Below, piece by piece: positions 1 to 64,000 of a stretch of DNA of 64,000 nt. Source of the stretch: Candidatus Microgenomates bacterium (lineage in GTDB: Bacteria > Patescibacteriota > Microgenomatia > UBA12405 > UBA6130); NCBI GenBank assembly GCA_015485895.1, contig WFSR01000012.1, positions 3,201-67,200 on the forward strand, in the 5' to 3' direction. Position 1 is the first letter of the stretch. The number at the start of each line of letters is the position of its first letter. Both the position numbers and the translations under genes were made by a program. Below the pieces are notes generated by a model. The model did no database searches and was not told where the DNA came from. It saw only the letters and a list, made by a program, of their open reading frames with translations.

Positions 1-46
1 AGAAGAAGCATGGCATGACTCATCTTGGCTGAAAATAAAATTTTTT

Positions 47-634
47 TTGGATGACATTAATCAAGAGGAAAAAAGTAGAAAAAAAATTTCTATTTTAAGC
101 GATTTATCTTTAAGACTTGATCCAGAAAAAACAATGAGAAATTTATCAAAAAAATTTGGCTGGCTTCCATTCAACGACAGGTTAATAAAAAACTGGGAAA
201 AAGGAGTCGGAAAAAATCTTTATTCTCCACCATATAAAACCCAAGACTACAAAACTTACAGAAAAAGACTCTTTAAAAATATATGGATAAAAGAGGCTAT
301 TTGGAGCAACTCTTTTAAACCAATAAACCCAGAAAAGGATTCTCCGCGTGATTTAACTAAATTGCCAATAAATATCCGCGATTATTATGCATTAGAAATG
401 CTGCCCACTTACATCTATTTTATTTCTCGTAAAGAGAATGACTCTAAACTTGACTCTTTAGAGGAAATAAGACAAATGGCAAGAATCAATCCAATTGAAG
501 CCTATTTTAATCTCAGAAGAAGTTATCCCCAAGAAAAAAAGCTTCTAAATAAATTAGAAAAGCAAATTAAAAGACAGGCACCTTTCACTTTCTCAATAAT
601 TAAAGTTTATCTGAATAAACAATGGATCTGCTAG
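47..634 (+). CDS. hypothetical protein, first gene of the low-GC island
   Basis: 195-aa ORF with ATG at 47 in the ~33% GC region. No motif I recognise. The island may extend upstream beyond the window start. Confidence 0.35.
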   Translation: MDDINQEEKSRKKISILSDLSLRLDPEKTMRNLSKKFGWLPFNDRLIKNWEKGVGKNLYSPPYKTQDYKTYRKRLFKNIWIKEAIWSNSFKPINPEKDSPRDLTKLPINIRDYYALEMLPTYIYFISRKENDSKLDSLEEIRQMARINPIEAYFNLRRSYPQEKKLLNKLEKQIKRQAPFTFSIIKVYLNKQWIC

Positions 635-1320
635 AAATAGCTTTAAAAAGCAGAAGTTCCGATCGAATAATGACTGCAATTGAAGATAGTTTGCCAAGAG
701 ATTTTAAAGATCGAGCAGGATCAAACAGAGTGTCTATGGCCCAAGAGTTAGTTGAAAGAAAAATAGTCCCCATCGTCATCAAGCCAGAAGGTCTGCTAGC
801 AAATGGATTGGAAGTTGTAACAACCGGATTAAAAAAAAGAGGTGTAAAGATTATTTCAATAGAAATTATTGATCATCCTGATTTGAACACTTGGTTTATA
901 AGATACAGAAACGTAATTGAGCTATATTCTGAAGATTTCGAACCAATCCTCCCAGATCTTGCGAAACTAAATGGGGAAAATCCATGGGGAATAGTCACCA
1001 TAAAATGCGGTCCTGAATTAGATTTAACTAGACTAAAAAAGGAAATCATAGGAGGAAGCGGAGAAGAAGGAAAAAGCTCAATAAGGAGTAAACTTAAATC
1101 CCTGATCGCCAAGGCAGGCTTTTACAATGGAAACAATCCAGCCCTAAGAGAAACAGTCTTTCCAAAAAGAACACTACCCGAAAACCGGAGAACATTTAAT
1201 GGAGTTCATTGTCCTCGAACCACAGAAGAAGCCATAAGAGATTTAGCAATACATCTTGGCGAACCTGACTTAGACAAGTTACTAAATATAAGCACGAAGC
1301 TAACAAAATCTAGATATTAG
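622..1320 (+). CDS. nucleoside diphosphate kinase-like protein (divergent, with insertion)
   Basis: IVIKPEG...G.EVV..GLKKRGVKI resembles the NDK N-terminal I(I/V)KPDG motif. NGVHCPRTTEEAIRDLAIHL aligns to the NDK catalytic-His segment N.VHGSDS.ESA.REI. At 232 aa it is longer than a typical 140-150 aa NDK. Confidence 0.45.
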   Translation: MDLLEIALKSRSSDRIMTAIEDSLPRDFKDRAGSNRVSMAQELVERKIVPIVIKPEGLLANGLEVVTTGLKKRGVKIISIEIIDHPDLNTWFIRYRNVIELYSEDFEPILPDLAKLNGENPWGIVTIKCGPELDLTRLKKEIIGGSGEEGKSSIRSKLKSLIAKAGFYNGNNPALRETVFPKRTLPENRRTFNGVHCPRTTEEAIRDLAIHLGEPDLDKLLNISTKLTKSRY

Positions 1321-1347
1321 CCCAAATTCTTTTTATAATATTCAATC

Positions 1348-1914
1348 ATGAAAAAAATAATCTTTTGGACCAGCAACCCAAATAAATTAGAGGAGATAAG
1401 ACTTTTTCTAAAAGGAACTGACTACCAAGTAACTCAGCCAGAAAAAATAGAAGAAATAAGGGAAATTCAAGCTAATGACCCAATCGAAGTGTTTGAAGAT
1501 AAACTAACAAAGATAAGCAAGCTTGTTTCTGGACCAGTAATAGTGGACGATTTTTCTTTTTCAATTGAAAAACTTAATGGTTTTCCTAGCCCTTATGCTA
1601 AGTATGTGGTAAAAACAATCGGCATAGAAAATATATATAAATTGGCTAAGGGCGAAAAAGCAGTAATGAAGTCCTATATAGGATACTGCGACGAAAAAAA
1701 GCAATGCAGGATATTTGTAGGCAAGCTAGAAGGAAAAATTATCGACAACCCTAGAAAATTCAAGGAAATTAAAAAAAACACTCCTCTAAATAGCATTTTT
1801 ATCCCGAAGGGCGAAAAAGAAACCTTAGAAGAAATTTTTGCAAAAAATAAGAACTTTAAGAATCACCGAAAAATAGCTTTAGAAAAATTACTAAGTTATC
1901 TTTTAAATAATTAA
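1348..1914 (+). CDS. Ham1/RdgB-family non-canonical purine NTP pyrophosphatase
   Basis: N-terminus IIFWTSNPNKLEEIR matches the Ham1 A(T/S)GNxGKxxE phosphate-binding motif. The 188-aa size fits the family. Confidence 0.7.
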   Translation: MKKIIFWTSNPNKLEEIRLFLKGTDYQVTQPEKIEEIREIQANDPIEVFEDKLTKISKLVSGPVIVDDFSFSIEKLNGFPSPYAKYVVKTIGIENIYKLAKGEKAVMKSYIGYCDEKKQCRIFVGKLEGKIIDNPRKFKEIKKNTPLNSIFIPKGEKETLEEIFAKNKNFKNHRKIALEKLLSYLLNN

Positions 1915-1937
1915 TTGTTAAAATTAGTCTAAACAAA

Positions 1938-2564
1938 ATGATTACAATCAAAGCAAAAACTCCAGGTAAAGCATGGCTAAAAGCCTGCAAAACAGTTACG
2001 GAGAAAGGGAAACATATAAAGGATGACGATGTGTTGCTAAAAGAGGTTATTGATTTATTTTTAGAAATCGAGCAAGCCGCAGAAAAAGACTCAATCATAA
2101 AAAAACATGGTGACAAGAAAATAATTAAATGGATGATTGAAGAAAACTTTTACGGCTCTAAATCAGTATTAAATTGGGGTTACTGTTATGGTCTGAGATT
2201 AAGAAATTATCTTGGCATAAACCAAATTGATAAGGTTATAGAAAAACTTAATAAAAAGCCCGAGTCAAAATCAGCAACAATAGTAACAATGGACCCAAAG
2301 GTAGATTTTAGTGGCCATATGCCATGCATTGTCGCCTTAGACTTCAAAATCAGGGAAGGCAAACTTCTAGCTACCGCATTTTTTAGAAGCCAAGACGTCG
2401 GTAAAAAAATGTATGCGGATATTTTAGCCCTAGGAAAAATACAAAAGGAAGTTGCCGAAAAAACAAGAACTAAACCTGGAAAGCTTAAAATTTTCATTTC
2501 TTCAGCTTATATTTACGAAACAGAATTTAATAAAGTTAAAGAATTGCTGAAAAATGTTAACTAA
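1938..2564 (+). CDS. thymidylate synthase / dCMP-dUMP hydroxymethylase-fold enzyme (short form)
   Basis: Three TS-fold motifs are present: HMPCIVALDF matches the P-C-H catalytic-Cys region of ThyA; FRSQDVGKKMYADILAL matches QRS.D..LG.PFNIASYALL; SSAYIYE matches GDAHIY. At 208 aa it is shorter than a canonical ThyA. Confidence 0.6.
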   Translation: MITIKAKTPGKAWLKACKTVTEKGKHIKDDDVLLKEVIDLFLEIEQAAEKDSIIKKHGDKKIIKWMIEENFYGSKSVLNWGYCYGLRLRNYLGINQIDKVIEKLNKKPESKSATIVTMDPKVDFSGHMPCIVALDFKIREGKLLATAFFRSQDVGKKMYADILALGKIQKEVAEKTRTKPGKLKIFISSAYIYETEFNKVKELLKNVN

Positions 2565-3204
2565 AAACCAAAAAAAACAATTAGAAAGAATTCTCGAAAA
2601 GAGTTTTAAGGGGACTTTTGAGCTAGGCGGAGGAAAAGAGTATCGGTTCTTTCATGGAATTCAGGTAGCAAAATTTGCTCTAAAGATAGCAAAAAAAGAA
2701 AGTCTTGATCTGGATTTAGATGCTCTTTTCGTAGCCGCTCTTTTCCATGATGTTGGAAAAATCGAAGCAGTCAACGAAAAGGGAATGATTGATTATCAAT
2801 CACAAGCCAATAAAAACCATGTTGATATTGCTGCTCAGAAATTAGAATCAATAATAGGCAAAGCAATTAAAGATAAAGATCTAATCAGGAAAAGTAGTCA
2901 AATAATCTTAGAAAGCAAAGAGGAAAACCCAAAATTAATAGAGGCCAGAGTTTTAAAAGATGCTGATGAATTAGGTAATTTTGGCTACCTGCAAATCTGG
3001 CGAACCCTTACCTATGCTGCCTTAGCAAAACTAAACTTAGCAGAAGAAATAGAATATTGGAAAAAGGAAGGGGAGGGTAGTCGAAAAAAACTTTTAGAAA
3101 GGCTTCGATATTCAATCAGCAAAAAAGTTGCTAAAAAGAGATTCGAAAAAAGCAAAAAATTCTTTCAGGAACTAGAAAGAGAAGCTCGAGGAGATGATTT
3201 TTGA
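2554..3204 (+). CDS. HD-domain metal-dependent phosphohydrolase
   Basis: H...HD signature LFHDVGK preceded by a His-containing helix (FFHGIQVAKFAL). 216 aa. Confidence 0.65.
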   Translation: MLTKNQKKQLERILEKSFKGTFELGGGKEYRFFHGIQVAKFALKIAKKESLDLDLDALFVAALFHDVGKIEAVNEKGMIDYQSQANKNHVDIAAQKLESIIGKAIKDKDLIRKSSQIILESKEENPKLIEARVLKDADELGNFGYLQIWRTLTYAALAKLNLAEEIEYWKKEGEGSRKKLLERLRYSISKKVAKKRFEKSKKFFQELEREARGDDF

Positions 3205-3213
3205 ATTCGATAA

Positions 3214-4287
3214 ATGGACAAAAATTCTGGAAAGATATTGACTCCGCTAATTAATAAAGCCTTAAAACACAATCAGGAAAGGACATTTTTTTGGCCAAAT
3301 CAAAATCGTGAATGGTTAGATTTTGTTTTGAGTGTAGTAGAAAAAAGGAAAAATAAGCCAAAAAACATTAGAATATTAATAATTGGAGGTGTTTTTTATT
3401 CATGCTATATTGCCGCAAAGGGATACTACACTACTTCCGTAGAAAAAAATCCTCTTGCAAGTATTTCGCAACTATATACAGCTTGGTTAATAGCCAGCGG
3501 CTACAGCAAAAACCAAGCCATAGCTAGATCCTTTTTGCTTGATTTAGTAGGAGAAAGAACAAATCCTCATAAAAGGGAGAGAATAACTATTCCTGAAAAA
3601 AAATATCTCCGAGCTCTGAATAGGTTTAAAAAATTTCTATCCTTAAGGGACATAGAGACAGCTCAAGAAATTTTCAATAAAATGCTTGGAATTACAAAAA
3701 AGAAAGACTGTAAGTCCAAAATTTATTTAAATCTAATTAAAAAGGGTATTGGACTGTCAGGATTTAATAATGCCAGCTTTCGACTACCAAATAAAATCAT
3801 TACCAAAAACATCAAAACCTATTCAGAAAAAAAGCCAGAAAAATTTGATCTTATAATTAGTACTAATGTCATCGACTTTTTTCCTACAGTAGAAAACTTT
3901 CTCTTTACTATATTTCCTTTATTGGAAAAGAATGGTATTTTAGAAATAACAACTTACAACCAAGAATTGAGCAGGAAAATAAAAGACATTTTTCCCGAAT
4001 TGAAAATTAGCAAAAATAGAAAAAGAAGAATAGGAAAAGCGCGTTTATTAAAAAAAATCTCCGCCAATAACTACCTTGAAGTTGAAAAAGACCTTATTTT
4101 GGGAAGAAATGTCTTTCTTATCAGGAGAAAAGAAATTAAAGAGCAATTAATAGAAAAAATCCCCTATTGGGTCAGAGAGCTTTTATTAAAAAACCGCTTT
4201 CACTCAAGCTTTTCTTTATTTAGAGATCAATCTTGGTATTTCTCTATAGAAAACGGAAAATTGACTGAAGTTAAAAAGAAAAAATGA
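3214..4287 (+). CDS. putative class I SAM-dependent methyltransferase-like protein
   Basis: ILIIGGVFYSCYIA glycine-rich motif-I-like segment and DLIISTNVIDFF, LLEKNGILEI motif II/III-like segments. Weak; the family call is by pattern only. Confidence 0.3.
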   Translation: MDKNSGKILTPLINKALKHNQERTFFWPNQNREWLDFVLSVVEKRKNKPKNIRILIIGGVFYSCYIAAKGYYTTSVEKNPLASISQLYTAWLIASGYSKNQAIARSFLLDLVGERTNPHKRERITIPEKKYLRALNRFKKFLSLRDIETAQEIFNKMLGITKKKDCKSKIYLNLIKKGIGLSGFNNASFRLPNKIITKNIKTYSEKKPEKFDLIISTNVIDFFPTVENFLFTIFPLLEKNGILEITTYNQELSRKIKDIFPELKISKNRKRRIGKARLLKKISANNYLEVEKDLILGRNVFLIRRKEIKEQLIEKIPYWVRELLLKNRFHSSFSLFRDQSWYFSIENGKLTEVKKKK

Positions 4288-4853
4288 TCATAGTTCTAGA
4301 GGGCCTTCCTGGAGCCGGAAAAACAACAATAGCCAAACTTCTAAAAAGAGAACATTCTTTCGGAATGGTTGAGCAGATTATAATTGATCCCAAATCACTG
4401 AGAAAAGAGGGGGGAAAATTCAAAAATCCATACTTTGTCAATGATGAAGAAAAATGTTTTCTAGCAAAAAAATTAGCTAACAACCACAAACACGTAGTCA
4501 TGGATCGGAATTATATCTCAACTTTAGCCTTCAATTACGCAGCCAAATTTGATCCAAAAAATAATAGCTCATTCTCTATAGCAAGAAAATGGTATTCCAA
4601 AAATTATAAAAAAACTATTTTCCCTCCAGACCTCTATATTTACCTCCGGACTCCAATTCAATTTTGCTTTAGCAGAAAAAAACGCCGCGAAAATCCTGAA
4701 AATCCCTGGACGGACCCTGATCATCTCAAAAAAATGAAATACTTCTATGAGAATATATTTCCTATAATGGAACCGCAGGTGCCAAAAATAACTATTTCCG
4801 GAAAATTACCAATTAAAAATATCATTAAAAAGATAATCAGATGCTTAGAATAG
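4284..4853 (+). CDS. thymidylate-kinase-family (d)NMP kinase
   Basis: P-loop IVLEGLPGAGKTT at the N-terminus. DRNYISTLAFNYA resembles the Tmk DRY..S..AYQ motif. 4-nt overlap with the upstream gene. Confidence 0.55.
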   Translation: MIIVLEGLPGAGKTTIAKLLKREHSFGMVEQIIIDPKSLRKEGGKFKNPYFVNDEEKCFLAKKLANNHKHVVMDRNYISTLAFNYAAKFDPKNNSSFSIARKWYSKNYKKTIFPPDLYIYLRTPIQFCFSRKKRRENPENPWTDPDHLKKMKYFYENIFPIMEPQVPKITISGKLPIKNIIKKIIRCLE

Positions 4854-5962
4854 CCTACTTTCGAGACGGCCCCTTTTTGCCGCCACTAGAAGGCGGCTCA
4901 GAATCAATCCTAGGAATGATGAAAGGGATCGCTAAAAAAGCCGAAACCGAAGTATTTCTATTTCGCTGTTATCGAGGCTGGGATGATTATCGACTATATT
5001 TAAAGAAGCCTTTTAAAACAATTTTTATCAAGCCAAGCGATTTTTACACTAACTCAAGCCTCTATAAGCATCTAATCAAAAAATACAAAATAAATGTTTA
5101 CCACTTCGATAGCGCTGGGGCAATAAGCATTCAAGCTAATCTCGTCGGCAAAAATGTACTAAAAGTTTGGGAAGTACTCAATGTCAATCATACATTAATT
5201 AAGCGCACTGGAGGAAAAAGAAAAGAAATAAAAAAAGCTATTTTTTATGAATTAGAAGCCGCAAAAAAAGCTGGCTTAATCCTAGCTCGCTCGGAAAAGG
5301 ATAGAGATGATCTAATTAAAATAGGCATCGATAAGAGAAAGATTGCTCTATATCACGGATGCATTAGTCCCCAAAAATATGATTTTGTTCCTTTTAAAAA
5401 GAAAAAGGGGAATAGAATTTTGTTTCTAGGGAATATGTTTTATAAACCAAATGAAGAAGCTGTTAAAATTATTAGAAATAAAATTATTTCACCTGTTGTA
5501 GAAAAAAATCAAAAAGCAAAATTTATTTTTGTAGGCAACTACCCCAAAAACCTCTCTAAAGAGTTTAATAAATTTAAAAACGTTATTTTTACCGGCGGAA
5601 TAAAAGATATAAATTCAGAACTATCAAAAGCAAAAATTGCTCTTGCTCCTCTTAAATCCGGCTCAGGAACTAGGTTAAAAATTCTAACTTATTTAGCCGC
5701 AGGAATACCAACAATTGCTACTAATCTAGCCATAGAAGGTCTAAAAAGAGATATTAAAAAATTCCTAGTTATAGAAGATAATTTTCAAAAATATCCTCAG
5801 CTAATTACGAGGCTATTGAATTCTGGTTTTTCTGAAAAACTACTTCTCGAAGGAAGAAAGTGGGTTGAAAAGAATTATTCTTGGCAAAACGAGGCTCAAA
5901 AAATTCTAAACCACTATAAAAACTTCCTCTTGGGCCCAAATAGAGAATTAAAAATCGTATAG
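4841..5962 (+). CDS. GT-B fold glycosyltransferase (GT4-like)
   Basis: C-terminal domain ALAPLKSGSGTRLKILTYLAAGIPTIATNLAIEGL is the typical GT1/GT4 donor-binding region. It is the last gene of the low-GC island; GC jumps immediately after its stop. Confidence 0.55.
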   Translation: MLRIAYFRDGPFLPPLEGGSESILGMMKGIAKKAETEVFLFRCYRGWDDYRLYLKKPFKTIFIKPSDFYTNSSLYKHLIKKYKINVYHFDSAGAISIQANLVGKNVLKVWEVLNVNHTLIKRTGGKRKEIKKAIFYELEAAKKAGLILARSEKDRDDLIKIGIDKRKIALYHGCISPQKYDFVPFKKKKGNRILFLGNMFYKPNEEAVKIIRNKIISPVVEKNQKAKFIFVGNYPKNLSKEFNKFKNVIFTGGIKDINSELSKAKIALAPLKSGSGTRLKILTYLAAGIPTIATNLAIEGLKRDIKKFLVIEDNFQKYPQLITRLLNSGFSEKLLLEGRKWVEKNYSWQNEAQKILNHYKNFLLGPNRELKIV

Positions 5963-5971
5963 AATCAAAAT

Positions 5972-7096
5972 ATGCGGACGGGAGTAGCGGAATTTACCCT
6001 TGATTATGGCCGGTGCCCGCCGTGGCTTTTCCGGCGGATGGTGCGCTTGGGACGGGCGATTGGCATTGCTATTATCCGCGAATTTGGTCCGGAAGAATTT
6101 TTGCGCCGGCTGGCCGACCCGGTTTGGTTTCAGTCTTTAGGCTGTGTTTTGGCTTTCGATTGGAACGCTTCTGGGTTAACCACGACGACCTTAGGTGCTC
6201 TAAAAGTTGCTTTCCAAGGGCTAGAAAAGGATTTGGGGGTTTTCATTTGCGGTGGCAAAGGGAAAACTTCGCGGCGGACACCGGAAGAAATTAATAATTG
6301 GGGCTGGCAGTTGGGGTTAAATGAAAAGGTGGTCTGGCGCCTGGAATATTCTTCCCGGGCAGCGGCGAAAGTAGACAGCGCCTTAATTCAAGATGGCTTT
6401 CAAATTTACCACCATTCGTTTATTTTTACTAAAACTGGCCATTGGGCCGTGATTCAACAGGGGATGAATATCCAAAAAGGCCGGGCGCGCCGGTATCACT
6501 GGTGGGGCGATACCCAAAAGCAATTTATCGAAGAGCCGCATACCGGGATCAGTTCGCCGGTTGTTTTGTCAACGGTGCTTGATTTGACAGCAAAGAAAAG
6601 CCGCCAAAATCGGCAGGTAGGCCTTGAGGTGATTCAAAAGCCAAAAACTTTTCTCCGTGATTTAAAGGTGTTAACGGTAAAGTCGGGGGATTGGCAGTTT
6701 CGGGTTATGTCTCTGCCGGGGATCGAGTTTCATCATCATCCGGTAGAAAATGAATTCTTGTCGCCTCAATTGCGCCGGGCAGTAAATCAGGCTTTAATTC
6801 GCCAACCGACTACTTTTGAAAAGTTGTTGATGACCCCTGGGGTAGGGCCAAGAACGATTCGGGCTATTTCCCTGGTAGCCGAAATTATTTATGGGGCTAA
6901 ACCTTCTTACGAGGATCCGGCGCGCTATACTTTTGCTCATGGCGGCAAAGACGGGACGCCTTACTTTGTGGACCGCCAACAATATGATCGCACTTTAGCT
7001 ATTATTGAAAAAGCTTTACGCCAGAGCCACTGGCTACTTTTTCGGGAGCGCAGTCAGGCCTTACAACGCGCCACCCAAGTCTTTCATACTTCATGA
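5972..7096 (+). CDS. DUF763-family protein
   Basis: N-terminus MRTGVAEFTLDYGRCPPWLFRRMVRLGRAI matches the conserved start I recall for DUF763 proteins (mostly archaeal). High GC (~57%), distinct from both the island and the backbone. Confidence 0.5.
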   Translation: MRTGVAEFTLDYGRCPPWLFRRMVRLGRAIGIAIIREFGPEEFLRRLADPVWFQSLGCVLAFDWNASGLTTTTLGALKVAFQGLEKDLGVFICGGKGKTSRRTPEEINNWGWQLGLNEKVVWRLEYSSRAAAKVDSALIQDGFQIYHHSFIFTKTGHWAVIQQGMNIQKGRARRYHWWGDTQKQFIEEPHTGISSPVVLSTVLDLTAKKSRQNRQVGLEVIQKPKTFLRDLKVLTVKSGDWQFRVMSLPGIEFHHHPVENEFLSPQLRRAVNQALIRQPTTFEKLLMTPGVGPRTIRAISLVAEIIYGAKPSYEDPARYTFAHGGKDGTPYFVDRQQYDRTLAIIEKALRQSHWLLFRERSQALQRATQVFHTS

Positions 7097-7332
7097 TAGT
7101 TTGTTGTGAATTGTGAATAGGTGAACCAGGAAGAGTGGAGTTTTTAATAAATGACGCGTTGCTGCTAGAGTCGCCAGCATCAGCTCCTCCGACATGGCGT
7201 CGGAGCGGGTCTGATGGCTGGTTCCTCCTTTCGGCATGAATTAAACATCTGCTCGGGAATACCAAGTGTAAATTTGGTATAGTGCCACCCAAGTCTTTAC
7301 CCGCCCGCGGTAATTGGCTATAATCAACCATA

Positions 7333-7623
7333 ATGAAAAAGGATGGCCTTGATATTAAATATCTAGCCCAATTGGCCCAAATTCATCTTAGTAGTCAAGA
7401 AGAGAAGCAATTGGATAAAGATTTGCAAAATATCCTTCATTTTATTGCCATTATCCGTCGGGTAAATACCAAAGAAGTGGAACCCACTTTCCAGGTTGCC
7501 AAAGACGTGCAGATGAGCCGCCCGGACCAAAAAGAAAAGTCGTTACCGCGGGAAGCAGCCTTGCAAAATGCTCCCCAGCAAAAGAATGGCTATTTTATCA
7601 GCAAACCTATTGGCTGGAAATGA
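7333..7623 (+). CDS. gatC: Asp/Glu-tRNA amidotransferase subunit C
   Basis: 96 aa with the typical GatC N-terminus (IKYLAQLAQIHLSSQEEKQL). It sits directly upstream of gatA with a 4-nt overlap. Confidence 0.8.
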   Translation: MKKDGLDIKYLAQLAQIHLSSQEEKQLDKDLQNILHFIAIIRRVNTKEVEPTFQVAKDVQMSRPDQKEKSLPREAALQNAPQQKNGYFISKPIGWK

Positions 7624-9032
7624 AATCACTTTGTCAATTGCCATTATTGGAATTACGGAAAAAGCTTGGGGCGAAAAAGCTAAGCCCCCAAGAGCTTTGG
7701 GCTGAGTGCCAAAAAGCGATTGCGGAGAAGGATGGAAAAATTCATGCCTTTCTGACCCATATTTTACAGTTACAATTACCAGCGGAATGGCAAAAAACCG
7801 AATTAAAGGGCATCCCCTTCGCAGTTAAAGATAATCTTTCGACAGCTAATTTACTAACGACGGCCGGGTCGCAAATTTTGAAAGGCTACCGGCCGCCTTA
7901 TACGGCTACGGTAGTAGAACGGCTGCAAAAAGCCGGCGGTGTGATTTTGGGGAAAACTAATTGTGACGCTTTTGCCTTTGGGGCGTCGGGGGAAAACTCT
8001 GGTTACGGGCCGACCCATAACCCCTATGATTTAAGCCGCGTGCCAGGGGGATCGTCAAGCGGATCGGCGGCGGCCGTAGCGGCGGGGATGGCAGTTTTTG
8101 CCCTGGGAACAGATACCGGCGGTTCGATCCGCCAGCCAGCGGCTTTTTGTGGGGTAGTCGGATTAAAGCCAACTTACGGCCGCTGTTCGCGTTGGGGGTT
8201 GATTGCGATGGGGTCGTCTTTTGATGTGCCTGGGCCGTTGACCCGAACCGTAGCCGATGCCGCTTTTCTTTTAGGACTAATGGCCGGTTACGACAAACGT
8301 GATGCCACTAGCAGCCAAACACCGGTTGAAAATTATTTGGCAGCTTTGAATGGCAGTTCGGTGCGAGGCTTGCGGGTTGGTTTGGTAGAAGAATTTTTCC
8401 AACATGGTTTGCAGCCGGAAATTAAGAAAGCCGTCATGCGGGTAGCGGATGTTTTAGCCAACAACGGCGCCAAACTGGTTAGAGTACATTTACCCCATCT
8501 TGAGGAGGCGTTGGCGGTTTATTATGTATTGGTACCGGCAGAAATTAGTTCCAACATGGCCCGTTATGATGGTATTCGTTTTGGCTGGCAATCAAAACGG
8601 GGCAAAACAGCGGCGGCAGTAACTGCTTTTAGCCGTGCGGAGGGATTTGAAATGGAGGTAAAGCGACGCATCTTAACCGGCACCTATGTGCTTTCTGCTG
8701 GATACTATGATGCTTACTATCTTCAAGCTTCTCGAGTGCGGACTTTAGTTATCCGGGATTTCCAGGAACTTTTTAATAAGGTTGATGTTCTCTTGGGACC
8801 AACAACGCCGACAACTGCTTTTAAATTAGGTGAAAAAACTGCCGATCCAGTGGCAATGTATCTTTCCGACATTTTTACTGTGCCCGCTAACGTGGCTGGC
8901 TTGCCAGCCATTTCCTTGCCCTTTGGCCGTGACCAAAAAAATTTGCCAATTGGCGTTCAACTTATTGGTAATCGGTTTCAGGAAGGGGAAATTTTACGGG
9001 TTGCCCATTTTTTGGAGAATTATGCTTGCTGA
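7620..9032 (+). CDS. gatA: Asp/Glu-tRNA amidotransferase subunit A (amidase family)
   Basis: Amidase signature GGSSSGSAAAVAAG and a Ser-cisSer-Lys region. 470 aa. Confidence 0.9.
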   Translation: MKSLCQLPLLELRKKLGAKKLSPQELWAECQKAIAEKDGKIHAFLTHILQLQLPAEWQKTELKGIPFAVKDNLSTANLLTTAGSQILKGYRPPYTATVVERLQKAGGVILGKTNCDAFAFGASGENSGYGPTHNPYDLSRVPGGSSSGSAAAVAAGMAVFALGTDTGGSIRQPAAFCGVVGLKPTYGRCSRWGLIAMGSSFDVPGPLTRTVADAAFLLGLMAGYDKRDATSSQTPVENYLAALNGSSVRGLRVGLVEEFFQHGLQPEIKKAVMRVADVLANNGAKLVRVHLPHLEEALAVYYVLVPAEISSNMARYDGIRFGWQSKRGKTAAAVTAFSRAEGFEMEVKRRILTGTYVLSAGYYDAYYLQASRVRTLVIRDFQELFNKVDVLLGPTTPTTAFKLGEKTADPVAMYLSDIFTVPANVAGLPAISLPFGRDQKNLPIGVQLIGNRFQEGEILRVAHFLENYAC

Positions 9033-10278
9033 TTCTTATCGTCATGTTCTCCGCAACACCAACTTTGTAAAAGTTTGGGCCTCGCAAATTTTTTCGCAAT
9101 TGACGATCAATATGGTTAACTTTATTTTGATTAATGAAATTTTTGAGAATAGTCATTCTACTGTGGCTGTTTCTTTGCTCTGGATTTTTTACAGTCTCCC
9201 GGCGGTTTTTTTGGGTCCTTTCTCGGGCTTTTTTGTGGATATCTGGGATAAACGCAAAATAATGATGGTTACTAATTTTTTTCAGGCGCTAACGGTGGCT
9301 AGCTTGCTTTTGGTGGGTAAACACTTCTATCTTATTTATGTGGCGGTTTTGGTTTACGCTATTTTCAACCAATTTTATAGCCCAACCGAAGCTGCCGTAC
9401 TTCCAGAGGTGGTGGCTACAAAGCAGTTGCCAGCTGCTAACAGCTTTTTTTTGTTCACGGCTCAGCTCTCTTTTTTGGTGGGGTTTGGCATGGCCAGTAT
9501 TCTCTTGCAATTTTTGCCAGGAGTTACACTTTTGGCTATTTCTGCGGGATTGCTTTTATTGGCCACTTTGGCAGTAGCGCTTTTACCAGCTAACCGACTT
9601 ATTGGCCAACGTCACCATCATTATGATTGGAATGGGCTTTGGTTAGATATCCAACAAGGAGTGCAATTTTTGTTAAAAGGGGGACGTCTAGTATTAGCAG
9701 GCTTTTTAATCATTGCCCTTTTCCAAATGGCAAGCTCAGCAGCGGCGACAATTCTTCCCGTTTTGACGGAGACAGTTTTACATCGCTCGCTCCGTGATGC
9801 CGGGGTTTTCCTTGTAGTTCCCCTAGCTGTAGGCCTTATTGGTGGTAGTTACCTTTTCAGCCGGAATGCCCAACGGCTTCGTAAAAAATATTGGATTGTA
9901 GGGGGATCGATCGGAACGGGGATAGCCATTCTTTATATTGCTCTTTTGGATTGTTTTTTCCACCAGTATGTTTGGCGGACAGCTATGGTAACTATTTCAC
10001 TTTTCGTTTTAGGAGTTAGTTTAGCTTCGGTGGTAATTCCGGCACAAACTTTTATTCAAGAATTCACGCCGGCGAAAATCCGCGGCCGGGTTTTTTCCCT
10101 CTTGAGCGCCACTATGAATTTGGCAACCATTCTTCCTTTGCTGATTATCGCTAGTCTAATTGATATTTTAGGCATCCGTTTGCTACTATTAGTTGTTGGA
10201 GGGACAGCTATCTTTTTGGGGTTATTTATTTCACGCCATATCAATGCCATCATTGTTCATACCAATCATCGGGCTTGA
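9022..10278 (+). CDS. MFS-type transporter inserted between gatA and gatB
   Basis: About 12 predicted TM helices. ATG at 9022 overlaps the gatA stop (9030-9032) and is the likely start; the tracked ORF from 8830 is an upstream extension into gatA. Confidence 0.6.
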   Translation: MLADSYRHVLRNTNFVKVWASQIFSQLTINMVNFILINEIFENSHSTVAVSLLWIFYSLPAVFLGPFSGFFVDIWDKRKIMMVTNFFQALTVASLLLVGKHFYLIYVAVLVYAIFNQFYSPTEAAVLPEVVATKQLPAANSFFLFTAQLSFLVGFGMASILLQFLPGVTLLAISAGLLLLATLAVALLPANRLIGQRHHHYDWNGLWLDIQQGVQFLLKGGRLVLAGFLIIALFQMASSAAATILPVLTETVLHRSLRDAGVFLVVPLAVGLIGGSYLFSRNAQRLRKKYWIVGGSIGTGIAILYIALLDCFFHQYVWRTAMVTISLFVLGVSLASVVIPAQTFIQEFTPAKIRGRVFSLLSATMNLATILPLLIIASLIDILGIRLLLLVVGGTAIFLGLFISRHINAIIVHTNHRA

Positions 10279-11581
10279 GGTCCATTTCGAATTAAAGACT
10301 AACAGCAAGATGTTCTGCGGTTGTTCGGCCCAGCACTTTCGCCAGCCGGCTAATACCCATCTTTGTCCAACCTGTTTAGGCTTACCGGGATCTTTGCCGG
10401 TACCTAACCAGCGAGCGATTGAGATGACTGTTTTAATGGCTTTAGCTGTAAAAGCGAAAATTAACCGCCGGTTCTTTTTTGAGCGGAAGAATTATTTTTA
10501 CCCTGATTTGCCTAAAGGATATCAAATTAGCCAGCATATTTCGCCAATTGGTGAAGGGGGAACGGTGCCCGTTTTACTGGGAGGCAAATATGTCGCGGTG
10601 GCTCTTCACGATATTCATCTCGAAGAGGATACTGCCAAGTTGGAGCATCATGGCGATGAGGTCTGGATTGATTTTAATCGTAGTGGTGTGCCTCTGGTGG
10701 AGGTGGTTACCCAACCGGTCTTGCATTCGGCAGCGGCCGCTAAAGCTTATGTCAAGCGGATTCAGCAACTGGTTCGCTGGCTGAGGATTTCCGACGCCGA
10801 TATGGAAAAGGGTTCAATGCGTTTGGAGGCCAATATCTCTTTAGCCACTCGACCGAGTGATGGCGAAGAAATAGAATTGCCCAGCTATCGGGTAGAAGTG
10901 AAGAATTTGAATTCTTTTCGTTTTTTAGAAAAGGCGATTAACTATGAAATTGAAAGGCAGAAAAAGATTTGGCAAAACGGCAAGCAACCAGTTCAGGAAA
11001 CGCGAGGGTTCGACGCCCAGCAAGGGGTAACATTTGGCCAACGCCGTAAAGAAGTGGCTAAAGATTACCGTTATTTCCCGGATCCAGACATTCCGCCTTT
11101 GGAATTAACTTCTTCTGCTATTGCAAGACTGAGGAAACAATTGCCTCGTTTGCCATGGGAAGAAGAAAAAATGTGGCAGGAAAGATATGGTCTCGATTGG
11201 CAATTGAGCCAAACGTTGGTGGCCAACGACAAAGCTCGAGAATTTTGGCAGATGTTGGTTCCCTGGATTAAAAATCGTGACCAGGCCCAAAAAATTGCCA
11301 AATTAATTGTGAACAAGCCGGATCGTTGGCAAGGAAAAAAACCAGCCAAATTTTGGCAGGAATGGCAAAAAGGGCAAAATGAGCGGCTTGGCGGAGCAAA
11401 GTTAGCTGAAATTGTATCCCAGGTAATTGTAGAGGAAACAAAGGCGGTGGCTGATTATCGGCGGGGGAAAATTAGCGCCCTTGGGTATCTGGTAGGGCAA
11501 GTGCAACGGCTGGCACGAGGTAAGGCTGACCCCCGGGAAGCTCAGCAATTACTACAACAAGAATTGACTAACAATGGCTAA
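10244..11581 (+). CDS. gatB: Asp/Glu-tRNA amidotransferase subunit B
   Basis: IIGLEVHFELKTNSKMFCGCS matches the conserved GatB N-terminus (IGLEVH.QL.T..K.FC.C). The likely start is the in-frame ATG at 10244 (MPSLFIPIIGLEVH), overlapping the MFS gene end; the tracked ORF starts at an upstream TTG. Confidence 0.85.
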   Translation: MPSLFIPIIGLEVHFELKTNSKMFCGCSAQHFRQPANTHLCPTCLGLPGSLPVPNQRAIEMTVLMALAVKAKINRRFFFERKNYFYPDLPKGYQISQHISPIGEGGTVPVLLGGKYVAVALHDIHLEEDTAKLEHHGDEVWIDFNRSGVPLVEVVTQPVLHSAAAAKAYVKRIQQLVRWLRISDADMEKGSMRLEANISLATRPSDGEEIELPSYRVEVKNLNSFRFLEKAINYEIERQKKIWQNGKQPVQETRGFDAQQGVTFGQRRKEVAKDYRYFPDPDIPPLELTSSAIARLRKQLPRLPWEEEKMWQERYGLDWQLSQTLVANDKAREFWQMLVPWIKNRDQAQKIAKLIVNKPDRWQGKKPAKFWQEWQKGQNERLGGAKLAEIVSQVIVEETKAVADYRRGKISALGYLVGQVQRLARGKADPREAQQLLQQELTNNG

Positions 11582-14500
11582 AAGAAACGAATTTGTTCAT
11601 CTCCATGTCCATAGTGAATATTCTCTCTTGGATGGTTTGAGTAAGATTAAGCCCCTGGTTGCTCGGGCTAAGGAACTAGGAATGAAAAGTTTAGCTTTAA
11701 CTGACCACGGAGCAATGTACGGGACTATTAAATTTTACAATGCTTGCCGGGCGGCGGGGATAAAACCTATTGTTGGTGTTGAAGCCTACATGACGTCCGG
11801 ATCACGCCTAGATAGGACGAGGGGGAAAGGTGATTACTCTCACCTCGTGCTCTTGGCAAAAAATTTTCAGGGTTACCAAAATTTGCTGAAGTTGGTCTCG
11901 GCAGCATATCTAGAGGGTTTTTATTATAAGCCCCGGATTGATTGGGAGGTTCTGGGAAAGTACCATCAAGGGTTAATTGCCAGTAGTGCTTGCTTGAAGG
12001 GGCTAATTCCTTCACTTTTGCTGCAGGGGAAAGAAAATGAAGCTCGCCAAACAGTAAAGCGTTTTCTTGATCTCTTTGGCGAAGACTTTTATTTGGAGAT
12101 CCAGAGTCATCCCGGCATTAAAGACCAAGCAATAGCCAACAAAAAAATTATAACTCTTTCCCGAGAGTTGGGAGTGCCGTTGCTGGCTACTAATGATGCT
12201 CACTATATTTATCCCGAAGACGCCGAGGGCCAAGATGCCCTTTTAGCTATCCAAACACAATCAAAGCTAACTGATAAAAATAGGCTTTCCCTGATGCATT
12301 CGCCTGATCTTTATTTGAAAACGCCTGAAGAAATGTGGCACGCACTGGGTGAATATCCTGATGCTCTGAAAAATACCCTGCGGGTAGCGGAAAAATGCAA
12401 TGTGGAAATTCCTTTGGGGCAAAAAATTTATCCCCGTTTTCCTCTTCCTGCTGGCGAGACAGCAATTTCTCATTTACGGAATTTAGTTTGGGAACGGTTG
12501 CCACAACGTTATCCTCGGGCCGACAAAAAGGTAAAGGAAAGGGCGGAATATGAACTTTCGGTTATTATCGATAAAGGTTATGCTGAATATTTTCTTATCG
12601 TTCAAGACTTGGTCAATTGGGCTAAGAAGCATGGCATCCGAGTCGGGCCGGGGCGGGGAAGTGCGGCTGGATCTATAGTTTCTTATATTTTGCGGATAAC
12701 CTCTATTGACCCCTTGCGCCACAATTTGCCTTTTGAGCGTTTTCTTAACCCGGAACGGAAATCGACTCCCGATATTGATCTCGATTTTCCTGATGCCCGC
12801 CGAGAGGAAGTTATTGATTATGTTCGCAAAAAGTATGGTGAAAGTCATGTAGCGCAAATTATCACCTTTGGGACAATTGAGGCACGAATGGCGGTCCGTG
12901 ATGTGGCTCGAGTATTGGGCTATCCGTATTCTGTTGGCGATCGGATTGCTAAAATGATTCCTTTTATTCCCGGACATAAAGTCTCTCTTACGAATGCCCT
13001 TAAGGAAAGCCCAGAGCTGAAACGAGCTTATGAGGAGGAGGAAACCACGAGAAAAGTTATTGACTTAGCTAAGAAGATTGAGGGAACAGTGCGCCATGCT
13101 TCGGTGCATGCTGCCGGTGTGGTTATCTCCGATAAGCCGCTAGTAAATTATACTCCGCTCCAACGAGATACCCGCGAGGGTAAAATAACTACTCAATATG
13201 ATATGTATTCTCTAGATCTTAATGTTGATGACAATGCGGTTGGTCTCCTTAAAATGGATTTTCTAGGATTACGCAATTTAACTATTATCGAGGAAACAAT
13301 TAACTTCATTAAACAAACTAAAGAAAAAGGTATCGACTTGTCGGAGATCCCCCTTGATGATGCCAAAGTCTATCAGATGATCACTCGGGGAGATACTACC
13401 GGGGTGTTTCAACTTGAAAGTCAAGGGATGCGTAAGCTGGCTCGAAAATTACAACCGCAGCGATTTTCGGACTTATCGGCTATGGTGGCTCTTTTCCGAC
13501 CCGGTCCGATGCAATTTATTGATGATTTTATTGCCGGCAAAAAAGATCCTCATAAAATTCACTATCCCCATCCCGACTTAAAACCAGTTTTGGAGGAAAC
13601 TTACGGGATTGCAGTTTATCAAGAGCAATGTATGGAAATTCCCCATGTAATGGCTAGTTATACTTTAGGCGAAGCGGATTTGTTGCGCCGGGCAATTGGC
13701 AAAAAGAAGATTGAGCTGATGCGCCAAGAAAAGAAGCGATTTTTGGAGCGGGCGGTAAAAAATGGATATTCTCAAAAGGTTGCCGAAAATGTTTTTTCCT
13801 TGATTGAGAGATTTGCTAGCTATGGTTTTAACAAGGCCCACTCTGTTTCTTATGCGATGATTGCTTACCAGACGGCCTGGTTAAAAGCTAATTATCCGGT
13901 GGAATTTATGGCTGCTTTGCTAACCGCCGAAGCCGGGGCTGGCCAAGGTCATGAGGAAAAAGTGGCCCGAGCAATTCAAGAGTGCCGCCGCATGGGCATA
14001 AGAGTACTGCCGCCGGATATTAATAAGTCTAAAGTTGGCTTTACTTTAGAAAAAGACACTAATTCAGCTGGTGGTTTAGCGATTCGCTTTGGTTTATCAG
14101 CTATTAAGAATGTTGGTGAGGCCGCTATTGAAGAAATGACTGCCGCACGAGACAAAAAAGGTGATTTTCAATCGCTGGAAGATTTTTATTATCGCGTTGA
14201 TACCCAGAAGGTAAACAAGAAAGTTCTAGAGAGTTTGATTAAGGTAGGGGCTTTTAATCAGTTTGGGCCCCGTAAGGCCCTCTTGGCGGTGGTAGACCGA
14301 CTTCGGCTGGCAGTTGAAAAATTAAAACACGATCGCCAGCAGGGGCAAACGAGCCTTTTTGGTTTTGGGGGAGGCAGCGAGGAGGTCCACCTACCGAAGG
14401 TGACATTAGATCTTGGCCAGCAATTCTCGGCAGAAGAAAAATTAGAGTTTGAAAAAGAATTACTAGGATTCTATCTTACCAGCCATCCTCTAAAAGATAA

Positions 14501-15065
14501 ATTAGATCGTTATCGATACCTGGCCACCCACAAGATAGATAATGTTTTGGAAGAGGAGAGGCCACTACAAACACGTTTAGTAGGGGTTTTGGAAAACGTT
14601 AGAGTAGTAACTACCAGGAAAACTGGGAGGGCAATGGCGTTTGGTAGTTTACGTGACGAAACAGGGGTTATCGATGTGGTAATTTTCCCTGATTTGCTTG
14701 ACCGGCGTGGCCAGGTGGTAAATGCGGGTATGGTAGTAGTGGTGGAGGGACGAAGTGAACGCCGAGACAATAAAGTAAACATTTTAGTTGATGAAATTAA
14801 TACCCCTGAATCATTTCAAACCCAAGAAGATAATCAACATGGGAATGGCGATGGCAATCAATTAATATTACGTATTCCACCTCATTTTAGTTCTCATAGC
14901 CTTATGGCCCTTAATGAAATTTTGCGCCAGCACCCGGGGTCACAGAAAGTGGTTTTAATTTTTCCAAATGGGAAAGTGCTTCTGCCAAATCAGGGATTGG
15001 ATCTTAACCCCGAAGTTCGTCAACAATTAACACAGCTCTTGGGAAATGAGGGAATGGAAGAATAG
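11574..15065 (+). CDS. dnaE: DNA polymerase III alpha subunit
   Basis: N-terminal PHP domain FVHLHVHSEYSLLDG, 1163 aa, with a C-terminal OB-fold region. 8-nt overlap with gatB. Confidence 0.95.
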   Translation: MAKRNEFVHLHVHSEYSLLDGLSKIKPLVARAKELGMKSLALTDHGAMYGTIKFYNACRAAGIKPIVGVEAYMTSGSRLDRTRGKGDYSHLVLLAKNFQGYQNLLKLVSAAYLEGFYYKPRIDWEVLGKYHQGLIASSACLKGLIPSLLLQGKENEARQTVKRFLDLFGEDFYLEIQSHPGIKDQAIANKKIITLSRELGVPLLATNDAHYIYPEDAEGQDALLAIQTQSKLTDKNRLSLMHSPDLYLKTPEEMWHALGEYPDALKNTLRVAEKCNVEIPLGQKIYPRFPLPAGETAISHLRNLVWERLPQRYPRADKKVKERAEYELSVIIDKGYAEYFLIVQDLVNWAKKHGIRVGPGRGSAAGSIVSYILRITSIDPLRHNLPFERFLNPERKSTPDIDLDFPDARREEVIDYVRKKYGESHVAQIITFGTIEARMAVRDVARVLGYPYSVGDRIAKMIPFIPGHKVSLTNALKESPELKRAYEEEETTRKVIDLAKKIEGTVRHASVHAAGVVISDKPLVNYTPLQRDTREGKITTQYDMYSLDLNVDDNAVGLLKMDFLGLRNLTIIEETINFIKQTKEKGIDLSEIPLDDAKVYQMITRGDTTGVFQLESQGMRKLARKLQPQRFSDLSAMVALFRPGPMQFIDDFIAGKKDPHKIHYPHPDLKPVLEETYGIAVYQEQCMEIPHVMASYTLGEADLLRRAIGKKKIELMRQEKKRFLERAVKNGYSQKVAENVFSLIERFASYGFNKAHSVSYAMIAYQTAWLKANYPVEFMAALLTAEAGAGQGHEEKVARAIQECRRMGIRVLPPDINKSKVGFTLEKDTNSAGGLAIRFGLSAIKNVGEAAIEEMTAARDKKGDFQSLEDFYYRVDTQKVNKKVLESLIKVGAFNQFGPRKALLAVVDRLRLAVEKLKHDRQQGQTSLFGFGGGSEEVHLPKVTLDLGQQFSAEEKLEFEKELLGFYLTSHPLKDKLDRYRYLATHKIDNVLEEERPLQTRLVGVLENVRVVTTRKTGRAMAFGSLRDETGVIDVVIFPDLLDRRGQVVNAGMVVVVEGRSERRDNKVNILVDEINTPESFQTQEDNQHGNGDGNQLILRIPPHFSSHSLMALNEILRQHPGSQKVVLIFPNGKVLLPNQGLDLNPEVRQQLTQLLGNEGMEE

Positions 15066-15149
15066 AGTGGGACCAATAACTTGAAAGTGAAAAGTTTGAG
15101 TGAAAAGTGAAAAAGAAGTCTAAGCTAAAAATGGAGCTAGGAACTAGGT

Positions 15150-15341
15150 CAAACAAAATCCTAAATCCTAATGACCCAAATCCTAAACAATAACCAAATT
15201 ACCAGATGATTAAATGACCAAAACAAAAGAAGGATGACAAAGATGTTTAAAACATTTGAATTTTGGTCATTTGGTATTGTTTAGAATTTAGAATTTAGGA
15301 TTTAGGTAATTAGGTATTGCCCCGACGAATGTCGGGGCAGA
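15150..15341. repeat. copy A of the long-palindrome intergenic repeat family (core only, plus GC hairpin)
   Basis: The left arm caaacaaaatcctaaatcctaatgacccaaatcctaaac...aaatgaccaaaacaaaag mirrors the right arm cttttggtcattt...tttaggatttagg. A GC hairpin gccccgacgaatgtcggggc lies at the right end. About 85-90% identical to copy B at 19851-20086 and copy C at 30049-30283. Confidence 0.8.
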
Positions 15342-15381
15342 GGTGATTTGATTATTTTTCTTTAGATGCTAAAATACAGGC

Positions 15382-15702
15382 ATGGCAAATAATTTTAATT
15401 GGCACGACACTCGGGTAAAAGTAGGTGATGTTGTCCGGGTGGAATATTTAATTAAGGAAAAAGGGAAAGAGCGACAGCAACCTTTTCAGGGACGTGTGAT
15501 TGCTATTAAAGGCAATAGTTTAGCTAGTAAAACTTTTACCGTGCGGCGAATTGCTATCGATAGTATTGGCGTGGAGCGCATATTTCCAGTTCAATCTCCA
15601 TGGATTAGGGATATAAAAGTAGTTGGTAAACCAAGCAAAAAGGTTAAGAGGGCCAAACTTTATTACTTGCGCCAGCGGCATGGGAAAAAGGCCCGTCTTT
15701 GA
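15382..15702 (+). CDS. rplS: 50S ribosomal protein L19
   Basis: 106 aa. VGDVVRVEYLIKEKGKERQQPFQGRVIAIKG...RRIA is typical L19 sequence. Confidence 0.9.
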   Translation: MANNFNWHDTRVKVGDVVRVEYLIKEKGKERQQPFQGRVIAIKGNSLASKTFTVRRIAIDSIGVERIFPVQSPWIRDIKVVGKPSKKVKRAKLYYLRQRHGKKARL

Positions 15703-16060
15703 GAAAAAGACTTTTGGAGCCCAGGGCGAATCTTTAGCTGCTCAATTTCTTAAGAAACATAAGCTTACGGTTTTGGATCGTAATTTTCGGACCCCTTGGG
15801 GTGAGCTAGATTTAATTGCCAAGGAAAAGGATACTTTGGTTTTTGTGGAGGTTAAAACTCGGCAAACGGATAAGGCTGGTTACCCTGAAGAGGCAATAAA
15901 GAAATGGAAGGTAAGGCATTTAATCCGGGCTGCTTGGCTCTATACCCAAAAGCATCCCGACTTGCCCAGCCGTTGGCGTTTGGATGTAATTGCTATTCGC
16001 TATTCTGGAGGTCAGCCGGAAATTTGCTGGTACCAAAATATTTCTCCGCTCTTTAGTTAG
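15680..16060 (+). CDS. YraN/UPF0102-family putative endonuclease
   Basis: GAQGESLAAQFLKKHKLTVLDRNFRTPWGELDLIAKEKDTLVFVEVKTR matches the YraN core (GE..A..YL...G..IL.RN.R...GEIDLIA......VFVEVK.R). Start assigned to the ATG at 15680, overlapping the rplS end; the tracked ORF begins upstream at 15623. Confidence 0.65.
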   Translation: MGKRPVFEKKTFGAQGESLAAQFLKKHKLTVLDRNFRTPWGELDLIAKEKDTLVFVEVKTRQTDKAGYPEEAIKKWKVRHLIRAAWLYTQKHPDLPSRWRLDVIAIRYSGGQPEICWYQNISPLFS

Positions 16061-16306
16061 CTGTGTGTGTTGTTGGAGAATGCCAATGTTGGAAGCAGCT
16101 CATGAAGTAAAAAGTGGCTAGTTGAAAGAGAGGAGGAAAATAAACTAGCGATACTTGCTCCGACAAATATGACAAAAGTAACGATGGGTCATTTTTGATT
16201 TACTAATTATTCTAACATAAGGGGTGTTTTTAAAGAAACAAATGGTTATATTAGATTGTATTAATCTATAAAAAAGAAAAGTTATATAATATTTTAATTT
16301 AGAAAA

Positions 16307-16879
16307 ATGCACATGATCAGTCGCGCAAATATTATAATATTTAATGCAGTAAACCATTTTGCAGGAAACAATATTTTTGTAGATAAATTGGGAACACTTA
16401 TCGCACAATATCTGACAATAGTGTTTATATTATTCCTGATTTATTTGTGGTTTAACAAAAATAAAAAATTTGCTTTATACTCTGGATATTCGGCAATACT
16501 AGGGATTTTATTGAATTTCTTAATTACTTCGTTTTATTTCCACCCCAGGCCTTTTATGGATAAGATAGGCACTCTTTTGATTAAACATAAACCAGAAACG
16601 TCATTTCCCTCAGACCATACAACTTTCATGCTATCTATTGCTTTCATGCTCTTGTATTTTAAAAAAACTAGAAAAATAGGCATAGTTCTTTCCATGTTGG
16701 GAATTTTAGGTGGGATCGCAAGGATATTCTGCGGGCTTCATTACCCATTTGATATTCTAGGTTCAAGTCTTGTAGCTTTGGTTTCTTCTTTTATTATTTT
16801 TACCTTTAAAGATAAACTACGGAGATTTAATAATTTAGTTATAAATTTATACTCTAGGATTATAAAAAATGAAAACTAA
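16307..16879 (+). CDS. PAP2-family lipid phosphatase
   Basis: PAP2 motifs SFPSDHT and GLHYPFDILGS (the SGH and SR..H..D signatures) with multiple TM helices. First gene of the second low-GC island. Confidence 0.65.
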   Translation: MHMISRANIIIFNAVNHFAGNNIFVDKLGTLIAQYLTIVFILFLIYLWFNKNKKFALYSGYSAILGILLNFLITSFYFHPRPFMDKIGTLLIKHKPETSFPSDHTTFMLSIAFMLLYFKKTRKIGIVLSMLGILGGIARIFCGLHYPFDILGSSLVALVSSFIIFTFKDKLRRFNNLVINLYSRIIKNEN

Positions 16880-17891
16880 AATCTTTCACAAATATGTAGT
16901 TACACTCTTATTCTCGATTTTATTATTTGCAACTGGAATTAAAATACATTCAGCCTTAACTGCTCCCCAAGTCTCAGATTGGAATTATCACCAACTCCAA
17001 AAAATAGATCATTCTAAAAGGAATTTCTCATTTGCCGTTTTTGGCGATAATAAAAACTCTGTAAAAACATTTGAAAATCTTATATCAAAACTGAACAATG
17101 ATGATGTTCTCTTTGCTATTGATGATGGAGATCTGGTTTGGGATGGAGAGAGGGAAAAATTTAGATTTTTTCTAAATCAGGTTAAGGGTCTTAATAAACC
17201 ACTATTGACTGTTTTTGGCAATCATGAAGCAAAGGGAAACGGAAGAGATGCCTATTACAATTTATTTGGTCAATTTTATTATTCCTATTTCATAGGGAAT
17301 AGTTACTTTATTGTTTTAGACGATTCAAATGAAAAGAATCTTGATGATGCGCAATTTGCTTGGCTAAAAAATGAGCTTAAAAAGAGTCAAAAGTATAAAT
17401 ATCGTTTCGTCTTTATGCATGTTCCCCTCTATGATCCTCAAAATAACAGTACAACAATTCTTGCTCATGCATTAAAGGATAAAATATTTGCTAAAAAACT
17501 GAACGATCTTTTCGATGAAAACAAGGTAACCATGTTGTTTTGTTCGCATATTCATGGTTATTTCCGAGGAAAATGGGGAAAGACTCCGTACATAATTACG
17601 GGTGGCGGTGGCGCGGAGCTAATGGGAACCGACCCAAAACATTATTTTTATCATTATATTAAAGTAAATGTTAATGACAACTCTGTGCATTACGATGTTG
17701 TCAAACTAAAAAGTCCTGATTTTGAGTTATTGGATAGATGGACTCATGATGCTTGGATATACATTTATGCTTTTTTTGCAGTCCATTTTATTGATGCATT
17801 GTTGGTGATAACGCTAATTTATCTCAGTGTGTATATTATTTTCATAAAGAAAAAGTGGCTTGTTTTTAATCTTAAAAGAGATAAAAGGTGA
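16869..17891 (+). CDS. calcineurin-like metallophosphoesterase with C-terminal TM anchor
   Basis: Metallophosphoesterase motifs FAVFGDNKN (GD), DDGDLVWDG (GD-x-V) and FGNHE (GNHE). N-terminal signal/TM segment and a C-terminal hydrophobic tail. Confidence 0.65.
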   Translation: MKTKIFHKYVVTLLFSILLFATGIKIHSALTAPQVSDWNYHQLQKIDHSKRNFSFAVFGDNKNSVKTFENLISKLNNDDVLFAIDDGDLVWDGEREKFRFFLNQVKGLNKPLLTVFGNHEAKGNGRDAYYNLFGQFYYSYFIGNSYFIVLDDSNEKNLDDAQFAWLKNELKKSQKYKYRFVFMHVPLYDPQNNSTTILAHALKDKIFAKKLNDLFDENKVTMLFCSHIHGYFRGKWGKTPYIITGGGGAELMGTDPKHYFYHYIKVNVNDNSVHYDVVKLKSPDFELLDRWTHDAWIYIYAFFAVHFIDALLVITLIYLSVYIIFIKKKWLVFNLKRDKR

Positions 17892-18472
17892 TTAATATCT
17901 TAGCATTTATAACAAGTTTTATTAAAATTTCCAAATACTTTGGTGTTTTTATAGGCACTTTTATTGAAGGACCTACGGTAGGAATGTTAACGGGATCTTT
18001 AGCTAGATTGGGTTATCTAAATATTTACTTAGGTTATTTGGTTTATGTTATAGGGGATTTTACTGCCGATTGTTTATACTATGCAATTGGCTATCATGGT
18101 GGGACAGGCTTGTTAAAAAAACTTACTTTTTCATCAAAAACTTTAGCAAAAGTAAAAAAGAGCATGATCTTCTTTAATAATCATTCAAATAAAATAATCT
18201 TCTTTGGAAAACTGACACATTTCCTCGGATTGCCCATCTTGATAGGTGCCGGCTTAGCTCATTATTCTTGGAGGAAGTTCTTGGTTTTGGATTTAATCGC
18301 TACCTTAATAAAATCTGCTGTAATTATATCAATAGGCTTCTATTTAACATCTTTTTGGGTAGGGATAGACAATGCGATAAACTATGTTGGATTAACCATT
18401 ACCTTTTTGGCCACAATCCTTTTAGTTTATTTTTTAATTAAATTAAGTAACAAAAAGAGAAAGTTACCATGA
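17888..18472 (+). CDS. DedA/VTT-domain membrane protein
   Basis: GVFIGTFIEGPTV...G......GD resembles the DedA re-entrant-loop motif. About 5 TM helices, 194 aa. Confidence 0.5.
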   Translation: MINILAFITSFIKISKYFGVFIGTFIEGPTVGMLTGSLARLGYLNIYLGYLVYVIGDFTADCLYYAIGYHGGTGLLKKLTFSSKTLAKVKKSMIFFNNHSNKIIFFGKLTHFLGLPILIGAGLAHYSWRKFLVLDLIATLIKSAVIISIGFYLTSFWVGIDNAINYVGLTITFLATILLVYFLIKLSNKKRKLP

Positions 18473-19647
18473 AAAAAATTAAAGTATTAATAGCTAGCGA
18501 AACTTATCCACCAGATGTCAATGGCGCTGCAAGATTTACAGAAAATTTAGCTAAAGGCTTGGTATCAAGAGGACATAGCGTTGTGGTTATTGCTCCAGGA
18601 ACAAGATTTAGAGATGAGACAAGCAAGGAAAATATCAATCTTAAGGTATTTAGAATTGCATCAATTTCATTAAAACCTATACATCCCTATTTCAGAGCTG
18701 TTTTTCCAGAGGGTTTATATGGGAAAATTAAAAAAATTATAAAAGATTTTAATCCGGATATTATTCATATTCAGAATCATTTTCTTCTGGGGAGAACCTG
18801 CTTGAAAATAGCCAGAGAAAATGAAATACCTATAATAGGGACGAACCATTTTATGCCAGATAACTTATTAGAATATATACCCAAAATAGCCCATCCTTAC
18901 ATATCAAAGTATATGTGGAGTGATTTTATAAAAGTCTATAGTCAGCTAGATTATGTTACTGTTCCTTCTTATACCGCAGCAAGTATGCTAAAAAGATTAG
19001 GATTAAAAAATCAAGTCAAAGTGATTTCCAATGGGATTGATTTAAAGAAATTTAAGAATGTTAGGGTGAGTAATCGTGTCTACGTTAAATTCAAAATAAG
19101 GAAAGATTTATTTACTTTCATTTTTGTTGGCCGACTTGAGAAAGATAAAAACATTGATTTGGTCCTTGAAGCATCAAAACTGGCTATCAAAAAGAAGCCT
19201 TTTCAGGTTATTATTGTGGGCAAAGGGGCGGATGGGGAAAAACTGCAAAGATTATCAAGAGAATTAGGTTTGGGCAGAGAAATAATTTTTACCGGAGAAG
19301 TAAATAATAGCGAGTTAAATCAATTGCTTAGTTTAGCTCATGCATATATTGCCTCCGGTTCTGCCGAACTTCAGGGGATAGCAGTTATGGAAGCTATGGC
19401 TCATAAACTACCAATCTTAGCTCTTAACGCCGTTGCCTTACCTGAATTGGTTAAAGATGGAGTAAATGGCTTTCTCTTCAAGTTAGATAGCAATGATTTA
19501 GCTAAGAAAATGCTTAAGTTATTATCTCTTGACTCACAAAAATTGAAATTAATGGGCAAAAACAGTTTTGGAATTATTAAGCTACATAGTCAAGAAGAAA
19601 CATTAAAGAAGTTTGAAGATCTTTATAAAAAGGTAATAGGGAGCTAA
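18469..19647 (+). CDS. GT4-family glycosyltransferase
   Basis: EAMAHKLPILALNAVALPELVKDGVNGFLF is the GT4 EX7E region. The N-terminus has the typical GT4 Rossmann start IASETYPPDVNGAARF. Confidence 0.75.
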   Translation: MKKIKVLIASETYPPDVNGAARFTENLAKGLVSRGHSVVVIAPGTRFRDETSKENINLKVFRIASISLKPIHPYFRAVFPEGLYGKIKKIIKDFNPDIIHIQNHFLLGRTCLKIARENEIPIIGTNHFMPDNLLEYIPKIAHPYISKYMWSDFIKVYSQLDYVTVPSYTAASMLKRLGLKNQVKVISNGIDLKKFKNVRVSNRVYVKFKIRKDLFTFIFVGRLEKDKNIDLVLEASKLAIKKKPFQVIIVGKGADGEKLQRLSRELGLGREIIFTGEVNNSELNQLLSLAHAYIASGSAELQGIAVMEAMAHKLPILALNAVALPELVKDGVNGFLFKLDSNDLAKKMLKLLSLDSQKLKLMGKNSFGIIKLHSQEETLKKFEDLYKKVIGS

Positions 19648-19648
19648 C

Positions 19649-20086
19649 TGTTGAGGATCAAATAAACGTTCACACCTTCTGTTGAGTTATCAACACCTTG
19701 TCATCCCGCCCTTTCGTGAGAAAGAGCGGGATCTTCAGGGAGTGTGCCATCAATAATGGTGGTACGCCACCCAGCTGAAGATGAGCCCCCAAAGCTCCGA
19801 CGTGCGTCGGGGCGGGGCGGGCAAGTTCAACATGACGAGATATAAATTAAAAGCACCAAATCCCAAGCACCAATTTCCAAACAAATCCTAAATCCTAATG
19901 ACCCAAATCCTAAACCCCGACGTTCATCGGGGCAGGCAATAACCAAATTACCAAACGATTAAATGACCAAAACAAAAGAAAGATGATAAAGATGTTTTGA
20001 ACATTTGGATTTTGGTCATTTGAACATTATTTAGGATTTAGGATTTTGGTATTGTTTGTAATTTGGTGCTTGGAATTTGGAATTTG
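19649..20086. repeat. copy B of the composite repeat: 5' structured module (19649-19850) plus long imperfect palindrome (19851-20086)
   Basis: The 5' module shares gttgaggatcaaat.aac..tcac...tatcaacac...gtcatcc...ggatct.cag.ga.tgtgc.a.caataat.gtg.tacg.cac...gctgaagatg...atgacgaga.ataaa..aaagcaccaaa with copy C. Palindrome arms run aaagcaccaaat..caagcaccaa...aatcctaaatcctaatgacccaaatcctaaa || tttaggatttaggatt..ttggtgcttggaatttgg, centred near atgttttgaacat. Confidence 0.85.
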
Positions 20087-20097
20087 TTTTTTCTGGG

Positions 20098-20169
20098 TGC
20101 CGCCAGTGGGAATCGAACCCGCCTTTTCACCTTGAAAGGGTGATGTCCTAGCCGATAGACGATGGCGGC
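20098..20169 (-). tRNA. tRNA-Glu (anticodon TTC)
   Basis: Reverse complement gccgcca tc gtctatcggctaggac a tcacc cTTTCAAa ggtga ... gcgggttcgattcccac tggcggc a. Anticodon loop cuUUCaa. Glu-like D-arm. There is one A.C mismatch in the T-stem. Confidence 0.7.
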
Positions 20170-20243
20170 TTGCCCGATTATAGCATGACGCTTGCTTGAC
20201 AAAAAGGAAAAAATAGGCTACAAATGGTGTGAGGTGGCACAAA

Positions 20244-20687
20244 ATGGCAAAAAGTGGTGAATTACTTTTAGGACAATACCAGGCAACAGTAACCGCAAAG
20301 GGTCGCCTTGCTTTCCCCAAAAAATTACGCCAACTTTTAGGCTCCCGGATCATTATTACCCGTGGCTATGATAGTTGTCTTTTGGCGATGAGCTATGGCG
20401 AGTGGGAAAAAATGACCCGCCAATTGGGCAACCATCTCCCAATTTGGGAAGCATCTCGCGAGACGAGCCGTTTTCTTTTTGGTAATGCGGCGGAAATAAT
20501 CTTTGACAAACAAGGCCGCTTTATTTTGCCTCCCCATTTGCGCCGTTATAGTCAGATCAAAGACAAAGTTATTTTTCTGGGCCTGAACCGTTATGTTGAG
20601 ATTTGGGATGCCCGCCGCTGGCAGCGATATCAACAATATCTGAGCCGCAATATTAAAAGTATTTCCGAGAAATTGACCCATGAATAA
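20244..20687 (+). CDS. mraZ: transcriptional regulator MraZ
   Basis: MAKSGELLLGQYQATVTAKGRLAFPKKLRQLL is the typical MraZ N-terminus. It has the duplicated SpoVT/AbrB-like halves and heads the dcw cluster. Start assigned to ATG 20244 within the tracked ORF. Confidence 0.85.
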   Translation: MAKSGELLLGQYQATVTAKGRLAFPKKLRQLLGSRIIITRGYDSCLLAMSYGEWEKMTRQLGNHLPIWEASRETSRFLFGNAAEIIFDKQGRFILPPHLRRYSQIKDKVIFLGLNRYVEIWDARRWQRYQQYLSRNIKSISEKLTHE

Positions 20688-21573
20688 AAATATTTTTCGC
20701 TCTCGCCATCAGCCGGTTTTATTAGCGCTGGCGATGAGATATCTGGATCCCAAACCGGGAGAGCGTTATCTTGATGCCACCTTAGGTGGGGGAAGTTACA
20801 GCTATGCCCTTTATCAAAAAGGCGCCCAGGTGCTTTCTTTAGATTGGGATCCGCTCATGATTCAGCAAGCCAAGGAGCATTATCCCTGCCCCAATGCTTC
20901 TTGGCATTTGCGCTTGGCTAATTTTGCCGACTTAGCCCAAATTTGCCGGGAGGAAAAATTTTGTCCCTTAAGGGGGGTTGTTTTTGATTTGGGGTTAACC
21001 AAGTGGCACTATCAATTGGGGCGGGGATTTTCTTTTCAGGAAGGTGCCCCCTTAGATATGCGTTTAAATCCCGAGTTGCCACAAACAGCGGCCGATATTA
21101 TTACCACCTCTTCGTTAGCCCAGCTAGAAAAGTGGCTTTTACAGATTGGCCAAGAACAATTTGCCTCCGAAATTGCTCGTTTTTTAAAAAAGGCAGTTGG
21201 TCAGGACTTGATGGCTGCTGATATTGCTGAGGGTATTGCCAAGATTTACCAGCGCCATCATGTTTCCCCGCGGAATAATCCGGCCACCAAAACATTTTTG
21301 GTTTTGCGTATCTTGGTGAATCGGGAGATAGAGAACTTAGAGAAAGGACTAGAGGGGGCGCTAGTAAGTTTGGCACCCCGAGGGCGGTTGGTAGTAATTA
21401 GTTTTCATTCTGGTGAGGACCGTTTAGTTAAGCAATTTTTTCGTCGCCAGGAAAAAGAAGGACGCTTAAAAATTTTAACTAAAAAAGCCCAACGGCCCAC
21501 CGCCGCCGAGGTCGAGCAAAATCCTCTGGCGCGCAGTGCTTGCCTTAGGGCAGCTGAAAAAAATGAAAACTAA
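20680..21573 (+). CDS. rsmH: 16S rRNA m4C1402 methyltransferase
   Basis: HQPVLL...YLDATLGGGSYS and FHSGEDRLVK are typical RsmH/MraW motifs. Position is right after mraZ. Confidence 0.9.
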   Translation: MNKNIFRSRHQPVLLALAMRYLDPKPGERYLDATLGGGSYSYALYQKGAQVLSLDWDPLMIQQAKEHYPCPNASWHLRLANFADLAQICREEKFCPLRGVVFDLGLTKWHYQLGRGFSFQEGAPLDMRLNPELPQTAADIITTSSLAQLEKWLLQIGQEQFASEIARFLKKAVGQDLMAADIAEGIAKIYQRHHVSPRNNPATKTFLVLRILVNREIENLEKGLEGALVSLAPRGRLVVISFHSGEDRLVKQFFRRQEKEGRLKILTKKAQRPTAAEVEQNPLARSACLRAAEKNEN

Positions 21574-21838
21574 GCAAAAAATTTTAGTTCTGCTTTTTGT
21601 CCTTAGTCAAATTGGGCTTTGGCTTTGGTGTCGCAACCGGAATTTTGATTTAGCTGTAGATTTGGCTAATTTAAGATGCCAAAAGCAATCGTTGATAACT
21701 ACTGTGGACCGTCAAGAAAATCAGTTAGCTAGAGCAACATCTTTACAAGAATTGACCAAAATGGCTGGTAAGCTGGATATCGGATTAGTCGAGCACTTTT
21801 GGCAGATTTCAAAGGAAACAATTGCTTGGCGGCAATGA
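21563..21838 (+). CDS. FtsL-like small bitopic division protein
   Basis: About 90 aa with a single N-terminal TM helix followed by a coiled-coil-like region, in the conserved position between rsmH and ftsI. Start taken at MKTKQKIL (21563). Confidence 0.45.
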   Translation: MKTKQKILVLLFVLSQIGLWLWCRNRNFDLAVDLANLRCQKQSLITTVDRQENQLARATSLQELTKMAGKLDIGLVEHFWQISKETIAWRQ

Positions 21839-23538
21839 AAAGGAACGGCAAGCGTCTTGTTTTTTTGAGCCTTTTCTTTTTCTTTTGGCTGGCAGCAATT
21901 TTAGGTCGTCTTTTTTATTGGCAAGTATTGGCTAAAAATCATTTTTATGATGCTTTGGTAGACAGAAAAGAAAATAAAAGGGTGATTTCTGCTGCTCGAG
22001 GGAAAATTTATAGCCGGGATGGCTTCCCACTGGTAAGTAATAAGATAATTTACTCTCTTTTTTTATGGCGGCCGGCGTTAAGAATTAATCTTTCAGAACT
22101 TTTTAAGAAGGTCAGTCCAATTATTTTTTATCCTGCTAATAAGGAGAATCAAGAGAAAAAAGAGCTTCTAAAAAAAGTGCTGCATCAGCCGGCCCAAAAA
22201 TGGATTGCCTTGGCGCAGAATTTAAATTACGGTCAATATCAAGCTCTTCACGATTTGCATCTTTCCGGCTTGCAATTCCAATTACGCCGGCAACGATTTT
22301 ATCCTGAAGGTTCGATGGCCGCTCATCTTTTGGGTTTTGTGGGGCGGGATGAGTTAGGACAACCCCGAGGGTACTTTGGTTTGGAAGGTTTTTATCAAGA
22401 ACAACTAGCTGGATTAATGGGAGTTCAGCAATCTGGTTTTTGGCATTTCCTAAATTATGATAATAAAGATGTCGCTCCGCGCCAAGGCCGGGATCTTTAT
22501 CTCTTTTTAGACCGCGGGGTGCAATTTATCGCTGATCAAGCCTTGGCTGCCGGCGTCCACCGTTATGGAGCTAAGGGAGGATGGGTGGTGATTTTGGATA
22601 GCCGCTCGGGAGCAATTTTAGCATTGGCCACTTGGCCTAAATATGATCCTTCTAGATATGAACAGTATTCTTACCAACGTTTTCTCGATCCAGTTATCTC
22701 AGCTTCCTTTGAACCTGGATCAATTTTTAAACCATTGGTTATGGCGGCAGCTTTAAATGAAAGCGTAGTTAAACCGGAAAGCCGTTGTCCTTGCCAGGGG
22801 CCTATTCGTATTGGCAAGTATGAAATTAAGACCTGGAATGAGGTCTATCATCCTAATTCAACAATGACCGATATCATTAAAAATTCTGATAACGTGGGGA
22901 TGGTGTATGTGGCCCGCCAGCTGGGGGCGAAGAAACTGTTTGCTTATTTGCAAAGGTATCACTTGACCAAAAAAACAGGCATTGATCTTCAAGGAGAAAT
23001 GTTGCCGTTGCTTAAATCTCCAGACCATTGGTATCCGATTGATTTAGCTACTATTTCTTTTGGTCAGGGTATTGCTGTAACTCCAATTCAGTTTATTACT
23101 GCCTTTAATGCTTTGGCTGATGGGGGAGTAGTTTACCAGCCGCGAGTTGTAGCTAGAATTGTGGCTGGGCATAAGGTATTTTTCACACGAAAACATATCT
23201 TGGGGCGGCCTCTTAAAGCGCAAACTTGCCGAGAAATAAAAGAAATGCTGGTCACTGCTGTTAATGAAGGAGAAGCAAAATGGACGCGGTTATCTGGTTA
23301 TAAAATTGCCGGCAAAACAGGGACGGCACAAATTCCTTTAAAAGGGCATTATGCCAAGAAGAAAACGATCGCTTCATTTGCTGGTTTTGCTCCAGCTGAC
23401 AATCCTCGGTTTACTATGCTGGTGAGCTTGCAAGAGCCGACAAGCTCACCTTGGGGGTCGGAAACAGCCGCTCCTCTCTGGTTTCAAATTGCCCGCCAAC
23501 TTTTTACTTATTGGGGTATCCAACCGCAGGGTAGCTGA
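21835..23538 (+). CDS. ftsI: penicillin-binding protein 2/3 family transpeptidase
   Basis: N-terminal TM segment, SIFKP (SxxK), SDN-like NSDN, and KTGTA motifs. Confidence 0.85.
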   Translation: MKRNGKRLVFLSLFFFFWLAAILGRLFYWQVLAKNHFYDALVDRKENKRVISAARGKIYSRDGFPLVSNKIIYSLFLWRPALRINLSELFKKVSPIIFYPANKENQEKKELLKKVLHQPAQKWIALAQNLNYGQYQALHDLHLSGLQFQLRRQRFYPEGSMAAHLLGFVGRDELGQPRGYFGLEGFYQEQLAGLMGVQQSGFWHFLNYDNKDVAPRQGRDLYLFLDRGVQFIADQALAAGVHRYGAKGGWVVILDSRSGAILALATWPKYDPSRYEQYSYQRFLDPVISASFEPGSIFKPLVMAAALNESVVKPESRCPCQGPIRIGKYEIKTWNEVYHPNSTMTDIIKNSDNVGMVYVARQLGAKKLFAYLQRYHLTKKTGIDLQGEMLPLLKSPDHWYPIDLATISFGQGIAVTPIQFITAFNALADGGVVYQPRVVARIVAGHKVFFTRKHILGRPLKAQTCREIKEMLVTAVNEGEAKWTRLSGYKIAGKTGTAQIPLKGHYAKKKTIASFAGFAPADNPRFTMLVSLQEPTSSPWGSETAAPLWFQIARQLFTYWGIQPQGS

Positions 23539-23567
23539 TGGTTCTCGTGCTATAATTAATCTAATTA

Positions 23568-24881
23568 ATGACTAATTGGTTCCAGTGGTTTAAAAACCAG
23601 TTTTTTCATTTACCCCAGGCGATTTTTGCAAATTGGCGCTACGGTTGGCCTAGTCACCATCTTAATTTTATTGGTGTTACTGGAACCGATGGCAAAACAA
23701 CAACTACGCTTTTAATCTATCATCTCTTGCGTGAAGCGGGTCTAGCATCCGGTTATGTTTCTACAATTGCTGCTCATATTGGTGAGGAACATGAGCCAAC
23801 TGGCCTGCATGTAACTTCACCGCCGCCGGCTAAGTTGCAAAAATGGTTAGCGAGGATGGCTCGGGAACAACCAGATAAATGGGTGGTTCTCGAAGCGACT
23901 TCGCATGGTTTGGATCAATACCGTCTTTGGGGTATCCATTTTCAAAAAGCTGTTTTCACTAATTTAACTCATGAGCATCTTGATTACCACCGAACGATGA
24001 AAAATTATTTCCAAGCAAAAATGCGACTTCTTTGCCATGCTGAGCGCCTTTTTATTAATGGCGATTTAGACCAGAAACTTTTAGTAGATGTTAGAAAGAG
24101 GTGCCGTTCGAAAAAAATTTTCTTTTATGGACGAAAGCGGGATAATATTTGGCAGGTGAGAAATGTTCATCTTGAATTTGGGCGGACGGCGTTTGACCTT
24201 TATTTACATCACCAAAAACAAGGGCACTTCCAAAGTAGATTGACAGGTACTTTTAATCTTTATAATCAAGTTGCTGCTTTAGCGACTGTTTTAGACCAAC
24301 ATTTAGTTTCGATTAACCAAGCTAGAACTGCCTTAGGAACTTTTATCCCGCCCCAGGGACGGATGGAAATTGTTGTTCGAGAACCATTTTTGGTAATGAT
24401 TGATTTTGCCCATACTCCCAATGCTTTGGAACAATTGTTGCGCTCCTTACGTCAATTGCATCCTGGCCGGCTTTTGGTGATTTTTGGCGCTGCTGGTGAG
24501 CGAGATCGGGGAAAACGCCCCTTAATGGGGAAAATTGCTGCTCACTGGGCTGATATTGCCGTTTTAACCTCCGAAGATCCGCGTAGCGAAGATCCTCAGG
24601 CTATTATTAAGACCATTGCTCGGGGTTGCCGGCAGGGAAAAATGTGCCGGGCCAAGAAAAAAGATGCCCGGCTAGTGCAACAGGGAAAAAAGAAAAAGGT
24701 CTTTTTCCAAATCGAAAATCGCCAAGAAGCTATTAATTTTGCTTTGCGCCGTTTAGCGCGGCCGGGAGATTTGGTAGTCCTTTGCGGCAAAGGCCATGAA
24801 CAATCTATTTGTTATGGTCATCAAGAATATCCTTGGTCAGAGCACCAGGCGGTTAAAGTAGCGTTGGGGCAGAAACAATGA
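23568..24881 (+). CDS. murE: UDP-MurNAc-L-Ala-D-Glu:diamino-acid ligase with short N-terminal domain
   Basis: P-loop IGVTGTDGKTTTT. The C-terminal motif IFGAAGERDRGKRPLMGKIAAHWADIAVLTSEDPRSEDP aligns to MurE GCGGDRDKGKRPLMG...TDDNPR.E.P. The N-terminal UDP-binding domain is very short, so 437 aa total. Confidence 0.75.
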   Translation: MTNWFQWFKNQFFHLPQAIFANWRYGWPSHHLNFIGVTGTDGKTTTTLLIYHLLREAGLASGYVSTIAAHIGEEHEPTGLHVTSPPPAKLQKWLARMAREQPDKWVVLEATSHGLDQYRLWGIHFQKAVFTNLTHEHLDYHRTMKNYFQAKMRLLCHAERLFINGDLDQKLLVDVRKRCRSKKIFFYGRKRDNIWQVRNVHLEFGRTAFDLYLHHQKQGHFQSRLTGTFNLYNQVAALATVLDQHLVSINQARTALGTFIPPQGRMEIVVREPFLVMIDFAHTPNALEQLLRSLRQLHPGRLLVIFGAAGERDRGKRPLMGKIAAHWADIAVLTSEDPRSEDPQAIIKTIARGCRQGKMCRAKKKDARLVQQGKKKKVFFQIENRQEAINFALRRLARPGDLVVLCGKGHEQSICYGHQEYPWSEHQAVKVALGQKQ

Positions 24882-25630
24882 GGCTAATCTTTTCGCCTTT
24901 TAAGGCTGATTATTGGAGATACCAGTTTCCTTATCAGGTTTTGCTTTGGCGAGAGGCAGGCGACAGTTTAGCAAAAATTTATGCTTTAGGTTTTTTGCCT
25001 TTTCGCCAGCGCCAAGATTTATTTTATTTAAGTCGGAGCTGTCGGAGCAATCTCCGGCGAGGTCAATTTTCTTCAGAAAATCGGCGAATTTTGGCACGGA
25101 CGAAAGGCTTTCACTTTTCCCTGCAGAAAATTAGCCCTCCTTTGTTGCCGGAAAAACAAAAACTCTTGCGTGATTGGGCTCGGGGAGCAGGCTGGGATAT
25201 TAAAACGCCGACCTTAAAGAAGCTTTGGCAGGGAAAATTTTTTAATTATCAGCTGGTTATTAGCTGGCAAAAGCAACCGGTTAGTTATTCTCTTTTGTTA
25301 GTTCAACCACCTATTGCCCATTGGGCCTATGTCTTTTTAAATCCGGAATACCGTCAAAAAAATTTGGCTATTGCCAGTGGATTATTTCTAATTCGCTGGG
25401 CCCGCCAACAAAATTTAGACTATCTTTATTTGGGAACTTGTTATGGGCGTTTGAATTATAAGCGCAATTTTCCCGGCTTAGAATTTTTTAATGGCCTTTA
25501 TTGGTCGGATAATCAGAAGGAATTGCGCTGGCTTTTGCAAGAAAATTGGTCAGGCTACCTTTGGCAGGATACGGGGTGGCGCCAGAAATTAGAACGGTGG
25601 TTGGCAAAAACAGACAAAGAGAAGGGTTAA
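24878..25630 (+). CDS. Bpt/ATE-like (arginyl/leucyl-tRNA-protein transferase C-terminal-like) protein
   Basis: GTCYGRLNYKRNFPGLEFFNGLYW fits the ATE_C signature G.Y...C.KM.YK..F.P.E......W as I recall it. 250 aa, with start ATG overlapping the murE stop. Confidence 0.35.
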   Translation: MRLIFSPFKADYWRYQFPYQVLLWREAGDSLAKIYALGFLPFRQRQDLFYLSRSCRSNLRRGQFSSENRRILARTKGFHFSLQKISPPLLPEKQKLLRDWARGAGWDIKTPTLKKLWQGKFFNYQLVISWQKQPVSYSLLLVQPPIAHWAYVFLNPEYRQKNLAIASGLFLIRWARQQNLDYLYLGTCYGRLNYKRNFPGLEFFNGLYWSDNQKELRWLLQENWSGYLWQDTGWRQKLERWLAKTDKEKG

Positions 25631-27028
25631 ATGAAGAAAAAGAAAGTTTATATCATTGGGATTGTGGGGACCATTGGTACCGGGTTGGCCCGAGCTTTTA
25701 AGAAAGCAGGGTGGAAGGTTAGCGGGTCGGACCAGGAAAATGTCTTCCCCCCTTTAACAACCGCTCTAGCTCGGGCAAAAATTCCTTTTTATCGGGGTTA
25801 TGCTGCTCATCATGTTCCTCGGGATGCTGATTTGGTTTTGGTAGGCGGCAGCGCTTTGGTAATCGATCGCCACAACCCGGAATATTTGCAGGCGCAAAAA
25901 TATCATTTGCCTATTCTTAACCACGCTGAGGCGATAGCCCGTTTTGTGGTGAAAAAAAATTCTCTGGTAGTGGCTGGTAGTTATGGCAAGACAACAATCA
26001 CTTCTCTGTTGGTAACCATTTTAAAAGAAGCTCACTATCGGCCGGCTTATATGATTGGTGGCTGGCCACTTAACCGTTGGCCATCATTAGCTTTTTCTGA
26101 AAGCAATTGGTCGATAGTGGAGGGTGATGAGTATTGGATTAACCCGGAAAAACCTCAAGCTAAATTTTTTCTTTATCATCCCCATTATCTTTTGCTTACC
26201 GCGGCCCATTGGGAGCACCCTGATGTCTACTCTCGGCCAGAACTGTATTATCAAGCTTTCCAAAAGCTAGTTCGTTTAGTACCTAGCAATGGTTTAGTGG
26301 TAGCCAATTATTTTGGTGAACATTTAGATTTCCTTCGTCATCGGCAACAGGTGGTGTGGTATTCGAGCCAAAAAGGTAAAGGTGATTGCTTCCTGGCAGC
26401 TTGGCAGCCCCGTTCTCAGAGAATGCAAATAACGGTGAATTGCCAGGGCACAAAAGTTCTTTTTCAATCTCCTCTTTTGGGCAAGCATAATGCTGAAAAT
26501 ATTGTTGCGGCAGTGACCATGGCTCATCATCTGGGTATTAGCTGGCCGGTAGTTAGAAAGGCAATTAGTAAAGCTAAAGGGGTAAAAAGGCGGTTAGAAT
26601 ATCAAGGCACTATTGGGGGAATTACGATTTTTGAGGATTTTTCCCAGACTCCACCGCGGATTAAGGCAGCTTTGCAGGCTCTACGAGATCATTTTCCTCA
26701 GCGGCGCATTTTGGTAGTTTTTTATCCCCACTATAGTGGTTGGCGAGATAAATCTATTTTGAGGGGAATAAAAGGGCTTTTCGGTTTGGCTAATAAAGTT
26801 TGGCTGACGCGAGTCCATTTCGACCGCCGGCCGGCAGCGGAAAGGGTAACTGGTCCGTTAATTGCTAAAGCTTTGGGGGGCGCAAATATTGAATATTGTC
26901 CCGATGACCGAATTCTTGAAAAGAAAGTAAAACAAGAACTTCGGCCTGGCGATGTTTTGGTTTTTATGTCTTCGGGCGGTTTGCGGGGTCTAAAAGAAAG
27001 AGTTATTAATTTTCTAGAGCATCGTTAA
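25631..27028 (+). CDS. murC: UDP-N-acetylmuramate:L-alanine ligase (MurC/Mpl type)
   Basis: N-terminus YIIGIVGTIGTGLARAF (cf. MurC HFIGIGGSGMSGLA), P-loop AGSYGKTTITS, EGDEY (cf. MurC EADESD), and GKHNAENIVAAV (cf. G.HNV.NALAA). Confidence 0.7.
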   Translation: MKKKKVYIIGIVGTIGTGLARAFKKAGWKVSGSDQENVFPPLTTALARAKIPFYRGYAAHHVPRDADLVLVGGSALVIDRHNPEYLQAQKYHLPILNHAEAIARFVVKKNSLVVAGSYGKTTITSLLVTILKEAHYRPAYMIGGWPLNRWPSLAFSESNWSIVEGDEYWINPEKPQAKFFLYHPHYLLLTAAHWEHPDVYSRPELYYQAFQKLVRLVPSNGLVVANYFGEHLDFLRHRQQVVWYSSQKGKGDCFLAAWQPRSQRMQITVNCQGTKVLFQSPLLGKHNAENIVAAVTMAHHLGISWPVVRKAISKAKGVKRRLEYQGTIGGITIFEDFSQTPPRIKAALQALRDHFPQRRILVVFYPHYSGWRDKSILRGIKGLFGLANKVWLTRVHFDRRPAAERVTGPLIAKALGGANIEYCPDDRILEKKVKQELRPGDVLVFMSSGGLRGLKERVINFLEHR

Positions 27029-28347
27029 TGGCCCAATTTATTATTCATGGCCAAAAGCCGTTGCGCGGTGAGGTAGTTATTCGGGGAGCTAAAAATTCTG
27101 GTTTTAAATTGCTTATTGCCTCACTTTTTGGGTGTCAAGAGTCACTCTTTAGCAATGTGACCAAAGCTGGAGAAACGAAGATTACCCTTTCTCTTATCAA
27201 ATATTTGGGTGCTAATTTTCATTGGGTAGGCGAGCACAGTGTCTTGGTAGATCCTCGAGGTTTGCAGCATTATCAACTACCGCTAGGGGTAGGCAGAGAA
27301 ACGCGGGCCAGTATTCTTTTCGTTCCAGTTTTACTTTATCGTTTCGGCCGGGTTCGGGTGCCATGGCCGGGGGGTGATAAGATTGGCCGCCGGCCTTTAG
27401 ATCGCCATTTAGCCGGGTTGCAAAAGATGGGAGTTCACATCAAGCAGAGTAAACAATCTTTGGAATTTTTTGCCCCTCACCGCCTAGAGGGAACTCGTTA
27501 TCGCTTTGCTAAAAATACCCACACTGGTACTGATACCCTTTTGATGGCCGCACTTTGGGCCAAAGGAGAAACAGTTTTGGAAAATGCTGCTGCTGAGCCA
27601 GAAGTGGATGATCTTATCCATTTTCTTAATAAACTCGGTGGCCAGGTAAGGCGAATATCTCCACGTACTATCGTTATTCATGGACGACAAAAATTTCGGG
27701 GAGCTGAACATATTGTTATTCCCGATCGTAACGAGGCGGTTACTTTTGCTTGTGCTGCTTTGGGTACTAAAGGTGAGGTAGATATTTTTAATATTAATCC
27801 TAATCATCTTTATGCTTTTATCAAACAGCTGCGGATGATTGGAGCCGGTTTAGAGATTGGTGTTAACGAGATGAAAGTGGCTTGGCGAGAGCACCTGCAT
27901 GCAAGCAAAATAGAGACGGCTCCCTACCCTGGCTTTATGACCGATTGGCAGGCACTATGGGTAGTTTTAATGACCCAGGTGTGGGGGACTAGCGAGGTGA
28001 TAGAAAGGATTTTCCCTTACCGCTTTCAATACGTTCCATATCTCCAAAAAATGGGGGCAAGAGTTAAATTCTTCCAACCTCAGGTAATTAATCCCAAGAA
28101 TTACTATAACTTTAATCTAGAGGATGACCAACCGCAATTTCATCACGGCATTTACATCAGCGGCCCGACTCGCTTAAAAGGGACAACGATGACCGTCAAC
28201 GATATTCGTGCTGGGGCTACTCTTACTTTAGCGGCCTTAATGGCTAAAGGCAAAAGTGTTTTGCGGCGAGCTGAAAAAATAGATCGTGGTTATGAACACT
28301 TGGCTAGCAGGCTTCAACAGTTAGGAGGTGACATTATTAGGATATGA
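27028..28347 (+). CDS. murA: UDP-N-acetylglucosamine 1-carboxyvinyltransferase
   Basis: [34 protein letters not shown] is the classic MurA N-terminus. 439 aa with the EPSP-synthase-like fold. Confidence 0.9.
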
Positions 28348-29612
28348 TAATTACTTTAAAAAATGATCTCCTCTTTTACTCCCATCTTCCACTTTGGAAG
28401 CGTTTCTATCATCTAGGGGAAAGATATTTAGCTAAATTATGGTCACAGTTACATCGCCCCCGGGCTGTGGTGATGATAACCGGTAGCTATGGTAAAACCT
28501 CAACAACTTACATTTTAAGCAGAACCCTGGATAAAGCTGGTGGATCCTTGGTAACTGATCGTAATCTTGACACCATCTTCAATCTGCCACAGACTATTCT
28601 TCGTTGGCGCTGGCCACCGTGGATTGTTTTGGAAACAGGGATTGATCATCCTCAAGAAATGGATTTTCATCTCCGTCTCATTAAGCCAACGGTGGTAATT
28701 TTTACCGGGATAACACCTGTTCATGCCGATAAGCAATTGTTGGGATCCAAAATAGGGATTTGGCGAGAGAAAACCAAATTAGTTCGGGCTCTACCAACTG
28801 ACGGTCTGCTTATTTATAATGCTGATGACCTTCTAGCTTGCCGGGCGGCCCGAATTTTTTCTGGTGAGAAAAGAAGCTATTCTCTGAAGCAGAAACATGG
28901 AGATTATTGGCTAGCTAAGAGTAAAATTACCCCTCAGGGGAGCCAGTTTTGGTTAACTACTGCTTTTTCACGGCAGCAAGTAAAAATAAAAACGCCTCTT
29001 TTAGGCAAACATTTTGCCCAATCATTTTTAGCTACGCTGGCCTTTTTGGATTTCTACCATTTGTCGCGATCGCTTTTAGTTAATGCCGCTAGTCAGCTTA
29101 AACCTTTACCAGGGCGTTTATCGTTACAACCTTTTCTCAATGGTAGTTGGCTTTTGGATGATAGCCGGCGCTCTAACCCGGCGTCGGCTAAAGCTGGTCT
29201 AGCCTTAATCACCACCTTAAGATCACACTATCGGCGCCTTATTGTGGTTATGGGGGAGATGGGAGAATTAGGCCGTTATGCTCGGCAGGAACACCGGCGG
29301 CTCGGGCGACAACTGGCTAAATTAAAACCGGATATTTTGATTGGCATTGGTCCTTTAATGCGGCTAGCTCTTAAGGAGGCCCCGGGATTAACTAGTCTTT
29401 GGGCTGATAATCCCACCACCGCTGGCGAACTATTTTTGCAGAAATATTCCCCTCAGGAAGGCGATCTTTTTTATCTCAAAGCTTCTCTTTTGCGCCATCT
29501 GGAACGATTCCGTTATGTGCTAGAGGGAAGGCAAGTTGCCTGCCGGCGACCCGCTTGCCATTATTATCACGATTGCTCGCAATGCGATAAACTGAATGAA
29601 GAAAGGGGGTGA
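28344..29612 (+). CDS. murF: UDP-MurNAc-tripeptide:D-Ala-D-Ala ligase with Cys-rich C-terminal tail
   Basis: P-loop VVMITGSYGKTSTT and LDDSRRSNPASAKAGL (cf. MurF DDSYNANP.SM.AAL). A C-terminal extra segment ACRRPACHYYHDCSQCDKL carries 5 Cys. Confidence 0.7.
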   Translation: MIITLKNDLLFYSHLPLWKRFYHLGERYLAKLWSQLHRPRAVVMITGSYGKTSTTYILSRTLDKAGGSLVTDRNLDTIFNLPQTILRWRWPPWIVLETGIDHPQEMDFHLRLIKPTVVIFTGITPVHADKQLLGSKIGIWREKTKLVRALPTDGLLIYNADDLLACRAARIFSGEKRSYSLKQKHGDYWLAKSKITPQGSQFWLTTAFSRQQVKIKTPLLGKHFAQSFLATLAFLDFYHLSRSLLVNAASQLKPLPGRLSLQPFLNGSWLLDDSRRSNPASAKAGLALITTLRSHYRRLIVVMGEMGELGRYARQEHRRLGRQLAKLKPDILIGIGPLMRLALKEAPGLTSLWADNPTTAGELFLQKYSPQEGDLFYLKASLLRHLERFRYVLEGRQVACRRPACHYYHDCSQCDKLNEERG

Positions 29613-29618
29613 GATATT

Positions 29619-29876
29619 ATGCCACCACTTGATTTAAATGACGCTCTAGCGATGGGCGACAAAGAAAAAAATTTGGCCCGGGCTCGGCAATCACTGATCG
29701 AAGAGCTAGACGCGATTAATCTTTATGAAGAACGGATTCAGGCCACTCAAGATGAAGAATTGAAAAAAGTGCTAGCTCACAACCGAGATGAAGAAAAAGA
29801 ACACGCTGCAATGCTTATTGACTATTTACGCCGCCACGATCCTGTTTTTAAGCGGATGTTTACAGAGCACGATTAA
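29619..29876 (+). CDS. small ferritin-like (ExxH half-site) protein
   Basis: 85 aa, predicted helical. EELDAINLYEERI...DEEKEHAAMLIDYL contains an E...ExxH pattern like ferritin-like/rubrerythrin half sites. Last gene before repeat copy C. Confidence 0.3.
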   Translation: MPPLDLNDALAMGDKEKNLARARQSLIEELDAINLYEERIQATQDEELKKVLAHNRDEEKEHAAMLIDYLRRHDPVFKRMFTEHD

Positions 29877-29892
29877 TAAGAATAGCGGGTAA

Positions 29893-30283
29893 GTGTTGAG
29901 GATCAAATGAACACTCACGCCCTCTACCAGCAGCTATCAACACTTCGTCATCCTGAACTTGGTTCAGGATCTCCAGAGAATGTGCTACCAATAATAGTGA
30001 TACGACACTCGGCTGAAGATGCTGAGCTAAACTCAGTATGACGAGAATAAAAGCACCAAATTGCAAACAAATTCTAAATCCTAATGACCCAAATCCTAAA
30101 CAAATCCAAAATTCAAATGATCAAATGACCAAAACAAAAGAGAAAGAATAAAGAAAAAAAGAAAGAAGAAAAAGAAATGTTTTGAACATTTGGATTTTGG
30201 CCATTTGGTATTGTTTAGGATTTAGAATTTAGGTAATTAGGATTTATTTGGTTATTGGAATTTGGTGCTTGGAATTTAATTTG
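29893..30283. repeat. copy C of the composite repeat: 5' module (29893-30048) plus long palindrome (30049-30283)
   Basis: Same architecture as copy B, between the ferritin-like gene and mraY. The central region carries an A/G-rich expansion (agagaaagaataaagaaaaaaagaaagaagaaaaag). Confidence 0.85.
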
Positions 30284-30300
30284 GGGTGTTATACTAATTT

Positions 30301-31338
30301 ATGGAATTTATTTACTTAGGCTTAGTATTGTTCTCTTTCTTCGTTAACTCTCTCCTTTTTATTCCTTTTATAAATTTACTTTATCGTTGGCATTTTGTCC
30401 GCCGCCGACAAATTACCCGTGATTTCCAAAATAAAAGGGCAATTATTTTCGATAAGTTGCATGCTCATAAGGCCGGCACTCCGGTAGGAGGAGGGCTCCT
30501 CATGCTAGTAACTATTTTAAGTCTTCAATTTGTTCTCCTTCCGGTTTTAAAAATATACGACCGCCAAAACTTCTATAGTGCTTACCGTTTTATTGACGAA
30601 GCTAACATTGTTTTTTTTACAATGATTTCCTTTGGTGCGTTAGGTTTTTACGATGACATTATGAAATTTTTCGGTTTTGAGAAGAGTGGCTTTTTTGGTC
30701 TCCGGATGCGTCATAAGTTCATCCTCCAATGGGCTCTAGCTTTTATTATTGCGGCAATGCTCTATTTCAACTTAGGGATTAATTTTATCTATCTTCCTTT
30801 TTACCATGTAATTCATTTGGGATACGGTTATATTTTATTGGCGGCTACCCTAATTGTTTGGTTGGCAAATGCTTTTAATATTACCGATGGCCTCGACGGG
30901 CTATCAAGCGGTTTGCTTTTGATCTTTTTGCTTACTTTTTGGGTTATTTCCTCCCAAGTGTTTGATACCTTTTTAGGGGTTTTCATTGCTCTCTGGGTAG
31001 GTGCAGTTTTAGCTTTTCTCTATTTCAACATTGCCCCTGCTCGTCTCACATTAGGTGATATTGGTGCCTTAGCTTTCGGGGCTACTATTGCCGTGGTTGG
31101 TCTCTTAACAGGGAAGATCTTGGCAGTTCTAATAGTAGGTGCAATTTTTAACCTTGAGGGGCTTTCAAGCTTTCTACAAATTATCAGTAAAGCCTGGCGT
31201 CATCGGAAGTTATTCCCTGCAGCTCCGCTTCATCTTTGGTTACAATATCGAGGTTGGCCGGAAACCAAAATTGTTATGAGGACTTGGGTGGTGGGCATAG
31301 TTTTTGCCATTTTAGGCCTCTGGCTTTCTTTCCTTTAA
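30301..31338 (+). CDS. mraY: phospho-N-acetylmuramoyl-pentapeptide transferase
   Basis: NAFNITDGLDGLSSGL (MraY DDxxD-equivalent motif), about 10 TM helices, and a GALAFG...LGD segment. Confidence 0.9.
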   Translation: MEFIYLGLVLFSFFVNSLLFIPFINLLYRWHFVRRRQITRDFQNKRAIIFDKLHAHKAGTPVGGGLLMLVTILSLQFVLLPVLKIYDRQNFYSAYRFIDEANIVFFTMISFGALGFYDDIMKFFGFEKSGFFGLRMRHKFILQWALAFIIAAMLYFNLGINFIYLPFYHVIHLGYGYILLAATLIVWLANAFNITDGLDGLSSGLLLIFLLTFWVISSQVFDTFLGVFIALWVGAVLAFLYFNIAPARLTLGDIGALAFGATIAVVGLLTGKILAVLIVGAIFNLEGLSSFLQIISKAWRHRKLFPAAPLHLWLQYRGWPETKIVMRTWVVGIVFAILGLWLSFL

Positions 31339-31563
31339 TTATTTTTCCTCTTCAAGAATAGCAGTTTTAAAAGGTTTAAGGGAAGTTATCTCTAATTCTG
31401 TTCCACAGTATTGACATTCCACAATATCTCCCACAGCTACGGTGCTCAGATCGATAGTAATAGGGTGATGGCAGTCAGGGCACTTGATAGTTTTTTTCAT
31501 TTTACATTTTAGGCTATAATACTTTAATGGTTGTATTTTAGCAATGAAATTTTTGAAAAGCAA
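31339..31563 (-). CDS. LysW-like zinc-ribbon protein (putative amino-group carrier protein)
   Basis: MKKTIKCPDCHHPITIDLSTVAVGDIVECQYCGTELEITSLKPF fits the LysW pattern CP.C...(n)..GE(I/V).EC..CGAELE(V/I).SL.P. The C-terminal tail is acidic (AILEEEK) but lacks the canonical EDWGE end. 74 aa. Confidence 0.45.
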   Translation of the reverse strand: MLFKNFIAKIQPLKYYSLKCKMKKTIKCPDCHHPITIDLSTVAVGDIVECQYCGTELEITSLKPFKTAILEEEK

Positions 31564-32377
31564 GAAAACTTCTCTAATTTTTTACCATGGTTTTTATTTA
31601 AAAAGAGAAGACCAACAATTATCGGGTTCAGTGAAAGATAGGGGAATAGTTGAGCAGTTGCGCCACCTTCCTAAAACTACCAATGAGGTAGTGATTAGCT
31701 CCTCGGGAAATGCGGGAATTAGCCTGGCTTTTTGGAGCCAGCGGTTAGGCTTAACGGCACACGTTTTTGTCAGCCCTAACCTTTCTCCAGGAAAGAAAAA
31801 ATATCTCCAAGAATTGGGAGCTAAGCTTTATGTTACCCCTCGACCTTTGAGTGGAAGTATTCGTTTTGCTCGCCGGTATAATTTTCCCCATCTACGTCAG
31901 TCTATTAGTTCTTGGGCGAGGTACGGTTTTCAATCTTTAGGAGAAGAATTAAAAATGGAAATTAATCCCGAAGTGATTTTTTTCCCAGTGAGCAGCGGGA
32001 CCACTCTTTTGGGAGTTAGCGATATTTGGAGAAGTACTAAGAAGAAGCCTGTTTTTGTGCTGGTTCAAACGGCTGGCCATTGCCCTCTGGCGCGCCATTT
32101 AGTGTCTTGTCCACCAGCAGAACCGAATGATTTAGCTACTGCTTTAGTCGCTAGGTATATTCCTAATGAGAGAGAGATTCTAGCTCTAATTAAAAAGTAT
32201 GGCCAGGCGGTGGTAGTTACTAATACAGAAATTATGGAGGCTTGGCGATGGCTAAAGCAAGGGGGAATAATTACTTCTTTTGAGGGGGCTGCTGCCGTAG
32301 CTGCAGCTCGGCAAATAAAAGCTGATCAACATTGGCAGCGATCAGTTTGCTTGCTAACGGGTAAGTATTATGGTTAA
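31544..32377 (+). CDS. PLP-dependent enzyme, fold type II (Trp-synthase-beta/Cys-synthase/Thr-synthase superfamily)
   Basis: REDQQLSGSVKDRG is the PLP-lysine motif (S/T)GS(F/V)KDRG. VISSSGNAGISLAF is the glycine-rich loop. SFEGAAAVAAARQ is the C-terminal EPSSAAA-like motif. At 277 aa it is a minimal version. Confidence 0.65.
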   Translation: MKFLKSKKTSLIFYHGFYLKREDQQLSGSVKDRGIVEQLRHLPKTTNEVVISSSGNAGISLAFWSQRLGLTAHVFVSPNLSPGKKKYLQELGAKLYVTPRPLSGSIRFARRYNFPHLRQSISSWARYGFQSLGEELKMEINPEVIFFPVSSGTTLLGVSDIWRSTKKKPVFVLVQTAGHCPLARHLVSCPPAEPNDLATALVARYIPNEREILALIKKYGQAVVVTNTEIMEAWRWLKQGGIITSFEGAAAVAAARQIKADQHWQRSVCLLTGKYYG

Positions 32378-33677
32378 TCTCCGGGCCCCGATTTTCTATT
32401 TAGGAATGGATTTTTATCAAGGTTTACCTGGTTTCTGGTTTTTTCCTAATTATTACTTAATAACTTATCGCGCCCATCCGGTTATTAAGAAATTACCTTT
32501 TGCTAACCGCATCTTTACTCTCGGCGACAAAACAACTAAAGTTATTCCCCGCAGTAGCGGGCATTTGCTTAACCATCCCTTGGTACAGAAATTTATCATC
32601 CGCCATACGCGGGGAGATAAAGTATTTTTAACTTTCTTTAAGCCAAGTAGAAAGATAGAGATTATTGCCCAGAAAAAAGGCTGGCGATTAATTGGAAATC
32701 GCCAGGCGTTGGCGAAAAGATTAGAAAATAAAATTCAACTCTGGCAGTTATTGCATCGGTACCCGGAGGTGCATTTTCCACCGGTTCAGGTGGAAAAGCT
32801 AGGAGGATTGAATTATCGGGTCCTGGCGCAACAATATAAGGGATGCTTTGTCCTACAGTTAGGGCTTGGTTGGGCAGGTCGTTCAACTTTTAAGGTATGT
32901 TCCGCAAAAGAATTTGTACGATTACAGCAAAAATACCCTAAACAATGGGTAAAGATAACGCCATTCTTTTTAGGGTGGACGCTTACTAACAATAATGTAG
33001 TAACCCCAACAGGAGAAGTTTATTCTTCTTATCTGGCTTGGCAAATTACCGGCCAGAAGATGTTATGTCCAGGTTTACCAATGGCAACTTGCGGTCGGGT
33101 ATGGGCAGTGTCGCCGGGTAAGCAGCTGGAAAATAATGCTAAAAAAATTAGCCAATTCATCGGCTTTTGGTTACATAAGCAAGGATTTCGGGGTTTTTTT
33201 GGTCTTGATTTTTTGCTTACTTCAAACGGCCAACTTTATTTCCAAGAGCTAAATCCTCGCCTAACGGCCTCGGCAGCGTTTAGTGCTTTAAGTGAGTTGA
33301 AGCAAAAGCTTAGGCCATTGTTGTTTTATCACTATGCTAGTTTCTTACCTTTAAAGGTGAAAAATCAGTGGCAGAGATCTAAATTGCAAGGGGGCGAAAT
33401 AGTCTCAAGGGCTCCTTCTCAACGAATTATTAAAAAAAGTGTCGCAAGTGGCGCTTATAATTTTCAAAAACAATACCTGGGAGCTCATTTCTTTCCTTCG
33501 CAGGAATGGATCACTTTTATAGGGGGTTATCGAGGGGAAAAAATTTATTCCGGCAGTGAGGTTTTTCGCCTTTCCGGTTGGGGTAAATTAGGCGAGTGGC
33601 AAGGTCAAAATTTTCGGCTTGCCTCGCCTTACCGTAATTTTTATTATTGGATAAAACAATATTATGGAAAAGCGTAA
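32370..33677 (+). CDS. ATP-grasp family ligase of unknown specificity (LysX/RimK-like or divergent D-Ala-D-X ligase-like)
   Basis: The C-terminal region GFFGLDFLLTSNGQLYFQELNPRLTAS matches the ATP-grasp G(R).DF......G.....E.N..P(G) block, comparable to Ddl GRVDFFL..DG.LYLNEINT.PG. The central KVCSAKEF is a candidate ATP-binding Lys region. 435 aa. Confidence 0.5.
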   Translation: MVNLRAPIFYLGMDFYQGLPGFWFFPNYYLITYRAHPVIKKLPFANRIFTLGDKTTKVIPRSSGHLLNHPLVQKFIIRHTRGDKVFLTFFKPSRKIEIIAQKKGWRLIGNRQALAKRLENKIQLWQLLHRYPEVHFPPVQVEKLGGLNYRVLAQQYKGCFVLQLGLGWAGRSTFKVCSAKEFVRLQQKYPKQWVKITPFFLGWTLTNNNVVTPTGEVYSSYLAWQITGQKMLCPGLPMATCGRVWAVSPGKQLENNAKKISQFIGFWLHKQGFRGFFGLDFLLTSNGQLYFQELNPRLTASAAFSALSELKQKLRPLLFYHYASFLPLKVKNQWQRSKLQGGEIVSRAPSQRIIKKSVASGAYNFQKQYLGAHFFPSQEWITFIGGYRGEKIYSGSEVFRLSGWGKLGEWQGQNFRLASPYRNFYYWIKQYYGKA

Positions 33678-34743
33678 TCAAAAACTTATCAAATGGTTGT
33701 TACTTTTTTTAGCCTTATTTGCCATTTTAGGCATTTTTTTCATTGGCGATATCTCTCTAGCGGAAGCACGCTTGCATTTTCACGATTCTCTCTATTTCGT
33801 CAAAAGGCAAACATTTTGGCTAGTTTTAAGTTTAATTACTCTTGGTTTACTTTGGCAGTTGCCGGTGACATTTTGGCGGCGAGCAAGCTTAATTTTTTAT
33901 CTGCTAAGTGTACTCGGTTTAGGTCTGGTGCTTATTCCGGGGATAGGCAAGGAAATTTGGGGTGCGCACCGTTGGTTAGCTATTGGCTCTCTAGCATTTC
34001 AGCCAGCAGAATTAATGAAGCTTGCCTTTTTGCTTTATCTTAGCATTCTTTTATCGAGGCAAGGTAAAATATCGCTAAAAGTTTTTCTTTCTATCCTTTT
34101 ATTGCCAATCGCCTTAATAGCTTTAGAACCAGATTTAGGCACGATTATAATCTTGGTAAGCTTAGCGGGAGCAATGTATTTTGTAGCGGGTGTTCGTTGG
34201 CACCTTTTCATAATATTATTATTTTTAAGCCTTACCGCTGGGGGCATTTTCATCTTTAGTTCCTCCTATCGTCGTCAACGGCTTCAGGGCTTTTTTGATC
34301 CCTTTGCGGACCCTTTAAATAAAACTTATCATGCTTACCAGTTGGTTTTAACTTTACACCGCGGTGGCTTCTGGGGTAGTGGTTTGGGCCAGTCACGACA
34401 GAAATACCAAAACCTTCCCCAGGTAACCACAGATTCTATTCTGGCCGTTATTGGAGAGGAAATAGGTTTTGCAGGTTTGACAGTTATTCTAATACTTTAC
34501 CTTTTGGGCATTTATTTGATATTTTTCCTTGCTGCTAAATCCAATAATCCGTTAACTTATTATTACGGTGTGGGTTTTGGTAGCTGGCTAGCTACGCAAG
34601 GATTTTTAAACGCTGGGGCAGTGGCGATTGTATTACCTTTTACCGGAGTGCCATTCCCCCTAATTTCTTATGGAGGATCATCTCTGGTATCTATTGTATT
34701 AGGGGTGGGATTATTTCTTAAATTTTTAACTACCACCACATGA
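33664..34743 (+). CDS. ftsW: SEDS-family peptidoglycan glycosyltransferase (FtsW position)
   Basis: About 10 TM helices. The C-terminal PFPLISYGGSSLVSIVLGVGL is the SEDS signature. Located between the ATP-grasp gene and murG. Confidence 0.8.
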   Translation: MEKRNQKLIKWLLLFLALFAILGIFFIGDISLAEARLHFHDSLYFVKRQTFWLVLSLITLGLLWQLPVTFWRRASLIFYLLSVLGLGLVLIPGIGKEIWGAHRWLAIGSLAFQPAELMKLAFLLYLSILLSRQGKISLKVFLSILLLPIALIALEPDLGTIIILVSLAGAMYFVAGVRWHLFIILLFLSLTAGGIFIFSSSYRRQRLQGFFDPFADPLNKTYHAYQLVLTLHRGGFWGSGLGQSRQKYQNLPQVTTDSILAVIGEEIGFAGLTVILILYLLGIYLIFFLAAKSNNPLTYYYGVGFGSWLATQGFLNAGAVAIVLPFTGVPFPLISYGGSSLVSIVLGVGLFLKFLTTTT

Positions 34744-35849
34744 AAAAAGCAATCTTGGTAGGCGGACATTCTACCCCAGCCTTAGCTCTTTTACAAGAAT
34801 TGCAAAAGCGGTTTTGGCAGATATATTATTTCGGTAGCAAGTATACCTCCTTACAAAATGCCCGTTTACTTTCTTATGAATATAGGGTACTTAGAGAAAG
34901 GGAAAATGTTTTCTTTGTTCCTCTACCAGCTCGCGGTTGGCCTAGATCATTGTCTTGGCAATCATTTAAAGCCGGTTGGGCCTTCCAGCAGAGTTTTTTT
35001 AAGGCATTTTTAGCTATGTTGCGATTGCGCCCTAATGTGGTAGTTGGTTTTGGTGGATATCTTACCCCTCCGGTGGCATTAGCCGCTGCTCTCTTAAGAA
35101 TTCCTCTAATTCTACATGAACAAACTACTACTTTGGGGCTGGGCAATAGAATTGCCTTACCATGGGCAAAAAAGGTGGCTTTATCTTTTCCGATAATAGG
35201 AGAACAACTGCCTTCGCAGAAAGTAGTTTTAACTGGCAATTTACTTCGTGAGGAAACAATGATAGTAAAGGAATCGTTAGTGAGCAGGACTTTGTTACTT
35301 TATCGCAATAAGCCTATCCTTTATCTTACTGGAGGCAAAACGGGTTCAGTGGCATTAAATAATTTTTTGGCTCGAGAACTGAGTAATATTTTACCTTCTT
35401 ATTACGTGATTCACCAAGCTGGTGAACTTAGTTACCAGCACTTTCTTGATTTACGGCGATCTCTTCCCAATCGTTGGCGCCAACGTTATTTGGTGGCGGC
35501 GACCTTCCCAGCCGCTGATGTTGGTTGGATTTTATCTAAGGCTAAGTTAGTAATCGCACGATCGGGCGCTAATACCGTAAGCGAACTCATTTGGTGGCGC
35601 CGTCGAGCTATCTTGATCCCATTACCGATCTCTATAGCTGGCGAACAAGAAAAAAACGCCCGTTTTTTAGCTGGTTTAGGTTTGGGCGTGCTAATTTCCC
35701 AAAAACAGCTGGCTAATATCCATTGGTCTGTTTTGGAACAAAAAGTAGAGCAGCTAAAGCCTCGAAGGAAGGATATTGCTAAACAACGTCATCTTCTAGC
35801 CACCAGCAGGCAAAAGTTAGCTGCTTTGGTAACAAAATGGGGACATTAA
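34740..35849 (+). CDS. murG: UDP-GlcNAc:lipid I GlcNAc transferase
   Basis: N-terminus ILVGGHSTPALALLQEL (cf. GGTGGH.FPALA). GT28 C-terminal domain with ARSGANTVSELI. 369 aa. Confidence 0.75.
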   Translation: MKKAILVGGHSTPALALLQELQKRFWQIYYFGSKYTSLQNARLLSYEYRVLRERENVFFVPLPARGWPRSLSWQSFKAGWAFQQSFFKAFLAMLRLRPNVVVGFGGYLTPPVALAAALLRIPLILHEQTTTLGLGNRIALPWAKKVALSFPIIGEQLPSQKVVLTGNLLREETMIVKESLVSRTLLLYRNKPILYLTGGKTGSVALNNFLARELSNILPSYYVIHQAGELSYQHFLDLRRSLPNRWRQRYLVAATFPAADVGWILSKAKLVIARSGANTVSELIWWRRRAILIPLPISIAGEQEKNARFLAGLGLGVLISQKQLANIHWSVLEQKVEQLKPRRKDIAKQRHLLATSRQKLAALVTKWGH

Positions 35850-36214
35850 AACAACGGGACATTATCTTATTTCTTCTGGCCATTTTAATCATTTTATTTT
35901 TAGCAAGTTTACAACTTTCTTCTCGACAAATTACCAAAAATATTCTTCCTAAACGCCAGCAAGTAGCTGACAATATTGACGCCTTTTTTATTAGTAATGG
36001 GATCAATTTCCGGGGACCATTTTTTATCGAGCCTCACGGGATTCGCTACATTCTTACTGAAGGAATAAACGTTCTTTTTGATGTTAAAAAGGATATCGTT
36101 GCCCAGGAACAAGCTTTACAAGTTATTCTCAAAAAGGTTAAAATGACAAGAAGGAGGGTGAGGTTAATTGACTTAATGCCAGATAAACCGCATGTTGTAT
36201 TCAAAAATTATTAG
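35837..36214 (+). CDS. short FtsQ/DivIB-like bitopic protein
   Basis: 125 aa with one N-terminal TM helix, then a small beta-rich domain, and a C-terminal VRLIDLMPDKPHVV resembling the FtsQ C-terminal strand. Located at the ftsQ position before ftsA. Confidence 0.35.
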   Translation: MGTLKQRDIILFLLAILIILFLASLQLSSRQITKNILPKRQQVADNIDAFFISNGINFRGPFFIEPHGIRYILTEGINVLFDVKKDIVAQEQALQVILKKVKMTRRRVRLIDLMPDKPHVVFKNY

Positions 36215-37451
36215 CGTTATTGATATCGGAACTACGAAAATTACTACTTTGGTGGCTCAGCATTTAGCCGAAGAGAATAAGCTAAATGTTATTGGCATCG
36301 CCTCTGCTCCGGCTGAGGGATTTAGGCGCGGGCAGATTATTAACATAGAGGAAGCCACCAATAGTTTAGCAAGTAGTGTAGAAGCAGCCGAACGAATGTC
36401 CAGCAATCCTATTAAGAAAGCATATATTGGTATTGTTGCTCCCTATTTGGAATCATTAAAGTCTACGGGTGTGGTTGCTGTTACAGAGCCAGAAAAGGAA
36501 ATTACTTCTCTGGATGTTGAAAAAGTTTTAGAAGCGGCCCGAGCTATTTCCCTCCCCAAAAATAGCACTGTTTTGCATGTAATTCCACGACAGTTTATCG
36601 TCGATGGTCAAGAAGGCATAGTTGATCCTCTAAGAATGACAGGAATTCGCCTAGAGGTCTCAGCAACCATTCTAACTGCCTCTATGGCTGCTCTTAATAA
36701 TCTTCGTAAAGCTCTTTTGGAAGCTGGGATAACACCTTTGGAATTGGTCTATAGCGGTTTTGCGAGTGCTGAGACTGTCCTCTCCCCAACCGAGAGAGAA
36801 TTGGGGTCTGTCCTTGTAGATATTGGAGGGACGGTAACCAGTATCACCGTCTTTGTAGAGGGATCACCAGTCTTTGTAAAGGTTTTACCGGTGGGGTCTG
36901 TAAATGTTACCAATGATTTAGCTATAGGCCTCCGTCTTCCCCTGGAGGAGGCTGAGAAATTAAAAATTTTTTTAAGTAAAGGGAAGAAGAATAAAAGGCT
37001 AAAGGAACGGTATTCTCCAGCGGCAATTGGCATCAATAGCCGTCGGGATATTGACCTTGATGTTGCCTTAAATGGCATTGTTCAGCCAAGGTTAGAGGAA
37101 ATTTGTCAATTAACAAGAGATGAATTGCAAAAAGTAAAATTGTTGGGAGCTACCCCAGCTGGTGTGGTGGTCACCGGTGGCGGCGGACTCTTACCTAATT
37201 TAACTGTTATTGCCCAGCGCATCATCGGTTTGCCTGTGCATATCGGTCGCCCGCATCAGTTGGGTGGCATTGCCGAAGAGATTACTACTCCATCTTATAG
37301 TAGTGCTTTAGGATTATTAGAATATGCAGCTAAAAATAATGAGGAGGCAAGTAAGTCTATTTTTATGCCTTCCTTTTCTTTCTTCCGCAATAATAATTTT
37401 AGAGGAGCGGCTGAGCGAATGTTAAATATTTTACGCCCCCTCTTACCATAA
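36192..37451 (+). CDS. ftsA: cell division protein FtsA (actin-like ATPase)
   Basis: N-terminal VIDIGTTKITTLV phosphate-1 motif and VLVDIGGTVTSITVF phosphate-2/adenosine motifs. Immediately precedes ftsZ. Confidence 0.85.
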   Translation: MLYSKIISVIDIGTTKITTLVAQHLAEENKLNVIGIASAPAEGFRRGQIINIEEATNSLASSVEAAERMSSNPIKKAYIGIVAPYLESLKSTGVVAVTEPEKEITSLDVEKVLEAARAISLPKNSTVLHVIPRQFIVDGQEGIVDPLRMTGIRLEVSATILTASMAALNNLRKALLEAGITPLELVYSGFASAETVLSPTERELGSVLVDIGGTVTSITVFVEGSPVFVKVLPVGSVNVTNDLAIGLRLPLEEAEKLKIFLSKGKKNKRLKERYSPAAIGINSRRDIDLDVALNGIVQPRLEEICQLTRDELQKVKLLGATPAGVVVTGGGGLLPNLTVIAQRIIGLPVHIGRPHQLGGIAEEITTPSYSSALGLLEYAAKNNEEASKSIFMPSFSFFRNNNFRGAAERMLNILRPLLP

Positions 37452-38605
37452 TGGCGCTTTTGGAACCTTTGCCAGCCCAAGTCGCTAAAATTAAAGTCAT
37501 CGGTGTTGGTGGAGCAGGGATGAATGCTGTAAACCATATGCTGGAACAACAACCTCCAGAAGGAGTAGAATTTGTGGCTGTAAATACCGATGCTCAAGTA
37601 CTCTCCGCTTCATTGGCGCAGATAAAAGTGCAAATAGGTGATAAGTTGACACGTGGTTTAGGTGCAGGCGGAGATCCTCAGGTTGGGGCTAAAGCAGCTG
37701 AAGAATCAAAAGAAAAAATAAAACAGCTATTAGAAGGCTCGGATATGGTTTTTATTACTGCTGGAGCTGGTGGCGGGACAGGAACCGGTGCCGCTCCGGT
37801 AATTGCCCGATTGGCAAAACAGGAGCTGAAAATTCTTACGGTGGGGGTGGTTACGAAACCTTTCCATTTTGAAGGAACAAGGCGCATGGTGATTGCCGAG
37901 GAGGGGATTAAACACCTAAAGGAAACAACTGACGCTCTGATTACCATTCCTAACCAACATCTTCTAGATATTAAAAATAGCATCACTTTTCTCAATGCAT
38001 TCAAAATGGCAGACGCTGTCCTTGCCCGGGCGGTGGAAGGTATTGCTGAGATTATCACTGTTCCGGGACTTATTAATGTTGACTTTGCTGACATTAAAAC
38101 TATTATGCGTGATGCAGGCAGTGCTCTTTTAGGTGTTGGGTTAGGGGAAGGCGAACAGAGAGGTGAAAAAGCATTCCAGGAAGCGTTAAGATCGCCTCTC
38201 TTAGGCAATTCTATTCGTGGAGCTCGAGGGGTTTTATTTAATGTAGTCGGCGGAGAGGACTTAAAGATGGAGGAAATTCATTGGTTGGCAGAACAGTTAT
38301 CGCAGCAAGTAGGGGGGGATGCGAATATTATTTTTGGGGCACGAATAGATGATAAATTTAAAGGTAAACTTCGCTTAACCTTGATAGCAACTGGTTTTGA
38401 AGAGCAAGCGGCTCTACAACACTTGATTTCTCGCAAGGGAGATAAAAAAGCGACATCGTTGAAAAACCCGGAGCATGAAAAACAGAAAAAAGAAAAAAAG
38501 ATAGAAATGGACAAGATGCTAAAAAAAATTGCTACGGAAAATGCGGATTTAGGTGTTCATTTAGATGATCCTTTCGATATTCCTGCTTTCTTACGGCGTG
38601 CCTAA
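37451..38605 (+). CDS. ftsZ: cell division GTPase FtsZ
   Basis: IKVIGVGGAGMNAVNHM and the tubulin signature GGGTGTGAAPVIA. Conserved C-terminal DIPAFLRR tail. Confidence 0.95.
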   Translation: MALLEPLPAQVAKIKVIGVGGAGMNAVNHMLEQQPPEGVEFVAVNTDAQVLSASLAQIKVQIGDKLTRGLGAGGDPQVGAKAAEESKEKIKQLLEGSDMVFITAGAGGGTGTGAAPVIARLAKQELKILTVGVVTKPFHFEGTRRMVIAEEGIKHLKETTDALITIPNQHLLDIKNSITFLNAFKMADAVLARAVEGIAEIITVPGLINVDFADIKTIMRDAGSALLGVGLGEGEQRGEKAFQEALRSPLLGNSIRGARGVLFNVVGGEDLKMEEIHWLAEQLSQQVGGDANIIFGARIDDKFKGKLRLTLIATGFEEQAALQHLISRKGDKKATSLKNPEHEKQKKEKKIEMDKMLKKIATENADLGVHLDDPFDIPAFLRRA

Positions 38606-38608
38606 GTA

Positions 38609-39649
38609 ATGAATAATTTTTTTTCTTCGCTTTCTTCAGGCAAAGTTTTGGTATTTTTCTTAATTTTCATTATGGCTGGTCTGAATTTGTTTACTCTCTG
38701 GACACTTAAAGCTAATGCTAGCACCCAACTACTTTTTTGGATACTTGGACTGACGGTTTTTTTCTTTCTTATTTTCTGGCGGCCATCATTATCGTCTTGG
38801 CGGAAATTTGACTGGCTTATTTACTTGAGTATAGTAATATCATTGCTCTTGCCCCTTTTTTGGGGGCAAACCATTAGAGGAGCTCGCCGTTGGCTTCATC
38901 TGGGTATTTTCTCAATTCAGGTATCGGAAATAGTAAAACCATTTTTTATTCTTTCTTTTGTTTCCTTGATAGAAAGGGGCAAAAAATGGACGGTCGGTTT
39001 TCTGGTGCTATTACCACTCCCGGTAATTTTTTTGCTTTTGAAGGAACCAGATTTTGGAAGTGCCATCCTTTATCTTAGTTTAGTTTTTTTCTTAGCTCTT
39101 TTGTATTATTGGCGGCAGAGAAAATTCTGGGTAGCGCTTGGCGGTGGCGTTTTACTCTTTTTTCTCTTGTTACCTTATTTACTTTCTCCTTATCAAAAAC
39201 AGCGTTGGAATACTTTTCTTCATCCCGGTAGTGATCCTTTAGGAGCTGGCTATAATACTCTCCAGGCAAAAGTCAATATAGGGTCGGGCCGCATTTTGGG
39301 CCATGGCCTCTGGCATTTAAAACAGGAATTACAGTTTCTCCCTGAGGCTCATACAGATTTTATCTTTGCTAGTTGGGCTCACGCTACCGGTTTTGCTGGG
39401 GTGATTTTTATCTTATCTCTCTATACCATCCTCTTTTGGACCTTGGGGCAAAAAGTTTTAGCTACCAAAACTGAATGGGTGTTCATTTTTCGCTTTCTAT
39501 TATTGGCACAGCTTTGGTTGCAAACGCTGGTTAATTTAGGGATGAACTTAGGAATTTTGCCAGTTACCGGATTGCCATTGCCATTTTTTTCTTATGGAGG
39601 ATCTTCGTTACTCGCCAGTATTCTAGCGCTTGCCTTTATTTTGCTTTAG
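38609..39649 (+). CDS. second SEDS-family protein (RodA-like)
   Basis: 10 TM helices with C-terminal PLPFFSYGGSSLLASILALAFIL. Paralogous to the ftsW-position gene. Confidence 0.75.
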   Translation: MNNFFSSLSSGKVLVFFLIFIMAGLNLFTLWTLKANASTQLLFWILGLTVFFFLIFWRPSLSSWRKFDWLIYLSIVISLLLPLFWGQTIRGARRWLHLGIFSIQVSEIVKPFFILSFVSLIERGKKWTVGFLVLLPLPVIFLLLKEPDFGSAILYLSLVFFLALLYYWRQRKFWVALGGGVLLFFLLLPYLLSPYQKQRWNTFLHPGSDPLGAGYNTLQAKVNIGSGRILGHGLWHLKQELQFLPEAHTDFIFASWAHATGFAGVIFILSLYTILFWTLGQKVLATKTEWVFIFRFLLLAQLWLQTLVNLGMNLGILPVTGLPLPFFSYGGSSLLASILALAFILL

Positions 39650-39665
39650 CTGGTATAATTACAAA

Positions 39666-39980
39666 ATGTTAACGGCAATAATTGCCTTACAAGGCCACCA
39701 GTATTTAGTTCGTCCTGGTGAAGAGCTGACAGTAGATTTCCTTAACAAGAAACCTACAGGTGAGGTTCTGGCTCTTTTTGATGACGATAAGCTTGTCGCT
39801 TTGGGTAGTGACGCTAAAAAGTATCAGGTAGAATTTAAGTTGCTTGCTCCCCAGAAAAAAGGTAAAAAAATTACGGTTAGAACTTATAAAGCAAAAGCAC
39901 GCTATCGTCGTCACAAAGGTTTTCGCCCCTTGCAAACGGTAGCAAGAGTCATTAAAATTGCTAAAGATGGCCAAAAGTAA
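39666..39980 (+). CDS. rplU: 50S ribosomal protein L21
   Basis: MLTAIIALQGHQYLVRPGEELTVD is the typical L21 N-terminus. Start taken at ATG 39666 inside the tracked ORF. Confidence 0.85.
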   Translation: MLTAIIALQGHQYLVRPGEELTVDFLNKKPTGEVLALFDDDKLVALGSDAKKYQVEFKLLAPQKKGKKITVRTYKAKARYRRHKGFRPLQTVARVIKIAKDGQK

Positions 39981-40212
39981 AGCTGCAGGAAAAACAGGCC
40001 AAGGTAGCCCTCGCCCGGGAAAGAGGCGAGGAGTAAAACGTTATGGTGGCCAGTTAGTAAGCCCTGGTGATATCATTGTTCGTCAAGTGGGCACGCGATT
40101 CCGGGCTGGTATAGGCACAAGATTAGGACGTGATTTTACTATTACGGCTCTCCGGGCCGGGCGAGTCCATTTCCGCCAGCAAAAAGGTAAAAAAATAGTA
40201 GTCGTTCTATGA
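39967..40212 (+). CDS. rpmA: 50S ribosomal protein L27
   Basis: MAKSKAAGKTGQGSPRPGKRRGVKRYGGQLVSPGDIIVRQVGTRFRAG is classic L27 sequence. Confidence 0.9.
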   Translation: MAKSKAAGKTGQGSPRPGKRRGVKRYGGQLVSPGDIIVRQVGTRFRAGIGTRLGRDFTITALRAGRVHFRQQKGKKIVVVL

Positions 40213-41045
40213 GGATGGCAAAGCAGGGGGCAAAAATTCAACAATTGCCAATTGATGTCCTCCAACCTAATCCCCTTCATCCCCGTGACAACATTGATGA
40301 AGGATCGTTGCAAGAGCTGAAAGAGTCAATTGCTCTTCAGGGAATTTTAGAGCCTATTTTGGTAGCCAGCACACCAGCGGGATACCAAATCATTGCCGGT
40401 GAGCGTCGCTGGCGAGCAGCAAAGTTAGTCGGTCTAACAACTATTCCAGCAGTTGTGCGAGAAGTTTCTCCCCAGCAAATGTTGGAAATGGCCCTGGTAG
40501 AAGATATTCAACAACAAAGGTTAAATCCTCTCGACCGAGCTAAAGCATTTAAGCGTCTTCATGATGAATTTGATCTGTCAATAAAAGCAATTGCCCAAAA
40601 AATAGGGAAAAGCTCTGCTTATGTTATTAACAGTATTCGTCTTTTACGTTTGCCAGATGCTTTAAAAGATGGCCTTTTAAGCGGTTTGATAAGCGAGGGA
40701 CATGCTCGGGCACTGATGGGATTAGGGAATACAAAAATAATAATTGAGGTTTACAAGCAAGTTTTACGAGAGCACGCTTCGGTTAGGAGAACGGAAGAAT
40801 TGGCACGAATAACAAAAAGGGGAGAAAACGAGGCGCAGAGGGATGTAATAAGTTATTCTCATATAGAAAGTTTGCATAATTATTTAGAAAAGAAACTTAA
40901 CATTCCCGGGATGATGATTAAAATTGATCAGACGAGAAGTATGCTAAAAATTAGTCTTCGGGCTCGAGGCTATGGCAATAAAGAAAAATTATTCTTCCGC
41001 TTTAGCGATTTAGTTGGCTGGTCAAAGCGTACGAAGGGCGTTTAA
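40209..41045 (+). CDS. parB: ParB/Spo0J-family partition protein
   Basis: ParB box II GERRWRAAKLVGLTTIPAVVRE and a helix-turn-helix region downstream. Confidence 0.8.
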   Translation: MRMAKQGAKIQQLPIDVLQPNPLHPRDNIDEGSLQELKESIALQGILEPILVASTPAGYQIIAGERRWRAAKLVGLTTIPAVVREVSPQQMLEMALVEDIQQQRLNPLDRAKAFKRLHDEFDLSIKAIAQKIGKSSAYVINSIRLLRLPDALKDGLLSGLISEGHARALMGLGNTKIIIEVYKQVLREHASVRRTEELARITKRGENEAQRDVISYSHIESLHNYLEKKLNIPGMMIKIDQTRSMLKISLRARGYGNKEKLFFRFSDLVGWSKRTKGV

Positions 41046-41592
41046 TTACTTGAACACGGTTAAGTGGCCAGTAGCGGAAAATTGCCCGACCGACAATACG
41101 AGTGACGGCGATGGGTCCGAAAGCACGGGAATCACGAGAGTGGGGACGATTATCGCCGAAGACCATATAATGGCCAGGAGGAATAGTAAAAGGCACATCA
41201 TCTCTTAGGAATTCCTCCCCGGTAGTATTTATGTCTGATGCTAGATAAGATTCTTTAAACAAGTGCCGGTTAATGTAAACATGGCCCTGATGTAGCTCAA
41301 TTGTCTCACCAGGCAAACCAATAACGCGTTTAATATATTCACATTGATCGATGGCACATGGTTCGCTGGGGGGTGCTTTAAAAATTATCACATCACCTCG
41401 CTGCGGAGGATGAAAACGATAAGAGATTTTCTCCGTCAGGAGGAGGTCGCTGTTATGGAAGGTGGGCATCATTGAATGGCCTTTAACTTTGTTTGGTTGG
41501 GCGATAAAGAAATAGGTGAGAGCGAAAATGGAAAAGGCAAATACCAAAGCCTGAAGAGAGTCAAGAAAAAAATACCAGAGTTTTTTAAACAT
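41002..41592 (-). CDS. lepB: signal peptidase I
   Basis: N-terminal TM segment. S26 motifs KGHSMMPTF (SM), GDNRPHSRDSR (GDNR..S.DSR), and a KRVIGLPGE box. Confidence 0.8.
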   Translation of the reverse strand: MFKKLWYFFLDSLQALVFAFSIFALTYFFIAQPNKVKGHSMMPTFHNSDLLLTEKISYRFHPPQRGDVIIFKAPPSEPCAIDQCEYIKRVIGLPGETIELHQGHVYINRHLFKESYLASDINTTGEEFLRDDVPFTIPPGHYMVFGDNRPHSRDSRAFGPIAVTRIVGRAIFRYWPLNRVQVIKRPSYALTSQLNR

Positions 41593-41710
41593 TATGGTTT
41601 AGTTTAATCTTGTCTTTTTCGACAGTCAAGAGGTAAAAGTTTGGGATGCGGAAACAGACTTGAAAGTCAGGCAGTGAACTAGATAATTGTCTGGGGGTTA
41701 TAATTAGTTT

Positions 41711-42826
41711 ATGAAAGTGGCAATAGTCCGAGGGGCTTTCTCAGGCCCTTGGGAATTGCAAAACTATTATACCCTAAAGGAGAAAGATGTTTTTCTAAAG
41801 GTTTTTACTAGCCAGTGGCCTTTAGACTCCCATTTTGAGCTACCGCAACAACATCTCTGGTCGCCGGTAGATTTGCCCTCCTTCCCCTATAAAATGCCAA
41901 TTTTAAACCGTCTTATAGGAGATGCTCATTATCTTTGGGGATTAGAAAAGCAGTTATATAATTTTGACATTGCCCATACTGCTGAGACTTACTATTACTA
42001 TACCCAACAATGTTTAAAGGCTAAAAAGCGGGGTTGGGTAAAGAAGGTTATAAGCACTGTTTGGGAGACTATTCCTTTCAATAATGAACAGATATGGCGG
42101 CGGAGGGCGTTTAAATATCGTGCCTCTCAGGAAATTGATCTTTTTTTAGCACCAACCCAACGGGCAGCTCGGGCTTTGAAAAAAGAAGGAGTTGCCACCC
42201 ACAAAATTAAAGTTTTACCAATGGGAGTAGGCCAAGTGTTTTTCACTCAAAAAATAAAACCTCAGAGGAAAATCGCTACCCATCTCCTTTTCGTAGGAAG
42301 ATTGGTCAAGGAGAAAGGCATTTGGGATTTACTTCAGAGTTTCAAGCGTTTACAAAAAGATGGGTTAAAATTAAAGCTGTTACTAGTTGGCCAAGGGCCA
42401 GAAAGGAAAAGAATCACTGCCTGGATTAAGGCTAACGGGTTTTCTCGGTTTGTTAAAATTAAGAAAGTGGAATATCGACGAATGCCAAAAGTGTACCGTT
42501 GGGCTGACATTTTTATTTTACCCTCAATTCATACACAATATTGGGAAGAACAATATGGTATGGCAGCGGTGGAAGCTTTAGCTAGTGGACTGCCAGTAGT
42601 GGTTAGTGATTCAGGGGCCTTGCCAGAAGTAGTTGGTCCGGCTGGTATAGTAGTACCAGAGAGTAATCCTAGCATTCTTGCCAAAACCCTTTATCAATTG
42701 GCAACTGACTCTCAGCGACGCAATGATTTGGGCGTTTTAGCTTACCAGTGGGCTAGAAAAAGATACTTTGCCCCTACAGTGGCTGCAAAAATTTTAGATA
42801 TTTATACCACGCTTTTACGTGAGTAA
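41711..42826 (+). CDS. GT4-family glycosyltransferase
   Basis: EEQYGMAAVEALASGLPVVVSDSGALPEVVG is the EX7E motif. LLFVGRLVKEKG is a typical GT4 motif. Confidence 0.7.
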   Translation: MKVAIVRGAFSGPWELQNYYTLKEKDVFLKVFTSQWPLDSHFELPQQHLWSPVDLPSFPYKMPILNRLIGDAHYLWGLEKQLYNFDIAHTAETYYYYTQQCLKAKKRGWVKKVISTVWETIPFNNEQIWRRRAFKYRASQEIDLFLAPTQRAARALKKEGVATHKIKVLPMGVGQVFFTQKIKPQRKIATHLLFVGRLVKEKGIWDLLQSFKRLQKDGLKLKLLLVGQGPERKRITAWIKANGFSRFVKIKKVEYRRMPKVYRWADIFILPSIHTQYWEEQYGMAAVEALASGLPVVVSDSGALPEVVGPAGIVVPESNPSILAKTLYQLATDSQRRNDLGVLAYQWARKRYFAPTVAAKILDIYTTLLRE

Positions 42827-43805
42827 GCTAGCAATTCAACGGAATATGCCGTTAGCTCCTTATACTACCCTTAAAATTGGGGGGCCAGCTGATTACTTGC
42901 TGGATGCCTACTCATTTTCAGAATTACAACATGCTTTAGCGTGGGCTTTAAAAAAGAATTTACCCTGGTATATTTTGGGTGGGGGGAGTAATGTGCTAAT
43001 TAGCGATCGAGGGATAAGAGGTCTAGTTATTATCAATTGCATCAAGGGATGGCAGGTCATTTCATCCACATCGGCTCAAAAACCTGATATGGGCATTGCT
43101 AGTCGTTGGCACAATACTTTTACTCTAAAACCTCCACAACGCGGTAAAGGAATTATAATTGAAGTGGCAACAGGCACTGATTTAAAAACCTTCCTTTTTC
43201 AGTTAGCGGAAAATCAGATCACCGGTTTAGAATGGTTTGCTGGTATCCCGGGAACTATTGGAGGGGCAATAAAAAACAACATTCACGGTGGCCCTGATTT
43301 TTTTAGCCAATACCTACTAGGGGTGCAAATATGGCAGCGAAATAGAATAGAAAATTATTCCTTGCGTCGGGAAGATTTTGATTATGATAGTTCTCCTTTT
43401 GACTCGCAAACTGTGCTTTTAAAGGCAAAGTTATTGCTTTTCCAAGCTGAAGATAAGCGCGGCAAATTGTTTTTGCAGGAGTGGGGAAAAGCAAAATTAC
43501 AAAACCAACCTCAAAATTCTGCCGGGTGTATTTTTCAAAATTTATCAGCTAAAGAACAAAAATGGCTCCATTTACCCAGCTCGAGTTGGGGCTATATTAT
43601 TGATAAAGTTTTACATTTAAAGGGCCAACAAATTGGTGGTGCTCAAATTTCTCATCGGCATGCGGCTTTTATTGTTAATGCCAACGGCAAGGCCCGGGCC
43701 CAAGACATTTTAGCCTTGATTGCTTTAATTAAAGAAAAAAGCAGACGGGTTTTGGGAGTAGAGCCTCGTTTAGAAATTCAGCTTTTAGGCTTCAATGGAA
43801 AATAA
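42819..43805 (+). CDS. murB: UDP-N-acetylenolpyruvoylglucosamine reductase
   Basis: MPLAPYTTLKIGGPADYL FAD-binding N-terminus. GGGSNVLI.D motif. 328 aa. Confidence 0.85.
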   Translation: MSKLAIQRNMPLAPYTTLKIGGPADYLLDAYSFSELQHALAWALKKNLPWYILGGGSNVLISDRGIRGLVIINCIKGWQVISSTSAQKPDMGIASRWHNTFTLKPPQRGKGIIIEVATGTDLKTFLFQLAENQITGLEWFAGIPGTIGGAIKNNIHGGPDFFSQYLLGVQIWQRNRIENYSLRREDFDYDSSPFDSQTVLLKAKLLLFQAEDKRGKLFLQEWGKAKLQNQPQNSAGCIFQNLSAKEQKWLHLPSSSWGYIIDKVLHLKGQQIGGAQISHRHAAFIVNANGKARAQDILALIALIKEKSRRVLGVEPRLEIQLLGFNGK

Positions 43806-44547
43806 AGTTAAGGTTACCGCTGTTGTTTTGACCAAAAATGAAGCTCTCCAAATAAGGGAGTGTTTAGATGGATTAAAGTGGGCTGATGAAATATTGGTGA
43901 TAGATGATTACTCGCAAGATACTACCGTTAAACTTGCGCGGCAGAAAGGAGCGAGAGTTTTAAAGCATCACTTAAAAAATTTTGCTGATCAACGAAATTT
44001 AGCCCTGCACCGGGCAAATTATCCTTGGGTCTTTTTTGTAGATGCTGATGAGCGCGTTACCCCCACCCTAGCTAAAGAGATTGTGCGACGTATTGAGAAA
44101 AGAGGAGGGGAGAAAGGCTATCGTTTCCATAGACAAGATATTTTTTGGGGGCATGCCCTACATTTCGGTGAAAATGCCCGCAATACTTTTATCCGTTTAG
44201 GGCGAAAAAATGCTGGCTGTTGGCAAGGTTTTGTGCACGAGAGATGGGCAATAAAAGGGAAAGTGGGAAACGTGCAAGAGCCACTTTATCATCGGTTGCC
44301 CTCTTTGAGAAGTTTTTTAGAGAAAATAAATTTTTATACTAGTTTACGGGCCAGAGAATTGAAACGACAAAATAAAGCTGTCAATAGCCTTAGTGTTGTG
44401 GTCTATCCATTAGCGAAATTCTGCTGTGATTATTGCTTTTGGCAAGGTTTTCGCGACGGCACACCTGGTTTGATCATAGCAATGCTAATGACTTTCCATT
44501 CATTTTTAGTTCGAGCTAAATTATGGCACCTTTACCATCATGATTAA
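43795..44547 (+). CDS. GT2-family glycosyltransferase
   Basis: VVLTKNEALQIRECLDGL...ILVIDDYSQDTT (DxD-like DD) and FFVDADE (DAD). Typical GT-A fold layout. Confidence 0.65.
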   Translation: MENKVKVTAVVLTKNEALQIRECLDGLKWADEILVIDDYSQDTTVKLARQKGARVLKHHLKNFADQRNLALHRANYPWVFFVDADERVTPTLAKEIVRRIEKRGGEKGYRFHRQDIFWGHALHFGENARNTFIRLGRKNAGCWQGFVHERWAIKGKVGNVQEPLYHRLPSLRSFLEKINFYTSLRARELKRQNKAVNSLSVVVYPLAKFCCDYCFWQGFRDGTPGLIIAMLMTFHSFLVRAKLWHLYHHD

Positions 44548-45607
44548 CATCGAGACAATTATTCTCATAATTTATCCTTTAGGTGCCTGGCTTAGCCTTC
44601 CGCTCTTACCCTGGCACGTTACACTTTTGGATGTCCTGGTTTTACTCTTTGTTGTTAAAAATGGACGAATTTTCTTTGGGAAAGAATTTGTACCTCTCTG
44701 GCTATTTAGCGCTGCACTTATATTTTCCTATATACGGTCTTTATGGCAGGTAGATTTTAATTTTACCTGGAGAGCTTTTTTATATTTAGGGAGAACCGTA
44801 GTTTACTATGCCTTTTTGGCCTATTTCTTGAATAAGCGAAACAATAGCTATAAAAGCGGAATCTTTTGGGTTACTTGGTGGCTAATGATCATTGGCTTAA
44901 GCCAATATCTTTTAGTGCGCAACTTTTTAAGCTGGCAAGTTCTAGGGTGGGATCCCCACATTGATCGTCTGGTGGGCAACTGGTATGATCCAGGTTTTCT
45001 GGCTACTGCTTATCTACTATTATTGATTTTTTGGAACTCGTTTCTAAATTCTTTTGCTACATTTGGATTATGGCTAATTACCTGGCTTGCCCTTTTCTTG
45101 ACTTACGCTAGATCTATTTGGATCTTAGCAGCAGGATGGCTACTAAGTCGGCGGAAACATATCGCCCTATATCTCTTGGTGCTTTTAGGAGGAACTTTCC
45201 TAATATTCCCACATAATACTAGCGAGGGAACAAAAATTTTACGAACAGCATCTATAAATGGACGATGGCGAAACGGGAAAGTGGCCTGGCAAATTTTTAA
45301 GCATCATCCTTTATTAGGTATAGGTTTTGACAACTTAGCTTCTTGGCGTTTACGCCAGGGTATAAATGTAGGCCATGCCAGCATGGGTTTTGAAAACAGT
45401 TTTCTCTTCCTATTAGCTACGGGGGGGTTAATTAGTTGTTTTGGCTATTTCATCTTTCTCTGGAACTTGATGAAGAGAATGACATTGCAAGGTCAACATC
45501 TAACGATTTTATGGCTGTTAAGTGGTCTTTTCAACAACACCCTTTTTTATCCTCTCCTTATCACTCTCTTGGCATTTTTGCTGGCAGCCACTAAGGATGG
45601 TAGGTAA
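44540..45607 (+). CDS. O-antigen ligase/polymerase-like (Wzy_C-type) polytopic membrane protein
   Basis: About 10-12 TM helices with a periplasmic loop after helix 9 (RSIWILAAGW...GIGFDNLASWR), typical of the WaaL/Wzy_C family. Confidence 0.4.
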   Translation: MINIETIILIIYPLGAWLSLPLLPWHVTLLDVLVLLFVVKNGRIFFGKEFVPLWLFSAALIFSYIRSLWQVDFNFTWRAFLYLGRTVVYYAFLAYFLNKRNNSYKSGIFWVTWWLMIIGLSQYLLVRNFLSWQVLGWDPHIDRLVGNWYDPGFLATAYLLLLIFWNSFLNSFATFGLWLITWLALFLTYARSIWILAAGWLLSRRKHIALYLLVLLGGTFLIFPHNTSEGTKILRTASINGRWRNGKVAWQIFKHHPLLGIGFDNLASWRLRQGINVGHASMGFENSFLFLLATGGLISCFGYFIFLWNLMKRMTLQGQHLTILWLLSGLFNNTLFYPLLITLLAFLLAATKDGR

Positions 45608-46310
45608 TTACTATTGTTTTTTCAGTCATATTCCCGGCATTGTCTTCAGCGCGAATAATGAATTTATTATCACCACTAGCAAGCTCCATCTTGGTAGAAA
45701 AATGCCCTTCACTATCAACCAATACTAGATGATCGTTAATCGTAAGTTTGGCATTGGGTTCTGTTTTGCCTTGAATCTCAGCTGTCTCTTGATAGCTTAC
45801 ACTGGTAGCATTAGATGGTTTTTTAATTTCTAATTGCGGTGGCTGATTATCAAAAATAATTGTGTAAATTCCCGAGGTGTTACTTTTTTGTTGGTCTCTT
45901 TCGGCAATAGCCCAAAAACTATTCTTGCCCGGTTGCAAACCAATATGATCAAAGCAGAAAGACCCATGCTGGTCGCTCTTAGTAGTAGCCAATAATTTAG
46001 TGCCGCTATAAAGGGCAATAACACTGTTAGGATCAGCAAGACCATCCAGGGTTATAGTAGCACTATTAGTGGCCTCGGGAGAGTTAGTGAAACGAGGAGG
46101 AAGAGGGGCGATTATTTCTTTCGCAGGCGGAGTTTGTTTCTGCTGATCCCAAAAAGTAGCTAGCCGAATTAAAAACGGAATGCCGAAAAAGATAGAGAGG
46201 ACCAGAAGGATTAGCGTTAAAATCCCTAGTAAGATTGCTCGTCGCGTGAACTGCTCGTTGGAAGAATAACGAGGTGCCATTTGCTTACTGGTTGTCTTAA
46301 ATTTTCTCAT
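45591..46310 (-). CDS. membrane-anchored protein with Ig-like/beta-sandwich repeats
   Basis: N-terminal TM helix, a Pro-rich linker, then beta-rich repeats (NSFWAIAERDQ..., NKFIIRAEDNAGN...) resembling bacterial Ig-like domains. Confidence 0.35.
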   Translation of the reverse strand: MRKFKTTSKQMAPRYSSNEQFTRRAILLGILTLILLVLSIFFGIPFLIRLATFWDQQKQTPPAKEIIAPLPPRFTNSPEATNSATITLDGLADPNSVIALYSGTKLLATTKSDQHGSFCFDHIGLQPGKNSFWAIAERDQQKSNTSGIYTIIFDNQPPQLEIKKPSNATSVSYQETAEIQGKTEPNAKLTINDHLVLVDSEGHFSTKMELASGDNKFIIRAEDNAGNMTEKTIVITYHP

Positions 46311-46317
46311 TACTAAG

Positions 46318-46389
46318 AGCTGGTAGGAGGAGTTGAACCTCCAACCTTTCCCTTACGAAGGGACTGCTCTGCCATTGAGCTATACCAGC
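46318..46389 (-). tRNA. tRNA-Thr (anticodon CGT)
   Basis: Reverse complement gctggta ta gctcaatggcagagc a gtccc tTCGTAAa gggaa aggtt ggaggttcaactcctcc taccagc. Anticodon loop uuCGUaa. Confidence 0.8.
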
Positions 46390-46399
46390 TAATCATAAG

Positions 46400-46470
46400 A
46401 GCGACCAGCGGGATTCGGACCCGCGTCTTCACCTTGGGAAGGTGATGTTGGGCCACTCAACTATGGTCGC
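46400..46470 (-). tRNA. tRNA-Gly (anticodon CCC)
   Basis: Reverse complement gcgacca ta gttgagtggcccaac a tcacc tTCCCAAa ggtga agac gcgggtccgaatcccgc tggtcgc. Anticodon loop uuCCCaa. Confidence 0.8.
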
Positions 46471-46507
46471 ATAGTCTATTTTAGCCTAGCGTTGTTTTGA
46501 TAGCAAA

Positions 46508-47107
46508 CTAATGGTGCGGGATTTTCAAAACTTGTCCCGGGTAAATGAGCCAAGGATTCTTAATTTGTGCCTTGTTAACTTTCCAGATACGCGGCCAAGC
46601 AAACATATCACCATAAGCACGTAAGGCTATCAAGCTTAAAGAGTCGCCTTTTTGAACGGTATAGTGTGCCTGCTGACTGGGGATAATTTGCCCTCTAGTC
46701 AGAGTAGCACTTTGTTTCGGTAACTTTATTTGCGGAATTAATAATTTCTGCCCACTATAGAGTAAATTGGGGTTGCTCAATTTGTTGGCTCTGGCGATAA
46801 CTACCCATTGATAACCTGAATGATAATAATTACTGGCTATTTTCCAGAGATAATCACCTGGTTTGACAACATAGTACTTCTGCTTTTGATTATTTTGTTC
46901 AGCTGTTTCTTTAGGCGTAGGTGTTACCTGTTGACCCTGATGACTTATTTTCCCTAAGGGGTGCTTTTGGTAATAATAGTAAAAATAACGCCCCCCAAGA
47001 ATACCAATTACCAAAACGACAAAGATGCCTAAAAAGAAACTAACCGTAGGCTCAGCGTGATGCAATTTTTTGAGAATATTTGTTTTGCCTTCTTTTTTTT
47101 GGGTCAC
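46508..47107 (-). CDS. LysM-domain (x2) membrane-anchored protein
   Basis: Two LysM repeats, YVVKPGDYLWKIASNYY and YTVQKGDSLSLIALRAYGD, after an N-terminal TM helix. Confidence 0.7.
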   Translation of the reverse strand: MTQKKEGKTNILKKLHHAEPTVSFFLGIFVVLVIGILGGRYFYYYYQKHPLGKISHQGQQVTPTPKETAEQNNQKQKYYVVKPGDYLWKIASNYYHSGYQWVVIARANKLSNPNLLYSGQKLLIPQIKLPKQSATLTRGQIIPSQQAHYTVQKGDSLSLIALRAYGDMFAWPRIWKVNKAQIKNPWLIYPGQVLKIPHH

Positions 47108-47156
47108 TTTTATTCACCTCCTTTCTCTAAAGTGGGCAGGTAGTAAGAGTAAAAGC

Positions 47157-47230
47157 GGGGCCAACGGGACTCGAACCCGCAACCTTCCGCGTGACAGGCG
47201 GATGCTCTAACCAAATTGAGCTACAGCCCC
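47157..47230 (-). tRNA. tRNA-Asp (anticodon GTC)
   Basis: Reverse complement ggggctg ta gctcaatttggttagagc a tccgc cTGTCACg gcgga aggtt gcgggttcgagtcccgt tggcccc. Anticodon loop cuGUCac. Confidence 0.8.
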
Positions 47231-47344
47231 TTACTATTAAGTAAGCCATATGTTATATGGCAATCAACTTATAAGTTATCATAACAAATAACCTCAGTTG
47301 AATCAATATAAAAAAGATTTTATATTAAAAGTATCCATAAAGAT

Positions 47345-49168
47345 ATGGCTAAAAAGATTTGGGAGAATCAGGAGGTAGCTGATTTATTACGGGCAGTGGC
47401 CGCTGCTTACGAAATAAAAGGAGCTAATCGGTTTCGGGTAGCAGCTTATCGGCAAGCTGCTACATCAATAGAACACTTAACGAGCGAGATACAAGATCTT
47501 TGGGAAAATAACCAAATAACGCAAATTCCAGGAGTAGGCGCGAGCATTGCCCGACATTTAAATGAGCTTATGAAAACTGGCAAATCTCAGCACTTTCAAA
47601 AAGTGTTGGCTGGCATTCCGCCTGCCGTCTTTGAATTATTAAAAATTACCGGAATTGGTCCTAAAACGGCTTTTCGTCTCTGCCAGGCCCTAAAAATATG
47701 GAGCAAAAAAGACGCTCTTCAAAGGGTGGCTAACGCCGCAAAGAGGGGTAAAATACGCCAGCTGTCTGGTTTTGGCGCCCAATCAGAAAACAAGATTTTA
47801 GAAGCTATTGCTAACAGTCGTTTAAAGAAAAAAGAGCGCCGGCGAATGCTTCTAGCGTTAGCTGATAATTTGGCCAAAGACGTTGAAAAGTATCTCCGCC
47901 AAAGCCCACTAGTCTTAGAAGTAAAAGTTCTAGGAAGTCTCCGCCGCCGATGCGCTACGGTGGGTGATCTAGATATGGCTGTCAAAACACGACACTATAA
48001 GCAAGCTTTAGAGTATTTTCTCAATTTTCCTAAGGTGAAAAAGATTTTAAATCAGGGTGAGAAAAAAACAAGCGTGGTGCTTTCTAATGGGGTGCAAATA
48101 GACGTTCGTTTTCAAGCTCCCGATACATGGGGCTCTATGCTTCAATATTTCACCGGGTCCAAGCAGCATAATATCCATTTACGAGAGATGGAACGTGAAA
48201 AGGGATTTAGCCTCTCCGAATACGGGATTCGTTCCCTTAAAACTAAAAAGTTAGTAAAAACAAGAACTGAAAGGATATTCTATAATTTTCTTGGCCTTGA
48301 CTATATCCCTCCTGAATTACGCGAAGATCAAGGAGAGATAGAAGCAGCTATTAATCATACTTTACCTAAATTAGTGAAGCGAGCTGACATTCGCGGTGAT
48401 CTTCATCTCCATTCTAACTTTCCTATTGAAACTAGTCATGATCTTGGTAAGGATAACTTTTCTACTATGATAAAAAAAGCGGCCAGCTTGGGATATGAAT
48501 ATTTGGGCTTTAGTGAGCATAATCCTTCTCAGAGAGGCCATACTCCTGATGATGTTTTTGCCCTTTTGAAGGAAAAAAGACACGAGATTGATCAAATTAA
48601 TAGGCAATTATCACAAAAATTGCACGTTATAGCTTTAAATAGCCTAGAAATAGATATAAAACCAAATGGGGAACTAGCTATTCCTGAAAAAGCCTTAGAA
48701 CTTTTAGATTATGCAATCATAGCCGTTCATTCGGAATTTACTCTTTCTTCGAAGAGAATGACCACTAGAATCCTGAGAGCTCTAAAATATCCTAAGGTGC
48801 GCATTTTGGCCCATCCGACGGGAAGGAAAATTTATCAGCGTGATGGCTATGATGTAGATTGGAACAAAATTTTTGCCTTTTGCCGAGAACATAATATTGC
48901 TCTGGAAATTAACTCATGGCCTGAGCGCCTAGATCTTCCCGACATTTTGGTAAGGGAAGCTGTTGAAGCAGATGTGCCTTTAGTAATTGATACTGACTCC
49001 CACGCTGTTGAGCACATGGACCTTATGGAATATGGCCTTGATGTCGCCCGCCGTGGATGGGCGGAGAAAAAAAATATTATCAACACATTACCATTAAGAA
49101 AACTAGAGAAGTTGTGGAATCTAAATAGGTGCGCCCGGAGGGATTCGAACCCCCGACCCTCTGCTTAA
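47345..49168 (+). CDS. PolX-family DNA polymerase (Pol-beta-like domain plus C-terminal PHP phosphoesterase)
   Basis: N-terminal helix-hairpin-helix/Pol-beta-like region (GIGPKTAFRL, GSLRRRCATVGDLDM nucleotidyltransferase DxD). C-terminal PHP motifs GDLHLHSNFP, AVHSEF and HPTGRKI. The ORF 3' end runs into tRNA-Lys(TTT), so the true stop or frame at the very C-terminus is uncertain. Confidence 0.75.
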   Translation: MAKKIWENQEVADLLRAVAAAYEIKGANRFRVAAYRQAATSIEHLTSEIQDLWENNQITQIPGVGASIARHLNELMKTGKSQHFQKVLAGIPPAVFELLKITGIGPKTAFRLCQALKIWSKKDALQRVANAAKRGKIRQLSGFGAQSENKILEAIANSRLKKKERRRMLLALADNLAKDVEKYLRQSPLVLEVKVLGSLRRRCATVGDLDMAVKTRHYKQALEYFLNFPKVKKILNQGEKKTSVVLSNGVQIDVRFQAPDTWGSMLQYFTGSKQHNIHLREMEREKGFSLSEYGIRSLKTKKLVKTRTERIFYNFLGLDYIPPELREDQGEIEAAINHTLPKLVKRADIRGDLHLHSNFPIETSHDLGKDNFSTMIKKAASLGYEYLGFSEHNPSQRGHTPDDVFALLKEKRHEIDQINRQLSQKLHVIALNSLEIDIKPNGELAIPEKALELLDYAIIAVHSEFTLSSKRMTTRILRALKYPKVRILAHPTGRKIYQRDGYDVDWNKIFAFCREHNIALEINSWPERLDLPDILVREAVEADVPLVIDTDSHAVEHMDLMEYGLDVARRGWAEKKNIINTLPLRKLEKLWNLNRCARRDSNPRPSA

Positions 49169-49203
49169 AAGGCAGGTGCTCTGCCAGCTGAGCTACGGGC
49201 GCA
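49130..49203 (-). tRNA. tRNA-Lys (anticodon TTT)
   Basis: Reverse complement gcgcccg tagctcagctggcagagc acctgc cTTTTAAg cagagggtc gggggttcgaatccctc cgggcgc a. Anticodon loop cuUUUaa. Paralog of the CTT copy at 63603. Confidence 0.8.
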
Positions 49204-49416
49204 GCGACTTATTATATCACTCTAGATCCCGATTGTACCAGCAATCTACCATTCGCTGAAGACCCAGCCCTTCACTCAAAAGCGAGGTATAAATTAATCT
49301 TAGTCAAATAAGATTCTCTTTTAAGCCGATTTTTGATTGGGTAGGACTTGCGTAACAGGTCATTTTCTTCTCGTGATAAAATGTAGTAAGATAGAAAGGG
49401 AAAGGGGGTGATATAA

Positions 49417-49674
49417 ATGAGCGATGTTTTAATTGGGAAAATCACCCATTATTTTGACAAGATTGGTGTTGCCGTAGTAGAAATAACAGATAATGCTCTA
49501 AAGGTTGGTGACAAGATAAAAATAAAAGGGCACAATCAAGAGTTTGAGCAAGAGGTTGTCTCGATGCAGGTTGAACATAAAAATATAAAGCAAGCGGCCA
49601 AGGGGGATATTGTTGGCTTGAAAATAAATCAACCAGCCAAAGAAGGCGATGAAATATTTAAGGTAGAAGAATGA
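49417..49674 (+). CDS. small beta-barrel protein (EF-Tu domain-2-like fold suspected)
   Basis: 85 aa; GKITHYFDKIGVAVVEI...LKVGDKIKIKG...GDIVGLKI pattern of alternating hydrophobics typical of a small translation-factor-like beta-barrel. Family not identified. Confidence 0.25.
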   Translation: MSDVLIGKITHYFDKIGVAVVEITDNALKVGDKIKIKGHNQEFEQEVVSMQVEHKNIKQAAKGDIVGLKINQPAKEGDEIFKVEE

Positions 49675-50372
49675 TTTATTTAGTCCATGGCGAGAACATT
49701 GCTGATGTGGAACGGCAGGTAGTGGCATTACGTCAGAAGGTTAATCGACCAAGAGTAATAAGATATGACGGGCGCAAATTTAACCGAGATGTTTGGCAAA
49801 CTTTTTACCAGCAAACTAGTCTTTTCTTAGAAGCAAAACCTCTCCTTATAATCGGAAATTCTCAAGCAATTCATCTTGATACTTGGCAGCATTTCTTTCA
49901 CGATTTTACTCCAGGCGATATTGGCAATATTGATATCATTTTTGTCAGCTATCAGCAATTACGAAATATAAAAGTTTTGTCATATTTCCCTAGAGAAAAT
50001 GTTTTCCTTTGTCGGCCAGCAATAACTATCTTTAGCCTTTTGGAAAGTATTGGAAACCCCCCGACTAACCCTTTGCGTTTCCTAAGTCAACTATTTTTGA
50101 AAATGCCTCCTCAGCTAATTATCTACTGGCTAAAACGTTATTTCCACGAACTTTATTGGCTAAATTACGGTCAAACGCAAAAAGCAGGCTGGCAATTGAA
50201 TAAACAGCGGCAACACCTAAACAAATTAGGCTGGCGACGAGTTAGATTTTGGTATCGTTCTTTACTCTGGTTAGATTATCAGCAGAAAACTGGCCATTTG
50301 CCAGAAGGGTTAGAAATTGCTCTTGTTAATCTCTTTTTAAGAGATTATTATGAGAATAATGGGAAAGAATAA
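49671..50372 (+). CDS. hypothetical; weak resemblance to DNA polymerase III delta (HolA) N-terminal domain
   Basis: MIYLVHGENIADVERQVVALRQ and LFLEAKPLLIIGNSQAI resemble the HolA start (iyLl.Geeeyl...) and the lF.e.rlvvv.n block. Only 233 aa. Confidence 0.2.
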   Translation: MIYLVHGENIADVERQVVALRQKVNRPRVIRYDGRKFNRDVWQTFYQQTSLFLEAKPLLIIGNSQAIHLDTWQHFFHDFTPGDIGNIDIIFVSYQQLRNIKVLSYFPRENVFLCRPAITIFSLLESIGNPPTNPLRFLSQLFLKMPPQLIIYWLKRYFHELYWLNYGQTQKAGWQLNKQRQHLNKLGWRRVRFWYRSLLWLDYQQKTGHLPEGLEIALVNLFLRDYYENNGKE

Positions 50373-52617
50373 GTGGATTCTTTGGTTTCGGGATGTTGGC
50401 AAGGAAGATGTAAGGTTGGCGGGGGGTAAAGGAGCAAATTTAGGTGAGATGTATAATGCTGGCATTCCTGTCCCCCGGGGCTTTATTGTCAGTACCCAGG
50501 CATATTTTGACTTCCTACGGGAAAATAATCTGAAAAAACGTATCAAAGAAATTTTGAGCAGAATTAATATTGATAATCCCCAAGAATTAAGCAATGCCAG
50601 TCAAGCAATAAAGGAATTAATTTCAAAAGCGCCCATTGATCCACAGTTAGCACAAGGAATAATGAAAGCTTACAATAAATTAGGGGCATTAGGAGGGCTA
50701 AAGCAGCCTTACGTAGCTGTTCGCTCATCTGCCACAACGGAGGACCTTCCTAACGCATCCTTTGCTGGTCAACAAGAAACATATTTGAATGTCCATGGTG
50801 AGCATCAGGTGGTTAGCAAGGTACAAGCATGTTGGGCCTCTCTTTTTACTCCAAGAGCTATCTTTTACCGCCAAAAACAACACTTTGACCATTTCCGGTT
50901 GGGTATCGCCGTCCCGATCCAGAGAATGGTCCAATCAGATATTTCCGGGGTAATGTTTACTGTAAATCCAGTTACTAATGATAAAAGTACCCTGGTAATT
51001 GAAGCTATTTGGGGCTTGGGAGAATTAATTGTTCAAGGTGAAGTCACCCCCGACCACTATGAGGTTGATAAAACGACATTAGAGGTAAAGAAAATTGTAG
51101 TTAATAAGCAACGAGTGGAGTTAATTAGAAGAAATGGGAAGAATTATCGTCAGCAAATAACCGGAAAACAGCAAGAAAAGCAAAAGCTCAACCCCCTTCA
51201 AATTATTAAGCTAGCAAAATTAGGATTACATCTCCAAGAACATTATTATTTTCCTCAAGACAGTGAATGGGCTATCGAGAAGAATCATATTTATATTGTT
51301 CAAACTAGACCTATTACAACCTTAAACAAGGGGCAAAAAAAGAAAAGGGAAATTAGGAAAGCGAAGTTAGTTTTAACGGGCGAAAGTGCCTCACCGGGAC
51401 AAGGAGAGGGACCGGTGCGGATTATACGATCTCCTAAGGAAATAAGTAAAATAAAGAAAGGGGATGTTTTAGTAACCCCAATGACCACTCCAGATTTCGT
51501 TCCGGCGATGAAGAAAGCCGTGGCTATTGTTACTGACCAGGGTGGGCAGACTTCACATGCAGCTATTGTTTCCCGTGAGCTTTCTGTGCCTTGTGTAGTC
51601 GGCACTCGGCAAGCAACTAAAACCCTGAAGGATGGGGACATTATCTTGGTCGATGGGAGTAGAGGACTCGTATACCAGGGAGGTAAACCCATTCACCAAA
51701 GACAACAACGAAAGGCGATAGAGAATACTCAATTGAAAACAGCTACCAAACTTTATGTCAACTTGGCTGAACCAGAATTGGCGTCGGAGGTGGCTAAAAT
51801 GGATGTTGATGGAGTAGGATTATTACGGGCTGAGTTTATGATTGCTGGCATTGGCATCCATCCCCGAGAACTTTTGCAAGAGAAACGGCAAGAATTTTTT
51901 ATTCAAACTTTAGCTGGAGATTTAGAAAAATTCTGCAGAGCCTTTGCTCCACGTCCAGTTGTCTACCGAGCTACAGATTTTAAAACCAATGAGTACCGCC
52001 ATTTAAAAGGGGGAGAAAAGTTTGAACCAGAGGAGGAAAACCCCCTCTTGGGCTTTCGGGGAGCTATGCGCTATATTAATGATCCAGAAACATTCGCTTT
52101 AGAATTAGAAGCTATTAAAAGAGTACGGAGCAAATATAAGAATCTTTGGTTGATGATCCCTTTCGTTCGCAGTCCTTACGAATTACGGCAGATAAAACGC
52201 ATTCTGGCAAATGTAGGCCTGCCGCGATCATCTAGCTTTAAATTATGGATTATGGTTGAAATTCCAGCTACAGTTATTAAAATTAATGATTTTCTTAAGG
52301 AAGGCATTGACGGCGTTTCAATTGGCAGCAATGATTTGACTATGCTTCTCCTTGGTCTCGATCGCGACAATAGCCGCGTAGCTTGGGAATTTAATGATCG
52401 CGATAAATCTGTTCTTTGGGCAATTAAAAGAGTAATTAAAGCCACTACTGCTATGGGAGTAACCAGCTCTATTTGTGGGCAAGCGCCAAGTAATTATCCA
52501 AAATTAGTGAGAAAGTTGGTTAAGTGGGGTATTACCAGTATCTCTGTAAATCCCGACGTAATCGATAAATCTAGAGAAATTATCTTCCAGGCGGAAAAGG
52601 AACTTATTTCTTCTTAG
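50350..52617 (+). CDS. ppsA: phosphoenolpyruvate synthase / pyruvate,water dikinase (PEP-utilising enzyme family)
   Basis: N-terminal ATP-grasp-like region LAGGKGANLGEM. Phospho-His domain GGQTSHAAIVSRELSVPCVVG. C-terminal PEP/pyruvate TIM-barrel with GSNDLTMLLLGLDRDNS. Confidence 0.8.
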   Translation: MRIMGKNKWILWFRDVGKEDVRLAGGKGANLGEMYNAGIPVPRGFIVSTQAYFDFLRENNLKKRIKEILSRINIDNPQELSNASQAIKELISKAPIDPQLAQGIMKAYNKLGALGGLKQPYVAVRSSATTEDLPNASFAGQQETYLNVHGEHQVVSKVQACWASLFTPRAIFYRQKQHFDHFRLGIAVPIQRMVQSDISGVMFTVNPVTNDKSTLVIEAIWGLGELIVQGEVTPDHYEVDKTTLEVKKIVVNKQRVELIRRNGKNYRQQITGKQQEKQKLNPLQIIKLAKLGLHLQEHYYFPQDSEWAIEKNHIYIVQTRPITTLNKGQKKKREIRKAKLVLTGESASPGQGEGPVRIIRSPKEISKIKKGDVLVTPMTTPDFVPAMKKAVAIVTDQGGQTSHAAIVSRELSVPCVVGTRQATKTLKDGDIILVDGSRGLVYQGGKPIHQRQQRKAIENTQLKTATKLYVNLAEPELASEVAKMDVDGVGLLRAEFMIAGIGIHPRELLQEKRQEFFIQTLAGDLEKFCRAFAPRPVVYRATDFKTNEYRHLKGGEKFEPEEENPLLGFRGAMRYINDPETFALELEAIKRVRSKYKNLWLMIPFVRSPYELRQIKRILANVGLPRSSSFKLWIMVEIPATVIKINDFLKEGIDGVSIGSNDLTMLLLGLDRDNSRVAWEFNDRDKSVLWAIKRVIKATTAMGVTSSICGQAPSNYPKLVRKLVKWGITSISVNPDVIDKSREIIFQAEKELISS

Positions 52618-53278
52618 TCACGGGAATGGAATACACAGCGTAATCAGCATAACGGTTTTCTAAGGTTAACATCTTTGAAAGTGGTAGCTTTTCGTAAAAC
52701 TGACGGATTAGGCGCATAGTATTATTGGTACAACACACTAAAACATTCCTTTGCTTTTCTTTTAGGAAACGTTTAAGCCAATGGCAGAATGGCCAAACTC
52801 TTTGTTTTACCGTTTTAAGACTTTCTCCGCCGGGAGGAGGGAAGTCATAGGAACGACGATAAAGAACGGCTAGGTGGGGCTTTTGCTTCATTAATTTTCG
52901 TTTGCTGGTTCCTGTTAATTGTCCGTAATCCCTTTCAAGAAGGCGTTTTTCTTTAAGCAAAGGAGTTTGAGGATGGCTGTAGCAAAGAGGCGATGCCGTT
53001 TCTAAACAACGTTTTAGAGGGGAAATGATAAAAAGGTCAAAATGCTTATTTTTTAAGCGTTGCGCTAGGTGCAAAGCTTGTTGCTTTCCTTCGGGGGTAA
53101 GATTGCTATTACGGCGCCCGGAGAATATCCGGCGAATGTTATCATATGTTTGGGCATGGCGGCAGAGATAAAGATGTGAGTAACCAGGCTTTTCATTTTT
53201 AGGCAGAGGTTTTGCTTGCCCTGGATGCTCAAGTGACGCTAAAGCCGCCTTTTTTAAAACAGAAAAAGGAACAGTCAT
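52604..53278 (-). CDS. histidine phosphatase (phosphoglycerate-mutase-like) superfamily protein
   Basis: LYLCRHAQTYDN is the RHG-like catalytic motif (R-H-A here). LTPEGKQQALHLAQRL is typical of the family. Confidence 0.55.
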   Translation of the reverse strand: MTVPFSVLKKAALASLEHPGQAKPLPKNEKPGYSHLYLCRHAQTYDNIRRIFSGRRNSNLTPEGKQQALHLAQRLKNKHFDLFIISPLKRCLETASPLCYSHPQTPLLKEKRLLERDYGQLTGTSKRKLMKQKPHLAVLYRRSYDFPPPGGESLKTVKQRVWPFCHWLKRFLKEKQRNVLVCCTNNTMRLIRQFYEKLPLSKMLTLENRYADYAVYSIPVTKKK

Positions 53279-53970
53279 TTTAATCCCAAAACCACAGTAA
53301 ATTCACCGCGGGGTTTCTCTCTTTCAAATTGAGGCAAGAGGGTTTCTACATCACCTCGGTACACATGAGCAAATGGCTTAGTTAGTTCCTTAGCTATTGC
53401 TAATTTTAGTTTATTATTTTTTCGATTTAGAAAATATAAGGTAGATAAGAGACGTGAAGGAACCTCGAAAAAAATCACACTAGTTAGTCCTATCTCTTTG
53501 AGTGCCAGTAGAGTTTGCCAGAATTTTTCTCTCTGACGAGAATGGCGAGGAAAGTAACCTAAAAAAGCAAAACGTTGGGCGCTGAAGCCTGATGCCACCA
53601 GAGCTGTTAAGATGGCCGATGGGCCAGGTATAACTTCCATAGGAATTTGCTTAGCAATAATAGCTTGCACCAGCATTAAACCTGGATCAGCAATAAGAGG
53701 ATAACCAGCATCGCTGACCAAAGCGCAAGTTTTCCCCTCCTGAAGTAATTTGATAATTTTTGGTAATTGATGGAGGCGGTTATTTTCTCGGAAAGGGATA
53801 ATCAATTTTGTGCGAACATTCAGAAAGTGCAAGAGATGTTTGGATACTAACGGGGTCTCCGCTACTAAGCAATTAACTTTCGCCAGTGTTTCAACAGCAC
53901 GCTGGGTAAAATCGCCGCGGTTACCGATGGGCGTGGATACCACATAAAGTTTACCAAGCTTGGTTGCCAT
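53275..53970 (-). CDS. rsmI: 16S rRNA (cytidine1402-2'-O)-methyltransferase
   Basis: MATKLGKLYVVSTPIGNRGDFTQRAVETL is the tetrapyrrole-methylase-fold N-terminus typical of RsmI. SDAGYPLIADPG motif. Confidence 0.85.
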   Translation of the reverse strand: MATKLGKLYVVSTPIGNRGDFTQRAVETLAKVNCLVAETPLVSKHLLHFLNVRTKLIIPFRENNRLHQLPKIIKLLQEGKTCALVSDAGYPLIADPGLMLVQAIIAKQIPMEVIPGPSAILTALVASGFSAQRFAFLGYFPRHSRQREKFWQTLLALKEIGLTSVIFFEVPSRLLSTLYFLNRKNNKLKLAIAKELTKPFAHVYRGDVETLLPQFEREKPRGEFTVVLGLK

Positions 53971-54588
53971 TTAATTCAGATGACGGATGACGCCAATCAC
54001 CCTCCCCCTGATAATAACATTTGAAACAAATAACGGTTTCATTTTACCATTAGCTGGCTCAAGACGGATTTTGTCTTGCTCTTGATAAAATTTTTTTACT
54101 GTAGCAAATCCATTTTCCAATTCAGCGACTACAATATCTCCATTCTCAGCGCTTTCCCTTTTCTCGACAATAATGTAATCTTGATCTAAAATGCCTTCAT
54201 CTATCATCGACTCACCTTTTACCTGAAGAACGAATGAAGGTTTGTTTTTGGGCGCCATGCTGGCTGGTACTAGGAGAGTGGCATTAGGATCGGTATAGGG
54301 CTGAATAGGCAAACCAGCGGCGATGAACCCTAAAATTGGCAGCTCTATTTGTTGGCCGATGGTAGAAAAATTTTCAAGGAGCTCGATTCCTCGGGTGGCT
54401 CCCCGATAACGTCGAATAAAGCCCTTTTTCTCTAGGGCGCGAAGATGACCATAAATAGTAGAAGGGGCAGAAATATGAAGAGCAATTGCCATCTCACTTA
54501 ATGTAGGGGCATAACCGAACTTAACGATGTATTTTTCTAAGAAGTTGAGTAATTCTCGTTGCCGCCGGTAAAGAGTCGGGTGAGTCAT
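53971..54588 (-). CDS. lexA: LexA-type repressor (S24 peptidase)
   Basis: N-terminal wHTH (TLSEMAIALHISAPSTIYGHLRALEKKGFI). The AG cleavage-site region (IAAGLPI) followed by KGESM (catalytic Ser) and a downstream Lys region (IIRGRVIGVIR). Confidence 0.8.
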   Translation of the reverse strand: MTHPTLYRRQRELLNFLEKYIVKFGYAPTLSEMAIALHISAPSTIYGHLRALEKKGFIRRYRGATRGIELLENFSTIGQQIELPILGFIAAGLPIQPYTDPNATLLVPASMAPKNKPSFVLQVKGESMIDEGILDQDYIIVEKRESAENGDIVVAELENGFATVKKFYQEQDKIRLEPANGKMKPLFVSNVIIRGRVIGVIRHLN

Positions 54589-54663
54589 AATGAAATTAAA
54601 ACACGAAAAAAACCCGAAGTCAATAAGCTTTTCTTTTCCTGCCTGTTATGATAAAAAGAATTA

Positions 54664-56487
54664 ATGAAACGATTTTTATACCCCTTATTTTTCTTGAGTG
54701 TTTATTTATTTTTAGTTAGCTGTTTCTCTATTAGCCAGGCATCGAGTTCGAATGAATTTCAAATACGCCAAACATCATTTTACAAATTAGATAACCGTGG
54801 TGGGGCTAAGGTAACGGCGAATATCAGTCTCGTTAATAACTTCGCCAACATTTACCCTCAAGAATTTATGTTGTCGCTCCCTGATAGTGCTATAAATATT
54901 AGTGCCTATGACCAAGGTGGCAATATTATAGAGGAAAAGAAACACACGTTAAAAAAATTAACATTACGCTTAAAATTCAATCATGCAGGGGTCGGCAAAG
55001 GTGAAGAAACTGCATTTACACTTATTTATTATTGGCCTCATTTCGCTCAACGCCATGGCCAGGTTTGGTACTTAGTTCTGCCTTCGCCGCAAAATATCCA
55101 GGATTTCAAAAACTATAAAACGGTGATCTTAGTTCCTTCGAATTTTCATAACCTGGCCCGTAGTTCAATTACTCCAGCGGAGAATATCCTTCTAGACCAA
55201 GAACGCAAAATTGTTTTTACTAAAAAGGAATTCCAAAAGGGGGTTATTGCGTTGAGCTTTGCCGATTTTCAAGCGTTTAATTTTGTCTTTCGATACAAAC
55301 TTGGCAATATTAGCGGTCATCAAGAAGAGCAGAGAATCCCTTTACCACCGGTGACAAATTATCAAAATGTTTTTTTTACCAGCATCTCGCCTTTGCCATT
55401 CAAAATAACTATGGACGAGAACGATAATTTATTGGCTCACTATATTGTAAATCCCGGCGAGAATAAAGATATTATAGCTCAAGGGCAAGTGCTTTTATTC
55501 GCCAGTCCCGAACGTAAAGCTTTTTACAATCATATTCCAAATAATACCCTCTTTTTAAGGGCAACCAAATTTTGGCCTGCCGACAATACTCTTGTTGTAC
55601 AAAAGGCACAACAGCTTAAAACTCCACGGGCAATTTATAATTTTGTCGTCAAGCACTTATCTTATAATTTGTCTTCTTACAATGTTGGTCAACGTCGTGG
55701 TGGAGTAGATGCTCTTTTACATCCTGACCATGCGGTTTGCACAGAATTTACAGATCTATTTATTACCCTAGCCCGGGCAGCTGGTATTCCTGCTCGTGAA
55801 GTCGAGGGATATGCTTATACAAACAACCCTAAGATCCGTCCTGGCGGGCAACAAATTCTACACGCTTGGCCAGAGTATTGGGACAAAACCCGTAAACTGT
55901 GGGTTGATGTAGATCCTACTTGGGGTAATACCACCGGGGGCATTGATTACTTTTCCCATTTTGATTTAAATCACTTTGCCTTAGTTATTCATGGCAGTAA
56001 CGACCAAAGTCCAGCTCCACCGGGAAGTTATGCTTCCGGTAAAAGTTGGGATATCCATTTTGCTAAGAATATCAATATTCAGGAGCAACAACCAGCCTTC
56101 TCTCTCCAAATAAAAAAGATTTCCCTTTCTCACAATCTTATGCTTAATCTTGTTTTTTCTCTCCAGAATAAAAGTCTTATAAATATTCACCCTTCCCCTT
56201 ATCGTTTATTACTAGATACAAAATTGCTTAAGAAAGGCGAACTTACCTACTTGCCACTTTTAAGCACTACTGATATCCCCATTCATATATCTCCGTTGCT
56301 CCTTCCATTTCGCCATGATTTTGTTTTTAAAATAACGATCAACGGCCAACCTCTCATTGCAAAAGCACCTTTAAATAGGGGTTTTTATCTATCAGCCCTA
56401 AGTAAATTTCGTTTTTGCATTATTGGCATCCTCTCTAGTTTTATTTGTCTAGCTATAGTTTTTTACCAAGTAAAGAGATTACAATAA
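54664..56487 (+). CDS. secreted transglutaminase-like cysteine-protease-fold protein
   Basis: Signal peptide; core HAVCTEFTDLFITLARAAGIPAREVEGYAY is the transglutaminase-like Cys region, followed by His/Asp partners (HAWPEYWD...DVDPTWG); a C-terminal TM anchor. Confidence 0.6.
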   Translation: MKRFLYPLFFLSVYLFLVSCFSISQASSSNEFQIRQTSFYKLDNRGGAKVTANISLVNNFANIYPQEFMLSLPDSAINISAYDQGGNIIEEKKHTLKKLTLRLKFNHAGVGKGEETAFTLIYYWPHFAQRHGQVWYLVLPSPQNIQDFKNYKTVILVPSNFHNLARSSITPAENILLDQERKIVFTKKEFQKGVIALSFADFQAFNFVFRYKLGNISGHQEEQRIPLPPVTNYQNVFFTSISPLPFKITMDENDNLLAHYIVNPGENKDIIAQGQVLLFASPERKAFYNHIPNNTLFLRATKFWPADNTLVVQKAQQLKTPRAIYNFVVKHLSYNLSSYNVGQRRGGVDALLHPDHAVCTEFTDLFITLARAAGIPAREVEGYAYTNNPKIRPGGQQILHAWPEYWDKTRKLWVDVDPTWGNTTGGIDYFSHFDLNHFALVIHGSNDQSPAPPGSYASGKSWDIHFAKNINIQEQQPAFSLQIKKISLSHNLMLNLVFSLQNKSLINIHPSPYRLLLDTKLLKKGELTYLPLLSTTDIPIHISPLLLPFRHDFVFKITINGQPLIAKAPLNRGFYLSALSKFRFCIIGILSSFICLAIVFYQVKRLQ

Positions 56488-56701
56488 CTGTGATTCTTTG
56501 CCACATTGGTAATACCCAAAATTGCTAAAAGCTGTTATGGAACTGGAAACCAAGATAGATCATAGATTATGGAGAATAATTGCCGTCTATCTAGATTCTA
56601 AATTCTAATGAATGCTTTAAATTTCAGAATTTGGTTACAACATATGTTGAGAAGCGTTGAAAACGACTTGTCAACTAAAAAGCTTTTTGCTAAGCTAAGG
56701 T

Positions 56702-57100
56702 ATGAGAAAGTTACTTAAGTACTGGTTCATTAGCGCCTTAAGTTTATTAGCAGTTGCTCAGATAAGTAATGTTTTTCATTTTTCCAACGGGTATTTCACT
56801 TTGGTAGAAGTAGCTTTTTTCCTTACTGTTTTTGAATATTTCCTTAAGCCGTTGGTAAAACTACTCTTGCTTCCAATAAATGTTATTACCCTAGGTGGTT
56901 TACGATGGCTGATAGATGTTCTTGCTCTTTTTTTGGCAGGAGCTATTATTCCATCTTTTCAAATAAAAACCTTTCTTTTCCCTGGTATTCAAAGCAATGG
57001 TCTTATCATCCCCAACTATTCCTTCCATGGATTTTGGTCCTATGTCGTAGCTGCCTTCAGCCTTAATTTATTGATTGGGCTTTTCCGTTGGCTTTTTTAA
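56702..57100 (+). CDS. small 4-TM membrane protein (DUF360 / phage-holin-4-like pattern)
   Basis: 132 aa with 4 predicted TM helices. LKPLVKLLLLPINVITLGGLRWLIDVLALFLAGAIIPSF resembles the conserved LRPLL..LTLP..LLTLGLF core of that family as I recall it. Confidence 0.3.
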   Translation: MRKLLKYWFISALSLLAVAQISNVFHFSNGYFTLVEVAFFLTVFEYFLKPLVKLLLLPINVITLGGLRWLIDVLALFLAGAIIPSFQIKTFLFPGIQSNGLIIPNYSFHGFWSYVVAAFSLNLLIGLFRWLF

Positions 57101-57116
57101 TATTCAGGATTCGTAA

Positions 57117-57329
57117 ATGACGACTCTCTTGCAAGTGTTACAAATCGTTCTGGGTAGTTTAGCTATCATTCTTATTCTGCTTAGGCCACCAGTTGCTGAT
57201 GAAAATTCTCCAAATTGGTTTCGGCCTACCCTTACCCTCCGTGGTTGGGAAAAAATATCTTTTCTTTTCACTATTTTTATTCTTTTAACTTTTACTCTCG
57301 TCTCTGGATTACGTTTAATATGGGGATAA
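57117..57329 (+). CDS. SecG-like small two-TM protein
   Basis: 70 aa; MTTLLQVLQIVLGSLAIILILLRP...TIFILLTFTLVSGL has two TM helices with a polar loop, matching SecG topology. Sequence match is weak. Confidence 0.3.
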   Translation: MTTLLQVLQIVLGSLAIILILLRPPVADENSPNWFRPTLTLRGWEKISFLFTIFILLTFTLVSGLRLIWG

Positions 57330-58652
57330 ATGAGAAAGCTTCGCTACTTTTTTCAGGTTAATTACAAATTTCTCTTCTTAGGTTTTATCTTGGCTATAGG
57401 GAGTTTCTTCTTCTGGCAAAAAGGAGGGCAATTATTTTTGTTCCGCTATCATAAAAATGTATCTCGAATAGGACTCGTTGGCAATTATACCCTGGATACT
57501 TTGCCGGATCGTATCCGCAAGCTCATTTCTTTCGGTTTAGTTACTTTAGATAAGAATGGCAATCCCCATCCCGGCGCAGCAGAAAAGTGGCAAGTAGACA
57601 CAAAAGGCACTCGTTACACTTTCTCACTCCGCAAAAATTTATATTGGCATGATGGCAAACATTTTATAGCTTCGGATGTTCACTATATTTTGAAACCGGC
57701 AAAAATGCAAATCATAAATCAATATCAGTTACAGCTTACCATCCCTGAACCATTTGCTCCACTTTTAGCGGCGGTGTCACGCCCCCTCTGGCGGAAAAGA
57801 ATTATCGGCTTGGGTGCTTATCAGATAAAGAAATTACACTTCCGTCGTGGCGATATTATAAGCACTTTGATGCTAAAGAATAAGAAAGGTAAAATCATTA
57901 TTTTCCACTTTTATCCTACCCAAGATGATTTGCAAGATGCATTTTTGCTGGGCGAGATACATGAAGCATGGGGATTGAGAAATATTGACTTTATTAAAAA
58001 TTATCGCCATCTCGTCATCACGCCCGAAAGAAGCCTGGTCAGGGAATACGCAGCAATATTTTTTAATTTAACAAAACCTCCTTTAGACAACAAGAAAGTC
58101 CGCCAGGCGTTGGCATACACCGTCCCAAAACCATTAGGGGAAAAACGTGCCCTAACGCCCATATCACCGTTTTCGTGGGCTTATGACCACAATGTGAAAA
58201 CTTACAACTATAATTTGAGCCACGCTCGAACCATCCTAAAGAAGGCAAAAGTAGGAAAATTTACTATTAATCTCTGGACCTTGGCTGATCTTTTGGGCAC
58301 CGCCGAAGATATAAAACAACATTGGCGTCAACTGGGAATAAATGTCGAGATCCAGGTAGTAGAGGGGGTAACACCGCAGGATGATTTCGACGCTTTTTTG
58401 GGTTACGGATTTATCCCTGCTGATCCGGACCAGTATTATTTTTGGCATTCTGATCAACCGGGTAATATCACCCACTACCATAGTGTTCGCATCGACACTC
58501 TTCTCGAGGATGGTCGTCGCACTTTAGTAAAAGCGGAGAGAAAAAAAATATACGCCGACTTTCAGCGCTTTCTAGTTGAGGATAGCCCAGCAGTTTTCCT
58601 TTTTTACCCCGAAGCTTACAATATTAAGCGAGAACCTATTTTTCACCTCTAA
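57330..58652 (+). CDS. ABC-transporter substrate-binding protein, family 5 (peptide/nickel type)
   Basis: N-terminal TM/signal anchor, then a region with the typical SBP_bac_5 layout (VGNYTLDTLPD..., YTFSLRKNLYWHDG, INVEIQVVE). 440 aa is somewhat short for the family. Confidence 0.5.
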   Translation: MRKLRYFFQVNYKFLFLGFILAIGSFFFWQKGGQLFLFRYHKNVSRIGLVGNYTLDTLPDRIRKLISFGLVTLDKNGNPHPGAAEKWQVDTKGTRYTFSLRKNLYWHDGKHFIASDVHYILKPAKMQIINQYQLQLTIPEPFAPLLAAVSRPLWRKRIIGLGAYQIKKLHFRRGDIISTLMLKNKKGKIIIFHFYPTQDDLQDAFLLGEIHEAWGLRNIDFIKNYRHLVITPERSLVREYAAIFFNLTKPPLDNKKVRQALAYTVPKPLGEKRALTPISPFSWAYDHNVKTYNYNLSHARTILKKAKVGKFTINLWTLADLLGTAEDIKQHWRQLGINVEIQVVEGVTPQDDFDAFLGYGFIPADPDQYYFWHSDQPGNITHYHSVRIDTLLEDGRRTLVKAERKKIYADFQRFLVEDSPAVFLFYPEAYNIKREPIFHL

Positions 58653-58660
58653 AACTACGG

Positions 58661-58734
58661 TGTCCCCGGGGGGATTCGGACCCTCGACCTTCCCGTTAGA
58701 AGCGGGACGCTCTTTCCGACTGAGCTACGGGGAC
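58661..58734 (-). tRNA. tRNA-Arg (anticodon TCT)
   Basis: Reverse complement gtccccg ta gctcagtcggaaagagc g tcccg cTTCTAAc ggga aggtc gagggtccgaatccccc cggggac a. Anticodon loop cuUCUaa. Confidence 0.8.
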
Positions 58735-58739
58735 TTGGG

Positions 58740-58813
58740 GGTGGCTGGAGGGAATCGAACCCTCAACCCTCCGCTCCACAGGCGGATGCTCTGCCAATTG
58801 AGCTACAGCCACC
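58740..58813 (-). tRNA. tRNA-His (anticodon GTG)
   Basis: Reverse complement g gtggctg ta gctcaattggcagagc a tccgc cTGTGGAg cgga gg gttgagggttcgattccctc cagccac c. It has the extra 5' G(-1) and C73 characteristic of tRNA-His. Confidence 0.8.
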
Positions 58814-58817
58814 ATGG

Positions 58818-58890
58818 TCGGGGGTAGCAGACTCGAACTGCCAACCTCACGGTCCCAAACCGTGCGCGCTGCCAATTGCGCCAACCCCCG
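58818..58890 (-). tRNA. tRNA-Pro (anticodon TGG)
   Basis: Reverse complement cgggggt t ggcgcaattggcagcgc g cacgg tTTGGGAc cgtg aggtt ggcagttcgagtctgct acccccg a. Anticodon loop uuUGGga. Confidence 0.8.
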
Positions 58891-58891
58891 G

Positions 58892-58975
58892 TGCCGCGGG
58901 AGGGAATCGAACCCTCACGTCCCGAAGGACACGAGATTTTAAGTCTCGCCTGTCTACCAATTCCAGCACCGCGGC
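58892..58975 (-). tRNA. tRNA-Leu (anticodon TAA), type II with long variable arm
   Basis: Reverse complement gccgcgg tgctggaattggtagacag gcgaga cTTAAAAt ctcgt gtccttcgggac gtgagggttcgattccctc ccgcggc a. Anticodon loop cuUAAaa. Confidence 0.8.
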
Positions 58976-59020
58976 CTCTGCAGTGAATTTTAGCAAAATA
59001 TACTCCCAAAGTCACTAAAA

Positions 59021-59407
59021 TTAGGATTGTTTTTGGAGGTCAGTGAGAAGCTTGAGAATCTGCTGCTGCTGGCGATCTATTTTGACACCAATATCTAAAA
59101 TTTTGTCGACAATTTCCTGGGAGCGTTTTTGAGCTGCTGCTTCCCGTCGGTCTCTCTCTATCTCGGCTTGGTTAGAGGCCATTAAAAGAAAAATACCCAA
59201 AAAAATGGCTTCTAAAGAAACCGCCAAAGTCAGGAGATTGATACTAAAATGGTAAGTTAACCAAACTCCAAACCACAAAGCATGAAGAATGACCCCCCAC
59301 CAACTACCTGCCAACCAAGCAATAATCCGTACGGCCATCCTAGGTATCTTTTGGTGGAATCGTTCTCGACGGTGACCATCTAAACTGATTTTTCTTTCTT
59401 TTTCCAT
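59021..59407 (-). CDS. DUF1003-like membrane protein
   Basis: 128 aa. Two TM helices (WLAGSWWGVILHALWFGVWL, LTLAVSLEAIFLGIFLLM) followed by a coiled-coil/acidic tail, the layout I associate with DUF1003. Confidence 0.4.
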   Translation of the reverse strand: MEKERKISLDGHRRERFHQKIPRMAVRIIAWLAGSWWGVILHALWFGVWLTYHFSINLLTLAVSLEAIFLGIFLLMASNQAEIERDRREAAAQKRSQEIVDKILDIGVKIDRQQQQILKLLTDLQKQS

Positions 59408-59411
59408 AGGA

Positions 59412-60872
59412 TCACTTTAACAAAACTTCTTTGGTCTTGCAAGAAAAGTGTTTCAAATACCGGCGCAGATCGCTGATTAGATAGGCCATTTTATTTAACC
59501 CTGGTGAGCAAAGGTAAGCCATAAGATAACGTTTGGGAAAAATAAAAAAATGATGGTCAACGCCAGATTGTACTCCCTTCCAGCGAAAAAGGTGTTGGGA
59601 AGTCTGCCTAGGGGCAGAAAAAGAGAAGGTAAACCAGGCCTTTCCCCCCGGTTCTAGAGGAGATGAGAGAACAGCACAAAGTTGATTACCCAAGCCATTG
59701 TCAGATTTAAAACAATATCGATTCTCTTTTCCACCCCAAATATTTTGTCCTTCATTCTCCAAGAGTAATTTGCCCCTGCTCTCTTCACCCGGGGCCAAGA
59801 AAAACGGAATTCTCTCAGAGATAATTTTAGCCCTTATTAACTGAAAGGGGCTGTTAATACTCTTAGGCCACTTTAAAAACACTTTAGCATATCGGTAAAG
59901 ATCGCCGTTATCTTTTTGCCAGCTGAAGTGATCTAAGGGGGATAAAGAATAATGAAGAAGGAAAGGTGAAAACATAACTATTCGGGTATCAGCCAACCAA
60001 CCGCGGACCGCCTTGGTTAAATATTGAGTAATAAGATAATTGGGTAAGAATGTTGAATTATACTTTTGCCCTTGGCGGTGGGGCCAACCAGTTTCGGTAA
60101 TAAAAACAGGTAATTGCTTTTTCACCCCTAAAGAACGAAGATAATTAAGTTCCCAAATGTAACCATGGATACTGGTCTTGCCCCAATCATTAGGAGAACC
60201 ACGAAAGCCATGATTGGGATAGGAGTGGGATGCCAGACCATCTAGAGCTTCAAAAACATCAGGATCAGCAATTAGAATCTGGCGGTAGAAAATTTCTGCT
60301 GAATAATAGGCGGGGGGCTTATTAGGGGCCGCTAAATCTAAACCGCCGCTGATAAGAAAGAATTTTTTAGCTTGAGCATGAAAAATTTGAATTGTTTGCT
60401 GGAGAATTGATGCATATTCTTGAGGACTTGCCTGTCCGCCCCATTCATCCCCGCGATTTGGTTCGTTAAAAATAATAATAAAGCGCTCACCTGTAGGCCA
60501 AAGAAGATTGTTTAAAAACTTTGCCTGACTGGTAATATCGCTAGGATTAGGCTTTGCCCAGACTCGCCCTTGGGCATGGGTAGCAAGGCGGATTAAAGGT
60601 AATAAATGATAACGCCGGCAAAGATTAAAAATATTTTGCCATTTTTGAGTATTTAAATCATTATCACGGAGAACTAAGACTACCCATCCCCAATCACCAC
60701 CGTGAGTATTAAGGAGTTTGCTAGCACTTATGATATCGTTGGGATTATCTAAAAGGTGAATACCAAATTTATTTTTAGCCCACGAGAGATCAGAAGTCGC
60801 CCGAACCCGGTTGGCGAAAAAATTCCCTGCTATAATAAACAACAATGAGAAAAGGACTACTTTTTTAAGCAT
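59412..60872 (-). CDS. secreted TIM-barrel glycoside hydrolase (GH5-like)
   Basis: Signal peptide MLKKVVLFSLLFIIAGNFFA. IIFNEPNRGDEWG contains the clan GH-A acid/base NEP motif. A later ITETGW resembles the nucleophile TE(T/L)G motif. Confidence 0.55.
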   Translation of the reverse strand: MLKKVVLFSLLFIIAGNFFANRVRATSDLSWAKNKFGIHLLDNPNDIISASKLLNTHGGDWGWVVLVLRDNDLNTQKWQNIFNLCRRYHLLPLIRLATHAQGRVWAKPNPSDITSQAKFLNNLLWPTGERFIIIFNEPNRGDEWGGQASPQEYASILQQTIQIFHAQAKKFFLISGGLDLAAPNKPPAYYSAEIFYRQILIADPDVFEALDGLASHSYPNHGFRGSPNDWGKTSIHGYIWELNYLRSLGVKKQLPVFITETGWPHRQGQKYNSTFLPNYLITQYLTKAVRGWLADTRIVMFSPFLLHYSLSPLDHFSWQKDNGDLYRYAKVFLKWPKSINSPFQLIRAKIISERIPFFLAPGEESRGKLLLENEGQNIWGGKENRYCFKSDNGLGNQLCAVLSSPLEPGGKAWFTFSFSAPRQTSQHLFRWKGVQSGVDHHFFIFPKRYLMAYLCSPGLNKMAYLISDLRRYLKHFSCKTKEVLLK

Positions 60873-60886
60873 CGGGAAATTATAGC

Positions 60887-61990
60887 ATGTTAGGTATAAA
60901 GTCGGCTAATCGAGAACACATCGTCCAGAGAATAAATCAAATAGAAAAGGAGATTCGTGAAACCCCGTATCATAAGGGGACAGAGCACCACATTGGTCTT
61001 CTTAGAGCTCGATTGGCCATTCTTCGCCAGAAATTAGAAGATCAAGCAACAAAAAAGCCTGGTCACGGAGTTAAGTCTACTTTTCTAGTCCGCAAGCAGG
61101 GCGATGGCAGCTGCCTTCTGCTTGGTCCTCCATCGGTAGGAAAATCTACTTTACTTAACCATCTTACTAATACACAAAGCCAGATTGGCAATTATGCTTT
61201 TACCACCAAGAGAGTTATCCCCGGCATGCTTTTCTATCGGAATGCTAAAATCCAGCTTTTGGATGCTCCTGGCCTTCTTCCCGATGGTCCACTTCATTAT
61301 GGACAAGGGCGGCAAATTCTAACCGCTATTCGGGGCAGCGATCTTCTAATTTTAGTCTTCGATCCTCAAACATACTCGCGCTTGGCCGATATTCTTCGTA
61401 AACTTACCGCAGTTGGGGTACGCCTAAACGAAGAAAAACCACCTCTTAAAATTTTTTCTCACCGAGGAAATGAAATAATTATTGAGGGTAATCTGCAACC
61501 ACAGAAGGCAAGAATGCTAACTCAAATAAGTAAAGAGCTAGGCTTACGAGGGAAGAGAATCGTAATTTCTAAGCCGCTGACAGTAAATCAATATCTAGAC
61601 GCCCTTTTATCCAACAGAGTGTTCCTTCCTGCCATTTTGGTTATTAATAAGCAAGATTTGTTAACAGTTAAACAAAAGGAAAAGATTAGGCGTTTTGTTT
61701 GGCAATTTAATTTGGACCCTGTTTTCGTCAGCGCCCAGCAAAACAAAGGGTTAAAATGCTTAAAAAAGGTTATTTGGCGAAAATTGAAATTAATAAAAAT
61801 AACCGTCATCTCTAAACATACCGGACGGAAAAAAATTATTATTGGCCGGCAAGGCGAAGCAGTAAAAATTTTATTGCCGTTTTCTAATTTGCCCCAATTT
61901 AAAAAGCTTTACTTGATAAAAAATGGCCAGCGCCAAGAGATAAGTTGGGAGTATTGTCCCCGCGGAGGAGAGGTTTTTCTCTTGGTTTAA
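60887..61990 (+). CDS. DRG/Rbg-family (Obg-like superfamily) GTPase with C-terminal TGS-like domain
   Basis: The N-terminal helical region IGLLRARLAILRQKLE matches the DRG HLG.LKA.LAKLR stretch. G1 is GPPSVGKSTLLN, G2 is AFTT, G3 is DAPGL. C-terminal segment YLIKNGQRQEISWEY resembles a TGS beta-grasp domain. Confidence 0.6.
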   Translation: MLGIKSANREHIVQRINQIEKEIRETPYHKGTEHHIGLLRARLAILRQKLEDQATKKPGHGVKSTFLVRKQGDGSCLLLGPPSVGKSTLLNHLTNTQSQIGNYAFTTKRVIPGMLFYRNAKIQLLDAPGLLPDGPLHYGQGRQILTAIRGSDLLILVFDPQTYSRLADILRKLTAVGVRLNEEKPPLKIFSHRGNEIIIEGNLQPQKARMLTQISKELGLRGKRIVISKPLTVNQYLDALLSNRVFLPAILVINKQDLLTVKQKEKIRRFVWQFNLDPVFVSAQQNKGLKCLKKVIWRKLKLIKITVISKHTGRKKIIIGRQGEAVKILLPFSNLPQFKKLYLIKNGQRQEISWEYCPRGGEVFLLV

Positions 61991-61994
61991 TATT

Positions 61995-63289
<1,295 letters not shown>

Positions 63290-63291
63290 TG

Positions 63292-63365
63292 GCCAGGGTA
63301 GCCAAGGTGGTCACGGCACGGGTCTGAAAAACCTGGGATCTCGGTTCGACTCCGAGCCCTGGCAC
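63292..63365 (+). tRNA. tRNA-Phe (anticodon GAA)
   Basis: gccaggg ta gccaaggtggtcacggc a cgggt cTGAAAAa cctg ggatc tcggttcgactccga gccctggc a. Anticodon loop cuGAAaa. Confidence 0.7.
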
Positions 63366-63369
63366 CGAA

Positions 63370-63440
63370 GCGGGATTAGTTGAGTGGCTCAACACCACCC
63401 TTCCAAGGTGGAAACACGGGTTCAAATCCCGTATCCCGCT
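63370..63440 (+). tRNA. tRNA-Gly (anticodon TCC)
   Basis: gcgggat ta gttgagtggctcaac a ccacc cTTCCAAg gtgg aaac acgggttcaaatcccgt atcccgc t. Anticodon loop cuUCCaa. Confidence 0.8.
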
Positions 63441-63446
63441 CCTAAT

Positions 63447-63519
63447 GCGACGGTAGTTCAGCTGGTAGAACGTCTCGTTGCCAACGAGAAGGTCGGGGGT
63501 TCGAGTCCCCTCCGTCGCT
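63447..63519 (+). tRNA. tRNA-Gly (anticodon GCC)
   Basis: gcgacgg ta gttcagctggtagaac g tctcg tTGCCAAc gaga aggtc gggggttcgagtcccct ccgtcgc t. Anticodon loop uuGCCaa. Confidence 0.8.
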
Positions 63520-63523
63520 CCGA

Positions 63524-63594
63524 TCGGGGATCGTCTAACGGTAGGACAGTGGCCTTTGGAGCCACGAATCGTGGTTCGAATCCACGTCCCCGAA
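63524..63594 (+). tRNA. tRNA-Gln (anticodon TTG)
   Basis: tcgggga tc gtctaacggtaggac a gtggc cTTTGGAg ccac gaat cgtggttcgaatccacg tccccga a. Anticodon loop cuUUGga. Confidence 0.75.
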
Positions 63595-63602
63595 CCCAAT
63601 TG

Positions 63603-63675
63603 GCGCTCGTAGCTCAATTGGCAGAGCACCCGCCTCTTAAGCGGATGGTTGGGGGTTCGATTCCCTCCGGGCGCA
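63603..63675 (+). tRNA. tRNA-Lys (anticodon CTT)
   Basis: gcgctcg ta gctcaattggcagagc a cccgc cTCTTAAg cgga tggtt gggggttcgattccctc cgggcgc a. Anticodon loop cuCUUaa. Confidence 0.8.
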
Positions 63676-63937
63676 CAAAAATATCTAAGGGGAATTATGA
63701 AATTTATTGGCTAGCAGTATTTATCGCATCTATCGTGGTTTTTGTACATCTTCGATCACAATATATGTGGTAACACTTATAATAGAAATCGGTAACATCC
63801 GCAAGAAGTTATATATTTTTAGAACAATATCGTGTTATTATGCTTATCTCTTGGCTATTATGTTACTAATAATTCAACTTAAAAGTTACCTCTAATGGTG
63901 GTGAGATGCCTTGTTATTCGTTCTTGTTGTTTGTTTG

Positions 63938-64000
63938 TGCCGGGGGGGGGAGTCGAACCCCCATGCCTTTTGGGCACAGCCTCCTCAAGACTGCGTGTCT
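63938..64000 (-). tRNA. partial tRNA (3' portion only; truncated by window end), possibly type II (Ser-like)
   Basis: The plus strand gccgggggggg agtcgaaccccc is the reverse complement of a T-arm/acceptor 3' end (gggggttcgact cccccccggc). A long variable-arm-like segment follows. The anticodon is not confidently readable. Confidence 0.4.

Follow-up and report, generated by a model that had tools for sequence, protein, structure and literature searches.

A horizontally acquired genomic island in a Microgenomates bacterium carries a conserved cassette with a predicted cytosine-type thymidylate synthase-fold enzyme

The window analyzed here, a 64,000-nt stretch of DNA from a CPR-type bacterium, opens inside an integrated, non-autonomous genomic island located at the 5′ end of a DUF763 gene. 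The island carries a gene cassette whose synteny is conserved in other genomes and which includes a short thymidylate synthase (TS)-fold protein, predicted to be a (d)CMP C5-hydroxymethylase or C5-methylase. We tentatively favor, at a little short of even confidence, a reading in which the cassette re-routes a cytosine nucleotide to a glycosylated C5-modified form by the logic of the T-even phages, with DNA as its destination.

The borders and foreign origin of the island are clear. A repeat search returned a 44-nt direct repeat in two copies (43/44 identical, 7,877 bp apart), and both GC switches coincide with these copies: the left one precedes window position 1 by ~1.9 kb (contig L001, 1650–1693), and the right one, an att-like core at 5972..6015, makes up the opening 44 nt of the DUF763 gene (5972..7096, + strand; Pfam DUF763 1.4e-120; GC 0.46–0.52). 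Such a low-GC block with a flanking repeat is well beyond chance. GC averages 0.325 in the island versus 0.46 in the backbone; in 400-nt windows it stays at 0.285–0.375 across 1–5965 and climbs to 0.46–0.52 directly past ~5965. The preliminary description had delimited the same block and placed the composition switch within 10 bp of the last stop codon, and both claims hold (stop at 5960–5962, switch from 5972), but its backbone value of ~55% GC was too high, as the mean is 0.42–0.48 with only local peaks of 0.52–0.565. The island is 7,877 bp long, and its upstream ~1.9 kb, on contig L001, holds the rest of a 355-aa protein plus NUDIX and CYTH genes on the opposite strand. Within the window, eight island ORFs, rather than the seven first counted, follow one another on the + strand with little spacing or with overlaps. 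The DUF763 gene is the integration target and lies outside the cassette; it now follows the last island gene at a distance of 9 nt, cut off from its native upstream region, and it adjoins a TS-like gene at this locus only. In other genomes, cassette GC (0.28–0.32) matches that of the flanks, whereas here it does not. Together, the att-like repeats, the GC contrast and the same cassette in GC-matched, low-GC CPR/DPANN genomes argue for horizontal acquisition, as had been suspected, and the donor may, as part of the same tentative reading, have been one such genome. The prophage remnant also suggested earlier is unsupported: no integrase or phage gene is present, and a search of IMG/VR viral contigs recovered nothing related to the TS-like, methyltransferase-like or glycosyltransferase genes. 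The gene set as such thus has no phage precedent there, which also counts against the favored reading.

The TS-fold enzyme (1938..2564, + strand; 208 aa; Pfam Thymidylat_synt 5.6e-15) retains Cys146 and Asp169 and belongs to an 'HDD' clade, named for His143, Asp169 and Asp177 in the numbering of what we take to be the E. coli ThyA reference sequence. Its fold and active-site signature are well supported. Asp at N177 with His at L143 recurs in 76/81 homologues and in 64/86 locus ORFs, and this class is monophyletic in CPR/DPANN and separate from a sister clade with Asn177/Tyr143; some loci carry two cytosine-type TS-like paralogues. The best NCBIfam model, the methanogen-type thymidylate synthase TIGR03283, scores 132.5 bits, below its cut-off of 174.55. 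The best PDB match of the family profile is MilA (61 bits versus 49 for T4 TS), and a Foldseek search with the AF2 model (pLDDT 96.5) aligned MilA at TMq 0.86 and an rmsd of 2.4–2.8 Å, compared with 0.71–0.77 and ~5 Å for TSs. The two diagnostic residues, the separate clade, the sub-cut-off TIGR03283 score and the structural match to MilA thus support a cytosine-type enzyme rather than a bona fide ThyA, in line with the preliminary description. MilA, the closest solved structure, is a CMP hydroxymethylase that acts in a nucleoside-antibiotic pathway and not on DNA precursors. N177D gives dCMP specificity, hydroxymethylation correlates with loss of the hydrophobic L143 (PMC13326640, PMC6400193) and, in metaviromes, Asp177 goes together with cytosine-modified DNA (PMC8670742). 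Because His replaces the water-excluding Leu143, 5-hydroxymethyl-(d)CMP is the most likely product, a call made solely from the polar residue at this position; because that residue is His, whereas T4 dCH and MilA have a signature Asp/Glu, a 5-methyl product may be formed instead. Sugar specificity is ambiguous, with a dNMP-like Ser at position 167 and a MilA-like Lys at position 126.

Two kinases could carry such a monophosphate further. The first is a P-loop kinase of the thymidylate-kinase/deoxynucleoside-kinase superfamily (4284..4853, + strand; 189 aa; Pfam dNK 6.4e-13, Thymidylate_kin 6.7e-10), whose family invariants are GxPGxGK, DR..ST and a basic lid. It matches phrog_761 'thymidylate kinase' at 5e-21 and falls below the TIGR00041 cut-off (48 bits against 83), and the best PDB match of its family profile is the thymidylate kinase 2pbr (55 bits, with dNK at 47). 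This nearest relative, as a kinase that handles a C5-substituted pyrimidine deoxynucleotide, counts for a modified-nucleotide pathway, and we predict that the enzyme acts on C5-modified (d)CMP. The second is an orphan 232-aa protein (622..1320, + strand) with only two distant homologues among 1.8 billion representatives. Pfam, NCBIfam and PDB sequence searches gave no match for it, and pairwise BLAST was not significant, but profile–profile comparison by hhalign with the NDK family found beside the cassette at other loci upholds its earlier description as NDK-like (96.3% probability, E 1.5e-9; residues 52–214 against NDK 7–134), and the catalytic His falls within FNGVHCP in the alignment. It is presumably the nucleoside-diphosphate kinase of the cassette, and an NDK-like gene carried on the island itself suggests a triphosphate as the goal.

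The island is also rich in hydrolases. A Ham1/ITPase-family NTP pyrophosphatase (1348..1914, + strand; 188 aa; Pfam Ham1p_like 2.5e-29) scores below the cut-off of every NCBIfam equivalog, and its gene lies ≤6 kb from the TS-like gene in 47/88 loci. The base-stacking FGYDP/FAYDS motif, presumably as in RdgB and Mj0226, is replaced by PLNS. We propose that the enzyme converts (d)CTP to (d)CMP or polices the pool; a one-base C indel at window position 1761 distinguishes the gene from its frameshifted version in contig L001. An HD/HDIG phosphohydrolase (2554..3204, + strand; 216 aa; Pfam HD 1.3e-10; TIGR00277 HDIG) has homologues in seven cassette loci, and NUDIX takes the same slot in L014, L053 and L054.

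Two further cassette genes encode candidate tailoring enzymes. A 357-aa protein (3214..4287, + strand), whose gene always adjoins the TS-like gene within the cassette, appears to be a divergent class I methyltransferase-fold protein: sub-threshold matches to Methyltransf_23/31/12 (residues 183–263) bear out its earlier label in part, but they cover just the C-terminal half of class I domains. Seven of eight family members match Methyltransf_31 (best E 9e-7), the PDB matches of the family profile are weak and to methyltransferases (OvoM 0.0016), and the glycine-rich SAM loop is degenerate ('ILIIGGVFYS'). The GT-B (GT4-like) glycosyltransferase (4841..5962, + strand; 373 aa; Pfam Glyco_trans_1_4 4.5e-19) scores 93 bits, below cut-off, against TIGR03087; the sole PDB match of its family profile is PglA-like (8e-4). 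Its family occurs in 11 loci, each time with an HDD-type TS, and we propose that it decorates the C5 substituent. The Pfam matches to Ham1, Thymidylat_synt, HD, dNK/Thymidylate_kin and glycosyltransferase fall where the preliminary description had placed these functions. The first ORF of the window (1..634, + strand) is the C-terminal part of the 355-aa protein (full gene L001 3123–4190), which is particular to this island, missing from other cassette loci and without a match in Pfam, NCBIfam, PHROG, PADLOC or PDB; by eye, its N-terminal 'SPPRTAST' resembles a sulfotransferase PAPS loop.

Synteny with other genomes supports treating these genes as one conserved functional cassette. Ham1, TS-like, methyltransferase-like, TMK-like kinase, GT-B and HD or NUDIX genes are common to 12 loci from different lineages, including Roizmanbacteria and Micrarchaeota, and NDK (Pfam NDK 1.2e-36) adjoins the cassette in 8/12. 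None of 16 Asn177 loci has the methyltransferase, this kinase, GT, HD, NDK, NUDIX, aminotransferase or dCTP-deaminase-like genes, which occur only with the Asp177/His143 class. Gene fusions (TS–NUDIX, TS–methyltransferase (P0085), TS–Ham1 and Ham1–methyltransferase) together with cross-phylum TS–methyltransferase–kinase–GT synteny point to a single pathway rather than chance adjacency. In L011 and L045 the cassette has extra glycosyltransferases and NDP-sugar enzymes as neighbors, an arrangement that we liken to the RB69/DLP3 clusters; against the favored reading, its neighbors there look like ordinary glycan genes.

In the pathway that we favor, Ham1, aided by the HD, NUDIX and CYTH hydrolases, would convert (d)CTP to (d)CMP and keep the canonical triphosphate low. 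The Cys of the TS-fold enzyme would then attack C6 of (d)CMP, with the cytosine read by the Asp at the N177 position, and install a one-carbon group at C5, most likely giving 5-hydroxymethyl-(d)CMP. The TMK-like kinase and the NDK-like protein would raise the product to the di- and triphosphate, a polymerase would incorporate it, and the GT-B enzyme would add a sugar onto the hydroxymethyl group, with the methyltransferase-fold protein perhaps adding a methyl. We infer the substrates and products of every step, as well as deoxy over ribo, hydroxymethyl over methyl and DNA as the destination. The T-even logic proposed earlier is matched step by step, with gp56, gp42, gp1, NDK and alpha/beta-GT as the phage counterparts, although here the parts are unrelated or archaeal-type and reside in cellular genomes, and the methyltransferase-fold protein, with its degenerate SAM loop, has no equivalent in that scheme. 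In phages, GT-B next to TS homologues marks pre-replicative DNA hypermodification (10.1101/2023.12.21.572611). Counting against the pathway, the glycosyltransferase is a generic GT4-like enzyme, chromosome-wide replacement of C arriving by horizontal transfer would a priori be costly, and Ham1 and NDK may be housekeeping genes whose synteny has been retained.

A different, rather doubtful possibility is small-molecule synthesis, in which an episymbiont would produce a modified cytosine nucleotide or nucleoside for use against hosts, competitors or phages, whether an antimetabolite, a nucleoside-antibiotic-like compound or an antiviral nucleotide analogue. The TS-like enzyme would act on CMP as MilA/BcmA do, with the glycosyltransferase and methyltransferase as tailoring enzymes of the free nucleotide. 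The kinases would serve for its activation or for self-resistance, and HD/NUDIX for release of the end product. Bacimethrin follows such a TS, glycosyltransferase, methyltransferase and kinase logic. MilA is the nearest solved relative by both profile and structure, sharing the change of Arg126 to Lys (PMC6400193). Class I methyltransferase domains of the small-molecule type are linked to the family, some fused to Ham1, and a constant core with changing tailoring sets recalls biosynthetic gene clusters. The other cassette variant includes an aminotransferase and a nucleoside 2-deoxyribosyltransferase-like gene of the MilB/BlsM family type, but variant B has no N-glycosidase for freeing the base and the island carries no transporter or resistance gene. 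Further against this reading, Ser167 is a dNMP-type residue, the kinase is thymidylate-kinase-like and so of deoxynucleotide type, and a dedicated NMP kinase with an island-borne NDK implies a triphosphate, that is, a polymerase substrate.

It is improbable that the island serves ordinary salvage or thymidylate synthesis, with the TS-like protein as an archaeal-type thymidylate synthase (possibly via 5-methyl-dCMP and then deamination), the kinase as Tmk, and Ham1, HD, NUDIX and NDK as common pool-sanitizing and interconversion enzymes of a genome without de novo synthesis. CPR/DPANN organisms rely on salvage, and kinase, NDK, Ham1, NUDIX, HD, dCTP-deaminase-like and deoxyribosyltransferase-like genes are classical salvage functions. 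The best NCBIfam model is a methanogen-type thymidylate synthase, the 64-kb window holds no other thyA, thyX or tmk, and the Asn177/Tyr143 sister clade lies in partly similar surroundings (a QueC-like neighbor, occasionally Ham1 and kinase genes). Against this, Asp at N177 with four coupled active-site changes defines a separate monophyletic clade, TIGR03283 and TIGR00041 scores are both under cut-off, and some loci have two cytosine-type paralogues. Nor do the operon-conserved glycosyltransferase and methyltransferase-fold genes have a salvage role, and a housekeeping pathway is not expected on a recently integrated foreign island.

Very improbable is nucleotide-pool defense or sanitation. 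Here the four phosphohydrolases (Ham1, HD, NUDIX, CYTH), along with the kinases, would act during infection to draw down or police either (d)CTP or modified nucleotides of phage type, and the TS-like, GT and methyltransferase genes would be accessory or unrelated glycan genes adjacent by chance. NTP hydrolases are unusually dense on this mobile island, PADLOC matches are weak (kinase VakA 7.6e-12; NUDIX PDC-S07 4e-7) and dCTP-deaminase-like genes adjoin P-loop kinases in variant A, a pairing reminiscent of dCTP-depletion defense, but no known defense system matches strongly, and the cross-phylum synteny and the TS fusions with NUDIX, Ham1 and methyltransferase speak against chance adjacency. 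If the favored reading is true, the island would encode a phage T4-like route to sugar-decorated hydroxymethyl-cytosine, an unusual one for a cellular genome.

The 208-aa protein encoded at 1938–2564 (+) carries a thymidylate synthase (TS) domain (Pfam PF00303, 5.6e-15) and belongs to a family of 92 homologues of about 205 aa, whose hosts are CPR bacteria (Collierbacteria, Vogelbacteria, Roizmanbacteria and others) and DPANN or Asgard archaea. We number its residues after E. coli ThyA, in an alignment that agrees with HMMER alignments to T4 TS and to MilA, the CMP hydroxymethylase. The family conserves Cys146, Arg166, Ser167, Asp169, His207 and Tyr209, and within the TS fold the catalytic Cys, the RS pair and the Asp of the ThyA block are invariant. 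Four other positions depart from E. coli ThyA in 76 of 81 sequences, the query among them: Asn177 becomes Asp, Leu143 becomes His, Cys168 becomes Gln and Gln165 becomes Phe. The remaining five, the most distant of the 81 homologues, carry Tyr143/Leu168/Asn177. Asn177, through which ThyA recognizes dUMP, is Asp in the query and confined to a separate clade; the bulky hydrophobic residue at 143, which excludes water and leads to a methyl product, is replaced by His in the query, the Asn177 clade having Tyr there.

Two of these positions can be compared with published enzymes. N177D changes TS specificity from dUMP to dCMP (PMC13326640), Asp177 tracks cytosine-modified DNA in viromes (PMC8670742), and the hydrophobic L143 keeps water out, with hydroxymethylases carrying Asp or Glu at that position (PMC13326640, PMC6400193). 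The Asp associated with cytosine recognition and N3 protonation is present ('YADI', aligned by HMMER with 'VSDV' of MilA); three residues before the catalytic Cys, where hydroxymethylases have Asp or Glu, the query has a polar, non-acidic His (H-M-P-C). Because residue 143 is polar, we narrowly favor a 5-hydroxymethyl group as the predicted product; because it is His rather than Asp or Glu, the preference is no more than narrow. As to the sugar, the active site is ambiguous, with a dNMP-like Ser167 and a MilA-like Lys126.

We also considered phage 5-hydroxy-dCMP synthases that act with arabinosyl or hexosyl transferases (RB69 gp48, DLP3 gp80 and HY126 AfhB; PMC13326640). They too are Asp177 TS homologues clustered with a dNMP kinase and glycosyltransferases, and they share NDP-sugar enzymes with some of the related loci. 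Their flavin-dependent chemistry is marked by D169N (PMC13326640; 9iqu has RSQN), whereas Asp169 is invariant in 81/81 of our homologues. C5-hydroxylation is not expected because Asp169 is kept, and we rejected a 5-hydroxy-dCMP synthase on this ground.

Across 86 ORFs from 90 related loci, the residues at 143, 169 and 177 fall into a His-Asp-Asp class (n = 64), a Tyr-Asp-Asn class (n = 16) and two minor ones, Tyr-Asp-Asp (n = 3, each present as a second copy next to a His-type one) and x-Asn-Asn (n = 3). The two major classes are each monophyletic in a neighbor-joining tree. Three short TS-fold proteins with Asn at both 169 and 177 (L077 8001–8699, L081 2414–3031 and L090 464–1102) could be 5-hydroxy-dUMP synthases, as they combine the D169N hydroxylase signature with a uracil-type Asn177. 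The Tyr143/Asp177 paralogues (L008 10650–11432, L062 2330–2971 and L073 1059–1589) have a His143/Asp177 copy one or two genes away, which implies different products of the two; being cytosine-type with a hydrophobic 143, they are possibly dCMP methylases. The Asn177/Tyr143, ThyA-like clade (L079–L089; for example, L079 5074–9680) has a conserved neighborhood of its own, comprising radical SAM, a 339-aa protein, TS, a QueC-like PP-loop ATPase and a pyruvate-kinase-barrel-like protein, and the pairing of TS with QueC-like genes is common to both clades.

The nearest curated family is the methanogen-type short TS (TIGR03283), against which the 208-aa protein scores 132.5 bits, below the cut-off of 174.55; bacterial ThyA models all score far below theirs. 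Both are about 200 aa long, lack the folate-tail and small-domain insertions and have Lys/Ser at 126/127. They differ in the Asn177-to-Asp, Tyr143-to-His, Leu168-to-Gln and Cys165-to-Phe exchanges, in gene neighborhood and in the separate clade just described. The preliminary description had proposed structure prediction: the AlphaFold model (pLDDT 96.5) has a TS fold (matches at E ~1e-15) and superposes best on MilA (TMq 0.86, rmsd 2.4–2.8 Å), with thymidylate synthases at 0.71–0.77 and ~5 Å. The family profile likewise matches MilA best (61 bits versus 49 for T4 TS). Sequence and model together point to a neofunctionalized, cytosine-type offshoot of the archaeal short ThyA.

We called ORFs in 18 genome and 72 metagenome loci and labeled them by phmmer and BLAST clustering. 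Twelve loci share one gene set in nearly the same order, namely Ham1, TS-like, methyltransferase (MT)-like, thymidylate kinase (TMK)-like kinase, GT-B glycosyltransferase (GT) and then HD or NUDIX (the window locus, L011, L012 from Micrarchaeota, L014 from Roizmanbacteria, L043–46, L053–55 and L057). Eight of the twelve have, after the cassette, a small canonical NDK gene (Pfam 1.2e-36), which seven of them carry on the opposite strand. The TS of all 12 belongs to the His/Asp/Asp class, to which MT, TMK-like kinase, GT, HD, NDK, NUDIX, aminotransferase and dCTP-deaminase-like genes are confined; none of these partners occurs at the 16 Asn177 loci. In 47/88 loci a Ham1 gene is found no more than 6 kb from the TS-like gene, and there are fusions of TS with NUDIX (P0071), with a methyltransferase (P0085) and with Ham1 (L075 and L076). 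Sugar-related genes accompany some cassettes: L011 has a DegT-type sugar aminotransferase and three further glycosyltransferases interleaved with cassette genes, and at L045 NDP-sugar dehydratase/epimerases, an acetyltransferase and GT2 genes precede it.

A second and commoner cassette, variant A, is built around the same His143/Asp177 TS class (L004–L010, L027–L041 and others; for example, L005 7442–13886). It comprises a class I/II aminotransferase, a QueC-like PP-loop ATPase, an AAA_17 kinase, a dCTP-deaminase-like protein, two Ham1 proteins, a nucleoside 2-deoxyribosyltransferase-like protein and a Ham1-methyltransferase-Ham1 fusion. Variant A is probably another modified-cytosine pathway.

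Pfam matches bear out the Ham1, TS-fold, HD, kinase and GT-B identities first assigned from the sequence of the window alone. Ham1 (1348–1914, 188 aa) has its domain at 102.9 bits (PF01725, 2.5e-29), reaches 136 bits against its best equivalog (NF011396, cut-off 203) and, relative to reference sequences, has the purine-stacking F-G/A-Y-D motif replaced by PLNS. The HD domain matches at 1.3e-10, and the GT (Glyco_trans_1_4, 4.5e-19) is a divergent GT4-like GT-B enzyme. The kinase scores 49.4 bits for dNK, 39.4 bits for Thymidylate_kin (cut-off 27) and 48.1 bits against the dTMP-kinase equivalog TIGR00041 (cut-off 83.25). Its family has the invariant P-loop, DR(Y)-x-x-S-T motif and basic lid of the TMK/dNK superfamily, and the family profile finds thymidylate kinase as the best PDB match (55 bits), followed by deoxynucleoside kinases. 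The MT-like label stands in part: the protein has class I methyltransferase matches that are sub-threshold in Pfam and limited to the C-terminal half, and the homologue search returned a single relative. Within the wider MT-fold family, 7/8 members match class I models, with a degenerate glycine loop and an insertion of ~100 residues.

The NDK-like 232-aa protein (622–1320) has no match in Pfam, NCBIfam, PHROGs, PDB or 5.8 billion proteins, and an exhaustive search of 1.8 billion representatives returned two relatives only. Pairwise BLAST gives E 0.21, and its single-sequence AlphaFold model (pLDDT 36) is unusable; a small alignment nevertheless matches the cassette NDK family in hhalign (96.3%, E 1.5e-9) with the catalytic His aligned. 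Given this match, the island appears to supply an NDK-like gene itself, where other loci have the flanking NDK. The 355-aa first protein matched nothing in any search and has an N-terminal motif that looks sulfotransferase-like by eye only.

The cassette is foreign in this genome. GC content is 0.285–0.375 over the first 5,965 bases (400-nt windows) and 0.46–0.52 immediately beyond; the rest of the 64-kb window averages 0.40–0.48, so the backbone value of ~55% first given was too high, and the reported switch within 10 bp of the last stop codon is borne out. Elsewhere, cassette GC matches its flanks (0.28–0.32). The block is packed with eight + strand ORFs that overlap by 4–13 nt or are separated by less than 30 nt, and the backbone is that of a CPR-type bacterium, with gatCAB, dnaE, a complete dcw/mur/fts cluster and LexA. 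A metagenome scaffold of the same locus, L001, extends 3.5 kb farther upstream; there the block begins at ~1650, after the ClpB C terminus and a 145-aa gene, and includes CYTH and NUDIX genes (minus strand) and the complete 355-aa protein. Two copies of a 44-nt direct repeat, identical at 43/44 positions, occupy L001 1650–1693 and L001 9527–9570 (window 5972–6015); they are spaced 7,877 bp apart and fall exactly at both composition switches, as expected of att sites flanking an integrative island. The right copy coincides with the opening 44 nt of the DUF763 gene (5972–7096). This pattern marks a site-specific insertion at the 5′ end of DUF763 and accounts for the change in composition so close to the last stop codon. 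At the two Roizmanbacteria-type loci L053 (5565–7160) and L054 (5489–7024), and only there, a large serine recombinase (Resolvase, Recombinase, Zn-ribbon) adjoins cassette and NDK, which hints that the cassette moves on integrative elements.

Several smaller features of the locus are worth recording. Within the island, the NUDIX gene (L001 2386–2895) has a backbone-like GC of ~0.44 compared with ~0.32 for the rest, suggesting a mosaic origin. Across the island, the window and L001 differ by a single C, an indel at window 1761 that may reflect misassembly or variation in the population; Ham1 is intact in the window but shifted in frame (146 aa plus remainder) at L001 4904–5466. Against these 6 kb of identity, DUF763 shows ten substitutions in 80 bp (window 6521–6601), a patch of local recombination or strain variation in the integration-target gene. 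The DUF763 protein contains a helix-hairpin-helix-like 'LMTPGVGPRTIRAI' segment. Its gene is separated from the native upstream region by the insertion, and it probably depends on read-through from the island operon. A second low-GC block (15149–20078, GC ~0.31–0.35, ~4.75 kb) is flanked by imperfect ~150-nt direct repeats (15149–15303 and 19876–20078; 86 nt at 92% and 40 nt at 93%) and adjoins tRNA-Glu (20096–20169, minus strand). It encodes UPF0102/NERD-like, PAP2 phosphatase, metallophosphoesterase, DedA/VTT and GT4 glycosyltransferase proteins, and metagenome scaffolds end at its repeats.

We envision the cassette as a pathway in which Ham1, with HD/NUDIX/CYTH proteins, would convert (d)CTP to (d)CMP, the Asp177 TS-fold enzyme would add a one-carbon unit at C5, and the product would pass to the TMK-like kinase, then NDK and then polymerase, with the GT-B enzyme acting on the hydroxymethyl handle. 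By analogy, these functions would map one-to-one onto the T-even pathway and follow the same sequence (T4 gp56 dCTPase, gp42 dCMP hydroxymethylase, gp1 dNMP kinase, host NDK and alpha/beta-glucosyltransferases). Shared features are the clustered NTP pyrophosphatase, NMP kinase, NDK or NDK-like protein and GT-B, together with a TS-fold enzyme that has Asp at N177 and a non-hydrophobic residue three before the catalytic Cys. The setting and the parts differ: the cassette sits on a small island in cellular CPR/DPANN chromosomes, with viral relatives not found; its pyrophosphatase is Ham1 (plus HD/NUDIX/CYTH) rather than gp56 type; its TS-fold enzyme, of the short archaeal type (208 aa), has His143 instead of Asp; its kinase is thymidylate-kinase-like rather than gp1-like; its GT is GT4-like; and it has an additional conserved MT-fold gene. 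Its product and DNA incorporation are predicted.

In phages, GT-B enzymes adjoining TS homologues are a recognized mark of pre-replicative DNA hypermodification (10.1101/2023.12.21.572611), and phage strategies are two, glycosylation and kinase/PLP-based amination (PMC8989533). The two tailoring variants around one core parallel them. The boldest reading, which we consider less likely than not, is that CPR and DPANN organisms make 5-hydroxymethyl-dCTP (or a related C5-modified dCTP) pre-replicatively and bear glycosylated, possibly methylated hydroxymethylcytosine in their chromosomes, using a mobile cassette built from an archaeal-type TS offshoot, with the GT-based and the kinase/PLP enzyme/PP-loop-based variants as cellular counterparts of the phage strategies. 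For DNA as the destination of the modified nucleotide, taken by itself, we see a little less than an even chance.

A small-molecule nucleoside or nucleotide product is an unlikely but serious alternative, suggested by MilA, the nearest relative of the TS-like enzyme and, as the CMP 5-hydroxymethylase of the mildiomycin pathway (PDB 5b6d/5jnh, rmsd ~2.5 Å), its best profile and structural match. The two share Asp at the specificity position and Lys for Arg126, at an identity of only ~18%; MilA has 325 aa, Asp143 and Ala167, the TS-like family His143 and Ser167. The linked methyltransferases are of small-molecule type, and variant A has a partner resembling MilB, the N-glycosidase that works with MilA. 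The GT-type cassette, however, has NMP and NDP kinases and no N-glycosidase. Housekeeping thymidylate synthesis or salvage is improbable: it would suit a TS-like family nearest to archaeal ThyA and partners that are mostly salvage-type enzymes, but it accords poorly with the residue pattern of the active site, with placement on a mobile island of foreign origin and with conservation of the GT and methyltransferase genes. Nucleotide-depletion defense is more improbable still, as PADLOC returned weak and generic matches only.

A prophage remnant, as the preliminary description had ventured, we rejected: the ten island genes, including those upstream of the window on L001, comprise no integrase, recombinase or phage gene, the island has no tRNA gene, and IMG/VR searches with TS, MT-like, GT and kinase family profiles returned no cassette relatives, only one unrelated, 23%-identical kinase without a cassette. 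In PHROGs, TS and kinase alone had significant matches, those of HD, MT-like and GT being weak (E 9e-5 to 7e-3).

The logic of the pathway that we favor, glycosylated hydroxymethylcytosine in DNA, is known already from phages; its components, the cellular CPR/DPANN setting and the extra MT-fold gene are new, and our literature search on MJ0757/TIGR03283 and on the cassette in CPR/DPANN found no paper describing clade or cassette. To our knowledge, pre-replicative base replacement with glycosylation is known only from viruses; this cassette is chromosomal, conserved across CPR bacteria and DPANN archaea, and mobile as a 7.9-kb island. Were its product a free nucleotide analogue, it would represent a new class of nucleotide natural product; CPR/DPANN-type episymbionts are thought to be almost devoid of secondary metabolism. 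Were it to modify DNA, it would define a new TS-superfamily branch (His143/Asp177) with new DNA-modifying glycosyltransferases and kinases, and would call for caution in methylation- or enzyme-based handling of such metagenomic DNA. If the cassette does the T-even job, ultrasmall episymbionts would chemically mark their own DNA, a form of self-marking that would suit cells which import foreign DNA and break it down for nucleotides.

Follow-up and report, generated by a model that had tools for sequence, protein, structure and literature searches.

Three spacers between genes in a 64,000-nt stretch of a Candidatus Microgenomates contig (hereafter, the window) probably hold inserted miniature elements that form hairpins, are non-coding, and belong to a family specific to this lineage. 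Taken as a whole, the best explanation is that these copies are ORF-less, MITE-like derivatives of a cassette of the intervening-sequence type that is widespread in Patescibacteria. The main evidence is that the arms of their AT-rich palindromes are homologous (up to 90% identity over 67 nt) to inverted arms that elsewhere flank genes for S23p/Avd-like four-helix-bundle proteins (PF05635/TIGR02436).

Three Related Elements in the Window

The initial annotation had described three near-identical copies of one repeat, and related elements are indeed present at all three sites: copy A (~19645-20089), copy B (29890-30283), and copy C (15084-15341). They share a left-arm 25-mer with three exact occurrences in the window (0 expected). 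“Near-identical” is too strong, as A and B agree at 86% of aligned columns and at 62% when indels are counted; their 5′ modules alone are 78% identical. Copy C is present where it had been placed (15150-15341), but its true left end lies at ~15084, in a purine-rich heptamer module. The neighbors had been identified correctly: copy C lies between dnaE and rplS, copy A between a GT4 glycosyltransferase gene and a tRNA-Glu on the minus strand, and copy B between an EncFtn-like gene and mraY.

Assembly error does not account for the elements, since A and B recur in independent assemblies from other samples. Copy A is identical in two of these (L052 and L053). Copy B shows no difference in L053 and five in L052, its spacer being the sole part that varies between assemblies. 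All three copies fold far more stably than shuffled sequence (z-scores of -9.4, -6.5, and -6.9 for A, B, and C, respectively). The palindromes are 165-245 bp long, contain no ORFs, and have arms of up to 50 nt with 78-86% complementarity, a terminal structure typical of MITEs and a size below their usual limit of ~500 bp. They contain no spaced repeats, and are rightly distinguished from a CRISPR array. Coordinates are listed in Table 1.

Table 1. Features of the three window copies and the adjacent tRNA gene. Positions count from the first nucleotide of the window.
Copy	Feature	Position	Strand	Evidence or remarks
C	Purine-rich heptamer module (AAAGTGA, GGAGCTA/GGAACTA words)	15084..15150	+	TRF period 7 at 15084-15113
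C	AT-rich imperfect palindrome	15153..15316	+	Inverted pairs 85-100% complementary; fold -63.8 kcal/mol, z -6.9
C	Left-arm 22-mer TCCTAATGACCCAAATCCTAAA	15166-15187	+	Within palindrome
C	A/G-rich spacer, then ATGTTTAAAACAT	~15224-15242; 15243	+	Right arm to ~15314
C	REP-like GC mini-hairpin GCCCCGACGAATGTCGGGGC	15319..15338	+	9-bp stem in fold; CCCCGAnnnnnnTCGGGG pattern
A	Local hairpin P1 (TGTTGA...TCAACA)	19649..19695	+	Begins 2 bases past GT4 stop codon
A	Cluster M	19697..19839	+	Closing stem CTTGTCAT/ATGACGAG; fold
A	M stem S1 CCCGCCCTTTC-GUGA-GAAAGAGCGGG	19705-19730	+	
A	M stem S2 CTTCAG...CTGAAG; stem S3 with GC mini-hairpin	19795-19812 (mini-hairpin)	+	
A	AT-rich palindrome	19844..20089	+	Outer arms AAGCACCAAAT/ATTTGGTGCTT; inverted pairs to 43 nt at 86% complementarity
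A	Left-arm 22-nt GC hairpin insertion CCCGACGTTCATCGGGGCAGGC	19916-19937	+	Insertion by alignment with B and C
A	Spacer, then ATGTTTTGAACAT	~19975-19991; 19992-20004	+	
(neighbor)	tRNA-Glu(UUC), not part of copy A	20096..20169	-	3′ end abuts element; ARAGORN, Rfam
B	Local hairpin P1 (GTGTTGA...TCAACAC)	29893..29943	+	17 nt past EncFtn stop codon
B	Cluster M	29944..30046	+	Closing stem TTCGTCAT/ATGACGAG; S1 CCTGAAC-UUGG-GUUCAGG; consensus fold
B	AT-rich palindrome	30048..30283	+	Arms 30051-30100 / 30221-30270, 50 nt, 78% complementary
B	Long A/G-rich spacer, then ATGTTTTGAACAT	30137-30176; 30177	+	

A Nest of Separate Repeat Families

What had been read as a single composite element is a nest of at least four things: an AT-rich palindrome, a cluster of hairpins (cluster M), REP-like GC hairpins, and a local hairpin (P1). 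The palindrome is imperfect and ~165-245 bp long, and its arms are degenerate heptamer arrays (AAATCCT/TTTAGGA). An A/G-rich spacer forms its apex, immediately 5′ of ATGTTTTGAACAT, the string previously taken for the axis of symmetry. In copy C the palindrome is preceded by the heptamer module, which is without a complementary partner on the right; the two follow in the same order in many copies from a sister genome, including L002, L006, L011, L013, L023, and L025.

Cluster M consists of GC-rich hairpins bounded by GTCAT...ATGAC, with hairpins near both of its ends, and the consensus fold of the A and B versions has 34 pairs, 3 of them compensatory. Besides the window copy, its S1 hairpin is found at 11 places in loci of the sister genome, some inside 23S rRNA (17 strand-wise pattern matches in all). 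P1 was found only at site B, downstream of the EncFtn gene in both the window and the sister genome, and in the duplicate at site A; TGTTGAGGATCAAAT likewise occurs in only two places, P1 of copy A and position 29894 in copy B. P1 was also considered as an ORF relic, as it shares GTTGAGGAT with one of the gene-bearing loci described below (L042), but the translation does not match and the resemblance was judged to be chance.

The GC hairpins (18-28 nt), among them CCCCGACG..CGTCGGGG, CCTGCC..GGCAGG, and TCCGCCAGCTGGCGGA, are REP-like in size and composition, and they nest in one another and in other elements. The window has three instances of the pattern CCCCGAnnnnnnTCGGGG (0.12 expected). Contrary to an earlier description, these hairpins do not occupy symmetric positions: of the two in copy A, the first (19795-19812) belongs to the 5′ module and the second (19915-19932) to the left arm, with no partner in the right arm, and that of copy C (15320-15337) lies outside the right arm.

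Copies in a Sister MAG and Their Absence from Relatives

An exact search for the 22-mer in 185,579 species genomes gave matches in one genome only, a sister Shapirobacteria MAG whose RsmH is 87% identical to that of the window organism. This MAG has at least 33 copies (33 matches to the 22-mer) on 21 contigs (~0.6 Mb in total); they are found on nearly every contig and in both orientations. All copies from the window and the sister MAG are outside long ORFs, either intergenic or within 23S rRNA. Flanking gene pairs are tandem (18), divergent (5), or convergent (3), with one copy within 23S rRNA. The sister MAG has a family copy as a 367-nt insertion in its 23S rRNA, at a helix tip (LSU model position ~2170), and family hairpins occur elsewhere in that molecule too. 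A search of viral contigs for the 5′-module pattern gave 0 matches.

Sites B and C are filled in the sister MAG and site A is empty, with the same tRNA-Glu and no adjoining element. At its site B, cluster M is absent and P1 leads directly into ..AACGAGAATAAAA... In relatives at 53-56% RsmH identity, the dnaE-rplS gap is 27 bp and the murD-mraY gap 14 bp, both without a hairpin. Presence or absence at a site differs among relatives, and three copies lie dispersed over 64 kb here. The earlier label “MITE-like” fits these observations: the elements are multi-copy and non-coding, confined to intergenic regions and rRNA, variable in presence, and have gene-bearing relatives with matching inverted termini. 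Two of the three window sites are filled in both species, and the three assemblies from the window population show no presence/absence polymorphism; these two observations give no evidence that the family is mobile at present.

Palindrome Arms Shared With Four-Helix-Bundle Cassettes

A metagenome scan returned three matches, one of which (L042) is a PF05635/TIGR02436 gene enclosed by the same arms. Another (L040) is an ORF-less palindrome at a site homologous to L042, where the flanking proteins of the two loci are 50% and 56% identical. Five further four-helix-bundle loci, picked solely by protein similarity and taken from different organisms, are without exception flanked by arms of this type (5/5), which brings the total to 6/6 Patescibacteria loci with inverted heptamer arms around the gene (L042, L043, L044, L046, L048, and L049). 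The best alignments to the L046 cassette arm cover 67 nt for the palindrome of copy B (89.6% identity, E 6e-21) and 69 nt for that of copy C (87%, E 7e-19); for copy A, matches to four-helix-bundle cassette arms have E-values down to 1e-10. These alignments cover the start codon of the cassette ORF and reach up to and across its stop codon, and the conserved 22-mer (..CCTAATGACCCAAATCC..) contains the start codon of the four-helix-bundle gene. The protein itself retains ~70% amino-acid identity across distant Patescibacteria, with 7,983 proteins at E <= 1e-10.

The initial annotation had proposed looking for a full-length insertion sequence with matching termini. Longer elements with such termini do exist, but they encode the PF05635 protein and no transposase. 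A tblastn search that covered the window and 224 kb from the sister MAG found no four-helix-bundle gene, so a resident “parent” is unproven. We infer that the ORF was lost rather than gained. The window copies would then have kept the arms, together with the former start codon in the 22-mer (..CCTAATGACCCAAATCC..), and lost the ORF; the last bases around the old stop codon would survive as the A/G-rich spacer plus ATGTTTTG.... Other small hairpin repeats (cluster M and the REP-like hairpins) have piled up in and beside the palindromes.

Searches for Mobility Genes and Known Families

None of the copies was found to adjoin a gene for a transposase, recombinase, or reverse transcriptase, and Pfam searches of ORFs beside half-copies gave a DUF4434 protein or nothing. 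All-against-all BLAST of 240 kb of loci revealed no dispersed repeat >500 bp; the exceptions were matches among loci that overlap or are orthologous and a single weak match within L027. No consistent direct repeat indicative of a target-site duplication was seen at the arm ends, using flanks defined by the outermost RNAfold pairs, for which the outer boundaries are fuzzy. The sides of the L046 cassette read CAAAACATG / CAAAAACATG; other cassettes are without such a repeat.

Rfam 15 identified only tRNAs, both in the whole window at gathering thresholds and in the 14.9-30.6 kb region at E-values up to 5, and the same was true of six sister-MAG loci with M modules. A match to Plastid-ycf2 in these searches is an artifact of an antisense tRNA. 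Three candidate identities were dropped: a retron msr-msd (no reverse transcriptase nearby), the TR/VR repeats of a diversity-generating retroelement (DGR; the elements are intergenic, with no reverse transcriptase), and the 5′ end of a group II intron (GUGYG is not conserved). A literature search found no description of such elements in CPR/Patescibacteria, and a survey of rRNA insertions in CPR does not mention palindromic or hairpin insertions (PMC11270868).

Functional RNA or Passive Duplication

If the hairpins were functional cis-acting RNAs kept by selection, they might serve as terminators, attenuators, operon punctuation, RNase processing sites, or mRNA stabilizers; the first two had been proposed in the initial annotation. 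Such a role would agree with the very strong folding relative to shuffled sequence and with the sequence constancy of the elements across three assemblies. At two of the three sites, a species whose flanking genes are only ~75-80% identical has an element at the same operon junction, and the P1 stem is maintained by paired changes, the sister-MAG version at site B reading ATATTGA...TCAATAT, with two pairs changed on both sides. Extra insertions are also in the loop, leaving the stem intact.

We nevertheless consider a selected RNA function unlikely. The elements lack the signature of a terminator, a GC stem that runs into a U tract, and no intrinsic terminator was predicted within them on the sense strand. 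Over the region as a whole, such sites are as numerous as expected from shuffled sequence. Even permissive Rfam thresholds gave no match. Copies also lie between divergent gene pairs, the palindrome core is inverted between the orthologous site-B copies of the window and the sister MAG, and in relatives the same junctions are 14-27 bp long and hairpin-free. Elsewhere these arms enclose a protein-coding gene, and they are also found within rRNA. Sense and antisense folding energies differ with no consistent strand bias, so folding energies give no support to an RNA-level role.

The copies might instead not be mobile at all, having been spread or homogenized by segmental duplication, recombination, or gene conversion between heptamer tracts, with palindromes growing by slippage or template switching. 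The entire site-B block (P1, cluster M, and palindrome) was duplicated to give copy A, and the similarity reaches ~18 nt into the GT4 coding end. The origin of copy A by block duplication, not by clean transposition of a palindrome, counts against reading it as a mobile element. Small indels are numerous in the arms, whose heptamer arrays are prone to slippage; recombination between the arms would account for the inverted core at site B; and neither a target-site duplication nor a transposase was found. Passive spread as the whole explanation is nonetheless quite improbable, given at least 33 dispersed copies that share an exact 22-mer in ~0.6 Mb, in both orientations and inside rRNA genes. 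The same arms also surround a highly conserved gene in distant Patescibacteria, which points to horizontal spread of a discrete unit.

Comparison With Known Repeat Families

Bacterial MITEs that form hairpins include the Correia elements of Neisseria, ERIC/IRU of enterobacteria, RUP and BOX of pneumococci, and Nezha of cyanobacteria. Like the elements described here, they are small, non-coding, multi-copy, and intergenic, with terminal inverted repeats that fold into one hairpin when co-transcribed; they may also be modular or nested in composition (BOX) and have longer relatives with the same termini. The present family differs in that its longer relative is without a transposase, no target-site duplication, whether TA or another sequence, was seen, and the arms are simple-sequence heptamer arrays and not unique terminal repeats. 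Intergenic arrays of tandem heptanucleotides are known in cyanobacteria as STRRs. What we take to be an STRR unit, TTGGTCA, occurs in the inner arms here, a lead only; in contrast to STRRs, the heptamer arrays of the window are the inverted arms of a defined cassette.

REPs, BIMEs, and REPINs are short GC-rich palindromes of intergenic DNA, often downstream of genes and in mosaic arrays (PMC3733652, PMC2817692), and REPs have an unpaired GTAG or CGTC tag (PMC3733652). The family here shares with them short GC-rich palindromes scattered between genes and combined with other motifs, but only the 18-28-nt GC hairpins, against 20-40 bp for REPs, are REP-like; these are nested in a much larger AT-rich palindrome, and no RAYT gene was seen adjoining the copies. 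That the elements are PATEs (an IS200/IS605 origin had been put forward) or of REP/REPIN type, moved as single-stranded hairpins by a TnpA or RAYT tyrosine transposase, might be argued from the size, composition, and mutual nesting of the small GC hairpins and from the hairpins close to both ends of cluster M, yet it is highly improbable: the large palindrome has long terminal inverted arms instead of subterminal hairpins, its gene-bearing relatives encode the PF05635 four-helix-bundle protein, no Y1 transposase (TnpA) or TnpB was seen near copies, no omega-RNA, IS605-orfB, or other Rfam family matched, and no unpaired GTAG or CGTC tag is evident, the CGTC being within a stem.

Relation to rRNA Intervening Sequences

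The closest parallels to an ORF-less derivative of a four-helix-bundle cassette are the intervening sequences (IVSs) of 23S rRNA. IVSs with an S23p ORF are known from Leptospira, Coxiella burnetii, Brucella, and Xanthomonas, and ORF-less forms from Salmonella, Campylobacter, and Rhizobiales. The sister-MAG rRNA site (LSU ~2170) is, we assume, not among the classical IVS sites in helices 9, 25, and 45. In an IVS, terminal inverted repeats pair into a stem whose loop may carry an S23p ORF, and RNase III cuts the IVS out of the transcript; how IVSs arose and spread is unexplained (PMC4990558). The present family resembles them in its complementary termini that form a long stem, the optional PF05635 ORF in the loop, the existence of ORF-less versions, and insertion at an rRNA helix tip (the 367-nt copy of the sister MAG), as well as in heptamer repeats beside the ORF (for IVSs, PMC4990558). 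It differs in that the window copies are intergenic, inside operons, and not in a 23S rRNA helix; a genome of ~0.6 Mb carries dozens of family copies; and the stems are much longer (~100 bp), AT-rich, and built of heptamer arrays.

The elements would be selfish or neutral DNA, a fairly ordinary genomic parasite. When transcribed in an operon or rRNA precursor, each copy would form a self-contained stem of ~100 bp, which, by analogy with classical 23S rRNA IVSs, may be cut out or cut by RNase III. Copies would be tolerated because their transcript folds into such a stem, and RNase III processing would account for their survival solely in spacers between genes and at the tips of rRNA helices, and for the presence of additional cargo in the loop. 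Ten window ORFs (199-278 aa) were scanned for RNase III, and none encodes it.

A bolder proposal is that the heptamer-armed cassette is a previously unrecognized kind of mobile element. Avd proteins are known to work with a DGR-type reverse transcriptase. PF05635 proteins resemble Avd (PMC10053308). The sole gene of the cassette would encode an Avd-like nucleic-acid-binding protein, the long hairpin arms would act in cis, and gene-less copies would be moved in trans, possibly via hairpin RNA released by RNase III and a DGR-type reverse transcriptase. We regard this as a long shot; if true, such a cassette would answer a question open since ~1990, namely how rRNA intervening sequences arise and spread.

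Implications for Annotation and Further Study

For annotation of the window, the three spacers are best labeled as repeat insertions, and not as novel RNA genes or regulatory leaders. IVSs and S23p ORFs have been known for more than 30 years, and the elements described here offer a way to study how IVSs spread. The lineage shows the cassette with its ORF, an ORF-less form at a homologous site, dozens of intergenic copies, and a copy within 23S rRNA. These coexisting states make a natural system for questions of cassette mobility, the role of the four-helix-bundle protein, and tolerance through RNase III. They also show that a “streamlined” Patescibacteria genome of ~0.6-0.7 Mb can bear dense nested hairpin repeats, which break assemblies and inflate rRNA genes. 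As a separate observation, the 5S rRNA of the sister MAG also contains an insertion, 40 nt long and topped by a hairpin with a GCAA loop, whose sequence differs from that of the family hairpins.

Three Structured Repeats in Intergenic Gaps

Three related repeats, copies A, B and C (their gaps are called sites A, B and C), were confirmed by reading the sites and by repeat detection, and their neighboring genes match the initial annotation. A 25-mer from the left arm has three exact occurrences where none is expected, and a 15-mer from the 5′ module (TGTTGAGGATCAAAT) has exactly two. All three fold far more stably than shuffled controls (z = −9.4, −6.5, and −6.9 for A, B, and C, respectively). 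An assembly artefact is ruled out, because copies A and B recur in independent assemblies from two other samples: A is unchanged in both, while B is identical in one and carries five differences in the other, all in the A/G-rich spacer at the palindrome apex. A and B are less alike than the near-identity first ascribed to them: aligned columns are 86% identical, a figure that drops to 62% once indels are included.

What had been described as a single composite element resolves, from alignment of the copies and comparison with a sister genome, into four nested components. The first is an AT-rich imperfect palindrome common to A, B, and C, whose arms are degenerate heptamer arrays found by TRF (AAATCCT on the left; TTTAGGA, TTTAGAA, or TTTGGAA on the right). 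Polarity at its apex is fixed, running from the left arm through the A/G-rich spacer and ATGTTTTGAACATTTG to the right arm, and the true axis is this spacer and not ATGTTTTGAACAT, as had been proposed. The second (M), carried by copies A and B, is a cluster of three GC-rich hairpins with the closing stem CTTGTCAT/ATGACGAG. Third are 18-nt REP-like GC hairpins (CCCCGAnnnnnnTCGGGG), with three occurrences vs. 0.12 expected; two are plain insertions in copy A as judged against copy B, and the positions of the GC hairpins, earlier called symmetric, proved asymmetric. The fourth (P1) is a local hairpin, GTGTTGA...TCAACAC, that, in copies A and B, begins shortly past the stop codon of the upstream gene.

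Positions of the repeats and accompanying features in the window and in compared loci (L-numbers)
Feature	Sequence	Position	Remarks
Copy A	Window	~19645-20089	GT4 glycosyltransferase / tRNA-Glu (minus strand); mraZ beyond
Copy B	Window	~29890-30283	EncFtn-like gene / mraY; inside dcw cluster
Copy C	Window	~15084-15341	dnaE and rplS on either side
REP-like hairpin stem CCCCGAC/GTCGGGG	Window	15320-15337; 19795-19812; 19915-19932	
Native 5S rRNA hairpin with same stem	L007	3643-3661	3′ half; CCCCGACGCCATGTCGGGG
23S rRNA extra sequence	L007; L008	1-3682; ~7700-8000	~990 nt
Promoter-like site	Window	15348-15375	TG-extended −10, TTGATT-16-TAAAAT
Conserved counterpart of promoter-like site	L033	~320-356	
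Low-GC island	Window	16300-19650	PAP2, metallophosphoesterase, VTT-domain protein, GT4 glycosyltransferase; GC 0.31-0.35 vs. ~0.44
GT4 3′ end in another assembly	Window; L052	19508-19590; 1-83	12/83 bases differ
EncFtn-like gene	Window	29619-29876	85 aa; in dcw cluster between Mur ligase gene and mraY
Multi-copy inverted-end element	L029; L030; L023; L033; L017	start; start; end; 1-126; end	
Short ORF-less palindrome	L046	393-534	
Second low-GC stretch	Window	1-6000	GC ~0.33; A-over-T skew 0.19-0.24; eight co-directional ORFs
tRNA clusters	Window	58659-58975; 63215-63676	Four genes; six genes
Sub-threshold Rfam "Plastid-ycf2" matches	Window (+); L030 (−)	20097-20169; 5353-5426	Antisense of tRNA genes

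Copies in a Sister Genome and in rRNA Genes

The family is restricted in lineage: an exact search with a left-arm 22-mer across 185,579 species, each represented by one genome, matched a single genome, Candidatus Shapirobacteria MAG T11_metabat1_scaf2bin.010 (JALWDZ01; the sister MAG), with 33 matches on 21 contigs that total ~0.6 Mb. The window organism is a sister species of this MAG: genes common to both are ~75–80% identical at the nucleotide level, and RsmH is 87% identical. No copy in the MAG or the window falls within a long ORF; the genes on either side are arranged in tandem (18 pairs), convergently (3), or divergently (5), and one copy lies inside the 23S rRNA. Modularity is plain in the MAG copies, where M-type clusters occupy the palindrome spacer in both orientations, GC hairpins sit within each other, e.g., CCTGCCCCGAC[TCCGCCAGCCGGCGGA]CGTCGGGGCAGG, and further outer layers consist of the heptamer modules AGTGAAA, GGAACTA, CAGAACT, AAGCACC, and CAAACAA. 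Among tandem repeats of the sister-MAG loci, a period of 7 is the most frequent (211 arrays vs. 143 for period 6 and 72 for period 8).

The same MAG holds another multi-copy element with imperfect inverted ends (G..GTACCCCAT..ATAAT..TTTACAAA..TTAAC), its own −10-like box and ribosome-binding site, and a gene, beginning MVRKYKRLPIEVKQKILEE, that may be IS30-like. At least three palindromes carry it as an insertion in their A/G-rich spacer, where contigs end.

The 23S-5S rRNA operon of the sister MAG (L007) spans 3,501 nt across 2,513 model positions, and the extra sequence in its 23S rRNA includes further AT-rich arms. A 367-nt insertion of palindrome plus M occupies a helix tip of the L1-stalk region (LSU model position ~2170). 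Several more 23S rRNA positions carry the S1 hairpin of M (CCCGCCCTTTC-GCAA-GAAAGGGCGGG), and a hairpin loop of the 5S rRNA is extended by a 40-nt insertion with a GCAA-loop hairpin at its tip. Since these family members lie in an rRNA operon, they are certainly transcribed, at least in these copies, and tolerated at helix tips. Insertions are common in CPR rRNA genes, and the survey reporting them makes no mention of palindromic or hairpin insertions (PMC11270868). The stem of the REP-like hairpins is also that of a native 5S rRNA hairpin in the sister MAG, which could be chance or a hint at their source.

Orthologous Sites and the Origin of Copy A

Presence differs among relatives at orthologous sites, which were located using RsmH homologues as anchors. 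Site C (dnaE-rplS) is filled in the sister MAG, its spacer invaded by another multi-copy element, which has inverted ends of its own and breaks the contigs. Site B (EncFtn-mraY) has P1 and the palindrome there and lacks M; the P1 stem is kept via two paired changes (ATATTGA...TCAATAT), and the palindrome core has the opposite orientation to that in the window. Site A is empty in the MAG, an unrelated gene being followed directly by tRNA-Glu. In relatives at 53–56% RsmH identity, only 27 bp separate dnaE from rplS and 14 bp murD from mraY, with no EncFtn gene.

Because P1 is found only at site B (window and sister MAG) and site A, and because the similarity between A and B also takes in the last ~18 nt of the GT4 gene, copy A is a block duplicate of the entire site-B unit rather than the product of clean transposition.

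A regulatory role, including the attenuator or terminator suggested initially, would fit the retention of elements at two orthologous sites, but we consider it improbable. It is weakened because the elements bear no terminator signature and fold without strand bias, some copies lie between divergent genes, the site-B core is inverted between species, and the same junctions are empty in relatives.

Each site has further features. Copy A lies exactly at the junction of a low-GC island with tRNA-Glu; this PAP2-GT4 island, between UPF0102 and tRNA-Glu, is missing from the sister MAG, where a single unrelated 152-aa gene is found. The differences from another assembly of the same population at the GT4 3′ end give way to none over the next ~700 bases including copy A, and this cluster just upstream of the copy may mark a recombination breakpoint or the end of a contig that mixes strains. 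At site B, P1 is tied to the 3′ end of the EncFtn-like (encapsulated ferritin-like) gene, which the sister MAG shares and a relative with 56% RsmH identity lacks, its two neighbors lying 14 bp apart there. Directly after copy C, upstream of rplS, lies a promoter-like site with surroundings conserved in the sister MAG.

Link to Four-Helix-Bundle Cassettes

Scanning metagenomes with the 22-mer yielded three loci. In one (L042), the same arms surround a gene matching PF05635 (23S_rRNA_IVP, E = 1.7e-10) and TIGR02436 (four helix bundle protein, E = 3.4e-17); at the homologous site in L040, where the flanking proteins share 50 and 56% identity with their L042 counterparts, an ORF-less palindrome of 140 bp is all that is found. 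Searching protein sequences with the L042 product gave 7,983 matches at E ≤ 1e-10; these are ~70% identical, many carry a Patescibacteria label, and most come from short contigs. Heptamer arms, A/C-rich on the left with the complement on the right, were present in all five further loci picked by protein similarity alone (L043, L044, L046, L048, and L049, from different assemblies and lineages). The ORF start codon of the cassette lies inside the arm (..CCTAATGACCCAAATCC..), within the 22-mer conserved in the window. Alignment establishes homology of the window palindromes to the cassette arms at the sequence level (67 nt at up to 89.6% identity; E = 6e-21, database of 27 kb). These alignments span the start codon and extend across the stop codon, which suggests that the A/G-rich spacer is a leftover of the ORF 3′ end; neither the window nor the sister-MAG loci searched yielded a four-helix-bundle gene.

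Judging from these comparisons, we interpret the window palindromes as ORF-less, MITE-like derivatives of an intervening-sequence-type cassette. The ORF would have been lost from the cassette, not gained, the elements would have spread as units, and a self-contained hairpin fold, cut by RNase III, would make them tolerable. The initial label of MITE-like holds insofar as these are ORF-less repeats of variable presence in intergenic DNA and rRNA, with a PF05635 cassette rather than an IS200/IS605 element as the probable parent. Classical intervening sequences, which RNase III excises, form a stem from their terminal inverted repeats and may carry an S23p ORF in the loop; their origin is unknown, and by an old hypothesis the ORF formerly served mobility (PMC4990558). 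PF05635 proteins are also similar to Avd, the DGR accessory protein (PMC10053308).

The block duplication behind copy A fits recombination and slippage alone, a reading that does not readily account for dozens of dispersed copies or for a cassette found across lineages. For an IS200/IS605 (PATE) or RAYT origin, the former proposed initially, our searches, including Rfam, gave no positive evidence.

All the kinds of element involved (intervening sequences, S23p ORFs, MITEs, and REPs) are already known, and the finding is unsurprising in principle. In the searchable literature we found no description of Patescibacteria PF05635 genes in cassettes with heptamer-repeat inverted arms, or of gene-less derivatives multiplied in the intergenic DNA and rRNA of a ~0.6–0.7-Mb genome. 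The value of the finding is that it makes a long-standing question, the origin and spread of intervening sequences, testable.

Short ORF-less palindromes of the same family also occur in other metagenomic Patescibacteria (L040/L041 from Ga0209542, and L046). The L040 and L041 copies have a common right end that extends to the start codon downstream (..GGATTTAATCAACAYTTATGGC), and the element may there provide the following gene with its 5′ leader. Elsewhere, the window has a second low-GC stretch and 15 tRNA genes, ten of them in two tight clusters; the "Plastid-ycf2" matches were rejected as an artefact of tRNA-like sequence.

Follow-up and report, generated by a model that had tools for sequence, protein, structure and literature searches.

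The question raised by this locus is what kind of element lies between the murF and mraY genes of a Candidatus Shapirobacteria (CPR/Microgenomates) chromosome, where a repeat rich in hairpins follows a small gene. The preliminary description compared two copies of this repeat and suggested a small structured ncRNA or transposase-recognised hairpins as in IS200/IS605 ends. The stretch analysed (the window, 64,000 nt) is housekeeping chromosomal DNA with dnaE, rplS, the dcw cluster from mraZ to ftsZ, and tRNA clusters, according to Pfam scans and locus gene tables; its assignment to Shapirobacteria is based on the organisms named for MraY homologues. The murF-mraY insertion at 29619-30300 consists of an 85-aa EncFtn-like (encapsulated-ferritin-like) gene and the repeat. 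It lies inside the dcw cell-wall/division cluster, which is tightly conserved apart from these two, and was found only in this species and in a relative with 88% MraY identity. Relatives at 80% and about 62% MraY identity have murF directly next to mraY, with neither the EncFtn-like gene nor the element.

The repeat is a composite intergenic element with three copies in the window, designated A, B, and C. It is composed of a short leader, a 5' module of about 160-235 nt, a 3' module of about 220 nt, and nested GC mini-hairpins. Copies B (19645-20092) and C (29890-30275), both on the + strand, have a 5' module (19645-19842 and 29890-30047, respectively) followed by a 3' module (19843-20092 and 30048-30275), and these are the only two 5' modules in the window. 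The 3' module of copy C was recognized in repeat families D1 and D3, as inverted repeat I5, and by blastn. Copy A (15128-15345, + strand), also recognized among the repeat families, has the 3' module only and is located downstream of dnaE and upstream of rplS. A 5'-module remnant in its upstream flank was considered and rejected, as the similarity of this flank is not significant and stays within the range of shuffles. The 5' modules of B and C are true repeats, with about 71% identity over 141 nt (blastn, E = 3e-18), and identity among the 5' modules of B, C, and a further copy D is 70-80%.

The copies with a 5' module are closely attached to the genes in front of them. Copy C begins 14 nt past the stop codon of the EncFtn-like gene, and copy B opens with TAA, which is at the same time the stop codon of the glycosyltransferase gene before it; together with a truncated copy on contig L126 of the relative, they start 0-15 nt past the upstream stop codon. 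The orientation of the repeat is that of the upstream + strand genes, and all 5'-module copies open with TAAN-TGTTGAG. At its other end, the 3' module of copy B finishes in a T run just before the convergent tRNA-Glu gene (20096-20169, minus strand). Both 5' modules of known context, B and C, are directly 3' of lineage-specific genes. The gene 5' of copy B encodes a glycosyltransferase and belongs to a glycosyltransferase island that varies between strains. A homologue search revealed no close orthologue of it (best match 61% identical), so no orthologous B site could be reached through this gene. In its 3' end (19508-19600), 12 of 83 positions differ between the window and the contigs of two sister strains (L140 and L141). 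Over the next 2 kb, copy B included (100% identical in both), these contigs are identical to the window, and both end there. This pattern points to a recombination breakpoint, or the edge of a strain-variable island, about 50 nt upstream of repeat B.

The third full copy, D, was recovered from the minus strand of L136, a metagenome contig of 609 nt sampled at the same site. Because public assemblies contain spurious ORF calls over the module, a profile of the minus-frame ORF translations of B and C was searched against 1.84 billion representative proteins; its single match, P0247, is encoded on L136. Copy D has a leader, a 5' module with an insert, further nested GC palindromes, and a 3' module; it also carries the perfect palindrome GCCTGCCTGCGCAGGCAGGC. 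A leader AAATGGA..CTAGGAACTA is common to A (15128-15150), where it stands before the 3' module, and D (L136 minus strand about 570-553), where it stands before the 5' module; it looks like a further optional module of the repeat. The short leader GGAACTAGG of copy A resembles the 5' flank of D.

A covariance-model search of relatives, as proposed in the preliminary description, covered 240 kb of the lineage and its relatives and recovered only B (196.6 bits for its 5' module), C (168.7 bits), D, and the truncated L126 copy. No copies were found with this model in L128, L129, L138, or L139, and nhmmer on DNA of the lineage and relatives yielded none beyond the same four. The 14-mer pattern GTTGAGGATCAAAT gave only chance matches in public genome contigs (596 Gb), being too short, and GTTGAGGATCAAATNAACNNTCA gave two chance matches and no true copy in public metagenome contigs. 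Public viral contigs scanned by DNA pattern had no match, nor did the six-frame translation of concatenated B and C used as a protein query.

One + strand fold fits all full copies. It consists of a stem, P1, followed by a four-way junction of the helices P2, H1, H2, and H3 that leaves no junction base unpaired in the RNAalifold consensus of the B/C/D alignment, computed with the insert of D removed. The consensus is UGUUGA/UCAAYA for P1, CUUGUC/GACGAG for P2, AUCC...GGAU for H1, CUYCAG...CUGRAG with apical loop AAYAAU for H2, and AUGCUGAR/YUCAGYAU for H3. On the + strand of copy C, P1 pairs 29893-29899 with 29937-29943 (GTGTTGA/TCAACAC), P2 pairs 29944-29949 with 30040-30045, H1 pairs 29950-29958 with 29962-29970, H2 extends from 29971-29976 through 30013-30018 with an apical loop CAAUAAU, and H3 pairs 30019-30026 with 30032-30039. 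The corresponding + strand helices of copy B are P1 at 19649-19654 with 19690-19695 (TGTTGA/TCAACA), P2 at 19697-19702 with 19834-19839, H1 at 19703-19715 with 19720-19732 (GUGA loop), H2 at 19733-19738 through 19775-19780, and the H3 region at 19781-19833, which encloses a GC mini-hairpin at 19797-19812. Two single-stranded segments, GAGGAUCAAAUG and AAYAAU, are conserved among the copies.

The helices differ in length from copy to copy. In H1, four basal pairs are homologous, one of them with a true double change; beyond these, B has 7 bp with the GUGA loop, against 3 bp in the other two copies. The H3 stem encloses a loop of about 40 nt with a GC mini-hairpin in B and D, and this loop was lost in C. 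Copy D has an insert between P2 and H1 (L136 minus strand about 500-465), counted as 26 or 36 nt, with a perfect 10-nt direct repeat, GTCATCCTGA, on either side. Its appearance is that of a small insertion that duplicated its target, or of a duplication by slippage. In copy C, three C·A mismatches fall in H2, and the lowest energy belongs not to the shared architecture (-40.1 kcal/mol) but to a rod-like alternative (-47.1 kcal/mol).

All strings quoted in the preliminary description are present, namely gtcatcc-tgaac-ttg-gttca-ggatct (29947-29972) and ctgag-ctaaa-ctcag (30022-30036) in C, and gtcatcc-cgccctttc-gtga-gaaagagcg-ggatct (19700-19734) and gagc-ccccaaa-gctc (19783-19797) in B, and the outer stem, P1, is indeed kept in both. 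Its claim that the differing segments remain self-complementary holds above chance for H1 of B (38 of 5000 shuffles folded at least as well) and H3 of C (5 of 5000) and is marginal for H1 of C (342 of 5000). The second hairpin reported for B, gagc/gctc (269 of 5000), is not kept in D, and the homologous stem is the H3 consensus AUGCUGAR/YUCAGYAU. Nor do B and C compensate each other base by base: the large differences between them are length changes and nested palindromic inserts, with the basal H1 pair as the sole true double change among them. Compensatory changes stand at a few pairs, namely P2 position 3, basal H1, and one in H3. The hairpins exist and recur in all three copies, and at a few pairs the changes do compensate each other.

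Compared with shuffles, the + strand folds have z-scores of -6.2 in B and -4.0 in C, and the fold of D has one of -2.4. Standard pairs make up 92.9% of pair cells in B, C, and D. Shifting the 3' partners by 1-3 columns lowers this share to 32-54%, in a control biased towards structure because the structure was derived from these very sequences. Six pairs changed on both sides among the three copies. Among them are P2 position 3, with C-G, U·G, and U-A in C, B, and D, respectively; the basal H1 pair, C-G in B but U-A in the other two; an H3 pair, G-C in C against A-U in D; and one pair each in H2b and H2c. At least six two-sided changes were also obtained in 70 of 500 shuffles with these three copies. 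With a covariation term of +0.34 from RNAalifold, the signal in three sequences is suggestive and falls short of significance. Neither the two copies first compared nor the three now aligned thus give statistically supported covariation. What is supported of the earlier reading is a shared secondary structure that persists through sequence change in the three copies.

The modelled helices contain 15 G·U cells versus four A·C cells, and one U·G pair is conserved in B, C, and D. This favours the + strand, the sense strand of the upstream genes, as the folding strand, and the excess fits + strand folding as RNA or as single-stranded DNA. Whole-module energies are better on the + strand for B, about equal on both strands for C, and better on the - strand for D; as they disagree, energy does not settle the folding strand.

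The 3' module, AT-rich and about 220 nt long, is an imperfect inverted repeat in which a purine-rich spacer separates arms of about 90 nt. The arms are 78% complementary over 50 nt, extending to a hairpin of about 100 bp, and the whole element C folds with z = -7.2. Within 30051-30101, 19865-19915, and 15138-15188, one arm carries a 33-nt block with three AAATCCTAA units. The block shows no difference among A, B, and C and a single mismatch in D, and the complementary arm is less conserved. Judged from this asymmetry, the AAATCCTAA block might be a protein-binding site. GC mini-hairpins with consensus CCCCGACGnnnnTCGGGGCAGGC are nested at varying positions inside these AT-rich elements, at 15322-15337 in copy A, at 19797-19812 and 19917-19932 in the 5' and 3' modules of copy B, at 9909-9930 on L126, and at several places on L136. 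Within the window, their pattern CCGACGnnnnTCGGGG occurs in the elements only, at three sites (six strand matches) versus 0.07 expected in 64 kb. They resemble the mobile GC clusters of yeast mitochondrial DNA, or REP sequences.

Distribution among relatives is patchy. In L126, from the relative at 88% MraY identity, the 5' module of the orthologous C locus is reduced to its first 40 and last 25 nt or so, the whole hairpin core being deleted. Both lineages have undergone deletions at the C locus. The 3' module there (L126 9721-9917 versus 30048-30275) is inverted, with 77-85% identity in reverse and only short matches in the forward orientation; this could stem from a flip, through recombination of one arm with the other, or from an independent insertion. 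The ends of the L126 remnant still pair, as AUAUUGA/UCAAUAU, where a G-C pair of B has been replaced on both sides by A-U, which hints at selection on pairing beyond that expected of a decaying repeat. At the B locus of the 88% relative (L134), the tRNA-Glu gene is present and the element is absent. Copies were gained, lost, truncated, and flipped between close relatives. The 5' module is not a conserved RNA gene, since the core is deleted or the module absent at the same loci of relatives, and the small ncRNA proposed in the preliminary description is not supported in that form.

Known RNA families and coding functions were also considered. With Rfam 15 at gathering thresholds, only tRNAs were found in the whole window. 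There are 15 tRNA genes in total, four of them in a minus-strand cluster at 58659-58975, six in a plus-strand cluster at 63215-63676, and the others dispersed. When B, C, and D were scanned permissively (E up to 10), Rfam 15 gave only weak chance matches far below threshold; the families covered included hammerhead, twister-sister, and hairpin ribozymes, HEARO, 6S, and SRP. The hammerhead core is CUGANGA ... GAAA ... UH around three helices. CUGAAGA is present in B and C, but D has CUGGAGA, and no GAAA follows the next helix, so a hammerhead was rejected. Other ribozymes were rejected as well, with no conserved core and no Rfam match.

The module carries no coding signal. Public assemblies annotate a 44-aa ORF over module C (29907-30041, + strand) and a 125-aa ORF on the minus strand of module D (L136 209-586), both of which are spurious ORFs over non-coding repeat DNA. 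The 44-aa ORF of C is broken by stops in B, and the ten substitutions in the gap-free H2 block are distributed 4/3/3 by codon position, with no periodicity. The conserved stretch GAGGAUCAAAUG (29899-29912 and 19655-19668) looks like a ribosome-binding site and start codon, GAGG-N6-AUG, with AUG in C and D, GUG in L126, and AUA in B. A conserved small ORF is unlikely, as B lacks the start codon and the peptides that would follow are unrelated, and a leader peptide was rejected on the same grounds.

With moderate confidence, we consider the 5' module to be an optional part of a modular interspersed repeat of one Shapirobacteria species group, probably functioning as an RNA structure at 3' ends. 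The element would be transcribed as the 3' end of the upstream mRNA, where the 5' module would fold into P1 and the fully paired four-way junction, with the long hairpin of the 3' module behind them. The folded element could then block exonucleases or terminate transcription. A 3'-end RNA structure with these roles has been proposed for REP/BIME, BOX, ERIC, and bcr1. Its spread would be by recombination or by a trans-acting transposase. No terminal inverted repeats of the composite, target-site duplication, or enzyme were found, and it is therefore the patchy distribution that suggests mobility.

That the 5' module is a free-standing family of small structured RNA genes, acting in trans or in cis with its fold under selection, seems unlikely. 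The AT-rich hairpin would then be linked to it incidentally, or would serve as its terminator. One architecture in three copies only 70-80% identical, with two-sided changes and conserved wobbles, would suit such a gene, as would the conservation of the unpaired GAGGAUCAAAUG and AAYAAU and the compensatory change by which the truncated L126 copy keeps its end-to-end pairing. The same relative, however, has lost the core at the orthologous locus, and the module is absent from other relatives. Moreover, no promoter above background was found for the 5' module, which starts at most 15 nt from the upstream stop codon, covariation is not significant, and copy C combines three C·A mismatches with a more stable alternative fold.

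It is quite unlikely that the module is a neutral, decaying palindromic repeat, with hairpins produced by template switching or slippage and nested insertions and with compensation due to chance and shared ancestry. Under neutrality, a double-stranded palindrome would not be expected to show G·U over A·C at 15:4, and double changes in P2, H1, H2, and H3 argue in the same direction, as does the identity of B across sister strains against the 12 of 83 differences just upstream. Several features nevertheless agree with neutral decay. The differences between B and C are indels and inserts, and H1 of copy C (CUGAAC/GUUCAG) resembles the base of H2 and H3, as a local duplication would yield. The core of the 5' module is itself a large palindrome, matching itself in reverse orientation with E = 5e-6. 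Deletions at the C locus in both lineages and the lack of significant covariation are likewise compatible with it.

More doubtful is the view that the hairpins are recognition sites in single-stranded DNA for a transposase or recombinase, the module being one end of a mobile unit such as an IS200/IS605-type end (PATE-like derivative), a REP/RAYT-like system, or an attC-like cassette site. A G·U (G·T) excess on one strand only would be explained, and so would the patchy distribution with orientation flips between relatives, the position of both known-context 5' modules at the 3' edge of lineage-specific genes, and the likeness of the nested GC palindromes to REP sequences. An enzyme is missing, though: TnpA (Y1 HUH) and TnpB were found neither among the window proteins nor in the gene tables of overlapping loci, and transposase, reverse transcriptase, integrase, and RAYT genes are absent from the 64-kb window and the adjoining and flanking loci. 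No right-end hairpin of the IS200/IS605 type and no conserved flanking tetranucleotide could be defined from the three or four copies, no pair of hairpins marking two ends or cleavage tetranucleotide was identified, and a consistent direct repeat as target-site duplication was found around none of A, B, C, and D, whose neighbour genes differ in relatives. In the data covered here, no defining feature of the IS200/IS605 ends suggested in the preliminary description was observed. As to REP/BIME, within the window the GC palindromes are confined to the elements, and no RAYT gene accompanies them. Integron attC sites have the consensus RYYYAAC ... GTTRRRY with R''/L''...L'/R' sites, and were rejected because the order GTTGA ... 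TCAAC found here is the reverse of that consensus and no integrase is encoded in the window.

Since the copies of known context lie at the 3' edge of the EncFtn-like gene and of the glycosyltransferase island, the four-way junction might also represent a new class of folded single-strand (RNA/DNA) site that marks the places where gene cassettes insert in CPR bacteria, and perhaps mediates their insertion. It would then act like attC with no integron integrase involved, a proposal that is highly improbable.

Among described repeats, the element is most like the structured interspersed repeats bcr1, BOX, REP/BIME, and MITEs. The bcr1 and related repeats of the Bacillus cereus group are strain-variable intergenic elements of about 150-200 nt with a predicted RNA fold and some compensatory changes. 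The likeness is one of general features, namely size, intergenic site, strain-variable presence, predicted fold, and probable co-transcription. The two are not known to be related in sequence, and unlike bcr1 the present element is modular, attached to a 220-nt AT-rich hairpin, with no target-site duplication seen, a small-genome CPR host, and only three or four known copies. It shares with BOX of Streptococcus pneumoniae (boxA-boxB-boxC) and with REP/BIME and ERIC of enterobacteria, in their general features, the optional units, intergenic or 3'-end sites, stable stem-loops in transcripts, and proposed roles in mRNA stability or termination, and differs from them in sequences, sizes, and host. 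We know of no counterpart in these families to the four-way junction module or to the nested GC mini-hairpins.

Like MITEs and other interspersed repeats, the element has dispersed copies whose presence varies between close relatives. Its 3' module, one long AT-rich inverted repeat that is multicopy and variable in presence and orientation, is in itself MITE-like and has the terminal inverted repeats, which the 5'+3' composite does not have. In contrast to MITEs, no target-site duplication or parent insertion sequence was found, and the 5' module stands outside the inverted repeat, with no matching module at the other end. With IS200/IS605 ends and attC sites, the element has in common imperfect palindromes immediately 3' of genes and strand-specific pairing signals; it differs in having no cognate enzyme gene, mismatching motifs and order, and no defined junctions.

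At present the family is small, restricted to one lineage, and of putative role. A full-text search of the literature found no description of interspersed repeats or structured RNAs of this sort in CPR bacteria, and in these very small genomes interspersed repeats are apparently undescribed. Since the repeat lies inside the dcw cluster, it could affect operon expression. It also has consequences for public data. It breaks metagenome assemblies, as copy D is alone on its 609-nt contig and a contig of another strain ends about 190 nt past dnaE, at the start point of copy A, and it causes spurious gene calls, such as those of 44 and 125 aa.
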